Origin: an uncultured Bacteroidales bacterium
GTDB taxonomy: Bacteria > Bacteroidota > Bacteroidia > Bacteroidales > CAIWKO01
Length of the DNA stretch: 59,161 nt
Direction of reading: 5' to 3'
Assembly (NCBI GenBank): GCA_964567775.1
Contig: CAZMPB010000001.1
Location: forward strand, 1 to 59,161
Positions 1-59,161 of this stretch are shown one piece after another. Positions within the stretch are counted from its first letter, which is position 1, and every line of letters begins with the position of its first letter. The notes beneath the pieces are model-generated. The model saw only the letters and a program-made list of their open reading frames with translations, searched no databases and was not told the DNA's origin. Both the position numbers and the translations under genes were made by a program.

Positions 1-2217
1 CCAACTGTATCCGGAACATTTAACTACACCATTGATCTGACTGGAGGATGCGGAACAATTTCTACAACAGGCACGATCACGGTAATACCAAACAATACTA
101 TTACCCTGACCTCTGCCGTGGGCACCGATGCACAGGTCGTAGGTATCAATACGGCTATAACGAATATTACCTATGCCACCACTGGTGCCACAGGGTCTAC
201 AATAAGCGGTTTACCTGCAGGCGTGACCGGTAGCTGGGCGGCGAATGTGGTGACCATCACCGGCATCCCGACGGTAACCGGAACGTTTACATACACAATA
301 ACTTTAACCGGTGGGTGCGGAATAATCTCCACAACAGGGATGATTACAATAGCTCCGGACAATACCATCACCCTTAGTTCAGCAGTAGGTACCGATGCTC
401 AAACAGTATGCATCAACACGGCCATTACAAATATCACTTATGCTACCACAGGGGCTACGGGAGCTACGATAACAGGATTGCCGGCAGGTGTTACAGGTAA
501 CTGGGCCTCGAATGTCGTAACCATCACCGGGACACCTACCGTATCAGGAATATTTACATACACCATCACTTTAACGGGAGGCTATGGTTCAGTTACGGCA
601 AACGGCACTATAACAGTCACCCCCAACAACACGGCCGCCTTGAGTTCAGCCGCAGGCACTGATGCACAAACAATTTGTCCCAACGTAGCTATCACGAACA
701 TCACCTATTCCACTACAGGGGCTACGGGAGCTACGGTTACCGGGTTACCGGCAGGTGTCACAGGAAGCTGGGCTGCCGGCGTCGTGACCATCAGCGGCGC
801 ACCAACGGCAACAGGAACATTTACCTACACCATCACTTTAACAGGAGGTTGCGGAACGATAACAACAACCGGCACAATAATAGTAAACCCGGGCAATACG
901 ATCGCCTTAAGTTCTGCAGTTGGTACTGATGCACAGACTGTTTGTATCAATACGGTCATCACAAATATCACCTATGTAACTACAGTGGCAACGGGGGCAA
1001 CCGTAACAGGATTACCTGCAGGTGTGACAGGTAGCTGGGCCTCAAATGTTGTGACTATTAGCGGCACACCTTCGGTATCGGGTGTATTTACATACACCAT
1101 CAATTTAACAGGGGGTTGCGGAACAGTATCAGCAACAGGAACAATAACGGTATTGCCAAATAATACGATCACACTGACTGCGGGCGGAACACAGACCAAA
1201 TGTATAAATACAGCGATCACACCAACCACCTATGCTACTACGGGAGCGACCGGAGCAACAATCACGGGGTTACCCGCAGGTGTTAACGGAAACTGGGTCT
1301 CAAATACAGTAACGATAAGCGGTACGCCGACAGTATCCGGAACCTTTACATACACAGTTACGTTGACAGGTGGCTGCGGAACAATAACAACAACCGGAAT
1401 AATAACAGTAACCCCAAACAATACCATAACCCTGACTTCTGCAGCAGGCACAGATGCACAGACCAAATGTATCAACACAGCAATAACAACTATCACCTAT
1501 GCTACTACAGGAGCGACCGGAGCTATTGTCACAGGATTGCCCTCCGGCGTAACAGGAAGCTGGGCATCGAACACGGTAACTATTAACGGGGCATCAACAG
1601 CATCAGGAACATTTGTTTACACAATAACATTGATTGGAGGTTGTGGCAACGTTAATACCACCGGTTCGGTCACATTTAACCCGAATAATACTATTACCCT
1701 GACTTCAGCAGCCGGCACCAACGCACAGACTATATGTATCAATACCGCGTTAACAAATATCACTTATGCTACCACCGGCGCCACGGGAGCTACAATCAGC
1801 GGGTTGCCAACGGGTGTCAACGGAATGTGGGCCGCAAACGTGATAACTTTCAGCGGTACTCCGACGGTATCAGGAACATTTATCTACACGATAAACTTAA
1901 CAGGTGGTTGCGGAATAGTAACAACGACTGGAACGATCATCGTAAGGCCAAACAATACTATATCCCTGACCTCCGCTGCTGGAACCGATGCACAGACAAA
2001 ATGTATCAATTCTGCTATCACGCTTATTACATATTCGACCACAGGAGCCACGGGGGCCACTATTTCCGGATTACCGGCGGGCGTGACAGGAACCTGGGCC
2101 CTGGATGTGGTAGCGATAAGCGGAACACCTACGGCAGCAGGAACATTTACCTATACCGTCACGCTAACAGGTGGTTGCGGAACAATTACAGCAACAGGAA
2201 CGATAACGGTGAACCAG
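1..2217. repeat. Tandem coding repeats of ~267 bp (89 aa): one partial plus eight full units, one of them 258 bp
   Basis: The boundary motif P(N/D/G)NT(I/A)(T/A/S)L(T/S)S..GTDAQT.C recurs near nt 88, 354, 621, 888, 1155, 1413, 1681 and 1948. Every unit ends ...FTYTITLTGGCG. Each unit has two Cys. Confidence 0.85.
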
Positions 2218-3498
2218 AATGTGTTACCCACGTTTACAGCTATCGGGCCAATTTGCGCGAATGATACCCTGGCGCCACTGCCAACAACTTCAAATAATGG
2301 CATAACCGGTACCTGGTCGCCAGCTTTAAACAATACGGATACAACAACGTACACATTCACCCCAACATCAGGACTATGTGCCCTGACTACAACGATGACG
2401 ATCATCGTTAACCCGAACATTCTTCCGACATTTACTGCAATAGCACCAATCTGTTCGGGGGACACCCAATTACCTCTGCCAACAACATCAAATAACGGAA
2501 TTACAGGCACATGGAATCCTGCACTGGACAATACAACAACGACCACTTATACTTTTACGCCCACACCGGGACTTTGTGCAACAACGGCAACACTAACTAT
2601 TACTGTATATCCGGTTTACAATACCAACAATCCTCAAACAATCTGCTTCGGGCAATCCTATACGTTCAATTCACACACCTATACAACGACGGGAACATAC
2701 ATAGATACGCTCACAAGCGTTAACGGTTGCGATTCATTAATTACCACCAACCTGATCGTAAATCCCCTGCCGGTCATTACATTTAATCCCGACCCGGCTA
2801 TCGTTTGCCTGGGAGATTCACTTTCGATCCTGGCAAGCGGAGCCTCTACCTATTCATGGTCGCCAGGTTCGGGCTTGAACACAACGTCCGGCAACTATGT
2901 GATCGCTAACCCGACAACAACAACGACATATACGGTCATCGGATATGACGGAAATTTATGTTCTTCATCTGCAAGTCTGCAGGTTTATGTGGCGCCCATT
3001 CCTGTGGTGGATATCACCACCGAAAACCCAACGGTTTGTCCTGGAAACTTCATAAATCTCAACGCCACACCGGGATTTAGTACTTATTACTGGACCGAGG
3101 GAGGAGATAATGATTATACATCGGTGAATCACGGGGGACTATTTTTTGTACAGATATGGGATTCTCTGAATTGTACTTCTTATGACAGCATTTATATTGA
3201 GGAGGAATGCGAAACCACAATTTATATACCCAATGCGTTCACGCCTAATGGCGACGGGCTGAATGATTACTTCAACATTATTGGTGAAAATATTAAATCA
3301 CTGGAAATCTCGATATACACCAGGTGGGGCGAGGAAATATTTCACACGGATGACATGTCTGTATCATGGGATGGTAAATACAAGGGGGCAACGGTGCCTC
3401 AGGGAATATATACATGGTATATTGAATATGAAACTTATTATGTGAAAATGATAACGAACACGCAATCCCGCACGGGCATTGTAACTGTGATCAGGTAA
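1..3498 (+). CDS. 5'-truncated repeat-rich cell-surface protein with C-terminal T9SS type-B sorting domain (gliding-motility-associated CTD)
   Basis: Frame 1 is open from base 1 (PTVSGTFNYTIDLTGGCG...), so the ATG at 118 is internal. The body is built of 89-aa repeats. The C-terminus IYIPNAFTPNGDGLNDYF...WDGKYKG..VPQGIYTWYI fits the CHU_C/type-B T9SS CTD signature as I remember it. Confidence 0.85.
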   Translation, partial: PTVSGTFNYTIDLTGGCGTISTTGTITVIPNNTITLTSAVGTDAQVVGINTAITNITYATTGATGSTISGLPAGVTGSWAANVVTITGIPTVTGTFTYTITLTGGCGIISTTGMITIAPDNTITLSSAVGTDAQTVCINTAITNITYATTGATGATITGLPAGVTGNWASNVVTITGTPTVSGIFTYTITLTGGYGSVTANGTITVTPNNTAALSSAAGTDAQTICPNVAITNITYSTTGATGATVTGLPAGVTGSWAAGVVTISGAPTATGTFTYTITLTGGCGTITTTGTIIVNPGNTIALSSAVGTDAQTVCINTVITNITYVTTVATGATVTGLPAGVTGSWASNVVTISGTPSVSGVFTYTINLTGGCGTVSATGTITVLPNNTITLTAGGTQTKCINTAITPTTYATTGATGATITGLPAGVNGNWVSNTVTISGTPTVSGTFTYTVTLTGGCGTITTTGIITVTPNNTITLTSAAGTDAQTKCINTAITTITYATTGATGAIVTGLPSGVTGSWASNTVTINGASTASGTFVYTITLIGGCGNVNTTGSVTFNPNNTITLTSAAGTNAQTICINTALTNITYATTGATGATISGLPTGVNGMWAANVITFSGTPTVSGTFIYTINLTGGCGIVTTTGTIIVRPNNTISLTSAAGTDAQTKCINSAITLITYSTTGATGATISGLPAGVTGTWALDVVAISGTPTAAGTFTYTVTLTGGCGTITATGTITVNQNVLPTFTAIGPICANDTLAPLPTTSNNGITGTWSPALNNTDTTTYTFTPTSGLCALTTTMTIIVNPNILPTFTAIAPICSGDTQLPLPTTSNNGITGTWNPALDNTTTTTYTFTPTPGLCATTATLTITVYPVYNTNNPQTICFGQSYTFNSHTYTTTGTYIDTLTSVNGCDSLITTNLIVNPLPVITFNPDPAIVCLGDSLSILASGASTYSWSPGSGLNTTSGNYVIANPTTTTTYTVIGYDGNLCSSSASLQVYVAPIPVVDITTENPTVCPGNFINLNATPGFSTYYWTEGGDNDYTSVNHGGLFFVQIWDSLNCTSYDSIYIEEECETTIYIPNAFTPNGDGLNDYFNIIGENIKSLEISIYTRWGEEIFHTDDMSVSWDGKYKGATVPQGIYTWYIEYETYYVKMITNTQSRTGIVTVIR
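2218..2613. repeat. Two tandem 198-bp (66-aa) coding repeats of a second type
   Basis: NVLPTFTAIGPICANDTLAPLPTTSNNGITGTWSPALNNTDTTTYTFTPTSGLCALTTTMTIIVNP is followed directly by NILPTFTAIAPICSGDTQLPLPTTSNNGITGTWNPALDNTTTTTYTFTPTPGLCATTATLTITVYP. Confidence 0.8.
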
Positions 3499-3687
3499 AA
3501 AATATTTTACCTTATGTACAATCAGTTTAGCTTTAATGGATGACTATATTTGAATAAATGGCTTAGAAACACTTTCTTAATGGTACACAAAAAAATAAAA
3601 TTCTATATTGCTTTTCTGCCATTATCCCAAAATAGTTTTTACATTAAAAGAGGTCAAATCTTTTAAAAAATTGAAGTTGGTTTTTTT

Positions 3688-3695
3688 TATTTTTG
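3688..3695 (+). promoter_or_regulatory. Candidate Bacteroidota sigma-A -7 box (TAnnTTTG)
   Basis: tatttttg lies 20 nt upstream of the ATG at 3715, at the end of a 216-bp AT-rich gap after the surface-protein gene. Confidence 0.4.
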
Positions 3696-3714
3696 TAGTT
3701 TTTATTAGCGCCTA

Positions 3715-4611
3715 ATGAGGTTATCTATTCTCCTAATTTCTTATAATCAGCAGAAATATCTAAAAGAGAGCCTTGACAGTATATTCCGTCAGGACATTCC
3801 ATTTGATTATGAAATCATTGTTGCTGATGATCATTCGGCAGATGATAGTGTTTCCATTATTGAATCAAGATTAAAAATGGAAAATTGCTCCTATAAAATA
3901 TTGCCGTCAACAGTAAATATTGGAATTTCAAAAAATTATCAAAGAGCATTTGCAGAATGTACCGGGGAATATATCGCTATCTTAGAGGCTGATGACTATT
4001 GGACCGATGTACAAAGGTTGAAGAAACACATAGCGTTTTTAGACAATCATCAGGAGTGCGTGATGAGTTATAACAGATTTACATATTATTTTGAGGATAA
4101 AAAAGATTTTTATTTGTCTCAATGGACCGGTGACGGAGATGTTGAATATTTCACAACTGCCCGGTTAGCAAAGGGAAACAATATTGTAAATCTGTCCGCC
4201 TGTGTTTTGCGGAATTCGGCAGTAAAGAAATTACCACAAGGACTGTTTGAGATGAAAATAGCCGACTGGATGCTGGGAATGGCAATAGGGTTGCATGGAC
4301 CATTGGCAAGATTAAAAGACCCGATGTCGGTATATAGAATTGGTAGTGATGGCGAGTGGGCAAAGATGAGCAGCAGGGAAAAAAACCTAAACACCATAGA
4401 ACTTATAGATATTTATAATAAATTTTTTCAGTATAAATTTAACGAAGAATTCACTGAACATAAAAACAGGTTATTATTAGCAGAACAAAAACATACGCAA
4501 ACCATGTCAAAAGATGCTGATCATGGGCGTTTTTTTTTAAGATCCTTTATCAGGCGGCTAATCCCGGTCAGGATGCGAAAATATATCAAACAAATATTAA
4601 AGTTGAAATAA
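3715..4611 (+). CDS. Glycosyltransferase family 2
   Basis: N-terminal LSILLISYNQQKYLKESLDSIFRQD...IIVADDHSADDS and the EADDYW motif. It is a paralog of the 10092 gene (shared (E/C)(A/G)DDYWTD...L.KH..F). Confidence 0.85.
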   Translation: MRLSILLISYNQQKYLKESLDSIFRQDIPFDYEIIVADDHSADDSVSIIESRLKMENCSYKILPSTVNIGISKNYQRAFAECTGEYIAILEADDYWTDVQRLKKHIAFLDNHQECVMSYNRFTYYFEDKKDFYLSQWTGDGDVEYFTTARLAKGNNIVNLSACVLRNSAVKKLPQGLFEMKIADWMLGMAIGLHGPLARLKDPMSVYRIGSDGEWAKMSSREKNLNTIELIDIYNKFFQYKFNEEFTEHKNRLLLAEQKHTQTMSKDADHGRFFLRSFIRRLIPVRMRKYIKQILKLK

Positions 4612-4612
4612 T

Positions 4613-5722
4613 ATGGAACAAAAAATATACGTTACCCATCCATTTCTCCCCCCACTGGAAGAATTTAATGAGTATCTCAAAGAAATATGGACCAGTGGCC
4701 AACTGACCAATAACGGAAAATTTCATCAACAATTGGAACAGGAGTTATGCGCTTATCTCGGGGTAAAATATATTTCTCTCTTTGCAAACGGAACATTAGC
4801 CCTGATTACCGCCTTGCAGGCCATGGAAATAAAAGGGGAGGTTATCACCACACCCTATAGTTTCGTGGCAACAGCACATTCACTGATATGGAACGGCATT
4901 ACCCCCGTATTTGTAGATATTGACCCGGTTTATGGAAATATTGACCCGCAAAAAATTGAAGCAGCCATTACCGATAAAACCAGTGCGATTTTGCCGGTGC
5001 ACGTGTATGGTAATCCCTGCACTCATACTAAAATTGAAAAAATCGCCAAAAAACATAAGCTAAAATTAATTTATGATGCCGCCCATGCCTTTGGAGTAAA
5101 ACAGAATGACGAAAGCATCCTGAATTTTGGAGATCTGTCGGTACTGAGTTTTCATGCCACTAAAGTTTTTCATACCCTGGAAGGCGGAGCTATTATCTGT
5201 CATGCTCCTGAAATGAAAGAGCATATCGACAACCTGAAAAATTTCGGGTTCCGTAATTATAAGGTCGTTTCCCTGGGAATAAATGCAAAAATGAACGAAA
5301 TGCAAGCGGCCATGGGCTTGTTACAACTCAAATACATTGATACCGCTATAGAAAAACGAAAAGCCGTCAACAATTTTTATTGCAGACAGCTAAACGATGT
5401 GAAAGGAATCCGCTTGTTGCCCGCCTTGCCGAACGTGCAATACAATTACTCCTATTTTCCGATTTTTGTTGATAAAGCAATATATGGCAAAAGCAGGGAT
5501 GAGCTTTTCGAAAAACTGGAAAAACATAATATTTACGGAAGACGATATTTTTACCCCCTGATAGGTCAGTTTCCCTCTTACAGGGAATTGGATTCCTCAC
5601 AACCAGGCAAAACGCCTGCTGCTGAAAAAATTGCTGAACAGGTGATTTGCCTGCCAATTTACCCTGATCTGGAAAATAATATGGTAAGCCTCATATGCGA
5701 AATTATAAAAAATAAATTTTAA
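4613..5722 (+). CDS. DegT/DnrJ/EryC1/StrS-family PLP-dependent sugar aminotransferase
   Basis: Family-typical layout: LTNNGKFHQQLEQELCAYLG, ANGTLAL, and the PLP-lysine context LSFHATKVF. Starts 2 nt after the upstream stop. Confidence 0.85.
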   Translation: MEQKIYVTHPFLPPLEEFNEYLKEIWTSGQLTNNGKFHQQLEQELCAYLGVKYISLFANGTLALITALQAMEIKGEVITTPYSFVATAHSLIWNGITPVFVDIDPVYGNIDPQKIEAAITDKTSAILPVHVYGNPCTHTKIEKIAKKHKLKLIYDAAHAFGVKQNDESILNFGDLSVLSFHATKVFHTLEGGAIICHAPEMKEHIDNLKNFGFRNYKVVSLGINAKMNEMQAAMGLLQLKYIDTAIEKRKAVNNFYCRQLNDVKGIRLLPALPNVQYNYSYFPIFVDKAIYGKSRDELFEKLEKHNIYGRRYFYPLIGQFPSYRELDSSQPGKTPAAEKIAEQVICLPIYPDLENNMVSLICEIIKNKF

Positions 5723-6097
5723 TGGGTTTAGTCGAAATGAGTAAGAGATTGAAGTTTTGTCACCTACAAAAACCCAATATAAGATTAAGAACCTGTTTTG
5801 ATTTTTTTAAGATAAGTATAATAAAAGATTTTTCCGGTCAGGCTGAGCCGAAACTCCTTCCACTGTCGTTTCAGGAGTTTCGTGTCGAAGTCGGCCGGAG
5901 GGTAATCAAAAAAATCTCTTACCTGCGAGTCCCACTTCGACACGTTGTTCAGAAATTATGTGCGAAAATAAAGTTACCATCGAAACAACGGCTCTGTGTG
6001 ACTCGAGTTTTTCAGATCAGATGGGGACAAAAAATCAAATTGAAAACAGTTTCTAATTCCCTGACCACCTAAACACATATGTAATTGACAACTCACT

Positions 6098-6784
6098 ATG
6101 CTGATAAAAAGAATTACTACTAAAATTTTCAAAACAATTAAAAGCATCATTTTTAATATTGAGGGCTTTTTTATTGGGTTATTTCACAAAAAGGATATTT
6201 TACGGGATGTTGAGAACAGAACCTATGAAACTATTGTGATCGGCAACCAGGAATGGATGTTAGAGAATCTTTGCACCGGCAAATTTGCAAATGGCGATCT
6301 GCTGCAGTTTATTGATAATGATGATGAATGGCAATTGGCCGGCAAGAATGGTATTCCGGCCTGGAGCTATTTTAATGACGATCCCTGCTCTGAAATAAAA
6401 TATGGCAAATTGTACAACTGGCATGCGGTCAATGATCCGCGTGGGCTGGCGCCTGATGGCTGGCATATACCAACCGATGAAGATTGGTGCGCAATGATAT
6501 CTTTTCTTGGCGGGGAAAAAACTGCAGGAAAAAAATTGAAAAGCCGGCGGGGCTGGAAGAATGAGGGAAATGGCTCTGACAAGAGCGGATTCAATGCTTT
6601 GCCGGGAGGGTACAGGGACCCTGACGGATGGTTCGGAAACGGCGGATTTGGACGATGGTGGTCTTCCACAGAAGAGTCGGACGGTAAGGCATGGCGTTTC
6701 AGGCTGGGTTATGATAACGAAACTATTGACCGTTATAATGGCCCAAAAGGATACGGTTTTTCCATACGATGTATCAAGAATTAA
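6098..6784 (+). CDS. FISUMP (Fibrobacter succinogenes major paralogous) domain protein
   Basis: IGNQEWMLENL, YGKLYNWHAV, APDGWHIPTDEDW, GFNALPGGYR, WWSSTE and GFSIRC are the hallmarks of TIGR02145-type domains as I recall them. The exact start is uncertain. Confidence 0.75.
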   Translation: MLIKRITTKIFKTIKSIIFNIEGFFIGLFHKKDILRDVENRTYETIVIGNQEWMLENLCTGKFANGDLLQFIDNDDEWQLAGKNGIPAWSYFNDDPCSEIKYGKLYNWHAVNDPRGLAPDGWHIPTDEDWCAMISFLGGEKTAGKKLKSRRGWKNEGNGSDKSGFNALPGGYRDPDGWFGNGGFGRWWSSTEESDGKAWRFRLGYDNETIDRYNGPKGYGFSIRCIKN

Positions 6785-6813
6785 TGACATACCGGTTTAT
6801 GTCAAAAAATCAG

Positions 6814-6821
6814 TAACTTTG
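6814..6821 (+). promoter_or_regulatory. Candidate -7 box (TAnnTTTG) overlapping a 16-bp perfect palindrome
   Basis: taactttg lies 25 nt upstream of the ATG at 6846. The palindrome tttgcattaatgcaaa spans 6818-6833. Confidence 0.4.
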
Positions 6822-6845
6822 CATTAATGCAAAAATCTGAAAAAG

Positions 6846-7484
6846 ATGAAAAATTTAATAATAATCGGCGCACGCGGCTATGGCAGGGTGATCTATAACT
6901 TAGCCATATCGTGCAAAGGATATAACAATGAATACGTCATCAAAGGTTTTTTAGATGACAAGTCCGACGCGCTGAATGGTGCTGCTGCTTATCCTCCCGT
7001 TATTTCCTCTGTTGAAGATTATGTTGTACAGCAGGATGATGTTTTTGTCTGTGCATTGGGAGACGTGGAATTCAAAAAGAAATATACCGAAATGATACTT
7101 CTGAAAGGCGGTGAGTTCATCAGCCTGGTACATCCGACGGCAAACATAAGCACTAACTCGGTTTACGGCAAGGGCTGCCTTATTTCTTTTAATGCCTTTA
7201 TTTCGGCCGATGCACATATCGGCGATCATGTAACCATACAGCCTTTTACCATGGTGGGACATAATTCTGAGGTGGGAAACTGGTGCCACCTGGATACCCA
7301 CATGTTCCTCGGCGGATATGTCCGGCTTGAAGATGAGGTTACGGTGCATACAGGCGCTATTATCCATCCTCATAAAAAAGTAGGACGCGGGGCTACTGTG
7401 GGCGCCGGGGCTGTTGTTCTCAGAAATGTCAAAGAATACACTACGGTTTTTGGAAACCCCGCCATGAAATTAAAAACAGAATAA
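6846..7484 (+). CDS. NeuD/PglB/VioB-family sugar N-acyltransferase (left-handed beta-helix)
   Basis: N-terminal Rossmann-like MKNLIIIGARGYGRVI followed by hexapeptide repeats (IGDHVTIQPFTMVGHNSEVGNWCHL...VGRGATVGAGAVV). Confidence 0.8.
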   Translation: MKNLIIIGARGYGRVIYNLAISCKGYNNEYVIKGFLDDKSDALNGAAAYPPVISSVEDYVVQQDDVFVCALGDVEFKKKYTEMILLKGGEFISLVHPTANISTNSVYGKGCLISFNAFISADAHIGDHVTIQPFTMVGHNSEVGNWCHLDTHMFLGGYVRLEDEVTVHTGAIIHPHKKVGRGATVGAGAVVLRNVKEYTTVFGNPAMKLKTE

Positions 7485-7502
7485 CTATTAATTATTATAA
7501 AA

Positions 7503-7739
7503 ATGGAACTTAAAGATTTTGTGCAAAACTTTGCTGAACAGTTTGATGAAACGGACATAAGTGAATTCAGTGCCAACACAGCGTTTCGGACTATTAATGA
7601 ATGGTCGTCGCTGGTTGCCCTGAATATTATCGCCATGGTCGACGACGAATACGATGTCCAGATCAAGGCCGACGATATCCGGAGTTCTACCACCATTGAA
7701 GACCTGTACAACATTGTAAAAACAAAAATGCAACAATAA
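7503..7739 (+). CDS. Acyl carrier protein-like (78 aa)
   Basis: Size and acidic helical pattern fit an ACP. The candidate phosphopantetheine Ser is in NEWSSLVALNII. The gene lies between an acyltransferase and a KAS III gene. Confidence 0.65.
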   Translation: MELKDFVQNFAEQFDETDISEFSANTAFRTINEWSSLVALNIIAMVDDEYDVQIKADDIRSSTTIEDLYNIVKTKMQQ

Positions 7740-7786
7740 ATTTAAAAGTGCTTTTCAACCATGCCTGCCGTTCGGCAGTTCAGGAA

Positions 7787-7867
7787 GCCTTTGCGCGCTT
7801 TTGTGGTAAAAAAAAGAAAACCACGAAGTCGAACGAAGTACAGTCACAAAGGGACACAAAGGAAAAA
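7787..7867. repeat. Hairpin repeat unit U1 of the GxxExxY-associated family
   Basis: gcctttgcgcgcttttgtggtaaaaaaaagaaaaccacgaagt..acgaagtaca.tcacaaagggacacaaaggaaaaa. It has an inner stem gtggt/accac and an outer cctttg.g/cacaaagg complementarity. Confidence 0.7.
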
Positions 7868-7905
7868 TAAATTAAATATCAAAAAATGATTCATGTCACC
7901 CTTTG

Positions 7906-8002
7906 AGCGCCTTTGTGTAACGCCTTAGTGCGCCTTAGTGGTAAAAAGGTAAAACCACGAAGTATCACGAAGTACATTCACAAAGGGACACGAAGGAAAA
8001 AA
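7906..8002. repeat. Hairpin repeat unit U2, immediately 5' of the GxxExxY gene
   Basis: Same consensus as U1 and U3, with an internal 10-nt tandem duplication cgccttagtg cgccttagtg. It ends 12 nt before the ATG at 8014. Confidence 0.7.
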
Positions 8003-8013
8003 TAATTTATGTT

Positions 8014-8385
8014 ATGAATATTGAAGAGGTTTTTAAGAAAGTATTGGATTGTTGTTATCGCGTTCACAATGCATTGGGTCCTGGATTATTAGAAAGTGCT
8101 TATGAAGAGTGTTTGTATTACGAACTTATTCAAGCTGGATTAAAAGTTGAAAAACAAAAACACTTGCCGCTAATTTATAAAGAAGTAAAACTTGATGTTG
8201 GGTACCGGGTTGATCTGTTGGTGGAAAATTGTGTCATTGTTGAATTAAAGTCAGTTGAAGCCTTATGCGACATCCATATGGCAATAATACTTACCTACTT
8301 AAAGCTTTCTGGTTGTAAATTAGGTTTGCTGGCAAACTTTAACGTTCAACATTTAAAAGATGGATTAAAAAGAGTAATTTTATAA
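8014..8385 (+). CDS. GxxExxY protein (PD-(D/E)XK nuclease superfamily, PDDEXK_3-like)
   Basis: GPGLLESAYEECLYYEL carries the G-x-x-E-x-x-Y motif. RVDLLVENCVIVELK is the D...E.K nuclease-like core. 123 aa is the typical size. Confidence 0.85.
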   Translation: MNIEEVFKKVLDCCYRVHNALGPGLLESAYEECLYYELIQAGLKVEKQKHLPLIYKEVKLDVGYRVDLLVENCVIVELKSVEALCDIHMAIILTYLKLSGCKLGLLANFNVQHLKDGLKRVIL

Positions 8386-8394
8386 TCATTAACA

Positions 8395-8495
8395 ACACTT
8401 TGTGGTACTTAGTGTTACCCTTAGTGCGCCTTTGTGGTAAAAAAAGAAAACCACGATTAGCACGAAGTACATTCACAAAGGGACACGAAGGAAAA
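8395..8495. repeat. Hairpin repeat unit U3, immediately 3' of the GxxExxY gene
   Basis: ...ccttagtgcgcctttgtggtaaaaaaagaaaaccacgattagcacgaagtacattcacaaagggacacgaaggaaaaa is nearly identical to U2 over its 3' half. Confidence 0.7.
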
Positions 8496-8512
8496 ATTAA
8501 CTAAATTAAAAT

Positions 8513-9568
8513 ATGGCTTTTTCAAAAACAAAAAATGTAAAAATTGCGGGAATATCGGCTTGTGTCCCAAAGAACATTGTCGAAAACTCGGCATATCCCT
8601 TGTTCGAAAATGATGAATACGACAAGTTTGTAGCAGCGGTTGGCATTGAAAGACGAAGGATCGTAGAAGCGGGAGTCTGTACCTCAGACCTGTGTTTTAA
8701 TGCAACAGAGCGCTTATTAAAAGACCTGAACTGGAACAAAGAAGAAATAGAATTATTGGTTTTTGTTTCACATACCGCCGACTATAAGCTGCCCGCCACA
8801 TCCTGCATCCTGCAGGACAGGCTCGGGCTGACAAATGAATGTATGACACTGGATATAACCCTTGGCTGCTCGGGATATGTCCATGGGATAAATGTGGCGA
8901 CCTCGCTGATGTCTTCGGGGGGATTAAAAAAAGGACTGCTTTTGGCCGGCAACACTCAGTCTTCGTATGCTTCTTTTGAAGATAAAAGCGCTTATCCCCT
9001 GTTTGCCGACGCGGGTACGGCAACTGCCCTTGAACTTGATGAAAATTCCGGAGAGATGTTCTTTCATTTCGGAACAGACGGCGCTGGTCATAAAGCCATC
9101 ATAGTCCCCGACGGGGGCTGCAGAAACCCTGTAAACGCAGATTCGTTCAAAATGGAAGATTTTGGAAACGGCATCAAGCGCTCACGCCTGCACGAAGGCC
9201 TCGATGGAATGGAAGTTTTTTCTTTCGGCATCACAAAAGCGCCACAATCGGTTAAAAAGCTTATCGAAAATTTTAATCTGGATATTGAAACTATTGATTA
9301 TTTTTTATTCCATCAGGCAAATTTGTTTATGGTTGAAAAAATCAGAAAAAAACTTAAAATATCAGAAGAAAAAGTGCCATACAACATCAAAGATTTTGGC
9401 AACACCAGTTGTGCCACTATCCCGCTGCTAATGGTTACCAACCTGAAAGAAAAACTGGAAGCGAATAAACTTAAATTACTTCTTTGCGGATTTGGCGTGG
9501 GATTGTCCTGGGGGAGCGCCTATGTTTCAACCGATAGATGTGTAGTTTCAGAGCTGGTGGAGATTTAG
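8513..9568 (+). CDS. 3-oxoacyl-ACP synthase III (FabH-like KAS III)
   Basis: Active-site Cys context ITLGCSGYVHG, His context FLFHQANLFM and Asn context FGNTSCATIP. Confidence 0.85.
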   Translation: MAFSKTKNVKIAGISACVPKNIVENSAYPLFENDEYDKFVAAVGIERRRIVEAGVCTSDLCFNATERLLKDLNWNKEEIELLVFVSHTADYKLPATSCILQDRLGLTNECMTLDITLGCSGYVHGINVATSLMSSGGLKKGLLLAGNTQSSYASFEDKSAYPLFADAGTATALELDENSGEMFFHFGTDGAGHKAIIVPDGGCRNPVNADSFKMEDFGNGIKRSRLHEGLDGMEVFSFGITKAPQSVKKLIENFNLDIETIDYFLFHQANLFMVEKIRKKLKISEEKVPYNIKDFGNTSCATIPLLMVTNLKEKLEANKLKLLLCGFGVGLSWGSAYVSTDRCVVSELVEI

Positions 9569-9643
9569 GATTTTGGAGAAGAGCGAAGGGCGAAGGGCGA
9601 AGGGCATGAAGCAGAAATTAAAAATATAATACATAAAATCAAA

Positions 9644-10021
9644 ATGATGAATACATTAAAAAATTTCAGATTTGAGAGTTTAACAATCTGGCAGGATAGT
9701 ATTATTATTGCTGACAAGATGTTTGACATCGCAGAGAAATTGACCAATGAAAGGTTATATGGATTTACTGAGCAATTACGAGGTGCTGCTCTTAGTATTT
9801 CAAATAATATCGCAGAAGGTAGCGGTTCATTTTCCGATAAGGATTTTGCTAATTATCTGGTCATTGCAAGAAAATCTATATTTGAATGCGCTAATATGCT
9901 GATAATATTTGAAAGAAGGAATCTTATCGATCACAAAACCCGGAGCGAGTTGTTCTCGGCTTTGCTGATTTTAAGTTCCCAGATAACAAACTTCAGAAAA
10001 ACACTTTTAAAAAATAAATAA
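9644..10021 (+). CDS. Four-helix-bundle protein (23S rRNA intervening-sequence protein family, TIGR02436-like)
   Basis: FRFESLTIWQDS...QLRGAALSISNNIAEGSG.FSDKDF..YL.IARKS..E is the family pattern as I recall it. ~125 aa. Flanked by purine-rich and pyrimidine-rich complementary tracts. Confidence 0.8.
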   Translation: MMNTLKNFRFESLTIWQDSIIIADKMFDIAEKLTNERLYGFTEQLRGAALSISNNIAEGSGSFSDKDFANYLVIARKSIFECANMLIIFERRNLIDHKTRSELFSALLILSSQITNFRKTLLKNK

Positions 10022-10091
10022 GCATGGCTACCTTCCCTTTGCCCCGTGCTCTCCGCCCTCTACCCTTTTACATATAAATAACTGATCTTTA

Positions 10092-11060
10092 ATGCCGAAA
10101 AGGAAAATAAAAAAGATACTTACAAGATCATACGAACTGCCAAATAACGTGTGTGCAGCCATCCCATTCCCTACGGTACAGGTACAGACCATCACTTATC
10201 AGCATGCGCCATACATCCGCGACTGTATTGAGGGAGTGCTAATGCAGAAAACCGATTTCCCTTTTGAGTACCTCATCGGCGAAGACTGCAGCACCGATGG
10301 AACCCGCGAAATAGTGTTTGAATACGCCAAAAAATACCCCGAAAAAATCAGGGTGATAACAGCCGATGAAAATTTCGGAATGATGGGAAACATACGCCGC
10401 TGCAGGATGGCTGCCAGGGGAAAATATATTGCTCTTTGTGAAGGCGACGACTATTGGACGGATCCGTACAAACTGCAAAAACACGTGGATTTTATGGAAA
10501 AGAACCCTGATGTTTCCATCACCTATCATGATGCCTGTAAGGTGGATGCCGATAAAAATATTATTGAGCAATCCATGCTGCCCGAAATCAGAAAAAAAAA
10601 TTTCAGCAGCGAAGAGTTGAAAACAGGGATATGGATCTTAACGTATACCATGTGTTTCAGAAATCTTATTGACAAATATCCCGAAAATTATTTCAGGGTG
10701 TATAACGGAGACACGTTTCTCACCTCGTTGCTTGGCAATTACGGCAGCGGAGCTTATCTGGGCCATATTTCGCCAAGCTGTTACCGGGTTAACGAATCAG
10801 GCGTCTTTTCAATGAAAACAGGCATTGAAAAAATGATCAAATCGCTTTCAACATCCGTTGAACTGATGAAATTTTATAAACAAAGAAATGACAAGGATTT
10901 TTATGAATATTTCATAAATAGAATCCAAAAGGCGCTCCTTGAAATACTTGAACAGGATCTGTCGCGCAAAAACAAAAATAAATTAGCCTTGAACATTATA
11001 AAAATATCAGCTAATCTGGGGCTTAAAAATTCAATGTATTATTTAAAAAAACTGTTATAA
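10092..11060 (+). CDS. Glycosyltransferase family 2
   Basis: QVQTITYQHAPYIRDCIEGVL..., IGEDCSTDGTREIV and CEGDDYWTD. Paralog of the 3715 gene. Confidence 0.8.
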   Translation: MPKRKIKKILTRSYELPNNVCAAIPFPTVQVQTITYQHAPYIRDCIEGVLMQKTDFPFEYLIGEDCSTDGTREIVFEYAKKYPEKIRVITADENFGMMGNIRRCRMAARGKYIALCEGDDYWTDPYKLQKHVDFMEKNPDVSITYHDACKVDADKNIIEQSMLPEIRKKNFSSEELKTGIWILTYTMCFRNLIDKYPENYFRVYNGDTFLTSLLGNYGSGAYLGHISPSCYRVNESGVFSMKTGIEKMIKSLSTSVELMKFYKQRNDKDFYEYFINRIQKALLEILEQDLSRKNKNKLALNIIKISANLGLKNSMYYLKKLL

Positions 11061-11065
11061 ACAGG

Positions 11066-11073
11066 TACTTTTG
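11066..11073 (+). promoter_or_regulatory. Candidate -7 box (TAnnTTTG)
   Basis: tacttttg lies 14 nt upstream of the ATG at 11087. Confidence 0.35.
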
Positions 11074-11086
11074 CACCATCACAGCT

Positions 11087-12019
11087 ATGCCGTATTTTTC
11101 AATTATAATACCGCTTTATAACAGGGAAAAAGTTTTGTCCCATGCCCTGGATTCATTAAAAAATCAGGCCTTTCAGGATTTTGAGGTCATCATAGTCGAC
11201 GATGCATCTACCGACAATTCATTGGAGGTTGCACTACGGTATGACATGCCCAATAAAAAAATACTAAAGAACGAGGTGAACAGCGAACGCTGTGTATCAA
11301 GAAACAGAGGCCTTGAGGCAGCAGAAGGAAAATACATTTGCTTTCTCGACAGCGACGATGTTTTTTTACCAGATCATTTGCAGACTTTTTATAACAATCT
11401 TATACAGTTAAGCCTGCCGAAAGCCATGCTTTTCACCAACAGCTACCTGAAACTGCCCGAAGGTGAAACAGAAAAAAAACCCGTCCCCGAATTAGGCCGG
11501 CAAAATGTTTTTGCATACCTCCTCAAATACACTCCGAATCCGGCACGGGTATGCATAGAAAAATCAATATTGGATGAATTAAAATTTGATGTGAACATCC
11601 CCGGATTAGAAGACCTGGATCTTTGGCTGCATATTGCCGCTAAGTATCCGGTTGTTCATATCCCTGAATATACGAATGTTTACTGTCTTTATGAAGATTC
11701 ATACACCCTGGGGGATGTAAAAAGATACGAAAAAGAGTTGTCATTTTTCCGCTATATTTTTAAAAAGCCCGCCTTGCGCAAACTGCTGCCCACAGCATCA
11801 AAAAACCGCCTCCTGAGTATGTGCCATTACCACCTGGCAGTAAAATCAGACCAAAATCACAGCATCTCAAAAATGTATACACATGCTTTCAGATCTTTCT
11901 TTTTGTATCCTAAAGGCTACAACGGAAAAACAAATAAGCCGCTCTTTGTGATGTGCTTGTACAATTTTCCTATATTTGGCAGACTGTTTAAAGCGGCAAA
12001 AAGAAAAATGAGCGCCTGA
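11087..12019 (+). CDS. Glycosyltransferase family 2
   Basis: YFSIIIPLYNREKVL, VIIVDDASTDNS and NRGLEAAEGKYICFLDSDD. Paralog of the 16679 gene. Confidence 0.85.
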   Translation: MPYFSIIIPLYNREKVLSHALDSLKNQAFQDFEVIIVDDASTDNSLEVALRYDMPNKKILKNEVNSERCVSRNRGLEAAEGKYICFLDSDDVFLPDHLQTFYNNLIQLSLPKAMLFTNSYLKLPEGETEKKPVPELGRQNVFAYLLKYTPNPARVCIEKSILDELKFDVNIPGLEDLDLWLHIAAKYPVVHIPEYTNVYCLYEDSYTLGDVKRYEKELSFFRYIFKKPALRKLLPTASKNRLLSMCHYHLAVKSDQNHSISKMYTHAFRSFFLYPKGYNGKTNKPLFVMCLYNFPIFGRLFKAAKRKMSA

Positions 12020-13083
12020 TGAAAAGTGCAATTGATATAAACTTCAAATTACCGGTTAATTTTCAGACGGAATGGGCTCATTTGTTCAAGCCGGACTATA
12101 AATACAAAACCGTAGATCTGAAAGTCAGGGAGCTGAAAAATGTTTTTGTAAATCATTACGGTCTGGTTATTAAACATGGGTTGCTGGTAAAAGGATGCGC
12201 CCCCAATCTGGGTTTTTCGGGATACGATAAAAGTGCGTATTATAAACATTGGCGGAAAGCAATCGAGCAAATGCTTGTCTGCAAATACGGCAAAAGCATA
12301 CCGTTCATAAAACTCAATGATAACAAAAAATACCTGCTCATACATTCCCCCTGGTTTAGTTATTATTTCTGGATCACCGAATGTCTTCCCCGTCTTTTGA
12401 TGGTAAAAGATCGGTTACCCGAACTAACACTACTCTACCCTGCCGGTTGGAAAAATTTTACTTTTATCAACGAGACGCTGGAGTTGTTTCCCGGACTCAA
12501 TAAAATCGAGATCCCTGCCGATCATCAATTATTTGTGAAAAACCTGATAATGCCCGAAGCGAAGCCATGGACCCCCATGTTTATTCCCGAACATGTTTAT
12601 AGTGTAAGGGCTCTGTTGCTGGATGAAGCTGAAAAAAGAGGAATGGCCTCACCTTACGGGGACAAGATCTACATCTCACGAAAAAACGCTGCACGAAAAC
12701 GATTTGAAGATGAGGCCGTGGCAGAAGAAACGCTGAAGCGATTTGGCTTTAATGCGGTCATCATGGAAGATCATACATTTTTTGAACAAATAGCGATCAT
12801 GAAAAAAGCCCGCTATGTTTTTGCCATCACCGGCGCCGGAACCATAAATGTATTATTTATGCAAAAAAACGGGCATCTTTTTGATGTTCCTCACAAGGAT
12901 TATATAACAAGATCTCAATATAAATTCCATTTTTTCAAGTTGTGTAATATTTTGAATATAGATTATTCTGCACTTTTTCACGACCGGGTGGACGATCCTG
13001 CTGTTGATCATTACAGTAAGCAGAATCTGATCTTTGATGCAAATGGTGTTTCCGAATATCTTTCTAAAATTATTGAAAAATGA
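12019..13083 (+). CDS. Glycosyltransferase family 61 / DUF563 protein
   Basis: KIYISRKNAARKRFEDE...FGF....ED.TFFEQIAIMKKARYVFAITGAGTINVLF matches the DUF563 C-terminal pattern. ATGA start/stop overlap with the upstream gene. Confidence 0.7.
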   Translation: MKSAIDINFKLPVNFQTEWAHLFKPDYKYKTVDLKVRELKNVFVNHYGLVIKHGLLVKGCAPNLGFSGYDKSAYYKHWRKAIEQMLVCKYGKSIPFIKLNDNKKYLLIHSPWFSYYFWITECLPRLLMVKDRLPELTLLYPAGWKNFTFINETLELFPGLNKIEIPADHQLFVKNLIMPEAKPWTPMFIPEHVYSVRALLLDEAEKRGMASPYGDKIYISRKNAARKRFEDEAVAEETLKRFGFNAVIMEDHTFFEQIAIMKKARYVFAITGAGTINVLFMQKNGHLFDVPHKDYITRSQYKFHFFKLCNILNIDYSALFHDRVDDPAVDHYSKQNLIFDANGVSEYLSKIIEK

Positions 13084-13718
13084 TAGAAATCACGAATAGA
13101 AAAATTTTGATTTTAGCGCCGCATACCGATGATGGCGAATTGGGTTGTGGCGGAAGCGTTGCCAAGCTGGTAGAAGACGGCAACCATGTTAAGTGTGTGG
13201 CCTATTCTATTGCGGAAGATTCCGTTCCGGAAGGTTTTGAGAAAAATGCGGTCGCTGATGAATTTATTCAGGCCATGAAAATTCTGGGCTTAAAACAGGA
13301 GGACATCATATACCATGCCTATAAGGTACGGCATTTCCCGGAATTCAGGCAGGAAATACTTCAGACATTGGTCGAATTAAATAAGTCTTTCAGCCCCGAT
13401 CTGGTATTTGTCCCTTCGCTTCACGACATTCATCAGGATCACCAGGTCATTGCCAATGAAGGATTAAGAGCATTTAAAAAAATATCGATACTCGGTTATG
13501 AAATGCCATGGAATAATATCATTTTTGAAACACGATGTTTCATTAAACTGGAAAAACATCATATTCAAAAAAAGATAGCGGCGCTTAATTGTTATAAAAC
13601 ACAAAAACATCGTTCCTATTTGAATGAAAATTTTATTTGGGGGCTGGCAACAACAAGGGGAACACAATTTGAAAATGAATATGCAGAAGCTTTTGAAGTG
13701 ATAAGATGGATAATTTGA
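13080..13718 (+). CDS. PIG-L/LmbE-family deacetylase
   Basis: ILILAPHTDDGELGCGG and the HQDH metal-site motifs. Confidence 0.85.
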   Translation: MIEITNRKILILAPHTDDGELGCGGSVAKLVEDGNHVKCVAYSIAEDSVPEGFEKNAVADEFIQAMKILGLKQEDIIYHAYKVRHFPEFRQEILQTLVELNKSFSPDLVFVPSLHDIHQDHQVIANEGLRAFKKISILGYEMPWNNIIFETRCFIKLEKHHIQKKIAALNCYKTQKHRSYLNENFIWGLATTRGTQFENEYAEAFEVIRWII

Positions 13719-14152
13719 TGAAAATAAATATCAAAATTTTAAAAAAGGATTTCCTTAAAGAAAACCTGGATTCTTTTATTCAAATAATCAGTGATACTGA
13801 AAATGAATATTGGAACGAATCAAATTTTCTGGCAGATTTGCCATTAAAATGGGAATCTAGTCTGTATGCGAAAATTGACAATAAAATTGCAGGATTTATT
13901 ATTGCCTCTGGAAAATCCGACGCATTTCATATTCATAAATTTTTCGTGCATCCCGATTATCGAAGCAAAAAAATAGGATTAGCATTGTTGGAAAAGTTTC
14001 AAAAGGAAATTTCGGAAATTCATTTATGCAGGGCCATTACGCTAAAAGTATATAAAAATAACGTGAAGGCGATACAATTTTATTTAAGGAACAATTTCAC
14101 GATCCAAGAAGAGACAGATGAATTATTATTGCTAAAAAAAGAATTATCGTGA
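13706..14152 (+). CDS. GNAT-family N-acetyltransferase (small, 148 aa)
   Basis: FFVHPDYRSKKIGLALLEKF is a GNAT motif A. Overlaps both neighbours, so it is probably translationally coupled. Confidence 0.75.
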   Translation: MDNLMKINIKILKKDFLKENLDSFIQIISDTENEYWNESNFLADLPLKWESSLYAKIDNKIAGFIIASGKSDAFHIHKFFVHPDYRSKKIGLALLEKFQKEISEIHLCRAITLKVYKNNVKAIQFYLRNNFTIQEETDELLLLKKELS

Positions 14153-14850
14153 TCGTAGGAATCCATCAGCCGAATTATATTCCATGGATAGGGTATTTTC
14201 ACAAAATCCTGGCTTCGGATTTATTTGTGTTAATAGACCAGGTTCAGTTTGTCAAGGGGCATGTGTGCAACAGAAACAAAATCCGTGATAAAAATGGCAG
14301 AGAGATCACACTGACGGTTCCTGTCCGGATGTCAAAAGGTGCATATCAAAGTTTTAATGAGATTGAGATCGACTATGATCAAAAATGGCAAAAAAGCCAT
14401 TTGAACCTGATTAAAAACGCATATCTGAAGGCAGATTTTTTCGAGGAATATTTTGAACTGTTTTCAGAAATAATAAATGTAAAATACAGCAATTTAGCCG
14501 AACTGAATATTAAGATCATCAAGTTCGTATGCGATGAATTGCAAATAAAAACCCCTCTAATAACAGCATCAGAAATTCCTGTGGATTTCGGCAGAAAGAA
14601 TGAGATGAACCTGGGTATTGTCAAACATTTCGGCGGCACGGTTTACCTGTCGGGTTGCGGCGGAGCCAGGCAATACAATGATGAAAGGCTGTTTGCAGAT
14701 AATGGTGTCAAAATAGAATATCAACAGTTTGTTCACCCGGTTTATAAGCAAATTGGCGAGGAGTTTATCCCCAACCTGTCCGTATTGGATCTGTTGTTTA
14801 ATTGTGGAAAAAACTCCGGATATTACCTGAATGCAAATACTTCTAAATGA
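14149..14850 (+). CDS. WbqC-family protein
   Basis: The N-terminal IHQPNYIPWIGYFHKI signature is typical of WbqC-like proteins. GTG start overlapping the upstream stop. Confidence 0.8.
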   Translation: MIVGIHQPNYIPWIGYFHKILASDLFVLIDQVQFVKGHVCNRNKIRDKNGREITLTVPVRMSKGAYQSFNEIEIDYDQKWQKSHLNLIKNAYLKADFFEEYFELFSEIINVKYSNLAELNIKIIKFVCDELQIKTPLITASEIPVDFGRKNEMNLGIVKHFGGTVYLSGCGGARQYNDERLFADNGVKIEYQQFVHPVYKQIGEEFIPNLSVLDLLFNCGKNSGYYLNANTSK

Positions 14851-14937
14851 TGGTAACAAGGACAGGTCTGTTTCTCCTAAGCAAAATATCGTTCTTCCGA
14901 TTAGATAATTATATGTACAATTAACCTGCTAAAGTGT

Positions 14938-16659
14938 ATGAATAAAGAAAAAATCCTGTTGTTTGTGGTTATCGCCTTCAGCTTGTTGCTTCGGATCAAC
15001 TTTGAAATAACATACCAGGATATGTATGTGGACAAGATGGTTCAGATTTCCGAAGCAAAAAATCTGATGATTGGCAACGGACTTTCAAATAGCGCGATTA
15101 ATTCCAATGATTTTACCAGTATTAGTTCAAATTATGTAAATAAATATGCCCCGGGTTATTCGCTATTTATTATTCCGTTTTATTTCATAGGCGGAGATTA
15201 TCATCTCGCCTCAATTATCATGGATGTGTTTTTTGTGGTATTATTGTATCTGGCGCTGATCCTGTTGCTAAATTGCCTGGACATACCCCCCAAAAAACAG
15301 ATTTTATTGTTTGTATTTCTCGGAATCTCATTTACTCCTTTTTACCATCTTTCATCGACCGACCTGATATCCATGACATTTTTTCAGTGGGCAATCTATT
15401 TTACAGTAAGGTATCTGAAAGATAAAGCCGGATATATCGGGATATCAGCACTGACCGGATTCTTGTTATATTTAACGGGGTTTATCAAATACAACTATTA
15501 TCCCTTGATGTTTTCTGTTCCTTTGGCCGCCTTTATTATAGGATATTTTAATAAAGAAAAACAGGTAAAATTATTTTCTGTTATCTGCGGTGTTGTTACG
15601 ATGGTTTTGTTGTTATTACAAAGCATTATTCTTAAAATGTTTGCCGGAAGCATGTTTATCATCGTTGATGAAACAGGAATTTTTTTAAGAAACTTGTTAC
15701 GCATGGATGTGTTCCCCTTTAAATCATTCTTTTTTTACGAAGGGCTCCTGACGAATCTCTTCGTATCACGCCCATACATGGAAACTATTTATATTTTGAT
15801 TGCCGCTGCTTTTTCACTTTTAGTCATCATAGAAACGATACGATTTATTTTAAAAAAGAACATCGGCAATGAGTCCACTCCAAAAAGTATGATTTTTGAA
15901 AATCAGCATTGCCCCGGTCCGCCAACTGGCGGAAGGCTGATTTTCTGCGACTTCCCTTTAGGGATTAAGGGCAAAAAGTCGCAGAATAAGGAAAACGGGG
16001 CTTTTCGGAGTGGACTCGACAATAAAACAATAAAAAACTATTTGATTTTAGGCTTAACCGCTTTGATTGTTAATGTTATGTTCCTGTCGTTTATGTCGCT
16101 TACACACAAAGCCCAGGCATGGCAAACACCACCATGGACATCGGTAGAAGAAACGAGGTATTATTCGCAATCGATGTTATTCATTGAAATCATTTTCCTG
16201 ACTTTTATATTGTTTGCACAGTATAAAACTAAATTTCAGAAAATAATTTATAAATCCATTGTATTGTTGGTTTTCGCATATGCAGGCCTCTATTGGCTTA
16301 ATAACGCATATACTATTTACGTAAAAAAGGACACCAGTTATACTTACCATGGAATGTACAAAGAAAATATCCAAATTACCGATGCTATTACAGCGAATAC
16401 CGAAAAAGATAAATTTACTGTTTTTTCATCTCCCGATCCGCAGATGAATCAATTTGTTTTTATTTTTACGGATGTTCAGGCAATAAACAATAATTATGCT
16501 GCCTTACTTAATGATACTGTAGTGAAAACCGATAAGCCTGTTACTTTATTCATCGCATCTCCGGGCAAAGAGAAAGACTTGAAAAATCTTAAAAAATATG
16601 TTCCTGTGAAAATTGCCGGATTTGAATCGTATGATTTATATAAAACTGAGATAAAATAA
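14938..16659 (+). CDS. Polytopic membrane protein, GT-C (PMT_2/ArnT-like) glycosyltransferase candidate, carrying an in-frame repeat-element insert
   Basis: Many hydrophobic helices. There are acidic residues after TM1 (EITYQDMYVDKM) and a YAPGYSLFIIPFYF motif. Residues encoded by 15871-16017 are a hydrophilic segment derived from a palindromic element. Confidence 0.6.
   Translation: MNKEKILLFVVIAFSLLLRINFEITYQDMYVDKMVQISEAKNLMIGNGLSNSAINSNDFTSISSNYVNKYAPGYSLFIIPFYFIGGDYHLASIIMDVFFVVLLYLALILLLNCLDIPPKKQILLFVFLGISFTPFYHLSSTDLISMTFFQWAIYFTVRYLKDKAGYIGISALTGFLLYLTGFIKYNYYPLMFSVPLAAFIIGYFNKEKQVKLFSVICGVVTMVLLLLQSIILKMFAGSMFIIVDETGIFLRNLLRMDVFPFKSFFFYEGLLTNLFVSRPYMETIYILIAAAFSLLVIIETIRFILKKNIGNESTPKSMIFENQHCPGPPTGGRLIFCDFPLGIKGKKSQNKENGAFRSGLDNKTIKNYLILGLTALIVNVMFLSFMSLTHKAQAWQTPPWTSVEETRYYSQSMLFIEIIFLTFILFAQYKTKFQKIIYKSIVLLVFAYAGLYWLNNAYTIYVKKDTSYTYHGMYKENIQITDAITANTEKDKFTVFSSPDPQMNQFVFIFTDVQAINNNYAALLNDTVVKTDKPVTLFIASPGKEKDLKNLKKYVPVKIAGFESYDLYKTEIK
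15871..16017. mobile_element. 147-bp MITE-like palindromic element with 17-nt terminal inverted repeats, inside a CDS and in frame
   Basis: TIRs are gagtccactccaaaaag (15871-15887) and cttttcggagtggactc (16001-16017), 16/17 complementary. Nested stems are gatttt/aaaatc, ccgcca/tggcgg, ctgcgactt/aagtcgcag and ccctt/aaggg. A second partial copy lies at 56743-56821. Confidence 0.7.
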
Positions 16660-16678
16660 TTCAAATTTGATAATACCT

Positions 16679-17569
16679 ATGCATCCGTATTTTTCAGTGA
16701 TCATTCCCACATACAACCGTGCCCACATACTTGGCAAAGCCTTGCTATCCGTGAAAGGGCAGGCTTATACCAACTGGGAATGCATCATCGTTGATGACGG
16801 GTCAACCGATAATACCAAGGAATTGGTGGCAAAATGGATATCCGAAGATAACAGGTTCAGATACCTCTGGCAGGAAAATGCCGAACGCAGCGCCGCCCGC
16901 AACAAGGGAATAAAAAATGCAAAAGGAAAATATGTCTGTTTCCTGGATAGTGATGATGAGTATCTTCCTTCCCACCTCAGTGTTTTATATGAAAAGATCC
17001 TTGCAGAATCTGAACCCGAAGCACTGTTCTTTACTCAGGCATTGATGTCGAAAAACGACGAGGTCGTAAAACAGGAAATATGCCGGATGGAAGGATCTTC
17101 ATTCGATTACCTGATGGAAAATCCAATCATCCCTGCACGGGTTTGCATACTTAGAGACATATTGTCCCGGATAAATTTCAGAGAAGATATCGTCATTGTC
17201 GAAGACCAGGTATTATGGGCGAATATCTCCATTTACCATCCTGTTTTTCAAATTCCGGAGCATACGGTTTTGTATCATGTAAGTAAAGAAAATTCAATAG
17301 ATATTTCAAAAAATTGTTTCCGGCCAAGGCTTGACGGCTTAAGAAAGTTTTTTGCACAAAAAGATGTCCGAAAGGTAATCACAAAAAAACTAAAAAGTAA
17401 AATAATAAGTGAATGCTATTTCGGAATAGCAAGGTATTACGGCCATAAAAGGCGCTGGTTTCCTTATGCCTGGAACTTACTTATTTCGATTTTTTATTCT
17501 CCTTTGCACCCTCAGACAAAAGCTAAAATTCACATGATTTTTTTCCCTGAAAAACATCGTCTATCATGA
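16679..17569 (+). CDS. Glycosyltransferase family 2
   Basis: YFSVIIPTYNRAHIL, CIIVDDGSTDNT and NKGIKNAKGKYVCFLDSDD. The ATG at 16679 is preferred over the TTG at 16667 in the ORF track. Confidence 0.85.
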   Translation: MHPYFSVIIPTYNRAHILGKALLSVKGQAYTNWECIIVDDGSTDNTKELVAKWISEDNRFRYLWQENAERSAARNKGIKNAKGKYVCFLDSDDEYLPSHLSVLYEKILAESEPEALFFTQALMSKNDEVVKQEICRMEGSSFDYLMENPIIPARVCILRDILSRINFREDIVIVEDQVLWANISIYHPVFQIPEHTVLYHVSKENSIDISKNCFRPRLDGLRKFFAQKDVRKVITKKLKSKIISECYFGIARYYGHKRRWFPYAWNLLISIFYSPLHPQTKAKIHMIFFPEKHRLS

Positions 17570-18351
17570 TTAAAAAGTTCTTGCTGCGTTTATATAACTT
17601 TCCTTTTTTATCAAAAGAAAAAACTGATGCAAATCAAAAAAAGATCAGGGACGTAGAATGGGATGCGGTGAAAGCATTTATTCCTGTAGGCTCAGAATTC
17701 ATCGACGTGGGTTGCGGCGCAGGCTACGCACTGAAACGCGCTGTGACGGAGTTAAAATGCCGGGGCGCAGGAATAGACCCTCAGCCCGGCGAACACGGCG
17801 TGGGCCGTTACAATAAAGAAAAATGCAACGATTTGAATGTGGTAAAAGGAGTCTCTGAAAATATCCCATTTGCCGACGAAACCTTTGATGTAGTGTATTC
17901 TTCTCATGTATTGGAGCATGTGAATGACGAACAAAAGGCCCTGCTCGAAATGAAACGGATACTAAAACCTGACGGCATACTCATAATCGGCATGCCCACT
18001 GCTGCCATGGCCTGGGTGAATTTTTTCACGAATATCCTGTTCACGACTCATATGAGGATTATTAATGTTATTCTGAAGTTGTTTCCCTTCATCAAAAAGG
18101 GCGAAACAAAAATTATCAATATGTTTATCCCGGGTTCTCACAGCTCTGAAAGGGCAAATACCGTTTTTTATGATATGAAGCATTATCGGGTGAAGAACTG
18201 GAAAAAAACAACAGAACTTTTTTTCCACGTAGAAGAAACCTTGTTGCCGGCTTTTTATCCTTATCCCGAGTATTTACAACTTTTTAAAATGAAGAAATAC
18301 AAAAATATTTCGAGTAGTGTTTTTTTTATATGCAAAAAGAAAAGTACATGA
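17566..18351 (+). CDS. Class I SAM-dependent methyltransferase
   Basis: Motif I FIDVGCGAGYAL, and FDVVYSSHVLEHVND...LKPDGILII. Confidence 0.8.
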   Translation: MIKKFLLRLYNFPFLSKEKTDANQKKIRDVEWDAVKAFIPVGSEFIDVGCGAGYALKRAVTELKCRGAGIDPQPGEHGVGRYNKEKCNDLNVVKGVSENIPFADETFDVVYSSHVLEHVNDEQKALLEMKRILKPDGILIIGMPTAAMAWVNFFTNILFTTHMRIINVILKLFPFIKKGETKIINMFIPGSHSSERANTVFYDMKHYRVKNWKKTTELFFHVEETLLPAFYPYPEYLQLFKMKKYKNISSSVFFICKKKST

Positions 18352-18595
18352 AAATTAATAAATTTGTCAAAGGCCGCTTATACCAAATTGAAATATCAAA
18401 TAGTCCTATAGGACGTATTGACATTTCTTATTTGGTTATACCGATGATAAAAATAAAAAGTACAAACGAGTGAATCGAAGTTTGGACTATATTATTTTTC
18501 AAATCGGTATTATGGCTCCACGCCACAGATGTTTGCATGGCTTTTCCTTTATTCTTATAGGTTTGACAGCGTAATTATTGATTGTTCAGGAAAAA

Positions 18596-19354
18596 ATGAG
18601 ACAAAAAAAATCAACTTTTGATTATAGTGAAATCCCGCTGGGGTTTTATGACGACATCGCCAAAAAGCAAAAAGGAATGAGAAGTTTTTGGCATAATAAA
18701 AAGTTCAAACGGGTAATTGATTGTTTTGAAGGATCACAGGAGTCAATTCTTGATATAGGATGTTTTTCGGGAACTTTTTTAAGCATGATATCTCAAAAGC
18801 AAATACCACAACAGGTTGGCATTGATATTTTAAAAGAACAGATTGACTTTGCAAATGAAAACTATGGTGCAGATTATCGGAATTTTTATATGATCGACAA
18901 CTTCAAACAGGTGGGCTCCATACCTGATGACCATTTCGATGTAATTACGATCATTGAAGTTATTGAGCATTTGAATTTTACTGAAATCGAAGATTTAATA
19001 AAGCTGGCGTATAAAAAATTAAAGACTGGCGGAAAGCTCATTGTGACAACGCCCAATTACGTTAGTATTTGGCCATTGCAAGAGCTATTGCTGAATATCA
19101 TTTCAGATGTGAAATACGAAGAACAGCACATCACTCATTTCAATTATTTTTCGATTAAAAACAAGCTGAACAAAATAGTGGATCATATGGACACCATGTT
19201 CAGACTGGATTATAAAACGACCACACATTTTATCACACCCTATATTGCCCTGTTTTCATACAGTTTCGCAGAGAAGATTTCCATCGCTGTACCACCCCGA
19301 AAATGGACGTTTCCTTTAGGTTCGCTTTTACTTGTTGAGCTTACAAAAATTTAA
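18596..19354 (+). CDS. Class I SAM-dependent methyltransferase
   Basis: ILDIGCFSGTFL and FDVITIIEVIEHL...LKTGGKLIVTTPN. The ATG at 18596 is preferred over the TTG at 18578. Confidence 0.8.
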   Translation: MRQKKSTFDYSEIPLGFYDDIAKKQKGMRSFWHNKKFKRVIDCFEGSQESILDIGCFSGTFLSMISQKQIPQQVGIDILKEQIDFANENYGADYRNFYMIDNFKQVGSIPDDHFDVITIIEVIEHLNFTEIEDLIKLAYKKLKTGGKLIVTTPNYVSIWPLQELLLNIISDVKYEEQHITHFNYFSIKNKLNKIVDHMDTMFRLDYKTTTHFITPYIALFSYSFAEKISIAVPPRKWTFPLGSLLLVELTKI

Positions 19355-19502
19355 TTCTAACGATGAGGCTCTCTGTTAAAAGATTCGGAGCTTCTCTGTA
19401 TAATTTTTTATTGCACATAGGTTTGGAGAAAACGTAATTTATTGATTGACACTGTTAAGTAAAATTTACCAAATAAAATATTGTTTTTTTAGTAAAAAAT
19501 AC

Positions 19503-19510
19503 TAAATTTG
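19503..19510 (+). promoter_or_regulatory. Candidate -7 box (TAnnTTTG), implying a very short leader
   Basis: taaatttgcaaaATG. The box ends 4 nt before the ATG at 19515. The same tttgcaaaa context precedes the paralogous ATPase gene at 23430. Confidence 0.4.
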
Positions 19511-19514
19511 CAAA

Positions 19515-20789
19515 ATGAAAGAAATAATCAAAAACATAATACTTGAAAGCCAAAATACCGAACTCCCGGTAATAATGGAGCGCGACATTCAAATACCCGT
19601 AAATCAAAACATTATAATCAGCCTGATAGGTGCCAGACGAAGTGGAAAAACTTTTATTCTTTACCAAACAATAAGGAAATTATTAGAAAACGGAGTTTCA
19701 AACAAAAATTTATTATTTATAAATTTTGAAGATGAACGATTAAATTTTAAATCAGAAAATTTAGATTATATAATACAAGCTTACCAGGAATTATATCCGG
19801 AAATAAAAATTAAAGACACCTATCTTTTCTTTGATGAAATTCAAAATATCAGCGGGTGGGAAAAGTTTATTAGGAGAATATTTGATACAAAAACACGTAA
19901 TATTTACCTGACAGGTTCAAATTCAAAACTTTTAAGTAGTGAGATTGCAACAGAACTTCGCGGACGCACTATCACATATACGGTTTTTCCTCTGAATTTT
20001 AAAGAATTTTTGAATTTTAATAATACTCAGCCCCTTTTATATCCTCAAAAAAACAAAAGTAAGATTATTAATTTAGCAAATAAATATTTAACTGAAGGTT
20101 CATTTCCCGAATCCCTGAATTTTGATGGTATTATAAAAAACAAACTTTTACAACAGTATTTTAATGTAATGATTTTTAGAGATATCGTTGAAAGGTATCA
20201 TGTTAGTAATATTGAAACATTAAAGTTTTTTGTTAAAAAAATATTTGCAAACGTCACCAAACCGCTATCAATAAACAAAATTTATCATGAGCTCAGGTCA
20301 TTGGGGTATTCCATTAGCAATAAATATTTATACGAGTTTTTAGATTATTGTAATTCTGTTTTTTTAATTCAAAATATTAATAAATTCAATTATTCCGAAA
20401 TAAAGCAGGAAAAAAGTGATAAAAAAACGTATGTAATTGATAATGGATTAATCAGGGCCATCGAGTTTTCGGTTTCGCAGAACATGGGAAAACTATTTGA
20501 GAATATGGTGGCCATGGAATTCATAAAGAACAACAAGAATATTTTCTATTTTAAAAATAATTTTGAATGTGATTTTATTGTAGAAGATAACCATAACTAT
20601 TTACCTGTTCAGGCTTCTTTTGCATTTCCAGACAATGAAACAAAAAACCGTGAGATCAGAGCTTTAATTGAAGCCTGTAACTATATTAATTCGAATAATG
20701 GAACAATAATAACATTTGATACAGAAGAAAATTTAGTCTATGACGGGATTAAAGTTACTATTGTGCCTTTTTATAAGTATTTTTTATAA
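19515..20789 (+). CDS. AAA-family ATPase (AAA_14 + DUF4143-type, COG1373-like)
   Basis: Walker A GARRSGKT, Walker B LFFDEIQ, and YLTGSNSKLLS...GR..TY.VFPL.F.EFL. Confidence 0.75.
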   Translation: MKEIIKNIILESQNTELPVIMERDIQIPVNQNIIISLIGARRSGKTFILYQTIRKLLENGVSNKNLLFINFEDERLNFKSENLDYIIQAYQELYPEIKIKDTYLFFDEIQNISGWEKFIRRIFDTKTRNIYLTGSNSKLLSSEIATELRGRTITYTVFPLNFKEFLNFNNTQPLLYPQKNKSKIINLANKYLTEGSFPESLNFDGIIKNKLLQQYFNVMIFRDIVERYHVSNIETLKFFVKKIFANVTKPLSINKIYHELRSLGYSISNKYLYEFLDYCNSVFLIQNINKFNYSEIKQEKSDKKTYVIDNGLIRAIEFSVSQNMGKLFENMVAMEFIKNNKNIFYFKNNFECDFIVEDNHNYLPVQASFAFPDNETKNREIRALIEACNYINSNNGTIITFDTEENLVYDGIKVTIVPFYKYFL

Positions 20790-20877
20790 AATAAAGCCAC
20801 AGCCAAAATACTGATAGTCCATGCCGATCCGGTATGCCTTATCATGACATTGTCATACAACAACAGGTATTAAAATT

Positions 20878-22194
20878 TCAGCCCTGTTTATACAAATACT
20901 TTATCAGGTCTCTTTTACAAAACCGCTTATAAAAATATTTGACGGTGAATGATGAATATATTGCCATCAGCCCAAAGACCGGGACATGAAACCTGCTTAA
21001 TCCATAAAATGGCACACTATACAAAAAAGTAATGATCAGAAACAGCAATATGACACTCAGGTCGTAAAGATCGAATTTTTTTTCTTTAATTTTCAGATAA
21101 AACCCTGCGATGATCATTAATAAAAACAGCCAGTAAACAGCCAGATAAAAACCATGTTTATATTTTCCGTACCATGGCCAGAAACTGGAATCGAATAATA
21201 TGCCCATCTGCATGCCTTTCTTATATTTGGTAAGGCCGGAGTGGTAATCAAAGACTCCGGGAAGGCTCCATAGCTTCATGAATTTTAAGGGAATGATCTT
21301 TAACTGAAACCAGATATTGCCCTTCCAGGCATCGAAAGCTTGTTCTTTATAAAAAGAATCTTCTTCGGGACACCGGCATTTCCACTCCTTACTTTTTATG
21401 GAAAGATATTGCGCCTGCTGTGCTTTCGGGATATAGTTAATGTCTTTTTCTATGATATGCCACGAGCCGTCCCCGTTCATGTTATTTCCTCCGTAAATAA
21501 CTGTTCCCGCACCAAAGCTAAGGGGGTTGAATATGCCATAAGTACTGTAGTTTCTACAGCCGTTAGCAGATACAACTAATATAACAGCCAAAACAGTAAC
21601 AGCAGTAAACAGATATCTTTTCTTGTAAATTAAAAATAGCAACAAGAACGGGAGGATCACCAGGTACTCAAATCGTGCCAGCATTAAAAAACTGACAGCT
21701 ATCACGAATATAACCTTGACAGAGGCCTTGTCAAAACCATTGATCACACTTCCTACAATAAGTAAGATCATGCTGCCGCAAAAAGATTCGGACAGTGTCC
21801 TGCCATTAGATTCAAATAGTTCGGGACAAACAAGCACCATGAAAAAAGCCGCCACACAAAAGGGATAACTCAAATATCTTTTTTTATGCAGTTGTAACAA
21901 CAAATAATACAAAGCAATGATGTAAAGCAGCGCCTGTGATATGGCCACCATATAATTATTCAGGCGCGTAAAGACTTTAAAAATTGCTAAAAAAAGAGGA
22001 TATCCGGGCGCGGTGCAGCAGTTCAGATACGCATCAGCGTTTGAAAAATTAAAAGACGCCAACTCCTTTGCAACACGCACATACCTTTGCGAGTCATCAT
22101 TTTTCTGACTAAAAATGTCACTGTATATTGCCATGTTCGCAACAACTAAAAGCAAATGAATGACAGCGATTATTATAAAAAACTTTTTCTTCAT
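20878..22194 (-). CDS. GT-C (family 39/83, PMT_2/ArnT-like) membrane glycosyltransferase candidate
   Basis: MKKKFFIIIAVIHLL..., an acidic loop SQKNDDSQRY after TM1, APGYPLFLAIF and many TM helices. The start is set at ATG 22194; the ORF-track extension to 22398 runs through repeat DNA. Confidence 0.65.
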   Translation of the reverse strand: MKKKFFIIIAVIHLLLVVANMAIYSDIFSQKNDDSQRYVRVAKELASFNFSNADAYLNCCTAPGYPLFLAIFKVFTRLNNYMVAISQALLYIIALYYLLLQLHKKRYLSYPFCVAAFFMVLVCPELFESNGRTLSESFCGSMILLIVGSVINGFDKASVKVIFVIAVSFLMLARFEYLVILPFLLLFLIYKKRYLFTAVTVLAVILVVSANGCRNYSTYGIFNPLSFGAGTVIYGGNNMNGDGSWHIIEKDINYIPKAQQAQYLSIKSKEWKCRCPEEDSFYKEQAFDAWKGNIWFQLKIIPLKFMKLWSLPGVFDYHSGLTKYKKGMQMGILFDSSFWPWYGKYKHGFYLAVYWLFLLMIIAGFYLKIKEKKFDLYDLSVILLFLIITFLYSVPFYGLSRFHVPVFGLMAIYSSFTVKYFYKRFCKRDLIKYLYKQG

Positions 22195-22429
22195 AGCCGT
22201 AGTTTGAAAACTCCGCCGGAAATCAGGGTGCAAATGTACATTAAAAAAATTTACTGAAATTACCAAAGCAAAAGAATAATAACGCTGGTTTGCGACGAAT
22301 GATGATAAAGCTTTTATGAGGTTTATTCTGCGCAGAGGGTTAATATGACCGGTGGCTTCGAGAGCCTCAGCCACCGGATCGAGAGCCTCAGCCACCACAT
22401 TGTAAAACTGACTTACGCACTGTCTTCAG

Positions 22430-22625
22430 AGTGTAACCCCTACGGGGTAAGGGGGTAAAACCGGTATGATTTTTTACAAAACTTTATGCCCTACGGGCAA
22501 TAGAATTGATGATTATGGGTTTTGAGCTTCTCTGAAAGTGCTCTGCAACTTTCTCCTTACCGCGTAGCGGTTAAAGTTTTATAAAAAAACCGTCTTAAAT
22601 AAAATTAATTCCCCGTGGGGGATTA
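22430..22625. repeat. ~195-bp imperfect palindrome built from four small GC hairpins and an AT-rich inverted repeat
   Basis: The hairpins are cccctacgggg (22437-47), gccctacgggc (22488-98), ccgcgtagcgg (22560-70) and ccccgtggggg (22611-21). ccggtatgattttttacaaaactttat (22461-87) is roughly the reverse complement of ttaaagttttataaaaaaaccg (22571-92). Confidence 0.6.
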
Positions 22626-22689
22626 ACATGATCGGTGGCTGCCGACAATCTTTCTAAAAGCCAATATAAAATTCAACGCCTGAAAAATA

Positions 22690-23101
22690 GGTAATTCCTT
22701 TTTTTGAGGTGCTGGATGAAAAAATGACGACTCAATTTATCAGGGAATAACATGTTTTTTATAAACACAATTTAGGAAGAAGAATTTAGCAGGGGCAGCG
22801 CCCCGAAATATTTGTAAGATTGAAACCCCTCAAAAATTAAGGTGCAGAGCACCGTAATATATTAGGGACACCACTCAAATAATAATTAAATATCAAATGT
22901 TTTTCACTGTCTTTTTGTCAAATCCCCTGTATTAAAACATTTCTTTTTACGGTGTTAAATAAGATGAATTCAGCATTACCTATAGGAATTGGGCATAACC
23001 AGAAGTTTAATATTGCGGTACGCCTGTCTGCCGACCAGGCAGGCTGTACCTTGTTTTTCGCGCTTATTATTATTTTACAAATTTTACGGTGCTCTGCACC
23101 T
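22690..23101. repeat. Copy A of a two-copy structured intergenic element, with an extra right-hand inverted repeat
   Basis: It shares these blocks with 54157-54533: ggtaatt.ctttttttgaggtgctgg, aggggc...gccccgaaatatttgt, aaggtgcagagcaccgtaa and ggtacgcctgtctgccga.ccaggcaggctg.acc. Order and spacing are the same in both copies. Confidence 0.7.
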
Positions 23102-23408
23102 AATAACAATATTAGAAAAAACGATAGGGTTGCGTATTAGAAGCACCTGAATGCGTGATCAAGGGTTTAATTGTCATCAGTAATTATAATTAACACCTCA
23201 AAAAATGATTTAGCCGAAAAATACCAAATCACTTCTTCATTGAACGAATTAATGTAAATTTGTTCAACCAAATAAACGTATTAAAAAAATACTGGGTAAG
23301 ACCTTCAAAAAATCAAGAATAATTGCTTAAAGTACAAATAATTACAATTTTTATGTATTGGATTACATAAATTTAGCTAAAAAAATGGATTACATCACAT
23401 AATTTATT

Positions 23409-23416
23409 TATATTTG
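23409..23416 (+). promoter_or_regulatory. Candidate -7 box (TAnnTTTG)
   Basis: tatatttgcaaaaaaactgaaATG. The box ends 13 nt before the ATG at 23430. Confidence 0.4.
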
Positions 23417-23429
23417 CAAAAAAACTGAA

Positions 23430-24647
23430 ATGCAAAATCTATTCGATCTCAGTAATAAATTAATTCAGTCAGTAAAAAAAGATTTTCACAGAAGTTTATT
23501 TTTAAAAGTAGACTGGCAGCAACGTTTAATCGAAATTAAAGGTTCCCGGGGAGTCGGCAAAACCACCCTTATGCTGCAAAAAGCCAGCGAATATCATAAA
23601 ATCAATCCGGAATCCGTCATATATATTTCACTTGACGACACTTATTTTTTTAATCATACCATTACAGAGACCGCAGAGCAATTCAGTAAATATGGTGGAA
23701 AATATATGTTTATAGATGAAGTACACAAATATCCTCCTAAATTTAAAAACCACGACTGGTCTGCGGAGCTAAAAAATATCTACGACCTAATCCCCGATTT
23801 GAAGATAGTCTATACCGGGTCATCTATTATTGAATTATATAAAGGCGACGGAGACTTGAGCCGCAGGAAAAACACCTATAATCTAAACGGCTTATCATTC
23901 AGAGAGTTTCTGATGTACAATAATTTATTTAACTTCCCTGTTTTTTCCCTTGATGATATTATTAACAAAAACACGCAAATATCTTCTGAGATATCTTCTA
24001 AAATAAAAATATTGCCTCATTTCAAAGCATATTTATTACATGGTTATTTCCCTTTCTATAACGAGAGCCCTGAACAATACTTTCAGCGGTTAAAAAACAT
24101 CATTAACGTAATCATAGATATTGACATTTCATCAATTCCCGATATCAATTTTGAAATATCAGGTAAAATTAAAAAATTATTGGGGGCTCTTGCCACTACC
24201 GTACCTTACACCCCAAATCTCACTAATTTGTCGGCAAATATTCACATCTCTGATTTACGAACTCTTTACAAATATTTAAATTATTTGGAGAACGCCGAGT
24301 TAATCATATTGTTGAACGCCCAATGCGTGGGAAATAAAATTCTGCATAAACCGGAAAAAATATTTTTGAACAATACCAATTTAACTTACGCTTTGGGCGA
24401 AAATAAAATTGAGACAGGAACAATCCGTGAAACTTTTTTCTGCAATCAGTTGAATTATATGCATAAAATAAATTATCCCAAATCAGGAGATTTCATTGTT
24501 GATGATAATTATGTTTTTGAAATAGGAGGAAAAAATAAAACAACCAGACAGATAAAAGAGATAAAACATTCATACATTGCAATGGACGAAGCAGAAACTG
24601 GTTTTGCAAACAAAATTCCCTTATGGCTTTTTGGCTTTTTGTATTAG
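23430..24647 (+). CDS. AAA-family ATPase (AAA_14 + DUF4143-type), paralog of 19515-20789
   Basis: Walker A GSRGVGKT, Walker B MFIDEVH, and VYTGSSIIEL...SRRKNTYNLNGLSFREFL. Confidence 0.75.
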   Translation: MQNLFDLSNKLIQSVKKDFHRSLFLKVDWQQRLIEIKGSRGVGKTTLMLQKASEYHKINPESVIYISLDDTYFFNHTITETAEQFSKYGGKYMFIDEVHKYPPKFKNHDWSAELKNIYDLIPDLKIVYTGSSIIELYKGDGDLSRRKNTYNLNGLSFREFLMYNNLFNFPVFSLDDIINKNTQISSEISSKIKILPHFKAYLLHGYFPFYNESPEQYFQRLKNIINVIIDIDISSIPDINFEISGKIKKLLGALATTVPYTPNLTNLSANIHISDLRTLYKYLNYLENAELIILLNAQCVGNKILHKPEKIFLNNTNLTYALGENKIETGTIRETFFCNQLNYMHKINYPKSGDFIVDDNYVFEIGGKNKTTRQIKEIKHSYIAMDEAETGFANKIPLWLFGFLY

Positions 24648-24715
24648 AATAAAAATCCTGCAAAACATGCCCTACCCTTGCAAGGGATGAGAAAAAAATT
24701 TAATAATTGATCACC

Positions 24716-25720
24716 ATGAGTAAAATTTATTACAGCCGCATCCGGAACAAGCTCGACAGGATATATACAGATATCCGGTTTAACGCGGGATTATACAGGC
24801 CCCGGGGAAATGGAAAAGGAATTCTTATGTATCATGGCGTGGATAAAACAGGCAGTAAAAGATTCAATCAGCGGTTTGTCGGTAGCGGTGACTTTGAGCG
24901 GCAGCTCGTGTATTTAAAAAAAAATATGAATGTGTTAAGTGTTGAAGATTATTTTGAAAGAAAATTCATCAGCGGCAAAATAAATTTAGCTATTACTTTC
25001 GACGATGGGTATGCAAATAATTTTAAATATGCCTTGCCTCTTTTAGAAAAACATCAGGTGCCGGCCACATTCTTTATTACAGGGTTTAATCCTGCCGGGC
25101 TTGATATCCTGTGGCCTGACTTTTTAGACATAGCCGGTTCACTTACAGATAAAGACGAAGTCAACATCAACGGAGATTTGTTCAATAAGGTTGGTAACCG
25201 GTGGTATCTGAAAAAGGACGGAAAATCCCTGCATGATATTATCAAAGAGAAGGGAGTGTATGAATATAAACAAAGGGCAATGGATGCCATTCAAAAAATA
25301 ACACCTGACTTCAAAAATATTGAAGAATACCTTGATTACTGGAAACTGATGTCCGATGAAGAAATAATCCTTGCCTCACGTTCACCATATATTACCATAG
25401 GCTCACACGCATATTATCATAATAATTTAGGGAATATCCCGCTGGAGGACGCAGTAGCAGAATTATCCAAATCAAAAATCTATCTGGAGGGCCTTATTCA
25501 AAAACCCGTAAATTCGCTTGCTTATCCTGATGGTTCATATTCCCGGGAACTTATTTCTGAGGCAAGTAACATCGGCTTTAAATACCAGTTGGCAACCCGT
25601 TATTATATTTCCCCTGAAGATAAATCAGATAACAGGATAGAAAACAGATACGGTATTTTTATGACTTACTCCACGGCAAATACATTACGGGCATTTGAAA
25701 AAAATCTTAATTCATTATAA
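24716..25720 (+). CDS. Polysaccharide deacetylase (CE4 / NodB-homology) family protein
   Basis: LAITFDDGYANNFKYALPLLEKHQVPATFFI, and later GSHAYYH and LAYPDGSY. The ATG at 24716 is preferred over the TTG at 24707. Confidence 0.8.
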   Translation: MSKIYYSRIRNKLDRIYTDIRFNAGLYRPRGNGKGILMYHGVDKTGSKRFNQRFVGSGDFERQLVYLKKNMNVLSVEDYFERKFISGKINLAITFDDGYANNFKYALPLLEKHQVPATFFITGFNPAGLDILWPDFLDIAGSLTDKDEVNINGDLFNKVGNRWYLKKDGKSLHDIIKEKGVYEYKQRAMDAIQKITPDFKNIEEYLDYWKLMSDEEIILASRSPYITIGSHAYYHNNLGNIPLEDAVAELSKSKIYLEGLIQKPVNSLAYPDGSYSRELISEASNIGFKYQLATRYYISPEDKSDNRIENRYGIFMTYSTANTLRAFEKNLNSL

Positions 25721-26664
25721 TGAATAATTACATTTTTAAACGGCTGGATGAAAGTCTAATGCACCTGCTGCCGCCTTTGTACAAAGACGCAATGGAGATG
25801 GAAATCACGGTTGATCAGGTGATGAAAAAATTTGATACCGCTGATTATTCCGGGAAAAAAAACATTGCCTTTGTGGCAATAGATAAAGAAACGAAAAGTA
25901 TTGCTGCTATGTATGCCATTTTCCCGGCGATAATCAGATATAACAATGAAGATATCCTTTGCGGTCAGGTCGGCGACCTGATGACTCACAGCCTTCACCG
26001 AAGAAAAGGCTTGTTTTTAATACTTGCGGAACAGACACACATTTTTGCTAAAGAAGAAGGCTTAAAACTGATATTTACTTTTCCCTACGGGGAAAACAAA
26101 TCATATCAGGGTTTTATACACCGGCTGGGCTTTTTTCACAAAGAATGTTTAAATTCCTATGTAATATCAGTTAAAACAATCCCATTATGCCGAATATTAA
26201 AAAAAACATCACCAACAGCCGCCATATATGATTTCTATATAAAAATTGTAAAATTATTTTATGATCAACAACAATCATTTGAAGAACAGAACGAATCAAA
26301 AAACGGACACATATTAAAAAATAAAGCCTTTTTCAAGTATAAATACTCATATTCTTCGGGAAATATTATCAGAATAAAAAAGCATTTGGTTTGGTATAAA
26401 TTTACAAAATTCGGTTCAGCATCTGTTGGTGACATTTCTGAGTATTCTGATCCCGAAAAAATAATTGCCCGGTTAAAACGATTTTGTTTCTTGTGCGGCA
26501 TTCGGGCAATTCATTTTGAAACAAGCCCCGGAACGGATCTTGACCTTTATCTGCAGTCAAAATATGCTTTCAGTAATAAATATAATATTTGTATGTTAAA
26601 AATTGACAACAACGTTCCTTGTGAAAATCTTAAATTTGTGTTTGGTGATCTTGATAATTTCTGA
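25720..26664 (+). CDS. GNAT-like acyltransferase, long form (314 aa), paralog group member 1
   Basis: GQVGDLMTHSLHRRKGLFLIL is a GNAT motif A. The architecture is shared with the 38427, 46947 and 50135 genes. The start overlaps the stop of the deacetylase gene. Confidence 0.6.
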   Translation: MNNYIFKRLDESLMHLLPPLYKDAMEMEITVDQVMKKFDTADYSGKKNIAFVAIDKETKSIAAMYAIFPAIIRYNNEDILCGQVGDLMTHSLHRRKGLFLILAEQTHIFAKEEGLKLIFTFPYGENKSYQGFIHRLGFFHKECLNSYVISVKTIPLCRILKKTSPTAAIYDFYIKIVKLFYDQQQSFEEQNESKNGHILKNKAFFKYKYSYSSGNIIRIKKHLVWYKFTKFGSASVGDISEYSDPEKIIARLKRFCFLCGIRAIHFETSPGTDLDLYLQSKYAFSNKYNICMLKIDNNVPCENLKFVFGDLDNF

Positions 26665-26670
26665 CAACCC

Positions 26671-27804
26671 ATGAAAAAAGAAAAATTAAGAGTTTTACAT
26701 GCTGTATATTGCCTGGGGCGCGGTGGCGCAGAAAAGCTCGCCATTGACATTACCAGGGAACTGAACAAAAGAGATGACGTGGAAGCGATGCTGGTCAGCT
26801 TTGATAAAACCGTGGATTATGAATATGATGTGTCGGATATGAATTACAGGTTTTGCCCAGCAAAGATCCGCTTATCCCTATATAAAAAAAATAAAATAGG
26901 TGCGGAAAATTACCTTGAGGTGATAGATAATTTCAAGCCGCATATCATACACACACACCGCTACCTTTCGGAAATAATCACCCGGCATTATCCCACCAAC
27001 GAGATCACCTATTTCACGCACTGCCACGACAACATGATACAATTTGAGAATTTTTCGTGGAAAACCTTATTCAACAAGCGAAAGCTCTTAAATTTTTATG
27101 AAAAAAAATACTTGTTTCACCTGTATAAAAAAAGTGGAGGAACACATTTTATTGCCATTTCGAATGATACAAAAAAATATTTTGAAAAAACCGCTCCCTG
27201 TTATCCTGTCACTTTGTTGCATAATGCTATAGACTATACTAAGTTTTACAAAAAACGCGATGGCGCCGGTCAGGGAGATAAGTTAAGGCTTGTTAATGTC
27301 GGAAACTTTGTGGAAAAGAAAAATCAAAAATTTTTGCTCGATATTGCAAAAATATTGAAGGATAAAAACATTGATTTTGAACTTCATTTGCTGGGCGACG
27401 GCGATGATCGTCCGGCTCTGGAAGAAAAAACAAATAGCATGCATTTAAACGATCAGGTCGTTTTTCACGGAAGCGTAACTAATGTGGAAGAATTTCTGTG
27501 GACTTACGATATTTATCTGCATAGCGCCACTTATGAACCGCTGGGGCTGGTCTTGCTTGAAGCTATGGCAGCGGGATTACCTGTGATCACCTTAGACGGC
27601 AGGGGCAACAGGGACCTGATAGAGCAGGGAAAGAACGGCCATATGCTTTTCGAACAAAATGCGGAAGCATTTGCCGGAAAAATTATTGAACTTTGGAATG
27701 ATAAAACAAAATACCGTGAAATTTCACTGTACGCACAGGAATTTGCCGGAAAGTTTGATATGAAAGAATATGTAGATGACTTGCTAAAAATATATTCGGC
27801 TTGA
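26671..27804 (+). CDS. Glycosyltransferase family 4 (GT-B, Glycos_transf_1)
   Basis: RGGAEKLAIDI at the N-terminus, and YEPLGLVLLEAMAAGLPVITLDGRGNRDLI (E-x7-E region). Confidence 0.85.
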   Translation: MKKEKLRVLHAVYCLGRGGAEKLAIDITRELNKRDDVEAMLVSFDKTVDYEYDVSDMNYRFCPAKIRLSLYKKNKIGAENYLEVIDNFKPHIIHTHRYLSEIITRHYPTNEITYFTHCHDNMIQFENFSWKTLFNKRKLLNFYEKKYLFHLYKKSGGTHFIAISNDTKKYFEKTAPCYPVTLLHNAIDYTKFYKKRDGAGQGDKLRLVNVGNFVEKKNQKFLLDIAKILKDKNIDFELHLLGDGDDRPALEEKTNSMHLNDQVVFHGSVTNVEEFLWTYDIYLHSATYEPLGLVLLEAMAAGLPVITLDGRGNRDLIEQGKNGHMLFEQNAEAFAGKIIELWNDKTKYREISLYAQEFAGKFDMKEYVDDLLKIYSA

Positions 27805-27838
27805 TTTTATTTTCATTTATGCATGCCCCTGTTTACAC

Positions 27839-29230
27839 TTACTCCTCTATGGTTTTAATTGATTTGAGTCCAAAATATTCTGCCTGATATTTATTTCGTG
27901 GATAACCTGCATCCCTTGAAATATCAGCAACAGTAATAGTAAGGGGATAACTTTTGATTTTAGGCACAGTACAATCTTCTCCTGTTGAAATTTTTATTAT
28001 TTCATACCTTTCTTTTATTTCAGCATCATATCTATAAGCAGTCCCTTTTATAAGGTCCGCATAGGCGGTACTGATATTATTTTTATGACTCAGATTTATC
28101 AGGATAATAACAAATAGCAAATACCTGGCCCAGGGAGTAATCACTAAAAAAATTTTTTCTTTTTTCTTTAGATAAAAAAGCTGGGAGAACCCGAGATATA
28201 AAAACCCTGCTACATAAAAGAAACAGAGCACATTCTTTGTCCTTGCGGCAGGGCAAACGCCCCTGCTCCAATAACCGGTGAAAAAACCGATGAAAAGGAT
28301 AAGACATAATAAGATGAAAACATAAGTGGGATGAACATTAAAATTCGAAGCCCAGGCGGCCTTGATATGTTTGTGAAAGGCATCGAAAAAAATCAGGATA
28401 AATACGATGCTTAAGGGCAGCCAAAGCCTTAAATGATTGATGGTTTGTATGACCGCTTGCCATGCCGAAAAGGCAAACTGATGGTCGTTAGGAATGGTAT
28501 TTCCTCTGACGGTATTACCCGGTGAAAAATACACAACAAGCGAAAATATAAATGCAAAGACCAGCAGAATCAACAGTGAATAATTTATTTTTTTTTCTTT
28601 GAAAAAAGCATAACCGAAAATAGCAGCTAAAATAAAATCAACGATGAGCATGGATAATTCGTTGGACCCGATTACGCAAAAAACAAATAAAACAGATAAA
28701 AAAAGAAATTTGATCTTTTTTGTCTGCATGAGTTTAATAACGCTGATAAAAAGCAAAATTGTCAATATATTTGCCACCTGGTAGGTAATTGCACCCGCGA
28801 ACCAATATATTCCTTCCGCAACATTCGGCATAAAAAATAAATATATAAAAATAAAGCATAAGGAAAATAATAAACACTGTCTTTTTTCTGCGTTAACAAA
28901 CAGTGTGCGCGCCAAATAGTAAAGGGAAATAAAAAGAGCAATGATCAGCACGACAGGTATCAGTTTAAAAAGAAAAAAAGATTGAATTAATAATGGATTT
29001 AATGACAACAATGCCGTAGAAAAATATCTGCCAAACCAATGGGTATACCACCAGCTTTGTACGCCCCAATACCCGTGATTGGAACATTCAACAGAAAAAG
29101 CAAAATCATCGGCAGCGGGATTGTTAAAAACGGAAATGATGATAAAAGGGAGGACTGAAAAGATACCTAGCCCTATCAAAAACATTTCGCTGGACAGGCA
29201 TCTTGAAAAGAATGATTTAATTTGTTCCAT
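27839..29230 (-). CDS. Polytopic membrane protein, GT-C-like glycosyltransferase/polymerase candidate
   Basis: At least 10 hydrophobic helices, an acidic NNPAADDFAFS loop after TM1 and a soluble C-terminal ~90 aa. The ATG at 29230 is preferred over the TTG at 29245. Confidence 0.45.
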   Translation of the reverse strand: MEQIKSFFSRCLSSEMFLIGLGIFSVLPFIIISVFNNPAADDFAFSVECSNHGYWGVQSWWYTHWFGRYFSTALLSLNPLLIQSFFLFKLIPVVLIIALFISLYYLARTLFVNAEKRQCLLFSLCFIFIYLFFMPNVAEGIYWFAGAITYQVANILTILLFISVIKLMQTKKIKFLFLSVLFVFCVIGSNELSMLIVDFILAAIFGYAFFKEKKINYSLLILLVFAFIFSLVVYFSPGNTVRGNTIPNDHQFAFSAWQAVIQTINHLRLWLPLSIVFILIFFDAFHKHIKAAWASNFNVHPTYVFILLCLILFIGFFTGYWSRGVCPAARTKNVLCFFYVAGFLYLGFSQLFYLKKKEKIFLVITPWARYLLFVIILINLSHKNNISTAYADLIKGTAYRYDAEIKERYEIIKISTGEDCTVPKIKSYPLTITVADISRDAGYPRNKYQAEYFGLKSIKTIEE

Positions 29231-29332
29231 GTAAGGTGTTTTCAAATAATATGAACAAAAGTATTCATTTTATTGGAAATGTTTTACAAAGGCCTTAACC
29301 ACTGTTAAGCTGTATTTGAAAAAAACGGTTTT

Positions 29333-30580
29333 TTAAAGCGATGAAATCATTTCCGCAAATACCTTATTATTTTTTTCGGCATTATATTCTTCGTCCCAGG
29401 TTTTGTAAGCATTTTCACGCATTATATTTTTTTCACTTTCGGGTAAAAAGTAATATTTTTTTATGGCTTCGGCAATTTCTTCAGCCGTCGGATCCTGGTA
29501 TAAAAGAAAGCCATTGTACCCATCCTTTACAATTTCAGGCGTACCGCCTACCGCGGTGGCTATCACAGGTATGCCAAACGACATGGCCTCCATCACCGAC
29601 ACCGGCAAGCCCTCGCTCTTGCTCGCATTGATGAACAAATCCGGCTTTGTTTGATAATAAAATGCAAAAACTTTTTCGTTGGGCATCATACCCAAAAACT
29701 CATAGTGTATCCCTGCCGGCCCGAGTTCCTGTGCGGCCAGACTCATCAATTGCCCGTCAAGCTCATCTTCGCCTATATGATACCATTCCACCGGAATTGC
29801 TCCCAGATACTTAATCCCGCCAATGATCAGGTTCAGCCTCTTGTTGTGGTCTATTTGCGAACAACTGGCTACCTTTAATTTTCCGGCGCTGCTATGCTTT
29901 TCAAAAGGATACTGATTGGCCACACCCAGTTTTTTGGTAATGATCTTTCCGCTGCTATCATTAAGTTTTTTTATCAGGTAATCGCGGCTGAAGTCGGCAA
30001 TGGTAAACAAAAAATTCAGTTGCTCCAGCATAAAATGCTTCAGCGGCAGGTAATTGCCGGCATGCAACTCAAAAAACACATCGCCGCCGTGCGAACGCGA
30101 AATGGCGGCATTTCCCGGGTGTTTTTTCTTCAGCAGGGCACAGGCTATCGCGCGGTAATCGTTCCAAAAGGAATACAACAGGGTGTCCTTTTCTTCAAGG
30201 CCGTTTGCTTGCATCATCTTTTCGATATGGCGGCTCAGCGCCAACGCGGCATTCAGTTCGGTCAGCAGCACGGCTAGTGTGCGGTAGGTAATTTTTTGTT
30301 TCAGGGTGCTCCTGATAAACGAAAGTTCTGCAAAAAATATACGAGTAAAAATCAGCCTCAGCGACAATAATTTTTGCCACCAACCCCTGTCGGGTTCCCA
30401 AAAAGAAGGCTCTGCGCCGGGCGGCAGCACGTGGGGCGGCAGTTTTTGCTCCGCCGTAGCCCCTATCACAAATACCTTGTCAAACAAAGGCGCCAGGTTG
30501 TTTACTTCATTAGCTTCCCACAACCCGCCCAAGTTTTGGAATGGATACCTTTCAGAAAGGAAGACAAGGTTTTTTCTCAT
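29333..30580 (-). CDS. Glycosyltransferase family 4 (GT-B, Glycos_transf_1)
   Basis: SKSEGLPVSVMEAMSFGIPVIATAVGGTPEIV. Confidence 0.85.
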   Translation of the reverse strand: MRKNLVFLSERYPFQNLGGLWEANEVNNLAPLFDKVFVIGATAEQKLPPHVLPPGAEPSFWEPDRGWWQKLLSLRLIFTRIFFAELSFIRSTLKQKITYRTLAVLLTELNAALALSRHIEKMMQANGLEEKDTLLYSFWNDYRAIACALLKKKHPGNAAISRSHGGDVFFELHAGNYLPLKHFMLEQLNFLFTIADFSRDYLIKKLNDSSGKIITKKLGVANQYPFEKHSSAGKLKVASCSQIDHNKRLNLIIGGIKYLGAIPVEWYHIGEDELDGQLMSLAAQELGPAGIHYEFLGMMPNEKVFAFYYQTKPDLFINASKSEGLPVSVMEAMSFGIPVIATAVGGTPEIVKDGYNGFLLYQDPTAEEIAEAIKKYYFLPESEKNIMRENAYKTWDEEYNAEKNNKVFAEMISSL

Positions 30581-30711
30581 GTTTTATTTGCAAAGATAAT
30601 CTGTAATGATTTAAAACACTAATTTCACTAATTTTGCGCAATAAATCTCTATTGATGGATTGAATTCTTAAAGAAAGAAAAACATTTCAACGGCAAAACA
30701 ACAAATTTAGG

Positions 30712-31719
30712 ATGAGTTTAATCAATTCACTTAGTGAAGTCAACTTAAAACCAGAAAATTTCCCGTTTTTATTTTGGGATAATTGGTTGAATTATGAAGC
30801 AACAGATAACTGTTCGTGCTACTTGTATTATAATGAAAAATACAATGCGGTTGTCCCTTTTAAAGTACATCGTTTAAAATTTTTAAAAAAAGCTGAATAC
30901 ATTTATAAGCCTTTGGATTTCACAGGAAAAGATATAGAGGCAGATACAGAAAAAGATTTCGTTGATTGTTTCCATAAGTTTATAAAAGAAAAAAAAATCT
31001 GTGATGTTGTTTTTCCCCCAAGTCATTGTTGCGTTTTTAAAAGCATACCCAGCAGGGCAATATATTTTGAGATTGGGATTATCGGAATCGATATGATAGG
31101 AACAGCAGAAGATATTTTTGCCAAAATGAACACCACTTACCGCAAACAAATACGCAAGGCTGAAAAGCTGGGAGTAAGCACTCATTTCGGGCCCGAAACT
31201 TTTCCTGATTTCTATAAATTATATGCGGACACACATAGCAGGCAAGGACTGCCGCATTTGACGGCTTCCGACATAAAAAAATTAATGGAAAAAATGCCGG
31301 GGAACATCCTTGTTGGCTTCTCAAAAACGCCAGCCGGCGCCGAGCACAGCAACCTGAGTGTTTACGACAAGGCACAGGCTTATAGTTTTTGGGGCGGTTC
31401 GGCGGCCAGCCCCGTGGTGCCCGGTTCGAACAAAATTCTTATGTGGGGCTCTATAAAAGCCCTGAGAGATTTGGGCGTGAAAAAATACATACTGGGCGGT
31501 TATAGAAATCCCGCCATCAATGATGATAAACATAACGGCATACAGGACTTCAAGATCAGATTCGGTGCTGAAGTTGAAAAAGGATATCATTTTATAAAAA
31601 TTATCAATCCGGCAAGATATTATTTGTTTGTATTTGCACTGAAGATCAAATCAATATTAAAAGGAAAGGAGTACTCCTTTATAAACACCTCCGGGTTAAA
31701 TATCAGAAAGTCAAAATAA
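30712..31719 (+). CDS. FemAB-like / Acetyltransf_6-type (peptidoglycan-bridge aminoacyltransferase family) protein
   Basis: YRKQIRKAEKLGV, YADTHSRQGLP, FWGGSA and KYILGGY...GIQDFKIRFGAE resemble FemAB-family conserved blocks. Confidence 0.6.
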   Translation: MSLINSLSEVNLKPENFPFLFWDNWLNYEATDNCSCYLYYNEKYNAVVPFKVHRLKFLKKAEYIYKPLDFTGKDIEADTEKDFVDCFHKFIKEKKICDVVFPPSHCCVFKSIPSRAIYFEIGIIGIDMIGTAEDIFAKMNTTYRKQIRKAEKLGVSTHFGPETFPDFYKLYADTHSRQGLPHLTASDIKKLMEKMPGNILVGFSKTPAGAEHSNLSVYDKAQAYSFWGGSAASPVVPGSNKILMWGSIKALRDLGVKKYILGGYRNPAINDDKHNGIQDFKIRFGAEVEKGYHFIKIINPARYYLFVFALKIKSILKGKEYSFINTSGLNIRKSK

Positions 31720-31729
31720 ATATTCCCTG

Positions 31730-32971
31730 CTACATTATTGCACAAGACCTGCTTAAAATATTTATCAAATCAAAACCATCCCAAATGATTGAAAAATCAG
31801 TAGTGTGGCCAATGGGGACTATACGATCAATACCGAATGACTTAATAGTTTTCACGAAATCTATCAATTCTGCTTTGCTCAAGCCCCAATATGACAAAGT
31901 TTGATATTTGCGATTGATAATTGGTATAATTTCCGATAATGAAGATGCGTGATATTCAGAAAAATACCCACTGGAACAGCGGTATTCATCAATATTAACC
32001 GGCAAATTTTTTAATTCAACCCGCCAAAGAAGATTGTCTGGTGTTGGTGTTTTTTTTAACCCATTTAACTGCAAGGATTGATTATAAAATGATGTAAGCT
32101 TATCTACTGCTATTACTGGTTGTATTAGATATTTTGCTTTAACTATTTTATATAATTCATCCCAAAATATTTTTTGTGCATTTTCAACATTGGCCTTACT
32201 GCCAAGCCAAATAATCAGATGTGGCGCTGTGCATGCATTTTGGTCAAACAAATAAGTATCATTATAAAACCCGGATGCTACTTTTTCTGGATTTGCTTCA
32301 GATATATAATTGTCGGCATTAATCACACAAAAAGAATATCTGTCGGCAAACGTAATATCAAATGATCTGGCAGGCATGGCATTTTTTCTTATTTCTTCGA
32401 TAGTTGTGTTACCTCCCCATATAATACGAACATCACAAATTGATGAAAAGTAATTTGTCGCCGTGCTCTGACGATCGTATTGAACAAAAAGCAGACGACT
32501 AGTAATTGCTTTGTGAGTTTCTTCCCTGCTTAATTTTTCTATTGCTTCTGTAATTATTTCTACCTGCTCAAATTCTTTTGAGGGTACTCTTACGATATTC
32601 GTATTTCCGGCAAGCAGTCCACACAAAAAGGAATAGGCAAAATTCACCGGAACGTTTGAAGGAGAAATATGAAACACGACACCTCTGCCCAGCCTGATTG
32701 ATTCCTCATCAAAATATTTTTTTTTAAGCTGCAAAATATTGGCCTTTCGGCAAAAAAAGGCAAATGTCGCCACGTCCGGATATTTTTTTATCCTGGGATC
32801 CTTATTCAAAGAAAAAGATAAGGCATTAAGAAATTCTATACATTTATTGTCAAATGGTTCTGCCGGAGGAATACGGATAAGATTATCAGTATTGATTTCC
32901 TTTGGAAACAGTATTTTTATTTTATCAATATTTTTCTCCATAAGTATCGCTGCAGCCCCTGATTTCTGCAT
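31730..32971 (-). CDS. LuxC-family acyl-CoA/acyl-protein reductase (aldehyde-forming)
   Basis: Length and blocks (GRGVVFHISPSNVPVNFAYS, IIWGGN, CTAPHLI) fit the LuxC family. The gene follows a LuxE-like gene and overlaps it. An alternative ATG lies at 32941. Confidence 0.65.
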   Translation of the reverse strand: MQKSGAAAILMEKNIDKIKILFPKEINTDNLIRIPPAEPFDNKCIEFLNALSFSLNKDPRIKKYPDVATFAFFCRKANILQLKKKYFDEESIRLGRGVVFHISPSNVPVNFAYSFLCGLLAGNTNIVRVPSKEFEQVEIITEAIEKLSREETHKAITSRLLFVQYDRQSTATNYFSSICDVRIIWGGNTTIEEIRKNAMPARSFDITFADRYSFCVINADNYISEANPEKVASGFYNDTYLFDQNACTAPHLIIWLGSKANVENAQKIFWDELYKIVKAKYLIQPVIAVDKLTSFYNQSLQLNGLKKTPTPDNLLWRVELKNLPVNIDEYRCSSGYFSEYHASSLSEIIPIINRKYQTLSYWGLSKAELIDFVKTIKSFGIDRIVPIGHTTDFSIIWDGFDLINILSRSCAIM

Positions 32972-34007
32972 TTTTTAATCGTCCTACCACCTTAAAATAT
33001 TTCCCCAGCCTGCCACATGCACAATCATCCTCGCCCAATAAGATTCCTTCATCTTCGGTAATCAACGAATGTCCCGGATAACTTTTTGGTAGTATTGAAA
33101 TAACCTGTATAATTCCAGCTTCTCCAATATTTGCCAACGAAAAATCATGGGGACGCCTAATGAGCGCGTCAGAAAAAACAGGAGCATGCAGATAGCCACA
33201 TTCGCACTCCATAAATATTGAACCTGTTTGCTCCACCATCCCATAATAATCATGCACATTTCTTATGCCACAGACATCATAAAGTTTTTCACGGAACACT
33301 TTGGACGAGACAGATTCACTTTCAAGTTTTTTCCATCCACCTCCGTGAATTAAAACAGCATTAGAGAGGTCAGGCTTTATATTTCTTTTCACTAGTTCGT
33401 TATAAAAGTGTTGATAAATCATGAATGTGAAGCCGAATATAAAAATACGCTTCCCCTTATGCTGCTCGAGAAATACAGATAAATTCTCAAAATCCAGTTC
33501 CATGCTCTCATTCAGGGCATACATCCGCTTTGAGCCAAATATAGAAAAACCCAAAATTCCAGCCCCGCGTGCAGAAAAAAGATTCCTGTTTTTTACCGTA
33601 CTTTCCGAATCCACAATTATCATGGGTATTCTTTGCGAACCAATAAATGAAGAAACAATTCTGGTAAGTGCTTTTGTTTGATTTGATGAAGTTTCCTTGT
33701 CAAGGTATATTTTTGATACGGATTGTCCCGTAGTGCCTGACGATGTCATGGTCTTCACAATATCTTCCTTTTTCACACTGTACATATTGAACATTTTGAA
33801 AAGTCTGACCGGTAAAAAAGGCAGCTCTGAATAATGATATTGTTTCTTTGAATCATATCCGATGGCATCCATCATGTTTTTGTATGATTCACAATGTTCA
33901 TGATGATGTTGCGACAAATAATTGAGGTAAGGACTAAGAAGTTTTTCCTTGTCAATATGATTTAATGAGTATGGCTGAATATCCAGAATTTTCGCTATAT
34001 CCATCAA
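32925..34007 (-). CDS. LuxE-family acyl-protein synthetase
   Basis: MTSSGTTGQSVSKIYLDKETS, LIHGGGWKKL and YGMVEQTG are LuxE-type adenylating-enzyme blocks. Confidence 0.7.
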   Translation of the reverse strand: MMDIAKILDIQPYSLNHIDKEKLLSPYLNYLSQHHHEHCESYKNMMDAIGYDSKKQYHYSELPFLPVRLFKMFNMYSVKKEDIVKTMTSSGTTGQSVSKIYLDKETSSNQTKALTRIVSSFIGSQRIPMIIVDSESTVKNRNLFSARGAGILGFSIFGSKRMYALNESMELDFENLSVFLEQHKGKRIFIFGFTFMIYQHFYNELVKRNIKPDLSNAVLIHGGGWKKLESESVSSKVFREKLYDVCGIRNVHDYYGMVEQTGSIFMECECGYLHAPVFSDALIRRPHDFSLANIGEAGIIQVISILPKSYPGHSLITEDEGILLGEDDCACGRLGKYFKVVGRLKNAEIRGCSDTYGEKY

Positions 34008-35404
34008 ATGTTCAATTTTGCGTAAATAGTCTTTCCTGAAGAATTTTTAGGTATGGCATCAATATGTCTGACAGAAAAAGCCATTTGGTTAATTCCTGTT
34101 TTCCCAGAAATATAATTCCGCGTTTCTGCAAGTCTGTTTTTATCCGTAATATAAATTACCATATGATCATCATGACCAATGCAGGCACAATCTGAGATGA
34201 AATTTTTCAGCAATCGTTCTGTTTCATCCAGATTAACCCTGTTGCCATAAATTTTGATAAACCGTTTTTTTCTTCCAACAATGTAATAGAAATTGTCGCT
34301 ATCTCTTTTTGCTATATCTCCTGTATATAAGATACCTTTATTTTCATCTTCTTTCTTAAGATCATCGCCACATTCGGCATATCCCATTGAAACATTTTTC
34401 CCTTTATACACAAGTTCGCCAATGATTTCAGGTCCTTCAATAGCTGATCCTTTTTCATCAATTAAACTGAATTCACCTCCCGGTATAGCAATACCCATAC
34501 TTCCCAACTTAGACAATGAATACTGATGAGGTAAATAACTCATCCTTGCTGTAGCTTCAGTTTGTCCGTACATTACAAAGAAACGTTTGTTTGCCTGCAT
34601 GCAAAATTCCGAAAATTCTTTATTTAATTCGTTATTCAGTTTTCCACCTGCCTGTGTTAAAGTATTTAAAGACGATAGTTCCATACGAAAAAAACGAAGC
34701 TTCTTTAATATTTCATAGGTATATGGAACACCTGACATAGATGTTGCCTTTTGCGTTTTCAGGAAATTCCAAAACTCTTTTTCCATCAGGGATTTTGAAG
34801 TTAACAGCAGGGTTGCTCCTTTTAAGAAATGACTATTAATAATAGAGAGACCAAATGAATAGCTCATTGGCAAAGTTGTGATGGGACGCTCATTTTCATC
34901 TATTGACAAATATTCTGCAATAGAAGTTGCATTTGCTTCTATATTATCATAACTTAAACGGACAAGTTTAGGGCTACCGGTGCTACCAGAGGTTGTTAAT
35001 AGCAAAGCTAAATCATCATGCACTAGATAATAATTACTCGATTCAAGTTTGACTAGAGAATAATTATGTTTTGAAAATATTATTTGTCCCTTCGAAAATT
35101 CATTAATGCGATCATCAGGCAGCCACAAGTATTCAGGACGATATGTATTTACAAGTCCTTCTAGTAATTCCCTGTCAATGGTTGAATCAAGCATTAAAGG
35201 AACGATCTTATTTGCAATGAACGAAATGTATCCGCACAATGAACCAATCGTATTTTGACATATGCAAAAAACAAGGCAGCGATGTTGGATAGCATTATAA
35301 ATAGAATCGGAAAAAACGTTTATTTCTTTATAAGAAAAGATTCTCCCTATATCTGTTATAACAGCAATTTTATCTTCTTTCGGATGTATATTAAAAGGTA
35401 ACAT
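34004..35404 (-). CDS. AMP-binding (ANL-superfamily) adenylating enzyme / acyl-ACP ligase candidate
   Basis: LLLTTSGSTGSPKLVRLSY (A3), YGQTEA (A5), YTGDIAKRD..FYYIVGRKKRFIKIYGNRVNLDETE (A7/A8) and SSGKTIY (A10). Confidence 0.85.
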   Translation of the reverse strand: MLPFNIHPKEDKIAVITDIGRIFSYKEINVFSDSIYNAIQHRCLVFCICQNTIGSLCGYISFIANKIVPLMLDSTIDRELLEGLVNTYRPEYLWLPDDRINEFSKGQIIFSKHNYSLVKLESSNYYLVHDDLALLLTTSGSTGSPKLVRLSYDNIEANATSIAEYLSIDENERPITTLPMSYSFGLSIINSHFLKGATLLLTSKSLMEKEFWNFLKTQKATSMSGVPYTYEILKKLRFFRMELSSLNTLTQAGGKLNNELNKEFSEFCMQANKRFFVMYGQTEATARMSYLPHQYSLSKLGSMGIAIPGGEFSLIDEKGSAIEGPEIIGELVYKGKNVSMGYAECGDDLKKEDENKGILYTGDIAKRDSDNFYYIVGRKKRFIKIYGNRVNLDETERLLKNFISDCACIGHDDHMVIYITDKNRLAETRNYISGKTGINQMAFSVRHIDAIPKNSSGKTIYAKLNI

Positions 35405-35422
35405 AATGAGCGTTATGCTTTA

Positions 35423-36400
35423 CTATAAAGAGGAATATTTTTGTTCGATGTCGTGGGCAATTTGATCGGGTAATAATCTGTTTTGTCCCAGCAAATAATT
35501 ATAATCGCCCGCGTGACGAAACTGATCAGCTAAACCAAGTCTTAACAATTGCGTGTGTCGTTTTTTAGAACAAAGATGCTCTGCAATTGCCCCCCCCAGG
35601 CCACCAATGATACTATGCTCTTCAACTGAAACGAGCAATTTTGATCGTTCATTTGCATACTCGATGCAATTTGTGTCTAAAGGTTTAATAGTGTGTATGT
35701 TTACAACACAGGCATTTATCCCCTTCGTTTCAAGGATTTTTGAAGCTTCCAGTGAATTATATACCATGGTTCCGGTGGCAAAAATTGTAATATCTCCTTC
35801 GTCCGTAATTGTAATTGCCTTGCCTATTTCAAAGTTATAATCTTCTTTATATACCATTGGGTTGTTCAGCCCACCTGTCAATCGGATATAAACCGGTCCA
35901 TTAATTTGTGCGGCGGCTAATGCTACTTTTACCGATTCAGTGGCGTCGGCTGGTGATAAAATCGTTATATTAGGTATAGCCCGGACAATTGCTATGTCCT
36001 CTAAAGAATAATGAGTATTGCCTGAATACGTCATGACCAGCCCTGCAGCCGTACCAATAATTTTCACATTAGATTTCATATATCCCAGATAATGGCGCAA
36101 TTGTTCACAGCTTCGCATACTAATAAAAGTTGCATATGTAGTTGCAAACACAATTTTTCCCTCTTGAGCTAATCCCGCACTAATACCAAGCATATTTTGC
36201 TCAGCAATACCAACATTTAAAAAATTTTCAGGATGCCTGTTTATAAATCTTTCCAATCCGGAAAGATAAGCAAGATCAGCAGTCAAAATCATAGCGTTCT
36301 GAAACTGTTCAACGACTTCAAAAACGGCAACCCCGAAGAAAGCTCCCCGTTGTCCTAGCTTTGACCATGTTCTGAAATTTATTGAATTAAATGTAAGCAT
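35423..36400 (-). CDS. Transketolase, C-terminal (pyrimidine-binding) subunit
   Basis: GIAEQNMLGISAGLA, TYATFISMR, NTHYSLEDIAIVRAIPN and VEEHSIIGGLG. Confidence 0.85.
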   Translation of the reverse strand: MLTFNSINFRTWSKLGQRGAFFGVAVFEVVEQFQNAMILTADLAYLSGLERFINRHPENFLNVGIAEQNMLGISAGLAQEGKIVFATTYATFISMRSCEQLRHYLGYMKSNVKIIGTAAGLVMTYSGNTHYSLEDIAIVRAIPNITILSPADATESVKVALAAAQINGPVYIRLTGGLNNPMVYKEDYNFEIGKAITITDEGDITIFATGTMVYNSLEASKILETKGINACVVNIHTIKPLDTNCIEYANERSKLLVSVEEHSIIGGLGGAIAEHLCSKKRHTQLLRLGLADQFRHAGDYNYLLGQNRLLPDQIAHDIEQKYSSL

Positions 36401-36409
36401 GACTTTAGA

Positions 36410-37237
36410 TTATATTTTAATTAACTGTTCAGACATGGCAATGTCATATTGCTCTTGTGTGAGAATTGAAAAATGCCACTCTTTTTTATTTTCCATAAAT
36501 GACACTCCTTTACCTTTTACAGTATTGGCAACTATTGCATTAGGTTTGTCGGAGGATTTGTTTTGAAATGCATCATATAGGTGACAAACATTGTGTCCGT
36601 CTACTTCGTTGGCATAGAATCCGAATGCTTCAAGTTTTGTTTTCAGGCTACCCATATTCATTATTGTTGTGACATTTCCGTCATACTGTAATTTATTGTG
36701 GTCAATAATTACCGTAAGATTATCTAGGTGAAAATGCGATGCCGACATAAGGGCTTCCCATACAATACCTTCATTACACTCTCCGTCACCAATAATCACA
36801 TATGTCCGATAAGAACGATTATTCAACTTGCCGGCCAGGGCAACGCCAATTGCATAGCTTAGACCCATACCTAAACTGCCTCCGGAAAATTCTATCCCAC
36901 GCGAAACGTTACGTGTTGCGTGGCCATGCAATGCGGAGCCATTTGTTTCAAAACTTAATATGTCTTGATCACTCAAGAATCCCAATTCGTTCAAGACCGC
37001 ATAATAGGCAAGCACACAATGTCCCTTACTAACAATAATACGATCGCGGTTCTCATCAGTCGGATTATGTGAATTGATGGAGACAATTTCTCCATATAAA
37101 GTAGCAAACACTTCAACCAAAGATAATGCGCCTCCAAGATGCGATCCGGTTTTCCCAGTATCAAGAGCCATTTTCAATGCTTTTTTACGCAATTTTGCTG
37201 CAAGTGCAATAATCTGAAATTCTGTTTCTTTGTTCAT
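36410..37237 (-). CDS. Transketolase, N-terminal (thiamine-diphosphate-binding) subunit
   Basis: GSHLGGALSLVEV, SKGHCVLAYYAVL and the ThDP motif IIGDGECNEGIVWEA...NL.VIIDHN. Confidence 0.85.
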   Translation of the reverse strand: MNKETEFQIIALAAKLRKKALKMALDTGKTGSHLGGALSLVEVFATLYGEIVSINSHNPTDENRDRIIVSKGHCVLAYYAVLNELGFLSDQDILSFETNGSALHGHATRNVSRGIEFSGGSLGMGLSYAIGVALAGKLNNRSYRTYVIIGDGECNEGIVWEALMSASHFHLDNLTVIIDHNKLQYDGNVTTIMNMGSLKTKLEAFGFYANEVDGHNVCHLYDAFQNKSSDKPNAIVANTVKGKGVSFMENKKEWHFSILTQEQYDIAMSEQLIKI

Positions 37238-37251
37238 TTTAAAATCCTTAA

Positions 37252-38007
37252 TTACATGCCACCGTCAACCCTTATAACTTGTCCATTGACAAACGACGCC
37301 AAATCAGAGGCAAGGAACAGAGCCATATTAGCAATTTCTTCAGGTTTTGCTAATCTTTTCATAGCACTATCACCTACCAATATTTCTTTTGCTTTTTTCT
37401 CCATTTGGGTAGCCATTTCTGTGGCAGTTAATCCCGGAGCAATGGCATTTATCCTGATATTGTATGGTGCGAATTCCATTGCTAACGTTTTTGTTGCATA
37501 TATCAGTGCCGCCTTGCTGGATCCATATGCAGAGTAACCCGGATAGCCATCCATTCCCACTACTGATGCCATATTAACTATGCTGCCACATTTTTGTCTC
37601 ATCATTAGTCTGGAAACTAATTGTATTATCATGAGTTGGGAGAAAAAATTTATCTCAAACACCTCTTTAATTGTTTTCAAAGTAGTCATTTGTAAAAAGC
37701 CACCATGGGCAACACCAGCATTATTTACCAATATATCGATTCTACACCTTTCATCAATGAGTTTTTTAAGTGATTCTTTTATCTCAATTTCATTTGCTAA
37801 ATCAAAATATATTGGCCGAACAGTTACGCCATATTTTTCAGAGGTGTCGTTGAGAAAAGCTTGATGTTCTTTTGTCTCTTTTCTTGCACATGCTATAACA
37901 GATGCGCCATTCAAGGCAAAAGTTTCAACAATGGTTTTCCCAATCCCCCGATTGCTGCCAGTTATAAGAGCTGTTTTATCAGTCAATATATTATTAGATG
38001 ACAACAT
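37252..38007 (-). CDS. SDR-family oxidoreductase (FabG-like ketoreductase)
   Basis: ALITGSNRGIGKTI (TGxxxGxG), NNAG, and the catalytic YSAYGSSKAA (Y-x3-K). Confidence 0.85.
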   Translation of the reverse strand: MLSSNNILTDKTALITGSNRGIGKTIVETFALNGASVIACARKETKEHQAFLNDTSEKYGVTVRPIYFDLANEIEIKESLKKLIDERCRIDILVNNAGVAHGGFLQMTTLKTIKEVFEINFFSQLMIIQLVSRLMMRQKCGSIVNMASVVGMDGYPGYSAYGSSKAALIYATKTLAMEFAPYNIRINAIAPGLTATEMATQMEKKAKEILVGDSAMKRLAKPEEIANMALFLASDLASFVNGQVIRVDGGM

Positions 38008-38230
38008 GGTATTTCTTTAAAATTTCTTTTCCTTTTTCGTACGATGAAAAATCAATAATATCATCCGTATCCATCATTATATCAAAAGCTTCTTCCAGGG
38101 AAGCAATCAAGCCCATGTGTCCTACCGAATCCCATGCGGGAATTGATTGGTAGGTCAAAGTGGATATTTGTGAATCGTTTGCTTGAAAATTTGTAAAAAA
38201 TACTTCGTTATATTTATCTAAATTTGTCAT
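37994..38230 (-). CDS. Acyl carrier protein (78 aa)
   Basis: AWDSVGHMGLI carries the DS(V/L) phosphopantetheinylation motif. It is the first gene of the minus-strand operon. Confidence 0.75.
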   Translation of the reverse strand: MTNLDKYNEVFFTNFQANDSQISTLTYQSIPAWDSVGHMGLIASLEEAFDIMMDTDDIIDFSSYEKGKEILKKYHVVI

Positions 38231-38426
38231 TGAATATTAAACTTTAATGATAATATTAATTAACAAAAGTATTAAAAAATGGGATAAACTTGTTCCTTTA
38301 TCTAAAAATTATTGGATCAATTCTCAACCAAATAAAAACATAATGCTAATTTGTAAAACAAGAAACATCCAGTATTATTATAAGATGTTTTTTAAAAAAT
38401 AAAAGAACTAAATATTTTTTTATAAA

Positions 38427-39503
38427 ATGAGTATAAAAATCATTCAAATAGATTTATCGACTGAAGATTTAAGTTTAATCGATTTTCTCAATATAAATGT
38501 CAATGATAATATTCGTCATCATACGTTTAAATGGCAATATACCGAAGCTCCACATGATGTTATATTCTTTATGGTAAAAGATGACGATAAGATTATCTCA
38601 ACAGCCTCCTTCATACCCTATAGTTTGTTGTTTGATAAGGAATTTTTTTTAACTGCAAAAGGAGAAAGCTTCTTCCTTGATCCAGATTATCGTTCTACCC
38701 CAATTTTTCCAGCCGTTTATAAGAAAGGATTAATTGAATGTGAAAAAAAAAATATGTCAGTGGTTTGGGGGTTTTCTCCAATATATAAATTTTTTTTAGG
38801 GAAAACGCTTTTCCATGTTTATGGGGATATCATGTTTGATTTTAGAGCTATAGTGGGAATGAAGAAGCTATCAGATTTTAGTTTTGACAGCCAGATAATT
38901 CTAAGATACCCCAAACATTTGGCAAGTTTTTTAATTTCAGGTTTTTTACATTGGAAGTCGAAAATGATATCAAGGTACAAATCCAAAATAAATGAATATT
39001 CAGTAAAAGAAAAATTACCAGACACTTCTCTAATAAATGATTTGTTTGCCAAAATTCCAGGTGTTGAGAATATTGTCAGATTAGATATGGATAATTCATT
39101 TTTGGAGTGGCGAGTATATAATAATCCCAATCTAATTTATAAGACTCATTTCTTTTTTAAAAATAATGTTTTGGAGGGTTTTTATTTTTATAGTATAAAT
39201 GAAAAAAAACTTTGCGTTCAATTAGTTGAATTTGTTTTTATCAATAATAATACAGGAAATGTAATGGCCTGTCATTTAATAAACAAAATGAAAAAAGAAA
39301 AAGCCTCATTTTTGGAATATTTCGGGAATATAAAAAACAAAGTGAATTTGATGGCTTTTTCTATACTACAAAAACATGTTTTTGGAAAAATATATTTGAA
39401 CAAAGGAATGGATTTTATTCAAAAAATCACACCAGAAACAAAAAATTTTCCAATTGAAAATTGGTATATAAATGGATTATGGACACAGGGATATGACCGG
39501 TAA
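38427..39503 (+). CDS. GNAT-like protein, long form (358 aa), paralog group member 2 with a degenerate motif A
   Basis: The layout matches 25720, 46947 and 50135 (GESFFLDPDYRSTPIFPAVYKKG). The position of the usual R-x-x-G-x-(G/A) reads RSTPIF. Very AT-rich gene. Confidence 0.4.
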   Translation: MSIKIIQIDLSTEDLSLIDFLNINVNDNIRHHTFKWQYTEAPHDVIFFMVKDDDKIISTASFIPYSLLFDKEFFLTAKGESFFLDPDYRSTPIFPAVYKKGLIECEKKNMSVVWGFSPIYKFFLGKTLFHVYGDIMFDFRAIVGMKKLSDFSFDSQIILRYPKHLASFLISGFLHWKSKMISRYKSKINEYSVKEKLPDTSLINDLFAKIPGVENIVRLDMDNSFLEWRVYNNPNLIYKTHFFFKNNVLEGFYFYSINEKKLCVQLVEFVFINNNTGNVMACHLINKMKKEKASFLEYFGNIKNKVNLMAFSILQKHVFGKIYLNKGMDFIQKITPETKNFPIENWYINGLWTQGYDR

Positions 39504-39619
39504 TGATTCTTGAAATGGCAAAACCGGCACATGTCAACATTGGTTTTTTAGAAAAAGTTTCATATAAAATTTTGATAATCGCGCAATTTAACTGTGCAGA
39601 AATGAATTGGCATTTAAGA

Positions 39620-41284
39620 TTAATCAGAATATATTTTTATTTGTAAATTAATTTTATCCAGGTTTTTTCTCTCCATGATACCATAGCCTTCAAATTGATA
39701 TGCTTTAAAGGTTAGAAAGTGTGGTTTTACTGCGATTAAGTGATAATTTTTTTCCGGAGTATAAGGATGGTATTCACTAAAGGGGTAAGGGCAATAATAT
39801 GGAAAAAAATTTAGAATAATTATATTATTAGGCAATAGATTTTTTCTTTCAAAGCCTCGGGAATGGTATATTACCTCTTCTATTTGTGAATCTAGATCGT
39901 CAAATTCAAATACGCTTTTTATTTTTTTCAAATCATATTTTTTACTTAAATCCCATACAATGTCCCGTGGATAGCCTAACGATTTATAGGTTAAAAAATT
40001 AACACTAAATTGAATTATAAATATTATTGATATTAAAAATAAAATTAAATTCCTTTTCCTAGTTATTTTATCTAATAAAAATTTTATTGAAAATATAGCG
40101 AAGATGATAAAAAACAAAATATATTGATGTACTAATCTTCCATAGAAAACCATTTTGTGAAAAAAATAACCTGAAGACGCATAAGCTAAAAAAATTACTA
40201 TTACTAAAGAGCCTAATAATAATAAGTCTGAATTATTTTTTAAAAAATTATTGTTTAGTATGGGTTTATTTAATATTTTTTCTTTTATATAAGGCATAAT
40301 TTGATATATTAAAATAATACAAAATAGTACTAACCCTATAATAATAATTACGCCATTAATATGCTCAACACTATAAAGGTACTTTATTATAAATGAAAAT
40401 GATTCCTCAAATGAGCCATTGTCTATCGTTTTGGATAGCCATAATGAATCTGATATTAATGATCTCCCACCCAATCGCGATGCCACTTCAAAAAGAAAAA
40501 GGCAAATAATGCTGCCCAGAAAATAAAAAAAGGCGTATTGTGTTTTTTTTAAAATATTTGCTTTTGATAAGCAATTAAAAAAGAAAAAAAGAAAACAAAC
40601 AAGAAACAATGTAAAATAACCAGGATAAACCAAAAATCCAAAAAATGAAATCAAGCCTAAAAGCAGAGATTTAAATGAAGTCAGGCTTTCATTTTTCTCA
40701 TATTTAAATGTTTTAAACAACACATAAAGCAAGATTAACAAACTTGCATCATAAGGATATGCGTGCCTCAGATAAATATATGAATTAGTTAATGTACAAT
40801 ATATTAGAACACATAAAAGAGAAAGAAGGGTATCTTTTAGTAAAAATTTTGCTATTTTATAAAAAAGTAAAAGAATAAAACAATAAATGATGAAATTATG
40901 AAGGAATAATGGATAATTGTTTTTTGTTTCATAATAATAAAGTTTAAAGATGCAGGCAGTTACATATTGAATTGCATTTGGCAATAAATTGACTATTGCA
41001 CTGGCCGGCCGGCCTTTTGTTAAAAAAATCGAATTAATAGCAGAATCTATTTTTAATTCTGAAGCATATTTCAATGCTGTTCCGGATGTCGTATAAAGGT
41101 TGTCATCATCGTTAGCCTTGAAGCCAGGGCCTATTAATCCAAGTTTAATAATGGTAATTATTATAATACTTGCAACTAGCAAATATTTTAATGGTTCTTG
41201 CTGAAATTTATTTATCGCATTAGATAAGACAAATCTAATCTTATTTGAGAAGGTTTTTTTATAGTTAATATTTTGGAATACCAT
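39620..41284 (-). CDS. Polytopic membrane protein with C-terminal soluble domain (GT-C-like candidate), tandem paralog 1
   Basis: 554 aa. It has an acidic FKANDDDNLY loop after TM1, more than 10 TM helices and a C-terminal ~130 aa hydrophilic domain. Highly similar to 41417-43084. Confidence 0.45.
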   Translation of the reverse strand: MVFQNINYKKTFSNKIRFVLSNAINKFQQEPLKYLLVASIIIITIIKLGLIGPGFKANDDDNLYTTSGTALKYASELKIDSAINSIFLTKGRPASAIVNLLPNAIQYVTACIFKLYYYETKNNYPLFLHNFIIYCFILLLFYKIAKFLLKDTLLSLLCVLIYCTLTNSYIYLRHAYPYDASLLILLYVLFKTFKYEKNESLTSFKSLLLGLISFFGFLVYPGYFTLFLVCFLFFFFNCLSKANILKKTQYAFFYFLGSIICLFLFEVASRLGGRSLISDSLWLSKTIDNGSFEESFSFIIKYLYSVEHINGVIIIIGLVLFCIILIYQIMPYIKEKILNKPILNNNFLKNNSDLLLLGSLVIVIFLAYASSGYFFHKMVFYGRLVHQYILFFIIFAIFSIKFLLDKITRKRNLILFLISIIFIIQFSVNFLTYKSLGYPRDIVWDLSKKYDLKKIKSVFEFDDLDSQIEEVIYHSRGFERKNLLPNNIIILNFFPYYCPYPFSEYHPYTPEKNYHLIAVKPHFLTFKAYQFEGYGIMERKNLDKINLQIKIYSD

Positions 41285-41416
41285 ATCGTTTTTGTTTTAA
41301 AATTTCAGAAAAATAATTTAATAAAATAAATGGCCTATATTAATAGGTATTATAGAATGAAATATTTTTATTTAACTTTCAAAGACCTGTTTAGCTCTGG
41401 CTTGTCCAGGATAGAA

Positions 41417-43084
41417 TTAATCAGAATATATTTTTATTTGTAAATTAATTTTTTCCAGGTTTTTTCTCTCCATGATACCATAGCCTTCAAATTGATATGC
41501 TTTAAAGGTTAGAAAGTGTGGTTTTACTGCGATTAAGTGATAATTTTTTTCCGGAGTATAAGGATGGTATTCACTAAAGTCGTATGGACAATTATATTCA
41601 AAACAGTTTAGAATAATTATATTATTAGGTAATAGATTTTTCCTTTCAAAGTAACGGGAATGATACATTACCGCTTCAACTTGTGAATATTGATCGTCAA
41701 ATTCAAATACGCTTTTTATTTTTTTTAAATCATATTTTTTACTTAAATCCCAAACAATATCCCGTGGATAACCTAACGATTTGTAGGTTGAAAAATTAAC
41801 ACTAAATTGAATAATAAATAATATTGATATTAAAAATAAAATTAAATTCTTTTTCTTGGTTATTTTATCTAATAAATAATTTATAGAAAATACAGCAAAG
41901 ATGATTAAAAACAAAATATATTGATGTACTAATCTTCCATAGAAAACCATTTTATGAAAAAAATAACCACTGGATGCAAAAGCTAAAAAAATAACTATTA
42001 TTAAAGATCCCAACAATAATAAGTCTGAATTAATTCTTATAAATTTATTTTGGGGAATAGGTTTATCCGAAAATTTATTATTATTTATATAAAATCTAAT
42101 ATTATATAATAGAATAAAACAAAAGAGTGCTAACCCTATGATAATAATTATACCATTAATATGCTCAACACTAAAAAGGTACTTTATTATAAATGAAAAT
42201 GATTCCTCAAATGAGCCATTGTCTATAGTATTGGATAGGGTTAATGCATCCGATATTAATGATCTCCCACCCAATCGCGATGCCACTTCAAAAAGGAAAA
42301 GGCAAATAATGCTGCCCAGAAAATAAAAAAAGGCGTATTGTGTTTTTTTAAAAATATTTGCTTTTGACAAGCAATTAAAAAAGAAAAAAAGAAAGCAAAC
42401 AAGAAACAATGTAAAATAACCAGGATAAACCAAAAATCCAAAAAATGAAATCAAGCCTAAAAGCAGAGATTTAAATGAAGTCAGGCTTTCATTTTTCTCA
42501 TATTTAAATGTTTTAAACAACACATAAAGCAAGATTAACAAACTTGCATCATAAGGATATGCGTGCCTCAGATAAATATATGAATTAGTTAATGTACAAT
42601 ATATTAGAACACATAAAAGAGAAAGAAGGGTATCTTTTAGTAAAAATTTTGCTATTTTATAAAAAAGTATAAGAATGAAACAATAAATGATGAAATTATA
42701 AATAAATAATGGATAATTGTTTTTTGTTTCATAATAATAAAGATTAAAGATACGGGCAGTAACATATTGAATGGCATTTGGCACTAAATTAATTATTGAA
42801 CTGGCTGGTCTGCCTTTTGTTAAAAAAATCGAATTAATGGCAGAATCTATTTTAAATTCGGATATATATTTTAATGCTGTACCAGACGTTGTATAAAGAT
42901 TTTCATCATCGTTATGTTTGAAACCAGGCCCCATTAATCCAAGTTTAATAATGGTAATTATTATAATACTTGCGAAAATCAAATGTTTTAATGGTTGTTG
43001 CCTGAACTTTTTAAGAGCATTGGATAAGGTAAGTTTAATTTTATTTGAGAAAGTTTTTTTATGGTTAATAATTGGGGATGACAT
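41417..43084 (-). CDS. Polytopic membrane protein with C-terminal soluble domain (GT-C-like candidate), tandem paralog 2
   Basis: 555 aa with an FKHNDDENLY loop. It has long stretches of nucleotide identity with paralog 1. Confidence 0.45.
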   Translation of the reverse strand: MSSPIINHKKTFSNKIKLTLSNALKKFRQQPLKHLIFASIIIITIIKLGLMGPGFKHNDDENLYTTSGTALKYISEFKIDSAINSIFLTKGRPASSIINLVPNAIQYVTARIFNLYYYETKNNYPLFIYNFIIYCFILILFYKIAKFLLKDTLLSLLCVLIYCTLTNSYIYLRHAYPYDASLLILLYVLFKTFKYEKNESLTSFKSLLLGLISFFGFLVYPGYFTLFLVCFLFFFFNCLSKANIFKKTQYAFFYFLGSIICLFLFEVASRLGGRSLISDALTLSNTIDNGSFEESFSFIIKYLFSVEHINGIIIIIGLALFCFILLYNIRFYINNNKFSDKPIPQNKFIRINSDLLLLGSLIIVIFLAFASSGYFFHKMVFYGRLVHQYILFLIIFAVFSINYLLDKITKKKNLILFLISILFIIQFSVNFSTYKSLGYPRDIVWDLSKKYDLKKIKSVFEFDDQYSQVEAVMYHSRYFERKNLLPNNIIILNCFEYNCPYDFSEYHPYTPEKNYHLIAVKPHFLTFKAYQFEGYGIMERKNLEKINLQIKIYSD

Positions 43085-43184
43085 ATCGTTTTTGTTTTTA
43101 AATTTTAGAAAACTTATTGATGGTTAATAATATATTGGGGCAAATTAGTTATACCTCTTAAAAAAATTATTGTAAAAATAATGA

Positions 43185-44252
43185 TTAACAAATGTCTTCA
43201 TAAAATTTCGTCTTAATATTATTATCATTCCACCATTTATAAATTTTCTCCCCGGAAGTAAGCCAAGCTCCTTTTGAAGAACAATATTCCAAAATTTTGA
43301 TATATAAATTTAAATTATTTTCAGTGAAATAGGTATTATGCCACAACAGATTAAAAACGCCACCCACACTCTCGGTCTTATCAATAAAATCCTTCACATA
43401 TTTCCACGAATTTTCAGAATCAAGTTGCATGTATCTGTCCAATGTGCAATCCATAATAATTAATGGAATGGCAAGAATATCAATATACTCATTTTTCGCT
43501 GAATTATATGGAGTAAATGGATGACATAACCCATTTCTAAATCCGGAAACATCATTATATCCATAGGATGCATCATATTTAAAACCGGCTTTAGACTGAA
43601 TTTCCCATGTTTCAGGATTTTTAAATTTGAGAAAATGGTTTCTGATACCAATTACTTTGCTGTTAATGGTGTTTTCTAGTTTTTGTTTTTCCTGTGAAAG
43701 TTTTTTCAGATCATTATAGGCAAGGTGTCCCGCGTGTAAACCAATTTCCGAATCATTTTCTTTTATTTTTCTTAACACATCTTTTACCTCGTCAATGTTA
43801 TAATTAAAATCCTTTTCGCCCTTATCAAGAGCCAGGAAAAAGAAAGTCGAATTAGCCTGGTATCTTTTTTCTATCTCCAAAATGTTTTGAATATTAAAAT
43901 ATGGGCTATTTCTTTTATTAAAAAGATTTGATAAGGTTGATGAGAATTTATTTAAACTGCCCCTTGAAATACCCTTGACGGCATTCTTTAATATTTCATT
44001 GTTCGGAACAAAAAGCTGATCAATATCATGGGTAAGACAAACGGCAAATTTTTTGTTTCCCGGATATTTAACATTTAACTTATTTTTTTTAAATAAATAT
44101 ACCGAAACAACTGGATTATCAATTTTTAGTGGCGATAAGGCAGCAGTGTTTCTTTGATGAATATCCGTAATTTCCTGATCGTATTCATCTTGTCTGGTAA
44201 ATACTTTTTTTAAATCAAAGAGGGATTCCATTCTTTTAAAATATTTATACAA
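43185..44252 (-). CDS. Polysaccharide-deacetylase-like (CE4-superfamily) protein
   Basis: FAVCLTHDIDQL, IGLHAGHLAY and NLLWHNTYF resemble the Asp/His metal-site blocks of divergent CE4 proteins. Confidence 0.5.
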   Translation of the reverse strand: MYKYFKRMESLFDLKKVFTRQDEYDQEITDIHQRNTAALSPLKIDNPVVSVYLFKKNKLNVKYPGNKKFAVCLTHDIDQLFVPNNEILKNAVKGISRGSLNKFSSTLSNLFNKRNSPYFNIQNILEIEKRYQANSTFFFLALDKGEKDFNYNIDEVKDVLRKIKENDSEIGLHAGHLAYNDLKKLSQEKQKLENTINSKVIGIRNHFLKFKNPETWEIQSKAGFKYDASYGYNDVSGFRNGLCHPFTPYNSAKNEYIDILAIPLIIMDCTLDRYMQLDSENSWKYVKDFIDKTESVGGVFNLLWHNTYFTENNLNLYIKILEYCSSKGAWLTSGEKIYKWWNDNNIKTKFYEDIC

Positions 44253-44609
44253 ACGTAAATAAATTTTTTTGAAAACTTTCTATTTCTGAAAATCAACAAA
44301 AGATTTATCATTGCCATTATAATCATAGCTAATGATATTATATTAATTCGTGAAACAAGCACCATTAATTCACAAGAAACTATATTGATTCTCCCTGCCT
44401 TTTTTATTTAGCGTCCATGAGTAACATAACAATTATATGTTTTTTCATCCTGTATTTCACAAAAGGGAATCTTTCCGTAAAGAAAACTAAATGCTTTACA
44501 ACATTCAAAAAAATGGTAATTTTGAACAATACTTTTATTTGATATTAAAATCATTAGATTTCTTTTTTAAGAACTTCTATTTCTTTATTTATTTTGTAAA
44601 AAAACAGAT

Positions 44610-45647
44610 TTGAAAAAAAATATCCTGCTGACGTTCGACTACGAGTTGTTTCTTGGCCAAAGAAGCGGAACCGTGGATAATTGTCTGATCATTCCTTCTT
44701 ACAGAATCCTTGAAATATTAAATTCAAACAATGCTAAAGCAATTTTTTTTATTGACACCACCTATTTGTTCAGGTTGGAAGAATTAAGCCATACTAATAA
44801 ACGTGCTTATAGCGATTTTGAAAAAATAAAAAAACAGTTGAATGATATTGCAGTTGGCGGGCATTACCTGTTTCATCATATACATCCACACTGGCTCGAC
44901 GCGCAGTACCTCGAAGACATCAATCAATGGAATCTTTCAAATACCGATAGATTTGCTTTTACCATATTAGATGACGCTGAAAAAGATTTATTATTTACAT
45001 ATTCTGATGGTTTTCTCTCCGAAATCTACAAGCAGGCAGGTTCTACAAATAATTGTAATGGTTTTAGAGCAGGCGGACTGTTCATTGTGCCATTCACTTG
45101 TTTTAAGCCATATTTTGAAAAATTTAATATCGGTAATGATTTCAGTGTTTCTCCTGGCGATAAAATAATTGGAGATAAGTGGGGCTATGATTTTTCAAAT
45201 TGCCCCTCAAATCGTGTTTATAGTTTTTATGATCAAGTATCCCTTGAAAACAAAGACAAGAAATTTTGTGAATTTCCTATATCAAAAATTAAAATTAAGG
45301 GAATAACAAAGTTTTTAAACTCGGTCTATTATAGAGTTGGATTAAAAATGCCCCAAAACATCATTCATGGTGATGGCCAGTCTGTTGCCGATGTTACCGG
45401 TATCACTTTGCCGCCAAGGCCATTAAAAAACTACTTTAGCGTGGATTTGAATATTAGTGTTGAAATGCTTAATATGGCCTTAATTCGGTCATATAAAAAA
45501 GTAATAAAACAAAGGCATTATATACATTTTTTGTCTCATCCCAAATTGGTTTCTGAATTTAGTTTGCGATCATTTAACAGGCTGTTGAAATTTTGCAATA
45601 AAAATTTTGACTGCGAATACGACTTTGCAAGATTTGACAAGCTATGA
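44610..45647 (+). CDS. Polysaccharide-deacetylase-like protein (divergent)
   Basis: ILLTFDYELFLG, AKAIFFIDT and HIHPHW. TTG start as given in the ORF track; no in-frame ATG lies nearby. Confidence 0.4.
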   Translation: MKKNILLTFDYELFLGQRSGTVDNCLIIPSYRILEILNSNNAKAIFFIDTTYLFRLEELSHTNKRAYSDFEKIKKQLNDIAVGGHYLFHHIHPHWLDAQYLEDINQWNLSNTDRFAFTILDDAEKDLLFTYSDGFLSEIYKQAGSTNNCNGFRAGGLFIVPFTCFKPYFEKFNIGNDFSVSPGDKIIGDKWGYDFSNCPSNRVYSFYDQVSLENKDKKFCEFPISKIKIKGITKFLNSVYYRVGLKMPQNIIHGDGQSVADVTGITLPPRPLKNYFSVDLNISVEMLNMALIRSYKKVIKQRHYIHFLSHPKLVSEFSLRSFNRLLKFCNKNFDCEYDFARFDKL

Positions 45648-46942
45648 AAAAAGTCCTCATCATTTCTTACTTTTTTCCGCCCTCCACGTTCACGGGGAGT
45701 TTCAGAATTTATTCCTGGGCCAAATACCTGTCGCGCTTTGGCTGGTATCCCATCGTAGTTACCCGCCGCTGGGACTTCCCGGTGAACAATTACAAAGACA
45801 TGTCGGCCACTACCTCCGGCGAGATCGTCCATCAGAAATTTGAAAACTATGAGGTCTACTTTCTCCCATATAAGGGCAACCTCAGAGACCGCCTGCACGA
45901 AAAATACGGCGAAAGAAAAATGGTCACATTCCGTAAGATACTGTCGTTTTTTGAAGTGATAGCTCAGAATTTTACCACGCGGGTAGTCCCGTTCAGAAAT
46001 TTGTACACATTTTCTGACGGCCTTTTAAAACAGGACACCGGCATCAAAGGCATCATCACCTCCGGCAAGCCCTACGTGTTGTTTTCTTTTTGCCACAAGC
46101 TGTCGAAAAAACACCATATCCCCTGGGTGGCCGACTACCGCGACGACTGGAGCACCAGCCAGTGGCTGACCAACTTGTCGCTGCGCGACAGGCTGATCAC
46201 CGCCCTCGAAAAAAGAAGCGAAACCAAATGGCTTGCAAACGCCTGCGGCTTTACGACCATTTCGCCGGCTTACGTTAAACTGATCGCTGACTTTATCGAA
46301 AAACCCGGGTATTCCATCATGAACGGTTTTGACCCCGACGATTATGCCGGCCTGCCCGAAACAAGCAACAATAAGACTTTTACCATAGTATTCAACGGCA
46401 CGTTGTATGAATCGCAGCCTGTGGAATTTTTTACCGAAGCATTCCGAAATTTTGTTCACACGGCAGCCCCCGTGGGCAGTATAAAGTTGATGTTTCTCGG
46501 ACTGAATTTTGAGAAACAACAGGCAGATCGTGTCCGCGGACTTTTAAAGGGATTGGAATCTTATTACGAGATCACCGACAGGGTGGAAAAGAAAAAGGCC
46601 CTCGAGATCATGTCGTCGGCCCATGTATTCCTGATGTTTTCTCATACCGGCATCAAGGGGGTAACATCGAGCAAGATCTTTGACTATCTGGCCATTGGGA
46701 AGCCTTTAATATTAAGCCCTTCCGACCATGAGATCCTTGAAGAGATTATCACGACAACACATTCCGGATTTATTTGTGATACATCTGAAAAAATATTGAT
46801 AATTTTGAAGGCTCTTTTCGACGAATATATTTCAACGGGAAAAATAGCCGACAAAAGAGATTTAAAGGCAATAGCACATTATTCAAGAATTGAGCAGACG
46901 GAAAAATTAGCTAAAGCGCTGGATACTCTTTTAATTGATTAG
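45644..46942 (+). CDS. Glycosyltransferase, GT4-like (GT-B fold)
   Basis: MKKVLIISYFFPPSTFTGSFRIYSWAKYL is a typical GT4 N-terminus. The C-terminal half has a Rossmann-like pattern. Noticeably GC-richer than its neighbours. Confidence 0.6.
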   Translation: MKKVLIISYFFPPSTFTGSFRIYSWAKYLSRFGWYPIVVTRRWDFPVNNYKDMSATTSGEIVHQKFENYEVYFLPYKGNLRDRLHEKYGERKMVTFRKILSFFEVIAQNFTTRVVPFRNLYTFSDGLLKQDTGIKGIITSGKPYVLFSFCHKLSKKHHIPWVADYRDDWSTSQWLTNLSLRDRLITALEKRSETKWLANACGFTTISPAYVKLIADFIEKPGYSIMNGFDPDDYAGLPETSNNKTFTIVFNGTLYESQPVEFFTEAFRNFVHTAAPVGSIKLMFLGLNFEKQQADRVRGLLKGLESYYEITDRVEKKKALEIMSSAHVFLMFSHTGIKGVTSSKIFDYLAIGKPLILSPSDHEILEEIITTTHSGFICDTSEKILIILKALFDEYISTGKIADKRDLKAIAHYSRIEQTEKLAKALDTLLID

Positions 46943-46946
46943 CTTA

Positions 46947-47960
46947 ATGATCATTGTCAAAAAATACGATATCAACTTTGCAGGACAGGTTCTCGATCTG
47001 CTCAGGCCGCTTTGGGGGCATATGCAACCGGAAGAAGGAGAATCGTATTTTAAATGGAAGTATATTGACAATCCCTGTACGGATGATATTTTATATTTTA
47101 CAGCGATCGATGAAGCCAAACAAAAAGTTGTTGGCGTATTAGGTTTTTTGATCTTGCAATATAACTTAAACGGAAAAACAATTAATCTTGCCACTATCTC
47201 TGACGGTTTGATACACGCTGACTACAGGAGGATGGGCATTTATGATAAACTGATCCGGTACGGGATGAATTTTATCCGTGAAAATTACGGTGTCTTTTTT
47301 TGCAATGCCACTTCGGGTAATTATCCGGCTAATCAGGGACTGATAAAAATGGGCAGCATCCCCATCGCACAAAAAAAGATTTTTTATAAAACGGCTCTTT
47401 ATCCGTATTACAGGCACAGGCATGACGACTATGCGTTCAGTTGTGCAACAGAGGCAAGGCCCGGCGAAATGGCCGCCTTATGTGAAAAAAACCGGAATAA
47501 CGCCGTCCTAAGCCTGAACAAAACAAGGGAATTCCTTAGCTGGAGATATAGTAATCCCCACCCGCAGTATGGTTATGTATATGCCTACAAGGGCAACGAC
47601 CTGGTGGCTTTTGTGTCGTATTATAAGATTTCAGATCGCAGGCACTTCATTTTAGACTATGAATACTGCGAAAAAGACATTTTCAGATCTCTGATTAAAT
47701 TTCTTATGAAACACGAAAATTGTCGCTTGTTGCAATTATGGACAATTTCAAAGAATGAGGCCGAAATGAAATTTTTACATTCGCTTGGGTTCAGGCCATA
47801 CATCAAACTAATGAAACTATTAAAGAAAGAAGGATCTTCTCCTGTGTTGGTTCGTCCATGTATTCCGGAATATACAGAGAAAGACTTTTATATCGACGGC
47901 ATTGACATGAGAAACGAATTTAACTGGGAGCTCAATTTAATTTGTTCAGATGGGATATAA
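46947..47960 (+). CDS. GNAT-like acyltransferase, long form, paralog group member 3
   Basis: ISDGLIHADYRRMGIYDKLI is a motif A. The ATG at 46947 lies 5 nt after the upstream stop and is preferred over the TTG at 46935. Confidence 0.6.
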   Translation: MIIVKKYDINFAGQVLDLLRPLWGHMQPEEGESYFKWKYIDNPCTDDILYFTAIDEAKQKVVGVLGFLILQYNLNGKTINLATISDGLIHADYRRMGIYDKLIRYGMNFIRENYGVFFCNATSGNYPANQGLIKMGSIPIAQKKIFYKTALYPYYRHRHDDYAFSCATEARPGEMAALCEKNRNNAVLSLNKTREFLSWRYSNPHPQYGYVYAYKGNDLVAFVSYYKISDRRHFILDYEYCEKDIFRSLIKFLMKHENCRLLQLWTISKNEAEMKFLHSLGFRPYIKLMKLLKKEGSSPVLVRPCIPEYTEKDFYIDGIDMRNEFNWELNLICSDGI

Positions 47961-48834
47961 AACACAAATATTTGGTTTTCATCGTATTTCCGACGAATTC
48001 TCGCCTGCGTATCCGCCAATACCTGTAAAGGTTTTTGAAAAGATATTGTCCTACATCAACAGGCATTATTTTGTAATCCCTATCGAAGATATCGGCAAAA
48101 GTTTCACCACGAAAAAAACACGGCTGGTCATCACTTTTGACGATGCCTATTATGATTTTTACGAAAATGCCCTTCCTTTGCTGAGCAAATACAAATTCCC
48201 GGCTTTGCAGCATGTGATAACTCATTCGGCGGAAACAGGCGAAAGTTTCTGGACACAAAGGCTGAACAAAATGATGGAAGCCTGTTTTATGGGAAAAAGA
48301 GAACTGGTGATCCCGGAACTCCAGATAAATCGCAGGCTGAATAACGCCAAAGAAGTCGAAAAAACAGCCCTTGAAGTATACCTGTTGCTGCTTGACAGAA
48401 CAGACAGAGAGGATATCCTGAAAAAGATGGAAGAACCAATAAAAGATCAGGTGGCTTATACCCGTATGATGGGATGGAAAGAACTGAATGAATGTACTAA
48501 ATTCGGCATCAGTATTGGCTCACACACACACAACCATGCCACGCTTTCAAATATGGATGAGGCCGCATTGAAATTTGAACTGGAACATTCACGTAAATTG
48601 ATCCTCGGCAATGTTCCTTCTTCCGAATGCTTGTCACTGGCTTTTCCAAATGGAAAATTTAACGATGCTGTTATTCGGGTAGCCCGTGATACAGGATACA
48701 AATACTTGCTAAGCGCAGAAAACGCTTCTGCGAATGGAAATGATTGGAGTTCCGTTTTGCCAAGATTTTGCATTTACAATAAAGAATGGTGGAAAAATTA
48801 TGTAAAACTATTTTTAATCAGACGAACAAAATGA
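47950..48834 (+). CDS. Polysaccharide deacetylase (CE4 / NodB-homology) family protein
   Basis: LVITFDDAYYDFYENALPLLSKYKFPA, IGSHTHNH and LAFPNGKF. Confidence 0.8.
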   Translation: MGYKTQIFGFHRISDEFSPAYPPIPVKVFEKILSYINRHYFVIPIEDIGKSFTTKKTRLVITFDDAYYDFYENALPLLSKYKFPALQHVITHSAETGESFWTQRLNKMMEACFMGKRELVIPELQINRRLNNAKEVEKTALEVYLLLLDRTDREDILKKMEEPIKDQVAYTRMMGWKELNECTKFGISIGSHTHNHATLSNMDEAALKFELEHSRKLILGNVPSSECLSLAFPNGKFNDAVIRVARDTGYKYLLSAENASANGNDWSSVLPRFCIYNKEWWKNYVKLFLIRRTK

Positions 48835-48978
48835 TACAGGACCGGCCTGAAAAACCCAAAAAAATAAAAATACAGTTATTGGTTTTTGATAGCAGGTTGC
48901 TTTCAGGAAATTTTTTGTTTCAACTGACGAATACGTTATAAATGAATATAAACAGACATTATTTTAAGTTATTTTTCG

Positions 48979-48986
48979 TACCTTTG
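48979..48986 (+). promoter_or_regulatory. Candidate -7 box (TAnnTTTG)
   Basis: tacctttg lies 35 nt upstream of the ATG at 49022, after a 187-bp gap. Confidence 0.4.
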
Positions 48987-49021
48987 CCCCTTTAAAAATC
49001 CAGCCTAACTGCACAAAAAAG

Positions 49022-50116
49022 ATGAAAGACCTTAAAAATATCACGAAATTATCAAAAGAGAACTTTGATAAAATCAATAAGCAATATCCGATCAGAATAT
49101 CAAAATATCTTTTTGAACAGATCAAAAAAAGCGAATACATAGCGAAACAATTTTTGCCCAGCATCGATGAGTTAAACGAAAACATATCCATTACAGAACC
49201 CTTTAAGGGCCTGTTGGAAACCGAAATAAAAATTTTTGAAAGGCTGTACGAAGACAGGGTGGTTTTAAAACTGACCAGCCTCTGCCCTTCGCATTGCCGT
49301 TTTTGTTACAGGAGGGGCTATGTTTTCGGAGAAGAAAAGAGGATCACAAAACCCGAATTGGATAAAGCCATCAGCCTGGTTAAAAAGGACAAATCCATAA
49401 GAAGCGTATTACTCACAGGAGGATTTCCTATCGTTCTCGGAGTTGAAAAAATTGAAAAAGTGATTTCCGAGGTTGTCAAAATAGAACATATTAACCAGAT
49501 ATATTTTGCATTGGGCCGGCCTATAATGGATTCGTCAATTATCACCGACGAATTTGTGGAAATGATCGTGAGGATCAATAACCAGTTGACCAATAAAAAC
49601 ATTGCATGCACGGTGCACATCAACCACCCCGATGAACTCACCCCGGAAGTTATCAGCGCGCTGAAAAAACTCACATCAAGAGGGATCACCATCTGGAATC
49701 AGTCCACCTTGCTGAAAGGCATAAATGATGATGAAAAGACCATATCCAAATTATCCGCAGATCTCAGGGCAAATGGCCTGATACCTTATTATCTGATACA
49801 CGCGATGCCCATGATCGGGTCGGGCCATTTCAGGACCTCGGTGGCAAAAGGTATAAAACTGATGAAATACATGGAACAATTTTCCGGGCACGAAAGGCCT
49901 ATTTATATTGTGATACCATCTGCCGGAAAAGTACAATTATCGGGCGATAGCAAGCTGAAATATAAAATAGCCAACGGTAAAAGATACGTGGTGCTCCATA
50001 CGCCGTATAAAGCAAAAGATTTTTTACAAAGATGCAAACTGGCCGAATTGCCCGAAAAACACTATGTGGACAGTAAGGGATATGTCGTAGCCGAGTATCT
50101 GGACGGTGAAGATTAA
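49022..50116 (+). CDS. KamA-family radical SAM protein (lysine 2,3-aminomutase-like)
   Basis: The C-x3-C-x2-C cluster CPSHCRFC (nt 49283-49306) is followed by YRRG. Overall KamA/EpmB-like length and blocks (LLTGGFPI, IPYYLIH). The usual GG(D/E)P reads GGFP. Confidence 0.7.
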   Translation: MKDLKNITKLSKENFDKINKQYPIRISKYLFEQIKKSEYIAKQFLPSIDELNENISITEPFKGLLETEIKIFERLYEDRVVLKLTSLCPSHCRFCYRRGYVFGEEKRITKPELDKAISLVKKDKSIRSVLLTGGFPIVLGVEKIEKVISEVVKIEHINQIYFALGRPIMDSSIITDEFVEMIVRINNQLTNKNIACTVHINHPDELTPEVISALKKLTSRGITIWNQSTLLKGINDDEKTISKLSADLRANGLIPYYLIHAMPMIGSGHFRTSVAKGIKLMKYMEQFSGHERPIYIVIPSAGKVQLSGDSKLKYKIANGKRYVVLHTPYKAKDFLQRCKLAELPEKHYVDSKGYVVAEYLDGED

Positions 50117-50134
50117 TCAGATAATTCAATAGTA

Positions 50135-51124
50135 ATGGGCGACTACAGGATAGAGCAATTTTCAATTCAGGACAATGAACAATTGGCCCTGCTGATGAAA
50201 AACTGTTTCAATCAGGACGTGCCCGCCGATTATTTTACCTGGAAATATTTTAAAAACCCGGCAGGTAATTCCATCGGGTTTGTTGCAAAAACGGAACAGG
50301 GCGAAATAGTTGCCTTTGAAGGATTGATGCCGGAACTTTACAGTATTGAAGGTGAACAGAAAATTGTCTATCACTCTACAGATACGATGACCCATTCGGA
50401 ACACCGGGGAAAAGGCCTGTACACCAAAATTGCCAATGCTGGTTTTGAATACCTCAGGCAACAGGACAAGCTTTTTGAAATCGGGTTTGGTGGGGCGATG
50501 TCCACCCCGATCATTCAGAAGTTTGGCTGGAAAACGATCTTCTTTATCCATTTTTATTTTAAAACTTATTTTCAGTCATTTTATAAAAATTTCTTCTTTT
50601 CCGGGCGGCTGAAATCAAGTGGTTATATCATCAGAAAAATCGACAACATCAACGATATATTGCCTGTTATTGAGTGTAAAAAAAACTCAAAAGTACATAA
50701 GGTAATCTCAGGGGATGTTTATTCGTGGAAAACAGCAAATCCAAGATTTAAATACAACATCGCAGGAATCTATGACCCTCCGAATATTTTGAAAGGATAT
50801 GCGGTTTATTATATCCAGAACAATAAAATAATGCTTTTTGACATAGGTTTTGTTGAGGACAAGTCAAAATTCGTAAAATTATTATTTCAGTGGCTCGATC
50901 AGGAGGTGGTAAAAAACAAATATACAGGAATAGTAACCTTTTCTCAAAAAAGCACCCCTTATTATTCAATACTTAGAAAGAATGGGTTTATAAACAACAA
51001 TATGGGGCTTGGCCCCCTGGGATATAAAATTCCATTCATGATCTATTGTGATGACGACACCTATAAAAGAATAAATGAGCCTGAATCCTGGGCCATAACC
51101 CCTGTTTGTCATGACAGTTTTTAA
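50135..51124 (+). CDS. GNAT-like acyltransferase, long form, paralog group member 4
   Basis: STDTMTHSEHRGKGLYTKI is a motif A. Same architecture as 25720 and 46947. Confidence 0.6.
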   Translation: MGDYRIEQFSIQDNEQLALLMKNCFNQDVPADYFTWKYFKNPAGNSIGFVAKTEQGEIVAFEGLMPELYSIEGEQKIVYHSTDTMTHSEHRGKGLYTKIANAGFEYLRQQDKLFEIGFGGAMSTPIIQKFGWKTIFFIHFYFKTYFQSFYKNFFFSGRLKSSGYIIRKIDNINDILPVIECKKNSKVHKVISGDVYSWKTANPRFKYNIAGIYDPPNILKGYAVYYIQNNKIMLFDIGFVEDKSKFVKLLFQWLDQEVVKNKYTGIVTFSQKSTPYYSILRKNGFINNNMGLGPLGYKIPFMIYCDDDTYKRINEPESWAITPVCHDSF

Positions 51125-52352
51125 CAAAAATAAGGTCCTCGAAAAATATAAAGGCCTCACTCCTTTCTATTGTAAAAAGCTGCATGATATTAAATCTTTT
51201 GGACAAGCCCCATTTACAAGCAAACCAGAACTTTTAGCTTCTCAGGGGAGCCATCCGCCTTTTGGAGATTTCACGGATAGCAAGGTCGCTATAAGCCAGA
51301 TATACAGAACAAGCGGAACATCGTCCAATCCCTTATTGCTGACGTTCAGCAAAAAAGATATAGATTTCATTACGGATATCGGCAGGGAATGCCTTATTTA
51401 TGCAGGAATGGGCAGTTCCGGAAATAAGGAAATAGTCATCAACTGCCTTAACCTGTCCATGTGGGTCGGCGGCGTACTTGATTCCCAGTCAATAAGTAAA
51501 ACCGGCGTACAGGTGATAAATTTCGGCGCAGGGAACACATCAGAACTTATCCGCCTGATCAAAGACCTGAGCGCTTCTAAAAAATATAAAATATCACTGC
51601 ATTGTACCCCTTCCTATCTCCCTCATATTGAATCAAGGCTAAAAACAGAATACAACTTATCGCCACGGGATTTAAATGTTCATTCTTTTTATCTCGGAGG
51701 TGAGTCGGGAATACAAAACAATAATTACCGCCGGACACTGGTAGAAAAATGGCGGTCGAACATTATCAACGCGAACTATGGCATGAGCGAAATATGTTCT
51801 GCGCTTGCCTCAGCAAACGATGAAAACATATTACGTTTTGCCCCGCTGTTCTTACAAAAATATTATATAGAGCTGCAGACCAGCAATGACGGTATAAAGC
51901 CTTTTGAAAGCATCTGTGAAGGCGACGAAGGGGAACTGGTCGTGAGCACACCGGAAAAAGAAAGTCAGCCATTGTTCAGGTACAATTCCAAAGAAATCAT
52001 ACGAATAATCAAAAAAAATAAACAGGATTTGTTTTTCGAGATACTCGGAAGAACCGACGATATGCTTATTTACAAGGGCATCAATGTTTTCCCGGAACAG
52101 TTCCGCAATATCATCAATAATTTTAGTGAATTATCAGGGTTGTACAAGATCCAGGTCAAAAAAGACAATGATATTATCGAAAAAATAGTTCTTGTCTGCG
52201 AAGTAAATAAAAACTCAAAATTTAATGAACCTGAACTAAAAAATAAGCTGGCTGTAAAAATTAAAAGTGAGCTTTCTATTTTGCCTTCAATCGTTTTTAC
52301 AAAAAAAATAAATATCGAAGGAAACAAAATAAAACTGGTCGAAATCATTTAA
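51111..52352 (+). CDS. PaaK-like adenylate-forming enzyme (phenylacetate-CoA ligase / CapK / F390-synthetase family)
   Basis: IYRTSGTSSNPLL (P-loop-like) and GRTDDMLIYKGINVFPEQF are typical of PaaK-family ligases. Overlaps the upstream gene by 14 nt. Confidence 0.7.
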   Translation: MTVFNKNKVLEKYKGLTPFYCKKLHDIKSFGQAPFTSKPELLASQGSHPPFGDFTDSKVAISQIYRTSGTSSNPLLLTFSKKDIDFITDIGRECLIYAGMGSSGNKEIVINCLNLSMWVGGVLDSQSISKTGVQVINFGAGNTSELIRLIKDLSASKKYKISLHCTPSYLPHIESRLKTEYNLSPRDLNVHSFYLGGESGIQNNNYRRTLVEKWRSNIINANYGMSEICSALASANDENILRFAPLFLQKYYIELQTSNDGIKPFESICEGDEGELVVSTPEKESQPLFRYNSKEIIRIIKKNKQDLFFEILGRTDDMLIYKGINVFPEQFRNIINNFSELSGLYKIQVKKDNDIIEKIVLVCEVNKNSKFNEPELKNKLAVKIKSELSILPSIVFTKKINIEGNKIKLVEII

Positions 52353-52391
52353 TCGGAAGACTTTACCGAAAATTGTTCAGGCTTCCGCCTG

Positions 52392-53822
52392 TCATTCATC
52401 CTCCTGCAATTCTTCTTCCGGACTCTCTTCCTCACGGCTATCAGCGTCACGGCTTTTTTTATACTGTTTATATTTATCCAGCATAATAAAAACGCTGGTG
52501 ACAAAAAATGGCTGTGCCGGTATCCTGTAGCGGACCAGTGCCCCAAAGTTGGCAGAAGCCATGCCTACGGCGAACATAAAAAAGATGGTAAAGATCATGG
52601 CAAACAATAAAATGGGATCGGAAAAAATATACCCGAAAAAGCGTATGACTTTAAGTTTAAACAACAGATATAAGGTCATGATCAATAATATAAAATTTTC
52701 CAATCCGGAAATAAGCATAACAGGGTTTCGTGCTTCCCATAAAAAAGGCCTGTACATCCCTGCCATAATAGCCGCTGGTGCAATTTTCAACATTCCTGCA
52801 GTGGTTCCGTCGATAGTTCCGATATTGTAAGAATTTTCTCCGTATTGCTCGGAACGCGTAAGGTCCTGCTGTATGGTTTGAGCCTTTTTAATTGACTGAT
52901 CAACATTGCCGTAGGTACCCATAGAACTCGACAAAGAGGACATAACAACCATGGTAATGCCAAAGCCCAGAACAATCATTACAGGCATGGCCATGGTGGC
53001 GATAACTTTATTCTTAATGTTCTTTATTTTTCTAAACAAAGCCCATACAACGATACCGGGAAATAAAGCAACAAAAATATAAGGCTTGATCGAAATAATT
53101 ATATAAATATTTAAAAGGGCAAAGATTATATTGATCGGGATCTTTTGCTTTTTGAAAAAGATCATAAAAATATTATAAACCAGCCATCCTGATGCCGCAA
53201 ATGTATAAGTGTCCTTCATCACTCCCGACCCCCAGAAAAGCAATGAGGGGAAAAAGAGTACGGCTATGGCAATTTGTTTTCTCAGATGGGCATAATAGTT
53301 CGTGAAAAAAAGATACAATTTCCAGACACCAAAATATGAAAATGTCGCCACCAATATGGTGGTAGGCATATACGACCCCATCCCCAACATGCAGAATAAG
53401 CTTGATATTGAAACAACAAACCTTGTTTCAGTGCCCCGCCACATATGATAGGCAGGAAAGCCCATCTCATTATCAAAGAAATTATAAGACACTTCCCAAT
53501 CAACCTGGTCGAAAAAAATCGCCCAAAATTCTGAGGAGTCTTTATAAAAAAGCTTGACCATCGACATGCAGGCTGAAATATAATCACAGGTGTCGCCCCA
53601 GCCATAGTATTCCGTAAAAATCAACAAAAAGATCAGGGCGGAAAACAATTTGGTGGCCAGGCCTGATAAATAATATTGGTAGGCGGGATTTTCTTCAATT
53701 TTTTTCCTCTGGTGCATTGAGCCGGCAACCAGAATAATAATAATTAACATCGGCGTATAGAAATAGTCGGCCATGTCGAAAATTACCCAGTCAATTCCGT
53801 CTATTAGCTTTAAAATAACCAT
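52392..53822 (-). CDS. Polytopic membrane protein, possible Wzy/EpsG-like polymerase, with acidic C-terminal tail
   Basis: About 12 hydrophobic helices, a large loop (SSMGTYGNVDQSIKKAQTIQQDL...) and the tail SREEESPEEELQEDE. I recognise no confident family motif. Confidence 0.35.
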   Translation of the reverse strand: MVILKLIDGIDWVIFDMADYFYTPMLIIIILVAGSMHQRKKIEENPAYQYYLSGLATKLFSALIFLLIFTEYYGWGDTCDYISACMSMVKLFYKDSSEFWAIFFDQVDWEVSYNFFDNEMGFPAYHMWRGTETRFVVSISSLFCMLGMGSYMPTTILVATFSYFGVWKLYLFFTNYYAHLRKQIAIAVLFFPSLLFWGSGVMKDTYTFAASGWLVYNIFMIFFKKQKIPINIIFALLNIYIIISIKPYIFVALFPGIVVWALFRKIKNIKNKVIATMAMPVMIVLGFGITMVVMSSLSSSMGTYGNVDQSIKKAQTIQQDLTRSEQYGENSYNIGTIDGTTAGMLKIAPAAIMAGMYRPFLWEARNPVMLISGLENFILLIMTLYLLFKLKVIRFFGYIFSDPILLFAMIFTIFFMFAVGMASANFGALVRYRIPAQPFFVTSVFIMLDKYKQYKKSRDADSREEESPEEELQEDE

Positions 53823-54156
53823 AATACTTTAGCTCAACTATTTGTTTGCGTAACAAAATTAGGCATTTTCTGCTTAATTATCTTTATTTTAAACACATCG
53901 GAAAGTTTTTTATTAATTGCAAAAACTGCAAGGATGCCATTACTTTTTATATCTCTTTAAGAGGCTTCTGTCAAAAAATATCAATATGACTGATTGTGTA
54001 TCACCAGTCCCGAAACCGGAAACTTTTTCAGGCTGCAGCCAACTCATCAGCAAAAATCAAAATCCTTATAAACAGCGAGGAAGGCATCCTAAAAAGGTCT
54101 AAGTACGAGACATCACGGCCTGTTCCAGCCTATTCATCGGACGATAAATTGAAATT

Positions 54157-54533
54157 GGTAATTTCTTTTTTTGAGGTGCTGGTAAAAAAAATGATAACTC
54201 AAATTTGTCTGAGAATCTCATGTTTTTTTTCAAACATTATATTAGAAAAAAGGCTTTATCAGGGGCGGAGCCCCGAAATATTTGTTAGAAATGGTACCCC
54301 AAAAAAAAAGTAAGGTGCAGAGCACCGTAACATACCATCGGCTACACACTCACAAATGCAGACTTTCGGTTGTGGGAAGCATGATAAAGATTTTTGTCAG
54401 CAAGGTGTTTGGTAACAATGCAATTTTTTCCGATTGTAAATACAAGATTTACCCATCATTGCAAATAGGTCTGGCCATTATCAGGAGACCCATATTCCGG
54501 TACGCCTGTCTGCCGAGCCAGGCAGGCTGCACC
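54157..54533. repeat. Copy B of the two-copy structured intergenic element
   Basis: See copy A. The conserved blocks are at 54157-54182, 54260-54285, 54313-54330 and 54499-54533. The interior is diverged but alignable. Confidence 0.7.
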
Positions 54534-54936
54534 TGTTATAACTCAGATAGGGATATTCCGGTAGAATAATGTCAGCGAGGATGACAATAAAAACAAGTGA
54601 AATGATCGCCAACACTTTCCAGTAAAATTATTTTTAAAATTAATATAATAATTATTTGCAACCATTGATTAGTTTCAGCGCCTCAAATTATGATTTTGCC
54701 GATAAATTAAAAATCATGACTTTTAATTTTTTTATTTACTTTTACATGGATATTTTCAGGTTATTAACCTGAATTTTTGGGGGATTAAAATTGTTGTTCC
54801 CATCGTGATAATTTTATTGTAAAAAGTTTTGAAAGATTTTTGGTTCCGTTGTTATGTATTGCCTGGTGGCGCTTTTATACATCAGGTATTTGTTATAACG
54901 ATCCGGAAAAAATTTCTTTGTTTTTAAATTACTGCT

Positions 54937-55830
54937 ATGCAAAAAGAAAACGTAAAAAAAGATTTGACCATTGTGATCCCGGCATATAATGAAGAAAAGG
55001 CGCTTGCTTTGTTTTTGCCTGAACTTACCGCTTTTGCTAAAAAGAATGAGTATAAAATAATTATTATCAATGATGGTTCAAAGGACGGGACACTTCAGGT
55101 GTTGAAGCAGTATGAAAACGACCTGACCATCGTTTCTCATAAAGTAAACAAGGGCTACGGCGGCGCCATAAAATCAGGAATATGCATTGCCGACACAAGA
55201 TATGTCATTACCATTGACGCTGACGGGCAGCATTTTTTGGAGGATGTGGGAACGCTGCACAAGGTTATTATAGAGAAAGATGCGGACATGGTGGTAGGAA
55301 GCAGGGCAAAACTTAAATCGGAAAGTTTTTACAGGAGACTTGGGAAATCAATCATACGATCCATTGCAAAAATGCTGGTGCCCATACATATCCATGATAT
55401 TAATTCCGGAATGAAAATTTATGATACGGATCTTGCAAAAAAATATATGCGGCTTTGTCCTGACGGAATGCCTTACAGCGATGTTATCGCCATTGTTTTC
55501 ACCAATTTCAGGCACCGGGTGCTCGAGCACGATATAAGGATCATCGGCAGGATCGCCGGAAAAAGCACCATAGGGACAAAGACAGCCATAGAAACGATAA
55601 GGCAAATATTTAATATCGCACTAATGTTTAATCCTTTAAAAATATTTCTGCCGATATCCTTTGTCCTGCTGTTATTTTCTTTGATCTGGGGATTGCCTAT
55701 AATAGTAAAGGGCGGGGGTGTAAGCGGAGGAACTGCGATTCTTTTCATCACATCTGTATTATTTTTCCTGATGGGTATCTTAGCCGAACAGTTGTCGTGG
55801 ATCAGAAAAAGTTCGGTTCATGATAAATAG
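54937..55830 (+). CDS. GT2 polyprenyl-phosphate glycosyltransferase (GtrB/ArnC/DPM1-like) with C-terminal TM helices
   Basis: LTIVIPAYNEEKAL, IIINDGSKDGT and TIDADGQH, plus two C-terminal hydrophobic helices (FLPISFVLLLFSLIWGL, AILFITSVLFFLMGILA). Confidence 0.8.
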   Translation: MQKENVKKDLTIVIPAYNEEKALALFLPELTAFAKKNEYKIIIINDGSKDGTLQVLKQYENDLTIVSHKVNKGYGGAIKSGICIADTRYVITIDADGQHFLEDVGTLHKVIIEKDADMVVGSRAKLKSESFYRRLGKSIIRSIAKMLVPIHIHDINSGMKIYDTDLAKKYMRLCPDGMPYSDVIAIVFTNFRHRVLEHDIRIIGRIAGKSTIGTKTAIETIRQIFNIALMFNPLKIFLPISFVLLLFSLIWGLPIIVKGGGVSGGTAILFITSVLFFLMGILAEQLSWIRKSSVHDK

Positions 55831-56006
55831 ATATACCACTTTAGTGATCATCACAACAACCCTCAAAAATTCACATCGCTTTTGCTGTTCGACTACAGAC
55901 TTATACTGAAGAAAAAATGATTGATAAGTCAGCGTTTGCGTCTCATGCTCAATAAAAAAAACCAAAACTTTTTTTAATAATGGTTACTTTTACCCCGTCA
56001 ATCTTG

Positions 56007-56014
56007 TACTTTTG
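56007..56014 (+). promoter_or_regulatory. Candidate -7 box (TAnnTTTG)
   Basis: tacttttg lies 38 nt upstream of the ATG at 56053. Confidence 0.4.
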
Positions 56015-56052
56015 AATTAATGCTATTTAGGAATTATAAAAAAAGAGCATAA

Positions 56053-56655
56053 ATGTCGCACAGATTTTCTGTTTCAGCCTGGTTAAAAAACTTACCTCCT
56101 GCCGGTAAAGTTGTATTTTTCGTCATAAAATTACTGGCCATATATCTTACATGGTACTATATTGACGAATACATGCGGGCATCAGACGGCGAGCCGCTTA
56201 TTGTCAGGATATGGTGGTTTGGCTACCATATTTTATTAAAAAGCACTATGTTTTTAAGCTATAATTTATCGGTTCTTTTTACTGATGTCAATATAACAAC
56301 GACTTACAGATATTTCCTGATTGAGAACCACGGGTATCTGTATGTCGGCAATCCCTGCCTCTGCGCCGATGTCATGTGCCTGTTTGCCGCTTTTATCATT
56401 GCTTATCCCGGCAGGTGGAAAACAAAATTGTGGTTTATCCCCTTAGGTTTCTTGGCTATACACCTGATAAATGTTTTGAGGATTGCAGCCTTATGCCTCA
56501 CAAAAATCTACCGCCCGGAATGGATGGACATTAATCATAAATTCATTTTCAATATCATCGTCTTTACCTTTGTTTTCATTTTATGGATGATCTGGGTAAA
56601 GCGCTTTTCGGGTGCAGACCTTTTAAAGAAAAACGCAACAAAACAAGGGGATTAA
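56053..56655 (+). CDS. xrtF: Exosortase/archaeosortase-family membrane protein, XrtF-like
   Basis: 200 aa and all-TM. A Cys region VGNPCLCADVMCLF is followed ~47 aa later by AIHLINVLRIAAL, the Arg/His region typical of exosortases. Size fits the Bacteroidota XrtF class. Recalled from memory, not searched. Confidence 0.55.
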   Translation: MSHRFSVSAWLKNLPPAGKVVFFVIKLLAIYLTWYYIDEYMRASDGEPLIVRIWWFGYHILLKSTMFLSYNLSVLFTDVNITTTYRYFLIENHGYLYVGNPCLCADVMCLFAAFIIAYPGRWKTKLWFIPLGFLAIHLINVLRIAALCLTKIYRPEWMDINHKFIFNIIVFTFVFILWMIWVKRFSGADLLKKNATKQGD

Positions 56656-56663
56656 AACCGATT

Positions 56664-56697
56664 TAAAAAAATATCCTCCGCGGAGGATATTTTTTCA
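56664..56697 (+). terminator. Rho-independent, bidirectional-type terminator
   Basis: aaaaaaa-tatcctccg/cggaggata-tttttt. A perfect 9-bp (10 bp with the flanking a-t pair) GC-containing palindrome is flanked by an A-run and a T-run, 9 nt after the xrtF stop. Confidence 0.75.
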
Positions 56698-56742
56698 TCG
56701 GCATAACCCTGTCAGACTGTCGCAGACAGGGCAGGGGCGTTT

Positions 56743-56821
56743 GATTTTCTGCGACTTTCCCTTCGGGATTAAGGGTGAAATGTCGCAGGTTAAGAAGAAC
56801 GAGGCTTTTCGGAGTGGGCTC
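56743..56821. repeat. Partial (right-hand) copy of the 15871-16017 palindromic element
   Basis: By hand alignment, 67 of 79 positions are identical to 15939-16017, including the ctgcgac/gtcgcag and ccctt/aaggg stems and the terminal cttttcggagtgg.ctc. No left TIR is present. Confidence 0.7.
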
Positions 56822-56921
56822 AAATTTTATTCGAAATTTATTCTTTCTTTCTCAATAAAGAAAGCGCCTTTACAACTTTGTATAAAATACGAAAATTATA
56901 CTTCATGCTTTTCCGTTCCCA

Positions 56922-57629
56922 TCATACAGTTTTATCAATAATGGGAAATACTTCATATAGTTTGAGCAAAGAAATAACTTCAGATTTTAATTTTTTCCTG
57001 ACAAATAATTTCATATCCTCATCCATTAGCTCGCCCAGCCCATTTAACAAACTAATTTCTTTTCCACTTTCTATTACACAAATACACTTCCGAAAATAAG
57101 TAATTATATCCGTTTTCATTCTGTCTTCTACTATATTTGCATTAACTGCTGTGCGGCTTTGCATAAAATACCAGCAATCGAATATATCCCTGTTAGCAAG
57201 CATGTTCCTATCCAACAGCGCACACAACTTATGGGCAAACATATCCGATTGTTTCATCACTTTTATCTTAATACCTAAAAAATCTTTTATTTCATATCTG
57301 TCATTAAATTGACGATTGGAAATTTCGATTTTCAAATTTCTTTCATTTTCTCCATAATCAAGCACGATAATAAGGCCAAAGTGTTTTTTTGCTTCGTCTT
57401 TAATACGGCCATAGCGGATTAAAATTTTTCTCAATTTTTCGTAAATCAAATTGGTTTTAGATATATCCAATAAATTAAAATCAATATCAACAGAAAATCT
57501 AGGCAAATCATAGAATAGCATAATTGCTGTCCCCCCCTTAAAACCTAAACTATTAGCTAATTCTATGTCAGCATAAATATCCTTAAGAATTTGTACAATA
57601 AAAAATTTGTGTCTGTTTAAATCAAACAT
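56922..57629 (-). CDS. abiEii: AbiEii/AbiGii-family nucleotidyltransferase toxin (type IV TA)
   Basis: GFKGGTAIMLFYDLPRFSVDIDF matches the KGGTAL...R.S.D.DF signature of DUF1814/AbiEii. Confidence 0.8.
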   Translation of the reverse strand: MFDLNRHKFFIVQILKDIYADIELANSLGFKGGTAIMLFYDLPRFSVDIDFNLLDISKTNLIYEKLRKILIRYGRIKDEAKKHFGLIIVLDYGENERNLKIEISNRQFNDRYEIKDFLGIKIKVMKQSDMFAHKLCALLDRNMLANRDIFDCWYFMQSRTAVNANIVEDRMKTDIITYFRKCICVIESGKEISLLNGLGELMDEDMKLFVRKKLKSEVISLLKLYEVFPIIDKTV

Positions 57630-58194
57630 TTTCCAGTATTTTTTTTACACGAATATCTAATTTTTTGGAATTATATATTGGCAATAATTTTTGAATTATT
57701 TCTTTGTTTAGCATGGGCGAATTGTCAAAATAAAAGTCTTTATCTAAATACAAAGTATCTAAAAAAGCCCTCTCCGGTGTCGCGATATTTATTCCATCTG
57801 CACCACGTAGTATGCCGGTAGTATTCAATAATATTTGGTTTTTAATTTTTCTAAACCCCAGCTTATGATTGTCTACAATAATATTTCTGCTCAAATAACT
57901 AACTACTGTAAGTTGCTCGTTGTATTGAAATATAATTCCGGCTTTATTTAATACGTATTCTAGGGAAATATATGCTGGCACATAAATCTTGCAGGCCAAT
58001 TCCTCCTTGTTATAGCCGGGTTTTGAATATATTCCGCGCCTCAAGCTGTTAATGGCTTTTGTGCGAACATAATGATTTATTTTTTGCTTTAAACGATTAA
58101 AATTCGATTCGTTTAACAACATCGATATGTCTCTCAAACAAAACACTGTTTGATTTGCTTTATATAAGGATAATATAAAGTTGTTTTTCCTCAT
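57622..58194 (-). CDS. abiEi: AbiEi-family antitoxin candidate
   Basis: 190 aa, directly upstream of the AbiEii gene and overlapping it by 8 nt. Blocks such as PERAFLDTLYL are typical of AbiEi C-terminal domains. Confidence 0.6.
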   Translation of the reverse strand: MRKNNFILSLYKANQTVFCLRDISMLLNESNFNRLKQKINHYVRTKAINSLRRGIYSKPGYNKEELACKIYVPAYISLEYVLNKAGIIFQYNEQLTVVSYLSRNIIVDNHKLGFRKIKNQILLNTTGILRGADGINIATPERAFLDTLYLDKDFYFDNSPMLNKEIIQKLLPIYNSKKLDIRVKKILENV

Positions 58195-58264
58195 CTGTGA
58201 ACTATACGTATTATTTATTATTACCTTTAGTTCACAAAGATAAATAAATTAATCGAAACAGAAC

Positions 58265-58693
58265 TTACTCTTCGAAATTAATTCTTTCTTTTTCGATAAC
58301 CAAAGGCCTTTTTCTAACCTGAGTGTGTATCACACCATTACATTCATCAATAATACCGATAAAAAAAAGTTGTACTGATGAAAAGAAAAACAAACCGATA
58401 ACCAGGGGGGCGGTTCCTAAAATAAATTCGTCCCAATAAATCAGTTTGTAAATAAAATAACCTATGGCAACTAAAAACTCATCGCAGCTACAGCAAAACC
58501 AATAAAACTGGCAAGCCGTAGGGGCAGTTTTGAATGATTCACAAATCCCAGCATACCGATATCATAAAGCGTGTAAAAATTATTTTTGCTTTTACCATAC
58601 AATCGTTTAGGTTGTACATATTCTACCGTAGTTATCTGAAAACCTACTTCCGAGATTAATCCCCGGAAATAGGGATACGGATCATCAATTTTA
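58265..58693 (-). pseudogene. Decayed 3' fragment of a GT2 (GtrB-like polyprenyl-phosphate glycosyltransferase) gene
   Basis: The minus strand translates to ...FRGLISEVGFQITTVEYVQPKRLYGKSKNNFYTLYDIGMLGFVNHSKLPLRLASFIGFAVAAMSF*. After a frameshift it continues LVAIGYFIYKLIYWDEFILGTAPLVIGLFFFSSVQLFFIGIIDECNGVIHTQVRKRPLVIEKERINFEE*. The N-terminal catalytic half is missing. Confidence 0.7.
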
Positions 58694-58730
58694 ATTATTT
58701 TTATTTCGATAATTTTCGGAATTATTTATT

Positions 58731-58738
58731 TACTTTTG
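58731..58738 (+). promoter_or_regulatory. Candidate -7 box (TAnnTTTG) for the tRNA gene
   Basis: tacttttg lies 24 nt upstream of the tRNA 5' end. Confidence 0.4.
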
Positions 58739-58762
58739 CCCGATCGTTCTTTATTTTTAATT

Positions 58763-58835
<73 letters not shown>

Positions 58836-58838
58836 CTG

Positions 58839-59105
58839 ATGGAGGGTATACTTTATATTCTTTTTAGCAATAAGCTCAACAAATACTACATCGGTTCAAC
58901 AAACGATATTCAAAGGCGTTTGTATGAACATAATATCGGACATTCTGCTTTTACCAGACTTGGTATTCCATGGTCATTAGTCTTTTCCAGACAGTTTCCT
59001 TCTCTGGAACTTGCCAGAAAGGAAGAGCTTCGGATAAAAAAGTGCAAAAGTAGAAAGTATATTGAAAAATACATGAAATCCGCGGTAGAGCATCCCGACA
59101 CGTAA
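58839..59105 (+). CDS. GIY-YIG nuclease-family protein
   Basis: ILYILFSNKLNKYYIGSTNDIQRRLYEHN carries the GIY...YIG...R..EH motifs. The start is set at the ATG just after the tRNA; the ORF-track start at 58800 lies inside the tRNA. Confidence 0.8.
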   Translation: MEGILYILFSNKLNKYYIGSTNDIQRRLYEHNIGHSAFTRLGIPWSLVFSRQFPSLELARKEELRIKKCKSRKYIEKYMKSAVEHPDT

Positions 59106-59161
59106 GTGTCAGCGATTTTATTGGGGTATTTAATTTAGTTTTAACTTTATTTAAATCTGAA

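Follow-up and report, generated by a model that had tools for sequence, protein, structure and literature searches.

A probable MITE of a small, unnamed Bacteroidales family extends a membrane protein gene by 51 codons

The 147-nt element at positions 15871-16017 (+ strand) of the window, which is the whole stretch of 59,161 nt analysed here from an uncultured Bacteroidales bacterium, is in all likelihood (probability about 0.85) a non-autonomous DNA transposon (MITE) of a small, previously unnamed family of uncultured Bacteroidales. It is located inside an ORF of 573 aa (14938-16659, + strand), which reads through it and encodes a membrane protein of several helices that ends in an alpha/beta domain. 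The gene was extended, not truncated, because the 153 nt gained were inserted in the only stop-free frame, and purifying selection still acts on it in the two lineages that bear the insert.

The element is bounded by 17-nt terminal inverted repeats, GAGTCCACTCCAAAAAG on the left (15871-15887) and CTTTTCGGAGTGGACTC on the right (16001-16017), which pair at 16 of 17 positions, as a previous reading made from the sequence only had described. Both repeats align across the family and are conserved in all full-length copies, with the 17-nt consensus GAGYCCACTCCRAAAAG. When the 17-mer is used as a query with up to 3 mismatches, 3 sites are found in the window against 0.08 expected, and none of 100 shuffles reaches 3. 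The single-sequence fold of the + strand contains hairpin 1 (GATTTT-TG-AAAATC, 15891-15904), hairpin 2 (CCGCCA/TGGCGG, 15917-15933), which is a variable module present in the window in its 147-nt-type version, and hairpin 3 (15945-15984), which is built by the outer stem CTGCGACTT/AAGTCGCAG and the inner stem CCCTT/AAGGG. The four nested stems named in the sequence-only reading are thus all present in the minimum-free-energy fold. At hairpin 1 the family consensus fold differs, and GAAAATCAGC (15898-15907) is paired instead with GCTGATTTTC (15936-15945). The minimum free energy is -68.3 kcal/mol (z -7.5) for the + strand and -70.3 kcal/mol (z -9.0) for the - strand, and none of 200 shuffles matches this stability. 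Pairing in hairpin 3 is kept in 95% of cells over 15 copies, the invariance of its outer stem being partly forced by the scan patterns, which required those bases; covariation tests of the family fold and of hairpin 3 give nothing significant. The GC content of the element is 48%, 14 points higher than that of the host ORF (34%). A frame check agrees with the earlier statement that the 147 nt have no stop in the host frame and that the 573-aa ORF continues through them, and the host frame is the only one with a stop-free reading.

The very stable multi-branch fold, whose 17-bp closing stem would join the exon ends, could also belong to a structured RNA (an sRNA gene, a ribozyme or a self-splicing intron of small size), or else the segment could be an intein-like insert, so that it would be removed after transcription or translation. 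This explanation is very improbable. Searches of Rfam 15 at the gathering score find no family on the element, the sole match in the window being the tRNA at 58763-58835, and up to an E-value of 10 only chance-level eukaryotic families appear. Group I and group II introns are far larger than 147 nt. An intein would have to be longer than the inserted 51 aa, whose first residue is E and whose final N precedes K, while an intein junction expects Cys, Ser or Thr after the terminal N. The stems are conserved by sequence, with no significant covariation, and the 6-bp target duplications of this copy and of the family are a signature of DNA transposition.

The target-site duplication consists of GGCAAT at the left (15865-15870) and GACAAT at the right (16018-16023), which match at 5 of 6 positions. 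The G-to-A difference in the right copy is also found in L001 (ENA), L005 (GTDB MAG) and L029 (JGI), and the insertion is no assembly artefact because these three other independent assemblies have it at the same site. In the DNA of insert-free close homologues the GGCAAT target is single and intact, and the empty site reads ...CGGCAATAAA...; the empty alleles L002 and L003 have ...CGG CAAT AAA... at this position. Relative to the empty alleles the gained DNA is 153 nt, or 51 codons, which is the sum of the 147-nt element and the 6-bp duplication. Of the 51 residues gained, 49 (ESTPKS...RSGL) are encoded by the element itself and the last two, D and N, by the right copy of the duplication, so the 49 codons counted in the sequence-only reading hold for the element and the total gain is two codons larger. 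A 4-bp duplication (CAAT) flanking a 149-nt element was also considered and was rejected because the two extra bases vary among copies (GA, AA, TT, CA) and 6-bp flanks suit 12 of 13 insertions. Tryptic peptides borne by the insert include LIFCDFPLGIK and SMIFENQHCPGPPTGGR.

Exactly the 51 insert residues are absent from 11 of 13 aligned homologues, down to 42% identity, which have one common loop length in this region; the insert-free proteins P0003 and P0004 are 94% and 92% identical to the host protein. These comparisons bear on the reading in which the 51 residues belong to the native coding sequence and were lost by some homologues, the second copy in the window being a product of chance or paralogy. 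The segment is open in frame in two lineages that are ~10% diverged, as native sequence would be, but it has inverted repeats, a direct duplication of the flanking hexamer and the GC excess given above, and near-identical DNA is found at more than 12 unrelated, mostly intergenic loci with 6-bp duplications of their own. The homologue alignment, the empty alleles, the family copies and the duplications refute this reading, which is left with next to no probability, and they agree with the earlier view of the segment as repeated DNA.

A second family member is located in the window at 56673-56821 (+ strand), in the intergenic region between an ORF at 56053-56655 (+) and an AbiEii gene at 56922-57629 (-). 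Over its 3' 80 nt (56742-56821) it has 85% identity with the copy in the gene, in accordance with the partial copy reported earlier at 56743-56821. The copy probably reaches farther left than was reported there, to about 56673-56690; this 5' part is diverged and is like the long variant of L022 and L036. Its left repeat is degenerate and overlaps a terminator-like hairpin (56664-56697).

Further copies are found by nucleotide searches at unrelated loci of uncultured Bacteroidales MAGs and of sludge or digester metagenomes. There are 18 distinct sites, 14 of them with both ends and four with 5'-truncated or degenerate copies; five copies belong to two Bacteroidales MAGs, and 16 of 24 metagenome matches are real copies. 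The other 8 metagenome matches, and 3 of 8 genome matches, were discarded as unrelated CTGCGAC...GTCGCAG hairpins or chance. Over 13 insertions the 6-bp flanks match at 6 of 6 positions in six cases, at 5 of 6 in six and at 3 of 6 in one, while offset windows, used as control, average 1.8 of 6. The target sites are AT-rich and the duplicated sequence differs among copies. The family has size variants of 96-98, 139-147 and ~185-200 nt, the short form being a deletion between two TGATTTT repeats, and these variants fit MITE decay. Two subfamilies, with the 147-nt-type and the 141-nt-type hairpin 2, are seen in the family alignment. A point against the MITE reading is the low copy number: a strict pattern gives 2-3 matches per MAG, and one metagenome contributes 9 contigs. 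Only the copy at 14938-16659 is in a long ORF (1 of 18 sites), all other sites being intergenic, and the family is that of an ordinary MITE found mostly between genes.

Protein catalogues contain few traces of the family. An exhaustive HMMER search with the 52-aa insert peptide against 1.84 billion representative proteins finds only three short ORFs (48-81 aa), which are miscalled intergenic copies of the element, and a 5.8-billion protein index queried with the single-frame 52-aa peptide gives only one 64-aa ORF. The same index returns nothing for six concatenated translations of the element, not even the protein of the window itself, so this null reflects a limitation of the word index and is not evidence. 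Viral contigs have 0 matches to the paired-end and left-end patterns, blastn with the element finds no match in plasmid and phage collections, and literature searches with the repeat strings give no relevant paper.

The copies, which are 96-200 nt long, code for no transposase, and their ORFs are read-throughs of the element (48-81 aa). A possible parent was searched for in all fetched DNA by extra ends and by inverted repeats 600-3000 nt apart, and no autonomous insertion sequence with matching ends is present in the window, in 37 fetched loci (~330 kb) or in the plasmid, phage and viral collections; for this reason mobilisation in trans is only inferred. REP/RAYT or IS200/IS605-type elements are 20-40-nt palindromes with GTAG/CGTC heads or have subterminal hairpins, with no inverted-repeat and duplication signature. 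An assignment to this type was rejected, as the present family has 17-nt terminal inverted repeats, 6-bp duplications and no GTAG or CGTC head.

The family shares with known bacterial MITEs (Correia/NEMIS, ERIC, RUP, QMITE1/2, MITEAba12) a small, non-coding size of ~100-200 nt, terminal inverted repeats, a target-site duplication of fixed length in AT-rich targets, a single-stranded stem-loop, a mostly intergenic location with occasional in-frame fusion to an ORF, and length or truncated variants (PMC2229807, PMC10969869, PMC5896051). It differs from them in its sequence, which is unrelated to any family that could be checked by Rfam, plasmid and phage searches or strings from papers, in its 6-bp duplication without TA termini, and in its low apparent copy number. 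The sequence-only reading was aware of no described equivalent in Bacteroidota, but MITEs have already been described in the same order, in Porphyromonas gingivalis (PMC2575886, PMC4596501). These are MITE239, MITE700, MITEPgRS/464 and BrickBuilt, which have the IS5-family partners ISPg1/3/4. The termini of ISPg1, ISPg4 and the BrickBuilt group start with GAGACC or GAGCCC (PMC4596501 Table 2), and those of the present family with GAGTCC, GAGCCC or GAGACC. This GAGNCC terminus, which is common to the P. gingivalis group, is a lead that may point to an IS5-family partner. Past the first 6 nt there is no similarity, and the P. gingivalis elements, unlike the present ones, are 239-720 nt long or have internal tandem repeats. 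BrickBuilt is reported to be strictly intergenic, and MITE239 in glk (PMC2575886) is described as a disruption of the gene and not as an in-frame extension.

The sequence-only reading had compared the insert with Rickettsia palindromic elements (RPEs), and in its stronger form this comparison makes the family their Bacteroidota counterpart, with preferential or recurrent in-frame insertion into genes as peptide modules. The analogy stands for the window copy, which is ~150 nt long, palindromic like the 105-146-nt RPE repeats, stop-free and in frame within a conserved functional gene, where it encodes a hydrophilic peptide; the frame equivalent to that of the host also lacks stops in 7 of the 14 copies listed (6 of 13 sites). 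It does not stand for the family. RPEs are defined by frequent insertion into genes, both protein-coding and RNA genes, with 19 protein reading frames containing them (PMC2229807) and 44 integrations into R. conorii genes (PMC10969869), in contrast to the single long-ORF site of the present family. The length of the element plus duplication is often no multiple of 3 (139, 140, 98, 200 nt), no peptide-coding constraint is conserved across the family, and no long protein with the insert peptide is found among the 1.84 billion representative proteins. The target-site duplication is clear here and is given as '?' for RPEs in PMC2229807 Table 1. The hosts also differ, being Rickettsia for RPEs and Bacteroidales MAGs for the present family, and homology to RPE-1 to RPE-10 is unlikely. 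The counterpart reading is therefore very unlikely for the family as a whole.

The host ORF is part of a glycan-biosynthesis cluster, with neighbouring WbqC, GT2, PIG-L, GNAT, GT61 and methyltransferase genes. About 11 membrane helices are predicted for the protein, and a soluble domain follows them at the C-terminus. It had been labelled a GT-C membrane protein, and GT-C enzymes take all of the top 12 places when its AF2 model (pTM 0.73, mean pLDDT 68) is compared with the PDB by Foldseek. ArnT (5ezm) is one of them, and the probability reaches 1.00; these matches have E-values of ~1e-3 or worse, TM of 0.35-0.39 and rmsd above 10 A from a query model of pLDDT 68. No family is found in Pfam or NCBIfam, and the PDB profile search returns nothing relevant and no GT-C sequence family (e.g. 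PMT_2, ArnT, STT3). The protein may have a GT-C fold, judging by its model. Like ArnT, PglB/STT3, DPY19 and AftB, it has multiple helices, a soluble C-terminal domain and, in its first extracytoplasmic loop, acidic residues that are conserved, but it differs from them in matching no Pfam, NCBIfam or PDB-profile family. The acidic residues are D28 and D32, which are invariant, with K33, in 13 homologues and are located directly after helix 1; they may have a catalytic role.

The insert is placed by the AlphaFold model in a disordered loop (residues 307-360, pLDDT 23-29) between the helices 280-305 and 362-389, in agreement with the hydrophilic segment between transmembrane helices proposed earlier. 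The loop that holds it is short and K/R-rich, and is probably cytoplasmic. The host ORF is intact in four assemblies. Between the window and L001, dN/dS is 0.108 upstream and 0.110 downstream of the insert, with dS of 0.35-0.43, which is the selection noted above. Most likely the insert is kept in the transcript and in the finished protein, by analogy with the RPE-containing gmk of Rickettsia, for which experiments showed translation and activity (PMC2229807).

A possible history starts with the transposase of an insertion sequence, which would act in trans to cut and paste or copy the element into GGCAAT. By chance, its orientation and phase would have put the 153 nt in the sole stop-free frame, adding 51 codons. 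The site would be a loop that joins two transmembrane helices and is remote from the periplasmic face, on which GT-C enzymes act. An extra disordered peptide could be tolerated there, and purifying selection would have continued during the divergence of the lineages with the insert. Against a simple history, the gene tree disagrees with the distribution of the insert: L002 and L003, which lack it, are nearer to the window than L001, which has it. Between lineages with ~10% difference in their flanks, the element has 1 difference in ~126 nt outside hairpin 2. Hairpin 2 of the orthologous copies in L001, L005 and L029 is of the 141-nt type (ACCCTAAAGGG) and so is 6 nt shorter with the frame unbroken; these 6 nt are the only length difference inside the insert between the window and L001. 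A single old neutral insertion would agree with these patterns only if recombination, excision or constraint at the nucleotide level were added.

Constraint of this kind would be expected if the in-gene copy were exapted, as an mRNA structure, a protein-binding DNA site or a functional loop. The near-identity of the element outside hairpin 2 between lineages whose flanking codons have dS of 0.35-0.43 is in its favour, and so are the very stable fold, the exchange of hairpin 2 for the version of the other subfamily with the frame preserved, and the longest mismatch-free run of the 4.2-kb alignment (94 nt), which falls in the element. However, mismatch-free runs of 91 and 88 nt are present elsewhere in the same alignment, which suggests mosaic recombination over special constraint. 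The stems have no significant covariation, the insert is absent in the two close homologues P0003 and P0004, and intergenic copies decay in the ordinary way, by truncations and deletions. Exaptation of this copy is unlikely on balance. Similarly improbable is a broader reading, namely that the in-gene copy, kept nearly invariant in its nucleotides and with its middle hairpin swapped in frame by ectopic conversion, is an exapted module (an mRNA structure or a cytoplasmic loop) of a membrane enzyme of glycan synthesis, or else that in complete genomes of this clade the family gives rise to in-frame peptide inserts again and again, like RPEs.

The in-gene MITE is no novel type of element. Reviews call in-frame fusions of MITEs 'not unusual' (PMC10969869, PMC2229807), and such fusions are already documented for RPE, ERIC, Correia and QMITE elements, being established in Rickettsia, enterobacteria, Neisseria and Coxiella. 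The family is also a hazard for annotation, as public catalogues list its intergenic copies as 'proteins' of 48-81 aa. In the host gene, a single insertion of selfish DNA gave the protein 51 more residues as a loop, and the protein, by the selection statistics, stayed functional; these statistics, the target duplication and the alleles with and without the insert together document one natural case of such a gain. The unnamed MITE family is added to the few described for Bacteroidales, and it belongs to uncultured lineages of wastewater and digesters.

The MITE at 15871-16017, which lies inside the host ORF 14938-16659 (+), is bounded by 17-nt terminal inverted repeats, GAGTCCACTCCAAAAAG and CTTTTCGGAGTGGACTC, that pair with each other at 16 of 17 positions. 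RNA folding of either strand gives a 17-bp closing stem around three hairpins, with energies of -68.3 and -70.3 kcal/mol and z-scores of -7.5 and -9.0 for the two strands. The 17-mer, with up to three mismatches, has three sites in the 59-kb window, one at each end of the element and one at the right end of a second, intergenic copy (56805-56821); shuffles give an expectation of 0.08 sites, and three sites were reached in 0 of 100. A repeat finder, run independently, matches 15938-16017 to 56742-56821 (85% identity). The host frame is the only one of six that is free of stops through the element, and the 573-aa ORF continues across it. The repeats, the nested stems, the open frame and the second copy had all been described in the sequence-only reading and are confirmed. 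The G+C content is 48% in the element and 34% in the host gene, and no Rfam family matches the element.

Protein search returned 14 homologues, and 13 sequences were aligned. The inserted segment is present in the window protein and in P0002 (91% identical) and absent from 11 of the 13, including the closely related P0003 (94%) and P0004 (92% identical), and these 11 otherwise share one loop length. Exactly 51 residues are missing from the insert-free homologues, and not the 49 proposed earlier. The DNA of P0002, P0003 and P0004 was retrieved for allele comparison: empty alleles read ATCGG CAAT AAAAC, and filled alleles of the window and of locus L001 read ATC GGCAAT, the element of 147 or 141 nt, then GACAAT AAA. 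The insertion thus added 153 nt, made up of the element and a 6-bp direct repeat of its target. Empty alleles, and dispersed copies with their own duplications, bear out the view that this is mobile repeated DNA and not native coding sequence.

One scan of GTDB species genomes with a pattern from the element 3' half found five family sites in two Bacteroidales MAGs (AMR_MDS_1269 and AMR_MDS_2557) and three further matches by chance. One scan of metagenome contigs gave 24 matches, of which 16 are genuine copies by blastn and eight are unrelated hairpins. After merging identical loci, 14 sites have both ends, and four more copies are 5'-truncated or degenerate, including the second window copy, whose alignment to the long variant extends left as far as about 56673-56690 and whose degenerate left end overlaps a terminator-like hairpin. 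Six bases on either side were compared for 13 insertions: the flanks match at 6/6 positions in six (AATGAT, AACAAT, ATAACT, ATGTAT, AAATTT and AATCTT), at 5/6 in six and at 3/6 in one, with a mean of 1.8/6 in control windows offset by 10-59 nt. The L036 copy, inspected by eye, has no matching flanks. Copies fall into length classes: those of 147 nt have CCGCCAACTGGCGG as hairpin 2, those of 139-141 nt have CCCTAAAGGG instead, those of 96-98 nt have lost hairpins 1 and 2 by deletion between two TGATTTT repeats, and those of about 185-200 nt carry an extra GC-rich palindrome in place of hairpin 2. The inverted termini, the target duplication of constant length, the dispersal of copies, the variation in size and the unoccupied site in close relatives together define an unnamed MITE family of uncultured Bacteroidales. 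The element has no match in plasmid, phage and viral collections, and its repeat strings are absent from the relevant literature. Immediately downstream of the second window copy lies an AbiEii-type nucleotidyltransferase toxin gene (56922-57629, minus strand; PF08843, E 1.5e-21), whose upstream neighbour, ORF 57622-58194, is without a family assignment and could encode the AbiEi partner.

Stop-to-stop frames spanning each copy were examined. A long ORF surrounds only the in-gene site (window, L001, L005 and L029), and all other copies are intergenic, several of them 4-9 nt from a gene end. Length plus duplication is divisible by three for copies of 147, 141 and 96 nt and not for those of 139, 140, 98 and 200 nt; of the 14 listed copies, 7 have no stop in the host frame, equal to 6 of 13 sites. 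An exhaustive HMMER search with the 52-aa insert peptide against 1.84 billion representative proteins matches only three, of 64, 81 and 48 aa, which are small ORFs annotated on intergenic copies. The family therefore shows no preference for genes like that of the Rickettsia palindromic elements (RPEs), and the analogy drawn earlier fits the in-gene copy and not the family. The in-gene copy is the one that happened to insert in the only orientation and phase that leaves the frame open, which probably spared it from purifying selection. The catalogued 48-81-aa "proteins" P0016, P0017 and P0018 (from L021, L036/L037 and a short-variant copy) are MITE read-through translations. In another locus, a 171-aa ORF (L010:1369-1884) takes its first ~20 codons from a 5'-truncated copy and has a type IX secretion sorting domain at its C-terminus (PF18962, E 5e-9); it has the appearance of a gene cut short at a MITE-associated junction.

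The host ORF is intact in four independent assemblies. Between the insert-bearing window and L001, about 90% identical in DNA, dN/dS is 0.108 upstream (dS 0.35) and 0.110 downstream of the insert (dS 0.43), and insert-free alleles give equal values when compared, so purifying selection has been kept since insertion, including on the part that needs read-through. By analogy with a Rickettsia guanylate kinase, reported to be translated and active with its RPE (PMC2229807), the insert is probably translated as part of the host protein. The AlphaFold model (mean pLDDT 68, pTM 0.73) places residues 307-360, which have pLDDT 23-29 and no secondary structure, between helices 280-305 and 362-389, in agreement with the proposed position between membrane helices. 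The loop without the insert (RFILKKNIG-NKTIKN) is short and Lys/Arg-rich, and this, with the helix count back from the C-terminal soluble domain, points to a cytoplasmic side.

The host protein has no Pfam or NCBIfam family and no relevant PDB sequence match. Its gene lies in a surface-glycan cluster, with neighbours encoding a PIG-L deacetylase, GNAT, WbqC, a GT61-like enzyme, GT2 and a methyltransferase. A Foldseek search of the PDB gives GT-C enzymes for all of its best 12 matches (including ArnT 5ezm, STT3, AglB, DPY19, AftB, ALG3 and AftD), with E about 1e-3 at best and TM 0.35-0.39, and residues D28 and D32, which follow helix 1, do not vary across the 13-sequence alignment. The earlier GT-C label thus agrees with the fold matches, weak as they are, and not with any sequence family; a GT-C enzyme is a reasonable but unproven assignment.

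The in-gene copies have in common variants that are private to them (GCAGAATAAGG, and GACAAT as the right duplication) and are nearly identical outside hairpin 2, which indicates descent from one insertion. By dS, the insert-free L002 and L003 are nearer to the window than the insert-bearing L001. Hairpin 2 (15917-15933) is of the 147 type in the window and of the 141 type in L001, L005 and L029, a difference of exactly 6 nt, and both versions occur at other loci, each matching a different subfamily. This pattern points to gene conversion between ectopic MITE copies, with selection on the reading frame as a filter. Hairpin 2 would have been converted from another copy with the frame kept; in addition, the filled allele would have spread by recombination, or the element would have been excised precisely in the L002/L003 branch. 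Outside the 17-nt hairpin 2 patch, the orthologous copies differ at one position in about 126 nt, and the longest mismatch-free run of the 4.2-kb alignment (94 nt) is in the element, as possible nucleotide-level constraint would predict. However, other parts of the alignment have runs of 91 and 88 nt, so mosaic recombination is sufficient for the 94-nt run, and the stems have no significant covariation, part of their invariance being a product of the search patterns used to collect copies.

Other repeats are present in the window. An intergenic repeat of ~380 nt (22685-23060 and 54152-54540, 75-85% identity) carries several GC-rich hairpins (CAGGGGCAGCGCCCCG, GGTGCAGAGCACC, CCTGTCTGCCGACCAGGCAGG) and has a third copy, 87% identical, in a metagenome contig (L027:1085-1454), ~190 nt upstream of another MITE copy; it matches no Rfam family, the top match being algC (E 0.054, below threshold). 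A repeat of 65-100 nt is present three times (7788-7883, 7923-8017 and 8419-8512; GTGGTAAAAA, AAAACCACGAAG, CACGAAGTACATTCACAAAGGGACACGAAGG) in intergenic DNA around the small ORF 8014-8385, which encodes a PD-(D/E)XK nuclease-superfamily protein (PF13366, E 2e-40). ORF 118-3498 carries nine tandem coding repeats of 267 nt (89 aa) and 65-75% identity, within window positions 1-2400, and its 1126-aa product has a CHU_C type IX secretion sorting domain at the C-terminus. The tandem paralogous genes 39620-41284 and 41417-43084 (554 and 555 aa) are 90-93% identical in DNA, and neither has a Pfam family.

MITEs are already known in the Bacteroidales, in Porphyromonas gingivalis (MITE239, MITE700, MITEPgRS and BrickBuilt), where they are mobilised by IS5-family ISPg elements with ends starting GAGACC or GAGCCC (PMC2575886; PMC4596501, Table 2). 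The sequence-only reading knew of no described Bacteroidota equivalent of the in-frame Rickettsia inserts. The terminus here, GAG(T/C/A)CC, is similar to those of the ISPg elements and is only a lead to an IS5-like partner; no partner insertion sequence was found in the retrieved loci (~330 kb). A 6-bp target duplication is not known to be typical of IS5 subgroups. Many bacterial MITEs have open frames and in-frame fusions to host ORFs, RPEs being the extreme case (PMC2229807, PMC10969869), and Coxiella QMITE2 gives further in-frame examples (PMC5896051). The central interpretation made from the sequence is correct, and an in-frame MITE is not a new kind of element. One MITE copy has added 51 residues to a loop of a putative GT-C membrane protein whose gene is still under selection, and the main value of the finding is a clean, fully documented case together with a caveat for annotation.

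Follow-up and report, generated by a model that had tools for sequence, protein, structure and literature searches.

The question raised by positions 31730-38230 of the 59,161-nt stretch of Bacteroidales DNA analysed here (the window) is what product would call for a two-subunit transketolase (TK), a small ACP and homologues of LuxE and LuxC in one operon of a glycan locus. A preliminary description of this DNA had proposed a seven-gene minus-strand operon, and all seven co-directional ORFs are present at the following coordinates, listed with the flanking features discussed below.

37994-38230, minus strand: ACP, 78 aa
37252-38007, minus strand: SDR, 251 aa
36410-37237, minus strand: TKN, first subunit of the split TK, 275 aa
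35423-36400, minus strand: TKC, second subunit of the split TK, 325 aa
34004-35404, minus strand: ANL ligase, 466 aa
32925-34007, minus strand: LuxE-like protein, 360 aa (359 aa if started at the ATG at 34004)
31730-32971, minus strand: LuxC-like protein, 413 aa (403 aa if started at the ATG at 32941)
38231-38426, no strand: divergent intergenic region, 196 nt, 82.7% A+T
30712..31719, plus strand: FemAB-family protein, 335 aa, convergent with LuxC
38427..39503, plus strand: conserved divergent neighbour, 358 aa

The operon and its proteins

The operon is real; each of its seven proteins is intact and retains its catalytic residues. ACP and SDR overlap by 14 nt, and gaps of 14, 9 and 18 nt separate SDR from TKN, TKN from TKC and TKC from ANL. 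ANL and LuxE overlap by 1 nt (ATG at 34004) or 4 nt (TTG at 34007), while LuxE and LuxC overlap by 47 nt if LuxC begins at its first ATG (32971) or by 17 nt if it begins at 32941, the 403-aa start chosen by independent gene calls on identical contigs. The earlier statement that all junctions measure 18 nt or less thus holds for the LuxC start at 32941 and fails for that at 32971. The divergent region is as AT-rich as first described and is the likely site of the operon promoter, but sigma-70 sites within it were no commoner than in shuffled sequence (31 vs 31.2). A single TAnnTTTG of the Bacteroidota type occurs there (38271-38264, minus strand), 34 nt before the start of ACP, and could be a chance occurrence given a window-wide rate of 1.2 per kb.

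Profile searches and alignments upheld every family assignment made at the outset (ACP, SDR, split TK, ANL, LuxE and LuxC). Searched alone, the ACP had no Pfam match at E <= 0.01 and only weak matches to a putative ACP in the PDB (2LML, E 0.003) and to PF00550 (E 0.041). A profile built from 25 cassette ACP homologues matched 36 solved ACPs, that of E. coli included (best 5.5e-7), and PF00550 matched 24 of the 25. Residues W33-D34-S35 are invariant in this set and the DS motif is present in 86/87 homologues; Ser35, in the motif AWDSVGHM, is the predicted phosphopantetheine site. The ANL protein matches AMP-binding (E 3e-38) and has as its top NCBIfam match TIGR03098, an exosortase-A-associated ligase, with a score under the cut-off of that family. 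Its P-loop TSGSTGSPK and catalytic Lys458 are kept across loci, its gene adjoins that of the ACP in most loci, and its neighbours in the PDB comprise generic ligases for short acids together with acyl-ACP ligases. We propose that it is an acid:ACP ligase.

The LuxE-like protein (PF04443, E 1e-55) aligns over its full length to Photobacterium phosphoreum LuxE (7XC6_E) with TSSGTTG as its conserved P-loop and Cys351 (RGCSD) as the conserved C-terminal acyl-Cys. It is the best-conserved cassette protein, at 45-76% identity across phyla, and has more than 8000 homologues in the database. The LuxC-like protein (PF05893, E 3.5e-29) aligns to LuxC (7XC6_A) with its catalytic Cys within FDQNACTA, and the Cys and Asn are kept in 105/105 homologues. 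Membership of unrelated families is ruled out by the profile matches and conserved acyl-cysteines, and alignment to the solved LuxC-LuxE complex further backs the original calls. As in the LuxCDE fatty-acid reductase of luminous bacteria, the two genes are adjacent and overlapping. However, LuxD and LuxAB are missing from the cassette, its LuxC is ~70 residues shorter, identity is low, scores fall far under the NCBIfam lux equivalog cut-offs (70 vs 550 bits for LuxE and 50 vs 750 bits for LuxC), and the context is one of glycan synthesis.

TKN is the ThDP/PP-domain subunit (Transketolase_N, E 2e-37) and TKC the pyrimidine-binding and C-domain subunit (Transket_pyr, E 4e-29; Transketolase_C, E 1.5e-22). 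Their closest solved structures are the chains of the Carboxydothermus hydrogenoformans split TK (6YAK for TKN and 6YAJ for TKC, E 2e-61 each), which shares the two-gene architecture and is the best structural template. TKN retains H33, H73, H106, D151, N181 and H255, equivalent to E. coli His26, His66, His100, Asp155, Asn185 and His261, and the great majority of cassette-linked N-subunits share the catalytic His residues. TKC retains R18 (Arg358), S47 (Ser385), E67 (Glu411) and H130 (His473) and carries A118 for His461, S126 for Asp469 and G177 for Arg520. In E. coli TK, His461, Asp469 and Arg520 recognize the sugar phosphate and the acceptor C2 hydroxyl. Their equivalents are absent from all 69 cassette-linked TKCs (0/69); the ThDP-activating Glu411 equivalent is kept in 69/69, that of His473 in 65/69 and that of Arg358 in 47/69. 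In contrast, His, Asp and Arg occupy the three positions in the aligned C. hydrogenoformans enzyme, and unlinked split TKs from the same scan have the canonical signature R-T-E-H-E-D-H-R. Both subunits also score far under the NCBIfam TK equivalog cut-offs. These alignments indicate that the substrate channel of TKC is remodelled, and the loss of His461 and Arg520 should weaken binding of a ketose-phosphate donor.

The SDR is FabG-like (adh_short_C2, E 1e-60) and lies under every NCBIfam equivalog cut-off. It clusters with all SDRs encoded directly upstream of TKN, apart from the SDR clade of TK-less cassettes, and we propose that it is a ketone reductase acting on the TK product.

A widespread cassette and its transketolase module

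A LuxE-centred survey gave 77 genome loci, spread over about ten phyla, in which ACP-(SDR)-ANL-LuxE-LuxC keeps its order. Of these, 18/77 also have a split TK, with an adjacent SDR in 17 of the 18 (none in L012). The TK module occupies four different positions among cassette loci, which include sites upstream of ACP, between ACP and ANL, and downstream of LuxC; in L074, L075, L105, L116, L122 and L147, SDR-TKN-TKC abuts a LuxE-LuxC pair with no intervening ANL. In some loci the TK-clade SDR or the LuxE-LuxC pair is doubled. SDR-TKN-TKC forms a portable module, added on to the cassette, whose SDR makes up a clade of its own.

A TK-centred survey yielded 16 loci with a non-canonical TKC and at least 5 kb on either side. 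LuxE/LuxC are present in 12 of the 16 and ACP or ACP plus ANL in two more; the well-flanked loci L106 and L128 have TK, SDR and ACP, with ANL also in L128, and lack LuxE/LuxC. None of the ten loci with a canonical-signature TK carries any cassette gene, which argues that the TK here is not a housekeeping enzyme; the lack of the three canonical substrate-recognition residues throughout the cassette-linked clade also speaks against a housekeeping copy.

The preliminary description had implied that the gene combination is unique. Its five-gene core is, however, known from the flagellin glycosylation islands of Aeromonas group II and Enterobacteriaceae, where ACP - FabG - AMP-ligase - LuxE - LuxC is annotated as "fatty acid biosynthesis/liposugar", and a 2015 gene list for Dickeya zeae EC1 includes, without analysis, a set with TK (W909_12275-12315: LuxC, LuxE, FadD-like, TktA, TktB, two FabG, ACP and acetyltransferase). 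Families and order in the flagellin-island cassettes are identical to those of the window operon, and the D. zeae set, arranged as in L016 and L002, differs solely in having one SDR more. The flagellin islands are flagellar loci, often with pseudaminic-acid genes, whereas the window holds a Bacteroidota-type polysaccharide locus, and proteobacterial cassettes that lack TK have an SDR from a different clade than the window SDR. No glycan substituent biochemically tied to the seven-gene set was found in the literature searched, in line with the earlier statement. The operon is a TK-bearing variant of the widespread ACP-ANL-LuxE-LuxC glycan-acylation cassette.

The surrounding glycan locus

Cassette loci lie mostly beside nonulosonic-acid or amino-sugar genes. 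The recurrent neighbours (DegT, NeuB, PseB-like, CMP-sugar transferase, and PglD-like or GNAT acetyltransferases) are those of amino-sugar and nonulosonic-acid pathways. The window encodes GT2, GT1/GT4 and GT61 glycosyltransferases, a DegT aminotransferase, a PglD-like acetyltransferase, WbqC, PIG-L, three polysaccharide deacetylases, several GNATs and one FemAB-like protein; the scan of window ORFs turned up no NeuB gene.

The FemAB-like protein (PF02388, E 5e-9), whose gene position is shared by L158, L160 and L161 (syntenic loci), is a candidate acyl-ACP:amino-sugar N-acyltransferase. Its gene was not a recurrent cassette neighbour in other phyla in the locus survey. Its top NCBIfam match is the XrtA/PEP-CTERM FemAB family TIGR03019; TIGR03098, the top match of the ANL protein, is named for the same system. 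The divergent neighbour at 38427..39503 has no Pfam or NCBIfam match and three homologues only, one in the same cassette-adjacent position (L160/L161) and another with a faint Acetyltransf_1 match. Its AF2 model (pLDDT 47) is too low in confidence to use, and the faint match hints that it may possibly be a GNAT-like transferase.

A proposed pathway and its alternatives

Taken together, the data suggest that the operon builds a short polyhydroxylated acyl group, delivered by the dedicated ACP for amino-sugar N-acylation in the local polysaccharide. LuxE would adenylate a small di-acid at one carboxylate and form an acyl-Cys thioester, which LuxC, using NAD(P)H, would reduce to give a semialdehyde. 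The split TK would transfer its ThDP-bound dihydroxyethyl (C2 ketol) unit onto this semialdehyde; its pocket no longer has the residues for phosphate and the C2 hydroxyl, yet its Arg358 equivalent could hold a carboxylate. The TK-clade SDR would reduce the new ketone, producing a 3-deoxy-aldonic-acid-like polyol acid whose remaining carboxylate the ANL would load onto holo-ACP. A neighbouring FemAB-like or GNAT-like enzyme would then acylate a free amine provided by the DegT aminotransferase or a de-N-acetylase of the locus. We infer all of these chemical steps from the families, catalytic residues and gene linkage shown above, and put the scheme forward tentatively as one that may well be right.

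Two cited systems resemble parts of this scheme. In azinomycin biosynthesis the split TK AziC5/C6 adds two carbons to N-acetylglutamate semialdehyde, after carboxylate activation and reduction by AziC3/C4. As in the related vazabitide pathway, a two-subunit tailoring TK thus places C2 on a non-phosphorylated, carboxylate-bearing aldehyde, and with this precedent the sequence aldehyde, C2 ketol, SDR reduction is the better supported of the two roles first suggested for the operon. Azinomycin differs in using kinase activation and an ArgC-like reductase rather than LuxE/LuxC, in transaminating the ketol rather than reducing it, and in being a natural product rather than a glycan.

The closest cited analogue of the ACP-ANL-LuxE-LuxC cassette is the RfbK/L/M/N/O set of Vibrio cholerae O1. 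The set has no TK and is credited with the N-acyl group that perosamine bears in the O1 antigen, a 3-deoxy-L-glycero-tetronate (2,4-dihydroxybutanoyl). It comprises an ACP (RfbK), an ANL (RfbL, credited with activation of 2,4-dihydroxybutanoate onto either CoA or RfbK as the carrier), RfbN with a LuxE domain assigned to tetronate synthesis, a reductase and an acyltransferase. Set in a glycan locus and with a short hydroxylated N-acyl group as its proposed product, this pathway is itself a sequence-based proposal. For this set Morona et al. in 1995 are said to have assigned the alcohol-forming step to an iron-type alcohol dehydrogenase, in place of the SDR here, and the transfer reportedly to a hexapeptide acetyltransferase, in place of a FemAB/GNAT-like enzyme.

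Some observations stand against the proposed scheme in its simple form. The acyltransferase is not conserved as a neighbour across phyla, and the scheme leaves the doubled TK-clade SDRs and LuxE-LuxC pairs unexplained. L106 and L128 imply that the TK module can work without a LuxC-made aldehyde. The same two loci favour a reverse order, in which TK and SDR first make a hydroxy acid (for example, glyoxylate plus a C2 ketol giving dehydro-tetronate and then erythronate or threonate) before LuxE/LuxC act on it and/or ANL charges the ACP with it, as in cassettes without TK. SDR-TKN-TKC is self-contained, varies in position relative to ACP, ANL and LuxC, and retains an Arg358 equivalent that might hold a small keto- or aldo-acid by its carboxylate. 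We nevertheless think this order unlikely, as the module usually lies beside LuxE/LuxC (the 12/16 above), the sole cited tailoring split-TK precedent acts after carboxylate reduction, and a role for LuxE/LuxC following the TK step is left unexplained.

The published "liposugar" annotation in Aeromonas and Enterobacteriaceae would have the cassette activate and reduce a long-chain fatty acid and the glycan bear a lipid, and the canonical substrates of LuxE and LuxC are indeed C14 acids. This is improbable for an operon from which ketosynthase, acyltransferase, dehydratase and enoyl reductase are all absent, whose Lux scores are so far under the equivalog cut-offs, and whose TK would have no role in fatty-acid chemistry; the cited V. 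cholerae account also assigns the homologous set to a C4 dihydroxy acid. Aeromonas piscicola AH-3, with a TK-less cassette, makes a 376.14-Da pseudaminic-acid derivative and an unexplained 102-Da unit, which is not a lipid mass. Replacing one acetyl of Pse5Ac7Ac by C4H6O3 gives 316.127 - 42.011 + 102.032 = 376.148, so the observed mass agrees with such a swap as arithmetic rather than as a structure, and to that extent favours the scheme proposed above.

ThDP enzymes are known to add two-carbon branches to sugars, as in YerE/YerF (yersiniose) and the two-component E1-like enzymes of branched-sugar antibiotics. A ThDP enzyme and reductase pair fits this pattern, and 4-keto-sugar and amination genes (PseB-like, DegT) are frequent neighbours, so the TK could branch an NDP-4-keto sugar that the SDR then reduces, with ACP, ANL, LuxE and LuxC producing another, separate substituent. 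We consider this quite improbable, since the module is set between ACP and ANL with gaps of 9-18 nt and in the TK-centred scan almost never occurs without the cassette, though 4-keto-sugar pathways are common elsewhere.

The second role first suggested, a glycolyl- or hydroxyacyl-ACP, is weakened. Here the two-component TK would move C2 from a ketose phosphate to form glycolyl-S-ACP for transfer to an amino sugar. A two-component TK-like enzyme and a small ACP share an operon here as in QncN, QncL and QncM (quinocarcin) and SclQ1-4 (scleric acid), and ACP directly follows TKC in L014, L018, L087, L106 and L128. The quinocarcin-type system, however, needs a lipoyl-attachment and acyltransferase (E2-like) part, the C-terminus of QncL or SclQ4, and has no ANL, LuxE, LuxC or SDR. 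No lipoyl/E2 domain was found in TKC (325 aa, Transket_pyr and Transketolase_C only), the window ORFs scanned, annotated representatives of the recurrent neighbours, L106 or L128. With the phosphate-binding residues for the donor lost and no role left for ANL, LuxE and LuxC, we judge this route very improbable. That an ordinary pentose-phosphate TK lies in the locus by accident is barely credible despite the strong TK-domain scores and the match to 6YAK/6YAJ, given the 0/69 retention beside canonical unlinked split TKs, the sub-cut-off scores of both subunits, and operon junctions of 9-18 nt in an arrangement conserved across phyla.

Under the preferred scheme, the extra TK and reductase probably lengthen the acyl group by two carbons. 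With malate as the starter, the operon in the window would add an acyl increment of C6H10O5 (162.05 Da), and a TK-less cassette one of C4H6O3 (102.03 Da).

Gene content and catalytic residues of the operon

The preliminary description had placed seven minus-strand genes in one operon at 31730-38230, and this was confirmed by the open reading frames, their junctions and their Pfam assignments.

30712-31719, plus strand: FemAB-like gene, convergent with LuxC
31730-38230, minus strand: operon encoding, in order, an acyl carrier protein (ACP), a FabG-like reductase (SDR), the N- and C-terminal subunits of a split transketolase (TKN and TKC), an AMP-binding adenylating ligase (ANL), LuxE and LuxC
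38231-38426: divergent intergenic region, 82.7% A+T
38427-39503, plus strand: gene for a 358-aa protein, divergent from the ACP gene

The seven co-directional reading frames are separated by short gaps or overlaps, the first five junctions being, in order, a 14-nt overlap, a 14-nt gap, a 9-nt gap, an 18-nt gap and a 1-nt overlap. LuxE and LuxC overlap by 17 nt with a LuxC start at 32941, the choice of independent gene calls on identical contigs, or by 47 nt with the first ATG at 32971. One Bacteroidota-type TAnnTTTG motif lies upstream of the ACP gene; a sigma-70 promoter and terminator scan of the operon returned as many promoters as shuffled sequences and is uninformative for a genome of Bacteroidota type.

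Pfam searches identified SDR, Transketolase_N, Transket_pyr plus Transketolase_C, AMP-binding, LuxE (E = 1e-55) and LuxC (E = 3.5e-29) domains. None of these proteins reached an NCBIfam equivalog cut-off (LuxE scored 70 bits against a cut-off of 550 and LuxC 50 against 750), indicating that no curated functional family covers them. The 78-aa product of the first gene had no significant match alone, but a profile built from 25 of its cassette homologues matched 36 solved ACPs (best E = 5.5e-7); PF00550 matched 24 of the 25 homologues, and Trp33-Asp34-Ser35 was invariant.

The LuxE-like protein aligned end to end with Photobacterium phosphoreum LuxE (7XC6_E), with the P-loop and C-terminal acyl-cysteine kept, and the LuxC-like protein aligned with 7XC6_A, with the catalytic cysteine kept. 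These cysteines, the ACP serine and the ANL P-loop and catalytic lysine are present in the window proteins and conserved across about 100 homologues. The operon shares LuxC and LuxE homologues bearing acyl-cysteine residues with the LuxCDE fatty-acid reductase, but neither a LuxD acyl-transferase nor a LuxAB luciferase was found in the operon or its neighbours. Solved structures matching the ANL were generic and gave no substrate call, including luciferases, malonyl-, oxalyl-, succinylbenzoate- and 4-hydroxybutyrate-CoA ligases, and beta-aminoacyl-ACP ligases.

Active site and linkage of the split transketolase

The closest solved structure to the transketolase (TK) is the split enzyme of Carboxydothermus hydrogenoformans (E = 2e-61 per subunit). 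According to established work on TK, and in E. coli numbering, Glu411 activates the cofactor, His26, His66, His100, His261 and His473 are catalytic or donor-binding, Arg358, Ser385, His461 and Arg520 bind the substrate phosphate, and Asp469 reads the acceptor C2-hydroxyl. Split TKs unlinked to the cassette, carried through the same scan as an internal control, showed the full canonical pattern R-T-E-H-E-D-H-R. The window TKN contains a ThDP/Mg motif, GDGE (D151, equivalent to Asp155) with N181 (Asn185), together with H33, H73, H106 and H255, equivalent to His26, His66, His100 and His261, and TKC keeps E67 (Glu411) and H130 (His473). Given these retained residues, ThDP chemistry for a dihydroxyethyl donor looks intact. 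The phosphate-binding residues, whose presence or absence the preliminary description had proposed as a check, were divided: R18 (Arg358) and S47 (Ser385) are kept, and His461 and Arg520 are lost, replaced by Ala118 and Gly177. Ser126 stands in place of Asp469.

The same pattern holds across 69 cassette-linked TKCs. Glu411 is kept in 69/69, His473 in 65/69 and Arg358 in 47/69, whereas equivalents of His461, Asp469 and Arg520 are kept in 0/69; His461 and Arg520 are kept in the unlinked split TKs. The Asp469 position is occupied by Leu, Ser or Phe in most of the linked clade. The stretch of the channel used for sugar-phosphate binding and for reading the acceptor C2-hydroxyl has thus been rebuilt.

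Whether the TK is a housekeeping pentose-phosphate enzyme, which would have undercut the preliminary reading, was judged on this one contig by active site and linkage. A TK-centred metagenome scan yielded 80 loci. Among the 16 with a non-canonical TK and at least 5 kb of sequence on each side, LuxE/LuxC genes were present at 12, and two others of the 16 had ACP or ACP plus ANL only. No cassette gene was found near any of ten TKs with the canonical signature. Together with the loss of His461, Asp469 and Arg520 in every linked TKC, this excludes a housekeeping role for the TK.

Among 77 loci recovered in a LuxE-centred genome scan, 18 contained a split TK, with an adjacent SDR in 17 (the exception being L012). 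The SDR-TKN-TKC module occupied four positions: between ACP and ANL (Bacteroidota, Pseudescherichia, Oscillospiraceae), upstream of ACP (Clostridium, Gastranaerophilales), downstream of LuxC (Duganella, Rhodoferax, Kofleriaceae), or fused to a second LuxE-LuxC pair (Lachnospiraceae). Some loci carried two TK-clade SDRs or two LuxE-LuxC pairs. Clustering of 106 SDRs placed the window protein in a TK-associated clade, apart from the SDRs of TK-less proteobacterial cassettes. The operon is a member of a TK-bearing variant of a known, putative glycan-acylation cassette; new here are a distinct TK clade with a remodelled acceptor pocket, the SDR clade dedicated to it, and the strict association of this TK clade with the cassette in six or more phyla.

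Several accessory genes were observed beside the module. A family of about 242 aa without a Pfam match, 'c16', occurred in 11 TK-bearing loci, in no TK-less LuxE locus, and in a twelfth locus that is a short contig without LuxE (L003, L004, L006, L014, L018, L021, L078, L079, L087, L105, L118 and L124; e.g. L087:7693-8421). It lies directly upstream of ACP/SDR or between ANL and LuxE and may act as the dedicated transferase of the TK variant or catalyse a further step in it. Its profile gave only a marginal 11-bit match among the window ORFs, at 13706-14152, and so no clear counterpart. A Gluconate_2-dh3-like subunit precedes the module in L017, L083, L084 (a short contig), L089, L093 and L100, with an ORF of about 530-555 aa beside it in L017, L089, L093 and L100, and a metallo-beta-lactamase-fold protein lies between TKC and ANL in L021, L088, L118, L123 and L124. 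Both accessories would fit sugar-acid and hydroxyacyl-thioester chemistry.

Cassette distribution, glycan context and neighbouring genes

Database relatives of the LuxE-like protein number more than 8000, and the best 120 of them are 68-100% identical. The 77 loci span Bacteroidota, Bacillota, Pseudomonadota, Campylobacterota, Nitrospirota, Myxococcota, Desulfobacterota, Actinomycetota, Planctomycetota and Melainabacteria, and tblastn with the window proteins recovered the order ACP-(SDR)-ANL-LuxE-LuxC in most of them. The nearest relatives came from Paludibacter and Bacteroidaceae MAGs; they and a T9SS CHU_C protein are the basis for placing the contig in Bacteroidota. For each of the window proteins, percent identity is the same or almost the same in the loci L003 (a Bacteroidota MAG) and L004 (Smithella sp. 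SCADC), with 83% for TKC in each, despite their different assigned phyla, which points to a recent horizontal transfer or a mis-binned contig.

The uniqueness implied in the preliminary description is not supported: forms of the cassette had been listed earlier in Aeromonas, Enterobacteriaceae and Dickeya. Aeromonas group II flagellin glycosylation islands contain, in 98 strains, orf1 (ACP), orf2 (FabG), orf3 (AMP-ligase), luxE and luxC, and Enterobacteriaceae islands share this five-gene core; both accounts guessed the function as "fatty acid synthesis/liposugar". The Dickeya zeae EC1 genome paper described a TK-bearing set (LuxC, LuxE, FadD, TktA, TktB, two FabG, ACP and an acetyltransferase) as an insertion in the flagellar cluster and judged it unrelated to flagella. 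Literature searches combining TK with LuxE/LuxC, O-antigen clusters or pseudaminic acid gave nothing else of relevance, and none of the papers found ties a transketolase to such glycan tailoring. The Shewanella oneidensis sfmABCDE genes were considered as the same cassette and rejected, as the genes differ (a PseI-like protein, an IlvB-like ThDP enzyme, FabG, a methyltransferase and an ATP-grasp protein); they offer only a loose parallel of a ThDP enzyme and an SDR in flagellin-glycan tailoring.

The 59-kb window is a glycan locus, with many glycosyltransferases, a DegT aminotransferase, a PglD-like acetyltransferase, WbqC, PIG-L, three polysaccharide deacetylases, several GNATs and the FemAB-like protein, and within it ACP, ANL, LuxE-like and LuxC-like genes form one co-directional block. 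Neighbouring families were counted over 157 loci, and the most frequent ones indicate that the cassette belongs to amino-sugar and nonulosonic-acid glycan pathways.

Table. Most frequent neighbour families over 157 loci
DegT aminotransferases: 56
NeuB: 34
PseB-like dehydratases: 29
PglD-like acetyltransferases: 26
FabA-like dehydratases: 23
CMP-sugar transferases: 18
GNATs: 16

The identity of the acyltransferase is uncertain. The FemAB-like and 358-aa genes keep their positions in a syntenic Bacteroidales locus, and neither was found to recur in other phyla among the survey loci. The best NCBIfam matches of the ANL and the FemAB-like protein are both named for the XrtA/PEP-CTERM system. An AF2 model of the 358-aa protein, from a three-sequence alignment, had a mean pLDDT of 47. 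Other features of the window are as follows.

118-3498: 1126-aa protein ending in a CHU_C signal for type IX secretion (T9SS), in support of a Bacteroidota origin
8513-9568 and 14149-14850: FabH-like ketosynthase III and WbqC-family protein
13080-13718: PIG-L de-N-acetylase
19515-20789 and 23430-24647: AAA_14/DUF4143-type ATPase genes
20878-22398, minus strand: unassigned 506-aa ORF in mid-locus, flanked by the two ATPase genes
24707-25720, 47950-48834 and, weakly, 43185-44252: polysaccharide deacetylases
39620-41284 and 41417-43084, minus strand: tandem hydrophobic paralogues of 554/555 aa, 87% identical, without Pfam matches
49022-50116, 50135-51124 and 51111-52352, plus strand: radical SAM protein, Acetyltransf_9 GNAT, and PaaK-like adenylating enzyme with AMP-binding_C_2
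56922-57629, minus strand: AbiEii-type nucleotidyltransferase toxin
57622-58194, minus strand: upstream 190-aa ORF overlapping the toxin gene

FabH-like genes recur beside SDR-TKN-TKC in three surveyed loci (L018, L106 and L118), hinting at a further ACP-dependent acyl route. The genes at 49022-52352, whose synteny is kept in loci L160 and L161, form a putative second acyl-activation module. The tandem paralogues could be polymerase- or glycosyltransferase-like membrane proteins; their stretch (39620-43084) has 25-28% GC against 36-40% in its neighbours, and since they are missing from the otherwise syntenic L160 and L161, they look like a recent insertion and duplication. Two of the deacetylases adjoin GNAT-like genes of about 310-340 aa (24707-26664 and 46935-48834), which suggests that the locus repeatedly removes acetyl groups and puts other acyl groups in their place. 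The genes at 19515-24647 look like insertions outside glycan synthesis, and those at 56922-58194 are probably an AbiE toxin-antitoxin pair at the locus edge.

Proposed pathway, alternatives and predicted products

From the protein families, catalytic residues, linkage statistics and altered TK pocket, we infer the following chemistry as the scheme that fits best. LuxE and LuxC would turn a small di-acid into its semialdehyde by reducing one of the carboxylates, the TK would add a C2 ketol to it, and the TK-clade SDR would reduce the resulting ketone. The ANL would then load the remaining carboxylate onto the ACP, from which a neighbouring acyltransferase would N-acylate an amino sugar. This develops the first of two roles suggested in the preliminary description (aldehyde formation, C2 ketol extension, SDR reduction), which is plausible. 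An aldehyde-extending split TK of the AziC5/C6 type, known from natural-product pathways, would be genetically coupled to the reduction of a carboxylate to an aldehyde and act on a non-phosphorylated acceptor; in the cassette, the linkage statistics show a coupling of the TK to LuxE/LuxC, and its phosphate site is lost.

The scheme draws on precedent in Vibrio cholerae, where a C4 dihydroxy-acyl group is attributed to a homologous set without TK: RfbN, which has a LuxE domain, is assigned to the O1-antigen tetronate pathway, and RfbL is described as attaching activated 2,4-dihydroxybutanoate to CoA or to the carrier RfbK. In Aeromonas piscicola AH-3, a strain with a TK-less cassette, a 376.14-Da derivative of pseudaminic acid and an unexplained unit of 102 Da have been reported. 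Replacing one acetyl of Pse5Ac7Ac with dihydroxybutanoyl (C4H6O3, 102.032) gives 376.148, and these masses may be read as a hint towards the scheme. The V. cholerae and Aeromonas papers lend only indirect support to a cassette product that would be a short hydroxy-acyl N-substituent of an amino sugar. With the same starter, the TK product of the window operon would be C6H10O5 (162.05), isobaric with hexose, and TK-bearing and TK-less products are predicted to differ by C2H4O2 (+60.02 Da).

The order of steps could also be reversed, with TK and SDR making the acid first, as would be consistent with two well-flanked loci that have TK, SDR and ACP (one also ANL) without LuxE/LuxC. A glycolyl-ACP route, the second role suggested in the preliminary description, is weakened. 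Quinocarcin-type systems (QncN/L/M, SclQ1-4) likewise pair a two-component ThDP enzyme with a dedicated ACP, but their glycolicacyl-ACP route requires a lipoyl-attachment and an E2-type acyltransferase domain. No lipoyl/2-oxoacid-dehydrogenase acyltransferase was found in the scanned window ORFs, in ten neighbour representatives or in loci L106 and L128, and TKC contains only Transket_pyr and Transketolase_C. Sugar C-branching, the role of YerE-like enzymes, is disfavoured because the TK module is hardly ever present apart from the cassette. The "liposugar" reading, in which the cassette activates and reduces a fatty acid, has no supporting gene content in the operon.

Returning to ketol extension of a semialdehyde, we tentatively raise the possibility that cassette-linked split TKs are a distinct class, carboxylate-directed and not phosphate-directed, that extends a LuxC-made acid-semialdehyde by a C2 ketol, and that many bacteria in at least six phyla would then N-acylate surface amino sugars and nonulosonic acids with sugar-acid-like groups, such as 3-deoxyaldonoyl. 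If so, transketolases would gain their first assigned role in glycan tailoring, the mass difference between TK-bearing and TK-less strains would be testable, and glycan mass spectra may have been misinterpreted, as such acyl groups have the mass of a hexose, pentose or deoxyhexose residue. Addition of two carbons in one variant would widen the known reaction scope of TK to acceptors that bear a carboxylate and no phosphate, a point of interest for biocatalysis.

The ACP-ANL-LuxE-LuxC cassette is among the most widespread modules without an assigned role in bacterial surface-glycan loci, with hosts among gut Bacteroidales, clostridia, plant and fish pathogens and environmental bacteria. In the literature it is annotated as "fatty acid synthesis". 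Should it make short polyhydroxy-acyl decorations instead, many genome annotations would need correcting, and an explanation might be at hand for mass increments on flagellin and capsule glycans that have lacked one. Decorations of this kind influence antigenicity and recognition by phages or the immune system.

Follow-up and report, generated by a model that had tools for sequence, protein, structure and literature searches.

Three adjacent genes (positions 49,022 to 52,352) in a 59,161-nucleotide stretch of DNA from an uncultured Bacteroidales bacterium, hereafter the window, encode a divergent KamA-family radical-SAM/PLP enzyme, a long GNAT acyltransferase and a PaaK-family ligase. Judging from sequence comparisons, we consider it somewhat probable that this trio makes a β-amino acid other than β-lysine, activates it, and attaches it to a de-acetylated amino sugar of a surface glycan.

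In the scheme that follows, we infer that the enzyme is an aminomutase and that a CoA intermediate forms, as well as which amino acid is used, which sugar accepts it and in what order the steps run. A CE4 deacetylase would strip the N-acetyl group from an amino sugar, which could be nucleotide-linked, lipid-linked or already in the glycan. The KamA-like enzyme would shift the amino group from C2 to C3 in a free amino acid that is neutral or hydrophobic, not lysine. The PaaK-family ligase would adenylate the resulting β-amino acid and most likely convert it to a CoA thioester, and the two-domain GNAT would pass the β-aminoacyl group to the freed sugar amine. Because the cassette carries its own candidate promoter and appears to be swapped whole while the framework of the locus stays conserved, it would also contribute to surface-antigen diversity.

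The coordinates of the trio and its surroundings, derived in part from ORF translation of the window, are given in Table 1. All of the sequence features listed in the initial annotation are present: the three reading frames, the 18-nt gap between the KamA-like gene and the GNAT gene (GNAT3), the 14-nt overlap between GNAT3 and the ligase gene, the motifs CPSHCRFC and GGFP, and a TAnnTTTG element at 48979. The glycan-locus setting that it assumed is likewise borne out by Pfam and NCBIfam matches to several GT2 and GT4 genes, a DegT aminotransferase, a PglD-like acetyltransferase, at least five sugar deacetylases and a FemAB-like gene around the trio.

Table 1. Positions of the proposed cassette and neighboring features in the window.
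Feature	Position	Strand	Basis
GT1/GT4-like glycosyltransferase of the conserved framework	45644..46942	+	Pfam Glycos_transf_1, weak
GNAT2, second long GNAT	46935..47960	+	Pfam Acetyltransf_1/_7/_9; alignment; optional member
DEAC2, CE4 polysaccharide/sugar N-deacetylase	47950..48834	+	Polysacc_deac_1, 78.6 bits; conserved upstream partner of cassette
Candidate Bacteroidetes -7 promoter element TACCTTTG	48979..48986	+	TAnnTTTG match, 43 nt upstream of KamA-like start
Clade-A KamA-like radical-SAM/PLP enzyme, divergent; putative 2,3-aminomutase acting on a non-basic amino acid (364 aa)	49022..50116	+	NCBIfam, PDB 2A5H match, conserved residues
GNAT3, long two-domain Eis/NMT-like GNAT N-acyltransferase (329 aa)	50135..51124	+	Acetyltransf_9, AF2 model, Foldseek
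PaaK-family adenylate-forming ligase, putative β-amino-acid–CoA ligase (413 aa)	51111..52352	+	PaaK models, PDB 4r1l profile match
476-aa polytopic membrane protein, convergent	52392..53822	-	Conserved beside ligase; no family match

The first protein of the trio matches Pfam Radical_SAM and NCBIfam KamA-family models, but its scores lie below every curated cut-off, including that for arginine aminomutases. It reaches 187 bits with AblA_like_2, 180 bits with glutamate 2,3-aminomutase (TIGR04368; cut-off 650), 167.5 bits with lysine 2,3-aminomutase KamA/AblA (TIGR03820; cut-off 525), 166.4 bits with the KamA subfamily (TIGR00238; cut-off 199.2) and 152 bits with EpmB (TIGR03821; cut-off 369), the lowest among the KamA-family models. 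This comparison, which the initial annotation had proposed, indicates that the protein is not EpmB. The assignment to the KamA family holds at the level of homology and of the PLP lysine, whereas the curated thresholds are not reached.

The protein aligns with lysine 2,3-aminomutase (LAM) of C. subterminale (KamA; PDB 2A5H) over ∼295 residues (E 6e-35, ∼31% identity). As in LAM and the KamA family, it has a radical-SAM CxxxCxxC motif, a PLP lysine in a G-K motif and a carboxylate-binding arginine. CPSHCRFC spans residues 88–95, and its cysteines C88, C92 and C95, which align with LAM C125, C129 and C132, are invariant in 17 homologues of its clade (clade A). The Q258/Y113 equivalents are also invariant in these 17 members, and R97, which corresponds to LAM R134, is conserved in the clade. 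K303 is invariant in a P-x-x-G-K motif and takes the same place as the lysine of LAM-like PGGGGK sequences in a MAFFT alignment (the PLP lysine is K337 in LAM); this assignment is by motif and position, HMMER local alignments ending at residue 300.

Other residues set the protein apart from LAM. LAM D293 and D330, which bind the ε-ammonium group of lysine, are replaced by M262 and I298, and across all 17 clade-A members these positions are M and I/L/V. The Zn site is missing: LAM C268 is replaced by D, and there is neither a C-terminal CxCxxC motif nor a LAM_C domain. LAM R112 and D172 are also replaced, and the 60-residue C-terminal part closes with a YLDG motif specific to the clade. Thus, of the two sets of residues that were to be sought in an alignment, the PLP lysine is there and the Zn-site cysteines are lacking. 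Since both aspartates and the Zn site are absent, β-lysine, the product first suggested, is unlikely, and the predicted hydrophobic pocket favors a neutral or hydrophobic amino acid over a basic or acidic one. The 2,3-aminomutase chemistry is itself only presumed, because the TIGR00238 score is below its cut-off and F stands in for the acidic residue of GG(D/E).

This last feature had been noted as an oddity of the enzyme; we do not retain it as a hallmark. The sequence LLTGGFPIV contains G133, G134, F135 and P136; G133-G134 is invariant in clade A, whereas residue 135 is F, T, S, I or V. LAM-like proteins and members of clades B and C have D or E there, and clade C, which is also linked to a cassette (see below), has the canonical GGDP.

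GNAT3 meets the gathering score of Pfam Acetyltransf_9 (PF13527; 44.8 bits, cut-off 25) and carries a conserved acyl-CoA-type motif, DTMTHSxHRRKGL. Its AF2 model (pLDDT 90.4) is best matched in Foldseek by the Eis-like acetyltransferases 2hv2, 3n7z and 2i00 and by N-myristoyltransferases (E 1e-16 to 1e-15, TM 0.64), and the modeled fold is of the two-GNAT-domain Eis/NMT-like type. Tandem GNATs of this type share with GNAT3 the two domains per chain and the HRR(K/R)GL CoA-binding motif. GNAT3 differs in that it is 10–14% identical to them, lacks the SCP2-like third domain (329 versus ∼390 aa) and has a sugar deacetylase as its partner. No match to FemAB or pepcterm_femAB was found in Pfam or NCBIfam. 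The analogy to the AblA/AblB pair fails as homology, given this fold and a score of 17.5 bits against an AblB cut-off of 205 (TIGR03827). The neighboring GNAT2 is a paralogue of GNAT3 (∼21% identical) that is absent in two related loci, L004 and L005.

The GNAT3 family has no curated model or name in NCBIfam. A word-index search that returned 18 clusters had made it seem extremely rare; this impression was overturned by an exhaustive profile search, which yielded ∼242 clusters at 50% identity (E ≤ 1e-30). Distant GNAT3 homologues without KamA or ligase genes always come after a CE4 deacetylase gene, often with a 4-nt overlap, making CE4 the deepest conserved partner of GNAT3. The acceptor of the GNAT, therefore, would most simply be the freed amine of a de-acetylated sugar.

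The third protein matches Pfam AMP-binding_C_2 and PaaK models. With PaaK itself (TIGR02155) it scores 132.3 bits against a cut-off of 646, which makes it a family-level relative only. A profile match to PDB 4r1l (E 1e-34) aligns the P-loop TSGTSSNP, YGMSE and GRTDDMLIYKGINVFP, and homology to 4r1l, 2y27 and 2-hydroxyisobutyryl-CoA synthetase (6hdw) is full-length. By these sequence criteria it is a PaaK-family ligase with intact adenylation motifs. Its closest solved relatives are CoA ligases; a CoA thioester is not the product of every PaaK-family enzyme. Unlike PaaK, its nearest relatives (49–61% identity) adjoin KamA-like genes in glycan loci (L103, L107 and L108/L109 were examined). In 13 of 14 metagenome loci, homologues of the ligase gene adjoin GNAT3 homologues, and the 14th contig begins inside the ligase gene.

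The linkage of the genes is conserved. The KamA-GNAT-ligase order, with a CE4 gene as neighbor, persists as KamA identity falls from 98% to 57% (window, L001–L005, L013, L014, L094, L097 and L104), and the survey of co-occurrence proposed earlier recovered the deacetylase–KamA–GNAT–ligase cassette in every fetched Bacteroidales locus with a clade-A KamA. A CE4 gene or domain lies beside the trio in all related loci. It is immediately upstream in L001–L005, L014, L094, L097 and L104; in L013, a locus that is mosaic at the cassette boundary, a GIY-YIG-like ORF is inserted between CE4 and the trio, and in L108 the CE4 gene is downstream. The translation of DEAC2 contains the metal-site motifs TFDD and HTHNH. 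The initial annotation had not counted the deacetylase among the core members of the module.

A scan of 185,579 species genomes turned up clade A in only four, and all three Bacteroidales genomes among these have the partner genes. Clade-A KamA genes without partners occur in Saccharibacteria and on one other contig. MAG and metagenome contigs supply nearly all of the evidence; a search of plasmid DNA for the trio gave no match. One clade-A relative adjoins a class-III (omega/beta) aminotransferase gene, which is consistent with a free β-amino acid as the product.

The candidate promoter noted at 48979 also gained support. TACCTTTG fits the Bacteroidetes -7 consensus TAnnTTTG. Overall the window contains no more copies of this pattern than shuffled sequences do (72 versus 86), but it is strongly concentrated 5′ of gene starts, where 19 of the 72 occurrences fall within 100 nt upstream compared with 2.9 expected. 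Seven of eight related loci have it at -40 to -44 relative to the start of the orthologous gene, despite diverged intergenic sequences. A sigma-70 promoter scan was uninformative (39 matches versus 32.5 expected).

A second arrangement pairs a similar ligase with a different KamA-like enzyme. Ligases 53% identical to that of the window adjoin a KamA-like gene of clade C (30% identical), an LpxD-like UDP-sugar N-acyltransferase gene and a deacetylase gene in Bacteroidales (L103, L108/L109) and in the isolate Vibrio sp. HN007, set in an O-antigen/CPS locus with Wbp-like genes. Clade C has hydrophobic residues at both LAM Asp positions. L108 shares the framework genes of the window (56–80% identity; 65% for the GT1/GT4-like gene) but has this alternative cassette. 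In L004 and L005 the GT1/GT4-like gene, upstream of the trio, is fused to the deacetylase (779 and 732 aa). The earlier proposal that the trio makes, activates and attaches an amino acid to a sugar amine therefore gains from its context, its constant CE4 neighbor and the parallel cassette in other Bacteroidales and a Vibrio, and loses β-lysine as the amino acid. A third group, clade B, pairs its KamA-like gene with a luciferase-like oxidoreductase gene.

The cassette can be compared with known systems for decorating sugars. In the Wbp/Vim pathway of Porphyromonas gingivalis and Tannerella forsythia, the deacetylase VimE and the aminoacyl transferase VimA give rise to 2-N-seryl/glycyl-3-N-acetyl-(gluc/mann)uronic acid (PMC7468200). 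The logic is the same, namely CE4 deacetylation followed by GNAT-superfamily aminoacylation of the freed amine in a Bacteroidota surface glycan, but the Vim genes described include no aminomutase or ligase (PMC7468200). The cassette has both, which implies a non-proteinogenic (β) amino acid and a CoA-type donor. GNAT3 is also Eis/NMT-like rather than FemAB/VimA-like, and the cassette deacetylase is a generic CE4 enzyme, so the resemblance is one of function, not of membership. Elsewhere in the window, a VimE-like gene scores 140 bits against a VimE cut-off of 440, and the FemAB-like gene scores 28 bits against 260.

Two antibiotic pathways use a KamA-type aminomutase and an adenylating enzyme to place a β-amino acid in amide linkage on a sugar amine: β-lysine on gulosamine in streptothricin, and β-arginine, made by BlsG, on cytosinine in blasticidin S. 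These pathways belong to actinomycete secondary metabolism and couple basic amino acids by NRPS or ATP-grasp-type enzymes. The cassette, by contrast, lies in a surface-glycan locus; its ligase is of the PaaK type, its transferase is a GNAT or an LpxD-like enzyme, and its substrate pocket is non-basic.

Other readings of the cassette were weighed. The KamA homology and neighboring GNAT could indicate an AblA/AblB pair making N-acetyl-β-lysine as a compatible solute, or EpmB making β-lysine for EF-P, placed in a glycan locus by chance. The HMM scores and the replacement of both lysine-binding aspartates led us to reject these functions as highly improbable; moreover, deacetylase, ligase and glycosyltransferase genes are linked in every locus, and no epmA or efp was seen among the genes called in the related loci that we retrieved. 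It is also rather doubtful, though less so, that the first enzyme is not an aminomutase and instead carries out diverged KamA-fold radical chemistry on an acyl group or sugar (C-methylation-independent rearrangement, epimerization or dehydration), with the ligase and GNAT installing an ordinary, non-β-amino acyl group. Its sub-threshold KamA subfamily score, missing Zn site and substituted R112 and D172 would fit, clades A, B and C are all uncharacterized, and the oxidoreductase beside clade B hints at different chemistry in the wider group. However, an enzyme without PLP-amino-acid chemistry would hardly be expected to keep the PLP lysine, the carboxylate-binding Arg and the Q258/Y113 equivalents invariant, and the class-III aminotransferase neighbor also speaks against this reading.

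A further alternative, which we regard as unlikely but deserving attention, is that the PaaK-like ligase joins the KamA-derived amino acid directly to a sugar amine or a uronic-acid carboxylate without CoA, and that GNAT3 then N-acylates the residue to give an N-acyl-aminoacyl decoration. Amino sugars bearing N-acetyl-alanyl or N-(3-hydroxybutyryl)-alanyl groups are already known (PMC3210612). L108/L109 have both a GNAT and the LpxD-like transferase; enzymes of the GNAT3 type might thus act on the amino group of an acyl residue that is already in place, capping it, and the acyl-CoA dehydrogenase and MaoC hydratase encoded there could supply 3-hydroxyacyl-CoA. The Vibrio cassette has no GNAT3 homologue. 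Against this stand the tight pairing with CE4 of GNAT3 homologues that lack ligase and KamA, which points to a sugar amine as acceptor, the single acyltransferase of the L004 and L005 cassettes, and the CoA-ligase relatives of the ligase.

A bolder hypothesis can be put forward tentatively, at less than even odds: clades A and C may both be natural 2,3-aminomutases whose amino acid substrate is neutral or hydrophobic (e.g., alanine to β-alanine or leucine to β-leucine), and in Bacteroidales and Vibrio their product may be installed as an unreported β-aminoacyl group on the nitrogen of amino sugars in the surface glycan, with cassette swaps creating antigenic diversity. We know of no KamA-type gene for a neutral or hydrophobic amino acid substrate. 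Literature searches found no glycan structure with a β-aminoacyl group and no relevant report of an O-antigen or capsule locus that includes an aminomutase or PaaK-like gene. If the proposed function is correct, the substrate range of KamA enzymes would be widened past Lys, Arg and Glu to non-basic amino acids, and both an unnamed tandem-GNAT family and a subgroup of PaaK-like ligases, found repeatedly in polysaccharide loci, would acquire a function. Structural glycobiology would have a new class of glycan N-acyl decoration to seek, and the cultured Vibrio sp. HN007 would allow a direct test. More generally, modules that deacetylate and then re-acylate, and whose acyl-donor cassettes can be exchanged, may be a source of surface-antigen diversity in Bacteroidota.

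The membrane protein encoded beyond the ligase gene has no Pfam or NCBIfam match even at E ≤ 5 and no similarity to the DUF6056 protein of the window, and its single-sequence AF2 model (pLDDT 43.9) is unusable. It is kept beside the ligase in at least 12 loci at 41–96% identity (56% for the L108 copy), and may be a partner in glycan processing, for example a polymerase or transferase.

Pfam and NCBIfam searches identify the window as a large glycan locus. It holds GT2 and GT4 glycosyltransferase genes, three long GNATs, a FemAB-like gene and no fewer than five sugar deacetylases. Also present are genes for a DegT aminotransferase and a PglD-like acetyltransferase, a FabH-like gene and a LuxC/LuxE/AMP-ligase module. 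Among database sequences, Bacteroidales MAGs are the nearest relatives, and for at least one of them the isolate name points to a sludge digester as the source.

Within this locus, a KamA-like radical-SAM ORF is separated by 18 nt from a GNAT ORF (GNAT3), which in turn shares 14 nt with the ORF of a PaaK-family ligase. The initial annotation had described these three ORFs, their spacing and the CPSHCRFC (C88/C92/C95) and LLTGGFPIV motifs of the KamA-like protein; all were found in place, and the families were confirmed by Pfam and NCBIfam. The candidate promoter that it had proposed, TACCTTTG, fits the Bacteroidetes -7 consensus TAnnTTTG. This consensus is not over-represented across the window (72 matches versus 86 in shuffles), and 19 of the 72 matches lie within 100 nt upstream of gene starts versus 2.9 expected. 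Moreover, it occurs at -40 to -44 of the orthologous KamA gene in seven of eight related loci, where the intergenic sequence has diverged.

Features of the window and their coordinates
Feature	Position	Strand	Remarks
PIG-L deacetylase, VimE-like deacetylase, weak CE4-like ORF, weak Acetyltransf_9 ORF	13080-13718; 43185-44252 (-); 44610-45647; 38427-39503		coordinates listed jointly; VimE-like, 140 bits
AAA_14/DUF4143-type ATPase genes	19515-20789; 23430-24647
Third CE4 deacetylase	24707-25720		joined end-to-start to next gene
Third long Eis-like GNAT	25720-26664
FemAB/pepcterm_femAB-like gene	30712-31719
LuxC module	30712-38007	-	range also covers the adjoining FemAB-like gene
Low-GC island	38000-44000		25-28% GC
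CE4 deacetylase of the cassette	47950-48834	+
Candidate promoter	48979		43 nt 5' of KamA-like start codon
KamA-like radical-SAM	49022-50116	+	364 aa; radical-SAM/KamA-like
GNAT3	50135-51124	+	329 aa; Acetyltransf_9
PaaK-family ligase	51111-52352	+	413 aa
Polytopic membrane protein	52392-53822	-	476 aa; convergent to ligase
tRNA-Thr(CGT)	58763-58836
GIY-YIG-like ORF	58800-59105		overlaps tRNA-Thr(CGT)

The order deacetylase–KamA–GNAT–ligase, together with the convergent membrane protein gene, recurs in related loci from genomes and metagenome contigs as KamA identity falls from 98% (L104) through 83% (L094), 80-81% (L013, L014, L097 and L001-L003) and 67% (L004) to 57% (L005, the same as L017). 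In L004 and L005, the deacetylase is fused to GT1. When 185,579 species genomes were scanned with a pattern, clade A, the KamA-like clade of the window protein, was found in only four. The partner genes are present in all three Bacteroidales genomes and absent from the Saccharibacteria one. Two more clade-A genes lack the partners, and one of these adjoins a class-III aminotransferase gene. The membrane protein is kept in at least 12 loci; it was assigned to no family, and its single-sequence structure model has a pLDDT of 43.9. The ligase ORF of locus L106 (1345-1812) is shortened to 155 aa, and the ORFs after it lie on the opposite strand; either decay of the cassette or a chimeric assembly may explain this.

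The KamA-like protein matches every KamA-family NCBIfam model without reaching any cut-off: AblA_like_2 (187 bits, cut-off 396), glutamate 2,3-aminomutase (180, 650), AblA (167, 525), KamA subfamily TIGR00238 (166, 199), arginine 2,3-aminomutase (162, 600) and EpmB (152, 369). Its sole solved sequence relative is lysine 2,3-aminomutase (LAM) 2A5H (E 6e-35). Residues were compared in an alignment of 17 clade-A members, 17 members of a neighbouring clade, six LAM-like sequences and the 2A5H segment. Conserved in clade A are the cluster cysteines, R97, which corresponds to the substrate-carboxylate ligand R134 of LAM, and K303 in a G-K motif, which aligns at the position of the LAM PLP-lysine. 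Neither the Zn ligand C268 nor a Cys-rich LAM_C domain at the C-terminus is present. In LAM, D293 and D330 hold the epsilon-ammonium group of lysine; these positions are Met and Ile/Leu/Val in 17/17 clade-A members. The GGFP sequence, pointed out earlier as an oddity, is real but not diagnostic, since clade A has F, T, S, I or V at residue 135.

In a neighbour-joining tree, the window protein falls in a monophyletic clade A (mean identity 64%), with clade B (36%) as its sister and the LAM-like sequences (31%) separate. Clade B is a large Bacteroidota KamA-like clade (about 38% identity in L006 and L007) in which the lysine-binding positions are occupied by Met and Ala, and LAM R134 is replaced by Lys. 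At both loci, the clade-B gene lies directly 5' of a luciferase-like (LLM) oxidoreductase gene, and adjoins neither GNAT nor ligase.

An AlphaFold model of GNAT3 (19 sequences, pLDDT 90.4) has a tandem-GNAT fold. The closest Foldseek structures are Eis-like acetyltransferases (2hv2, 3n7z, 2i00) and N-myristoyltransferases (E about 1e-16, TM 0.64), and GNAT3 carries the Eis-like HRR(K/G)KGL motif. The predicted fold and the motif are consistent with an acyl-CoA donor, possibly larger than acetyl. Pfam and NCBIfam gave no sign of FemAB. No curated name exists for the family, which comprises about 242 clusters at 50% identity (E<=1e-30) in an exhaustive profile search, which overturned the extreme rarity suggested by a word-index search. 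Three distant homologues (32-38% identity) have no KamA or ligase gene alongside; all three have a CE4 deacetylase gene directly 5', overlapping by 4 nt in two. Because these homologues and the further deacetylase/tandem GNAT pair of the window keep CE4–GNAT without KamA or ligase, we infer that deacetylase plus tandem GNAT is the core unit.

A second arrangement strengthens the link of KamA-like, ligase, N-acyltransferase and deacetylase genes. The nearest ligase relatives outside the cassette (49-61% identity) form about 30 clusters, isolate genes among them. Vibrio sp. HN007 (CP145311.1) has the order PIG-L deacetylase–ligase–LpxD-like N-acyltransferase–KamA-like inside an O-antigen/CPS locus. 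This locus contains families matching the Wbp pathway (GFO/IDH/MocA oxidoreductase, hexapeptide acetyltransferase, DegT aminotransferase and UDP-sugar 2-epimerase) and an asparagine-synthase-like amidotransferase. In Bacteroidales loci L108/L109 and L103, the order is (acyl-CoA dehydrogenase, MaoC)–GNAT–ligase–LpxD-like–KamA-like–CE4 deacetylase, with the GNAT 44% identical to GNAT3 and the ligase 53% to that of the window. The KamA-like proteins of HN007 and these loci constitute clade C (~30% identical to the window protein), which has canonical GGDP, keeps the Cys, Arg and Lys residues, and has hydrophobic residues at both Asp positions.

L108 has the framework genes of the window (identity 70% for the VimE-like gene, 60% for the unknown 345-aa gene, 65% for GT1, 80% for the deacetylase and 56% for the membrane protein), yet its cassette is ACAD–MaoC–GNAT–ligase–LpxD-like–clade-C KamA. 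When L108/L109 are compared with window positions 43185-53822, the decoration cassette appears hypervariable inside a conserved scaffold. As far as the deacetylase, L013 shares 93-99% identity with the window, then 75-81% in KamA and GNAT. Because of the alternative cassette and this break, the cassette behaves as an exchangeable acyl-donor module. Exactly at the break, between deacetylase (93%) and KamA (81%), L013 has a GIY-YIG-like 110-aa ORF (5018-5350); a similar ORF lies in the window.

The most economical reading of the sequences is that the CE4 enzyme would free a sugar amine, the KamA-like enzyme would turn a non-basic amino acid into a beta-amino acid, the ligase would activate the latter, probably as a CoA thioester, and the tandem GNAT (the LpxD-like enzyme in clade-C cassettes) would acylate the sugar amine. 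Activity, substrate, CoA intermediate, acceptor and step order are what we infer from the gene identities, motifs, residue replacements and linkage observed. The make, activate and attach scheme of the initial annotation is thereby retained in general form, without beta-lysine or AblA/AblB homology.

Homology of the ligase to PaaK-type CoA ligases (4r1l, E 1e-34) extends from end to end; its P-loop, YGMSE and GRTDDMLIYKGINVFP motifs align, and it scores far under the PaaK equivalog cut-off. Direct amide ligation by this enzyme, in which the GNAT would cap the amino group, is an unlikely alternative. Lower still is the probability that the KamA-like enzyme, which keeps the cluster cysteines and the PLP-lysine position while falling below all family cut-offs, runs a non-aminomutase radical reaction. 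Beta-lysine metabolism of the AblAB or EpmB type is effectively excluded. The replacement of both LAM aspartates throughout clade A argues against a beta-lysine product, and the AblA score, together with 17.5 bits for GNAT3 against an AblB cut-off of 205, argues against homology to the AblA/AblB pair; GNAT3 was rejected as an AblB.

The Wbp/Vim pathway in P. gingivalis and T. forsythia combines deacetylation by VimE with the addition of Ser or Gly by VimA (PMC7468200). The proposed route would parallel these two steps, but would differ in that enzymes dedicated to the purpose would supply a non-proteinogenic amino acid. Literature searches found no paper that connects KamA-family genes and PaaK-like ligases with glycan loci, and no description of beta-aminoacyl glycans. 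Conceptually related chemistry occurs in the antibiotics streptothricin and blasticidin S. Given these antibiotics and the Vim pathway, the cassette would be a variation on known chemistry rather than categorically new. The hypothesis of beta-aminoacyl decoration, drawn from comparative genomics, makes specific predictions that can be tested; it extends across phyla, and a cultured organism is available for testing it.

The window is unusually rich in parts that could remove acetyl groups and re-acylate, several of them outside the cassette (see table). The FemAB-like gene adjoins a LuxC–LuxE–AMP-binding ligase–split transketolase–SDR module, seemingly a second and unrelated line of acyl activation that would serve glycan decoration. 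L013/L014 have the FemAB-like gene immediately next to the 345-aa framework gene, and about 13 kb has therefore apparently been inserted in the window. The low-GC island (about 38% GC elsewhere) contains three ORFs (358, 554 and 555 aa) that match no family significantly, one having a weak match to Acetyltransf_9 (E 0.018). Two AAA_14/DUF4143-type ATPase genes also lie inside the glycan locus.
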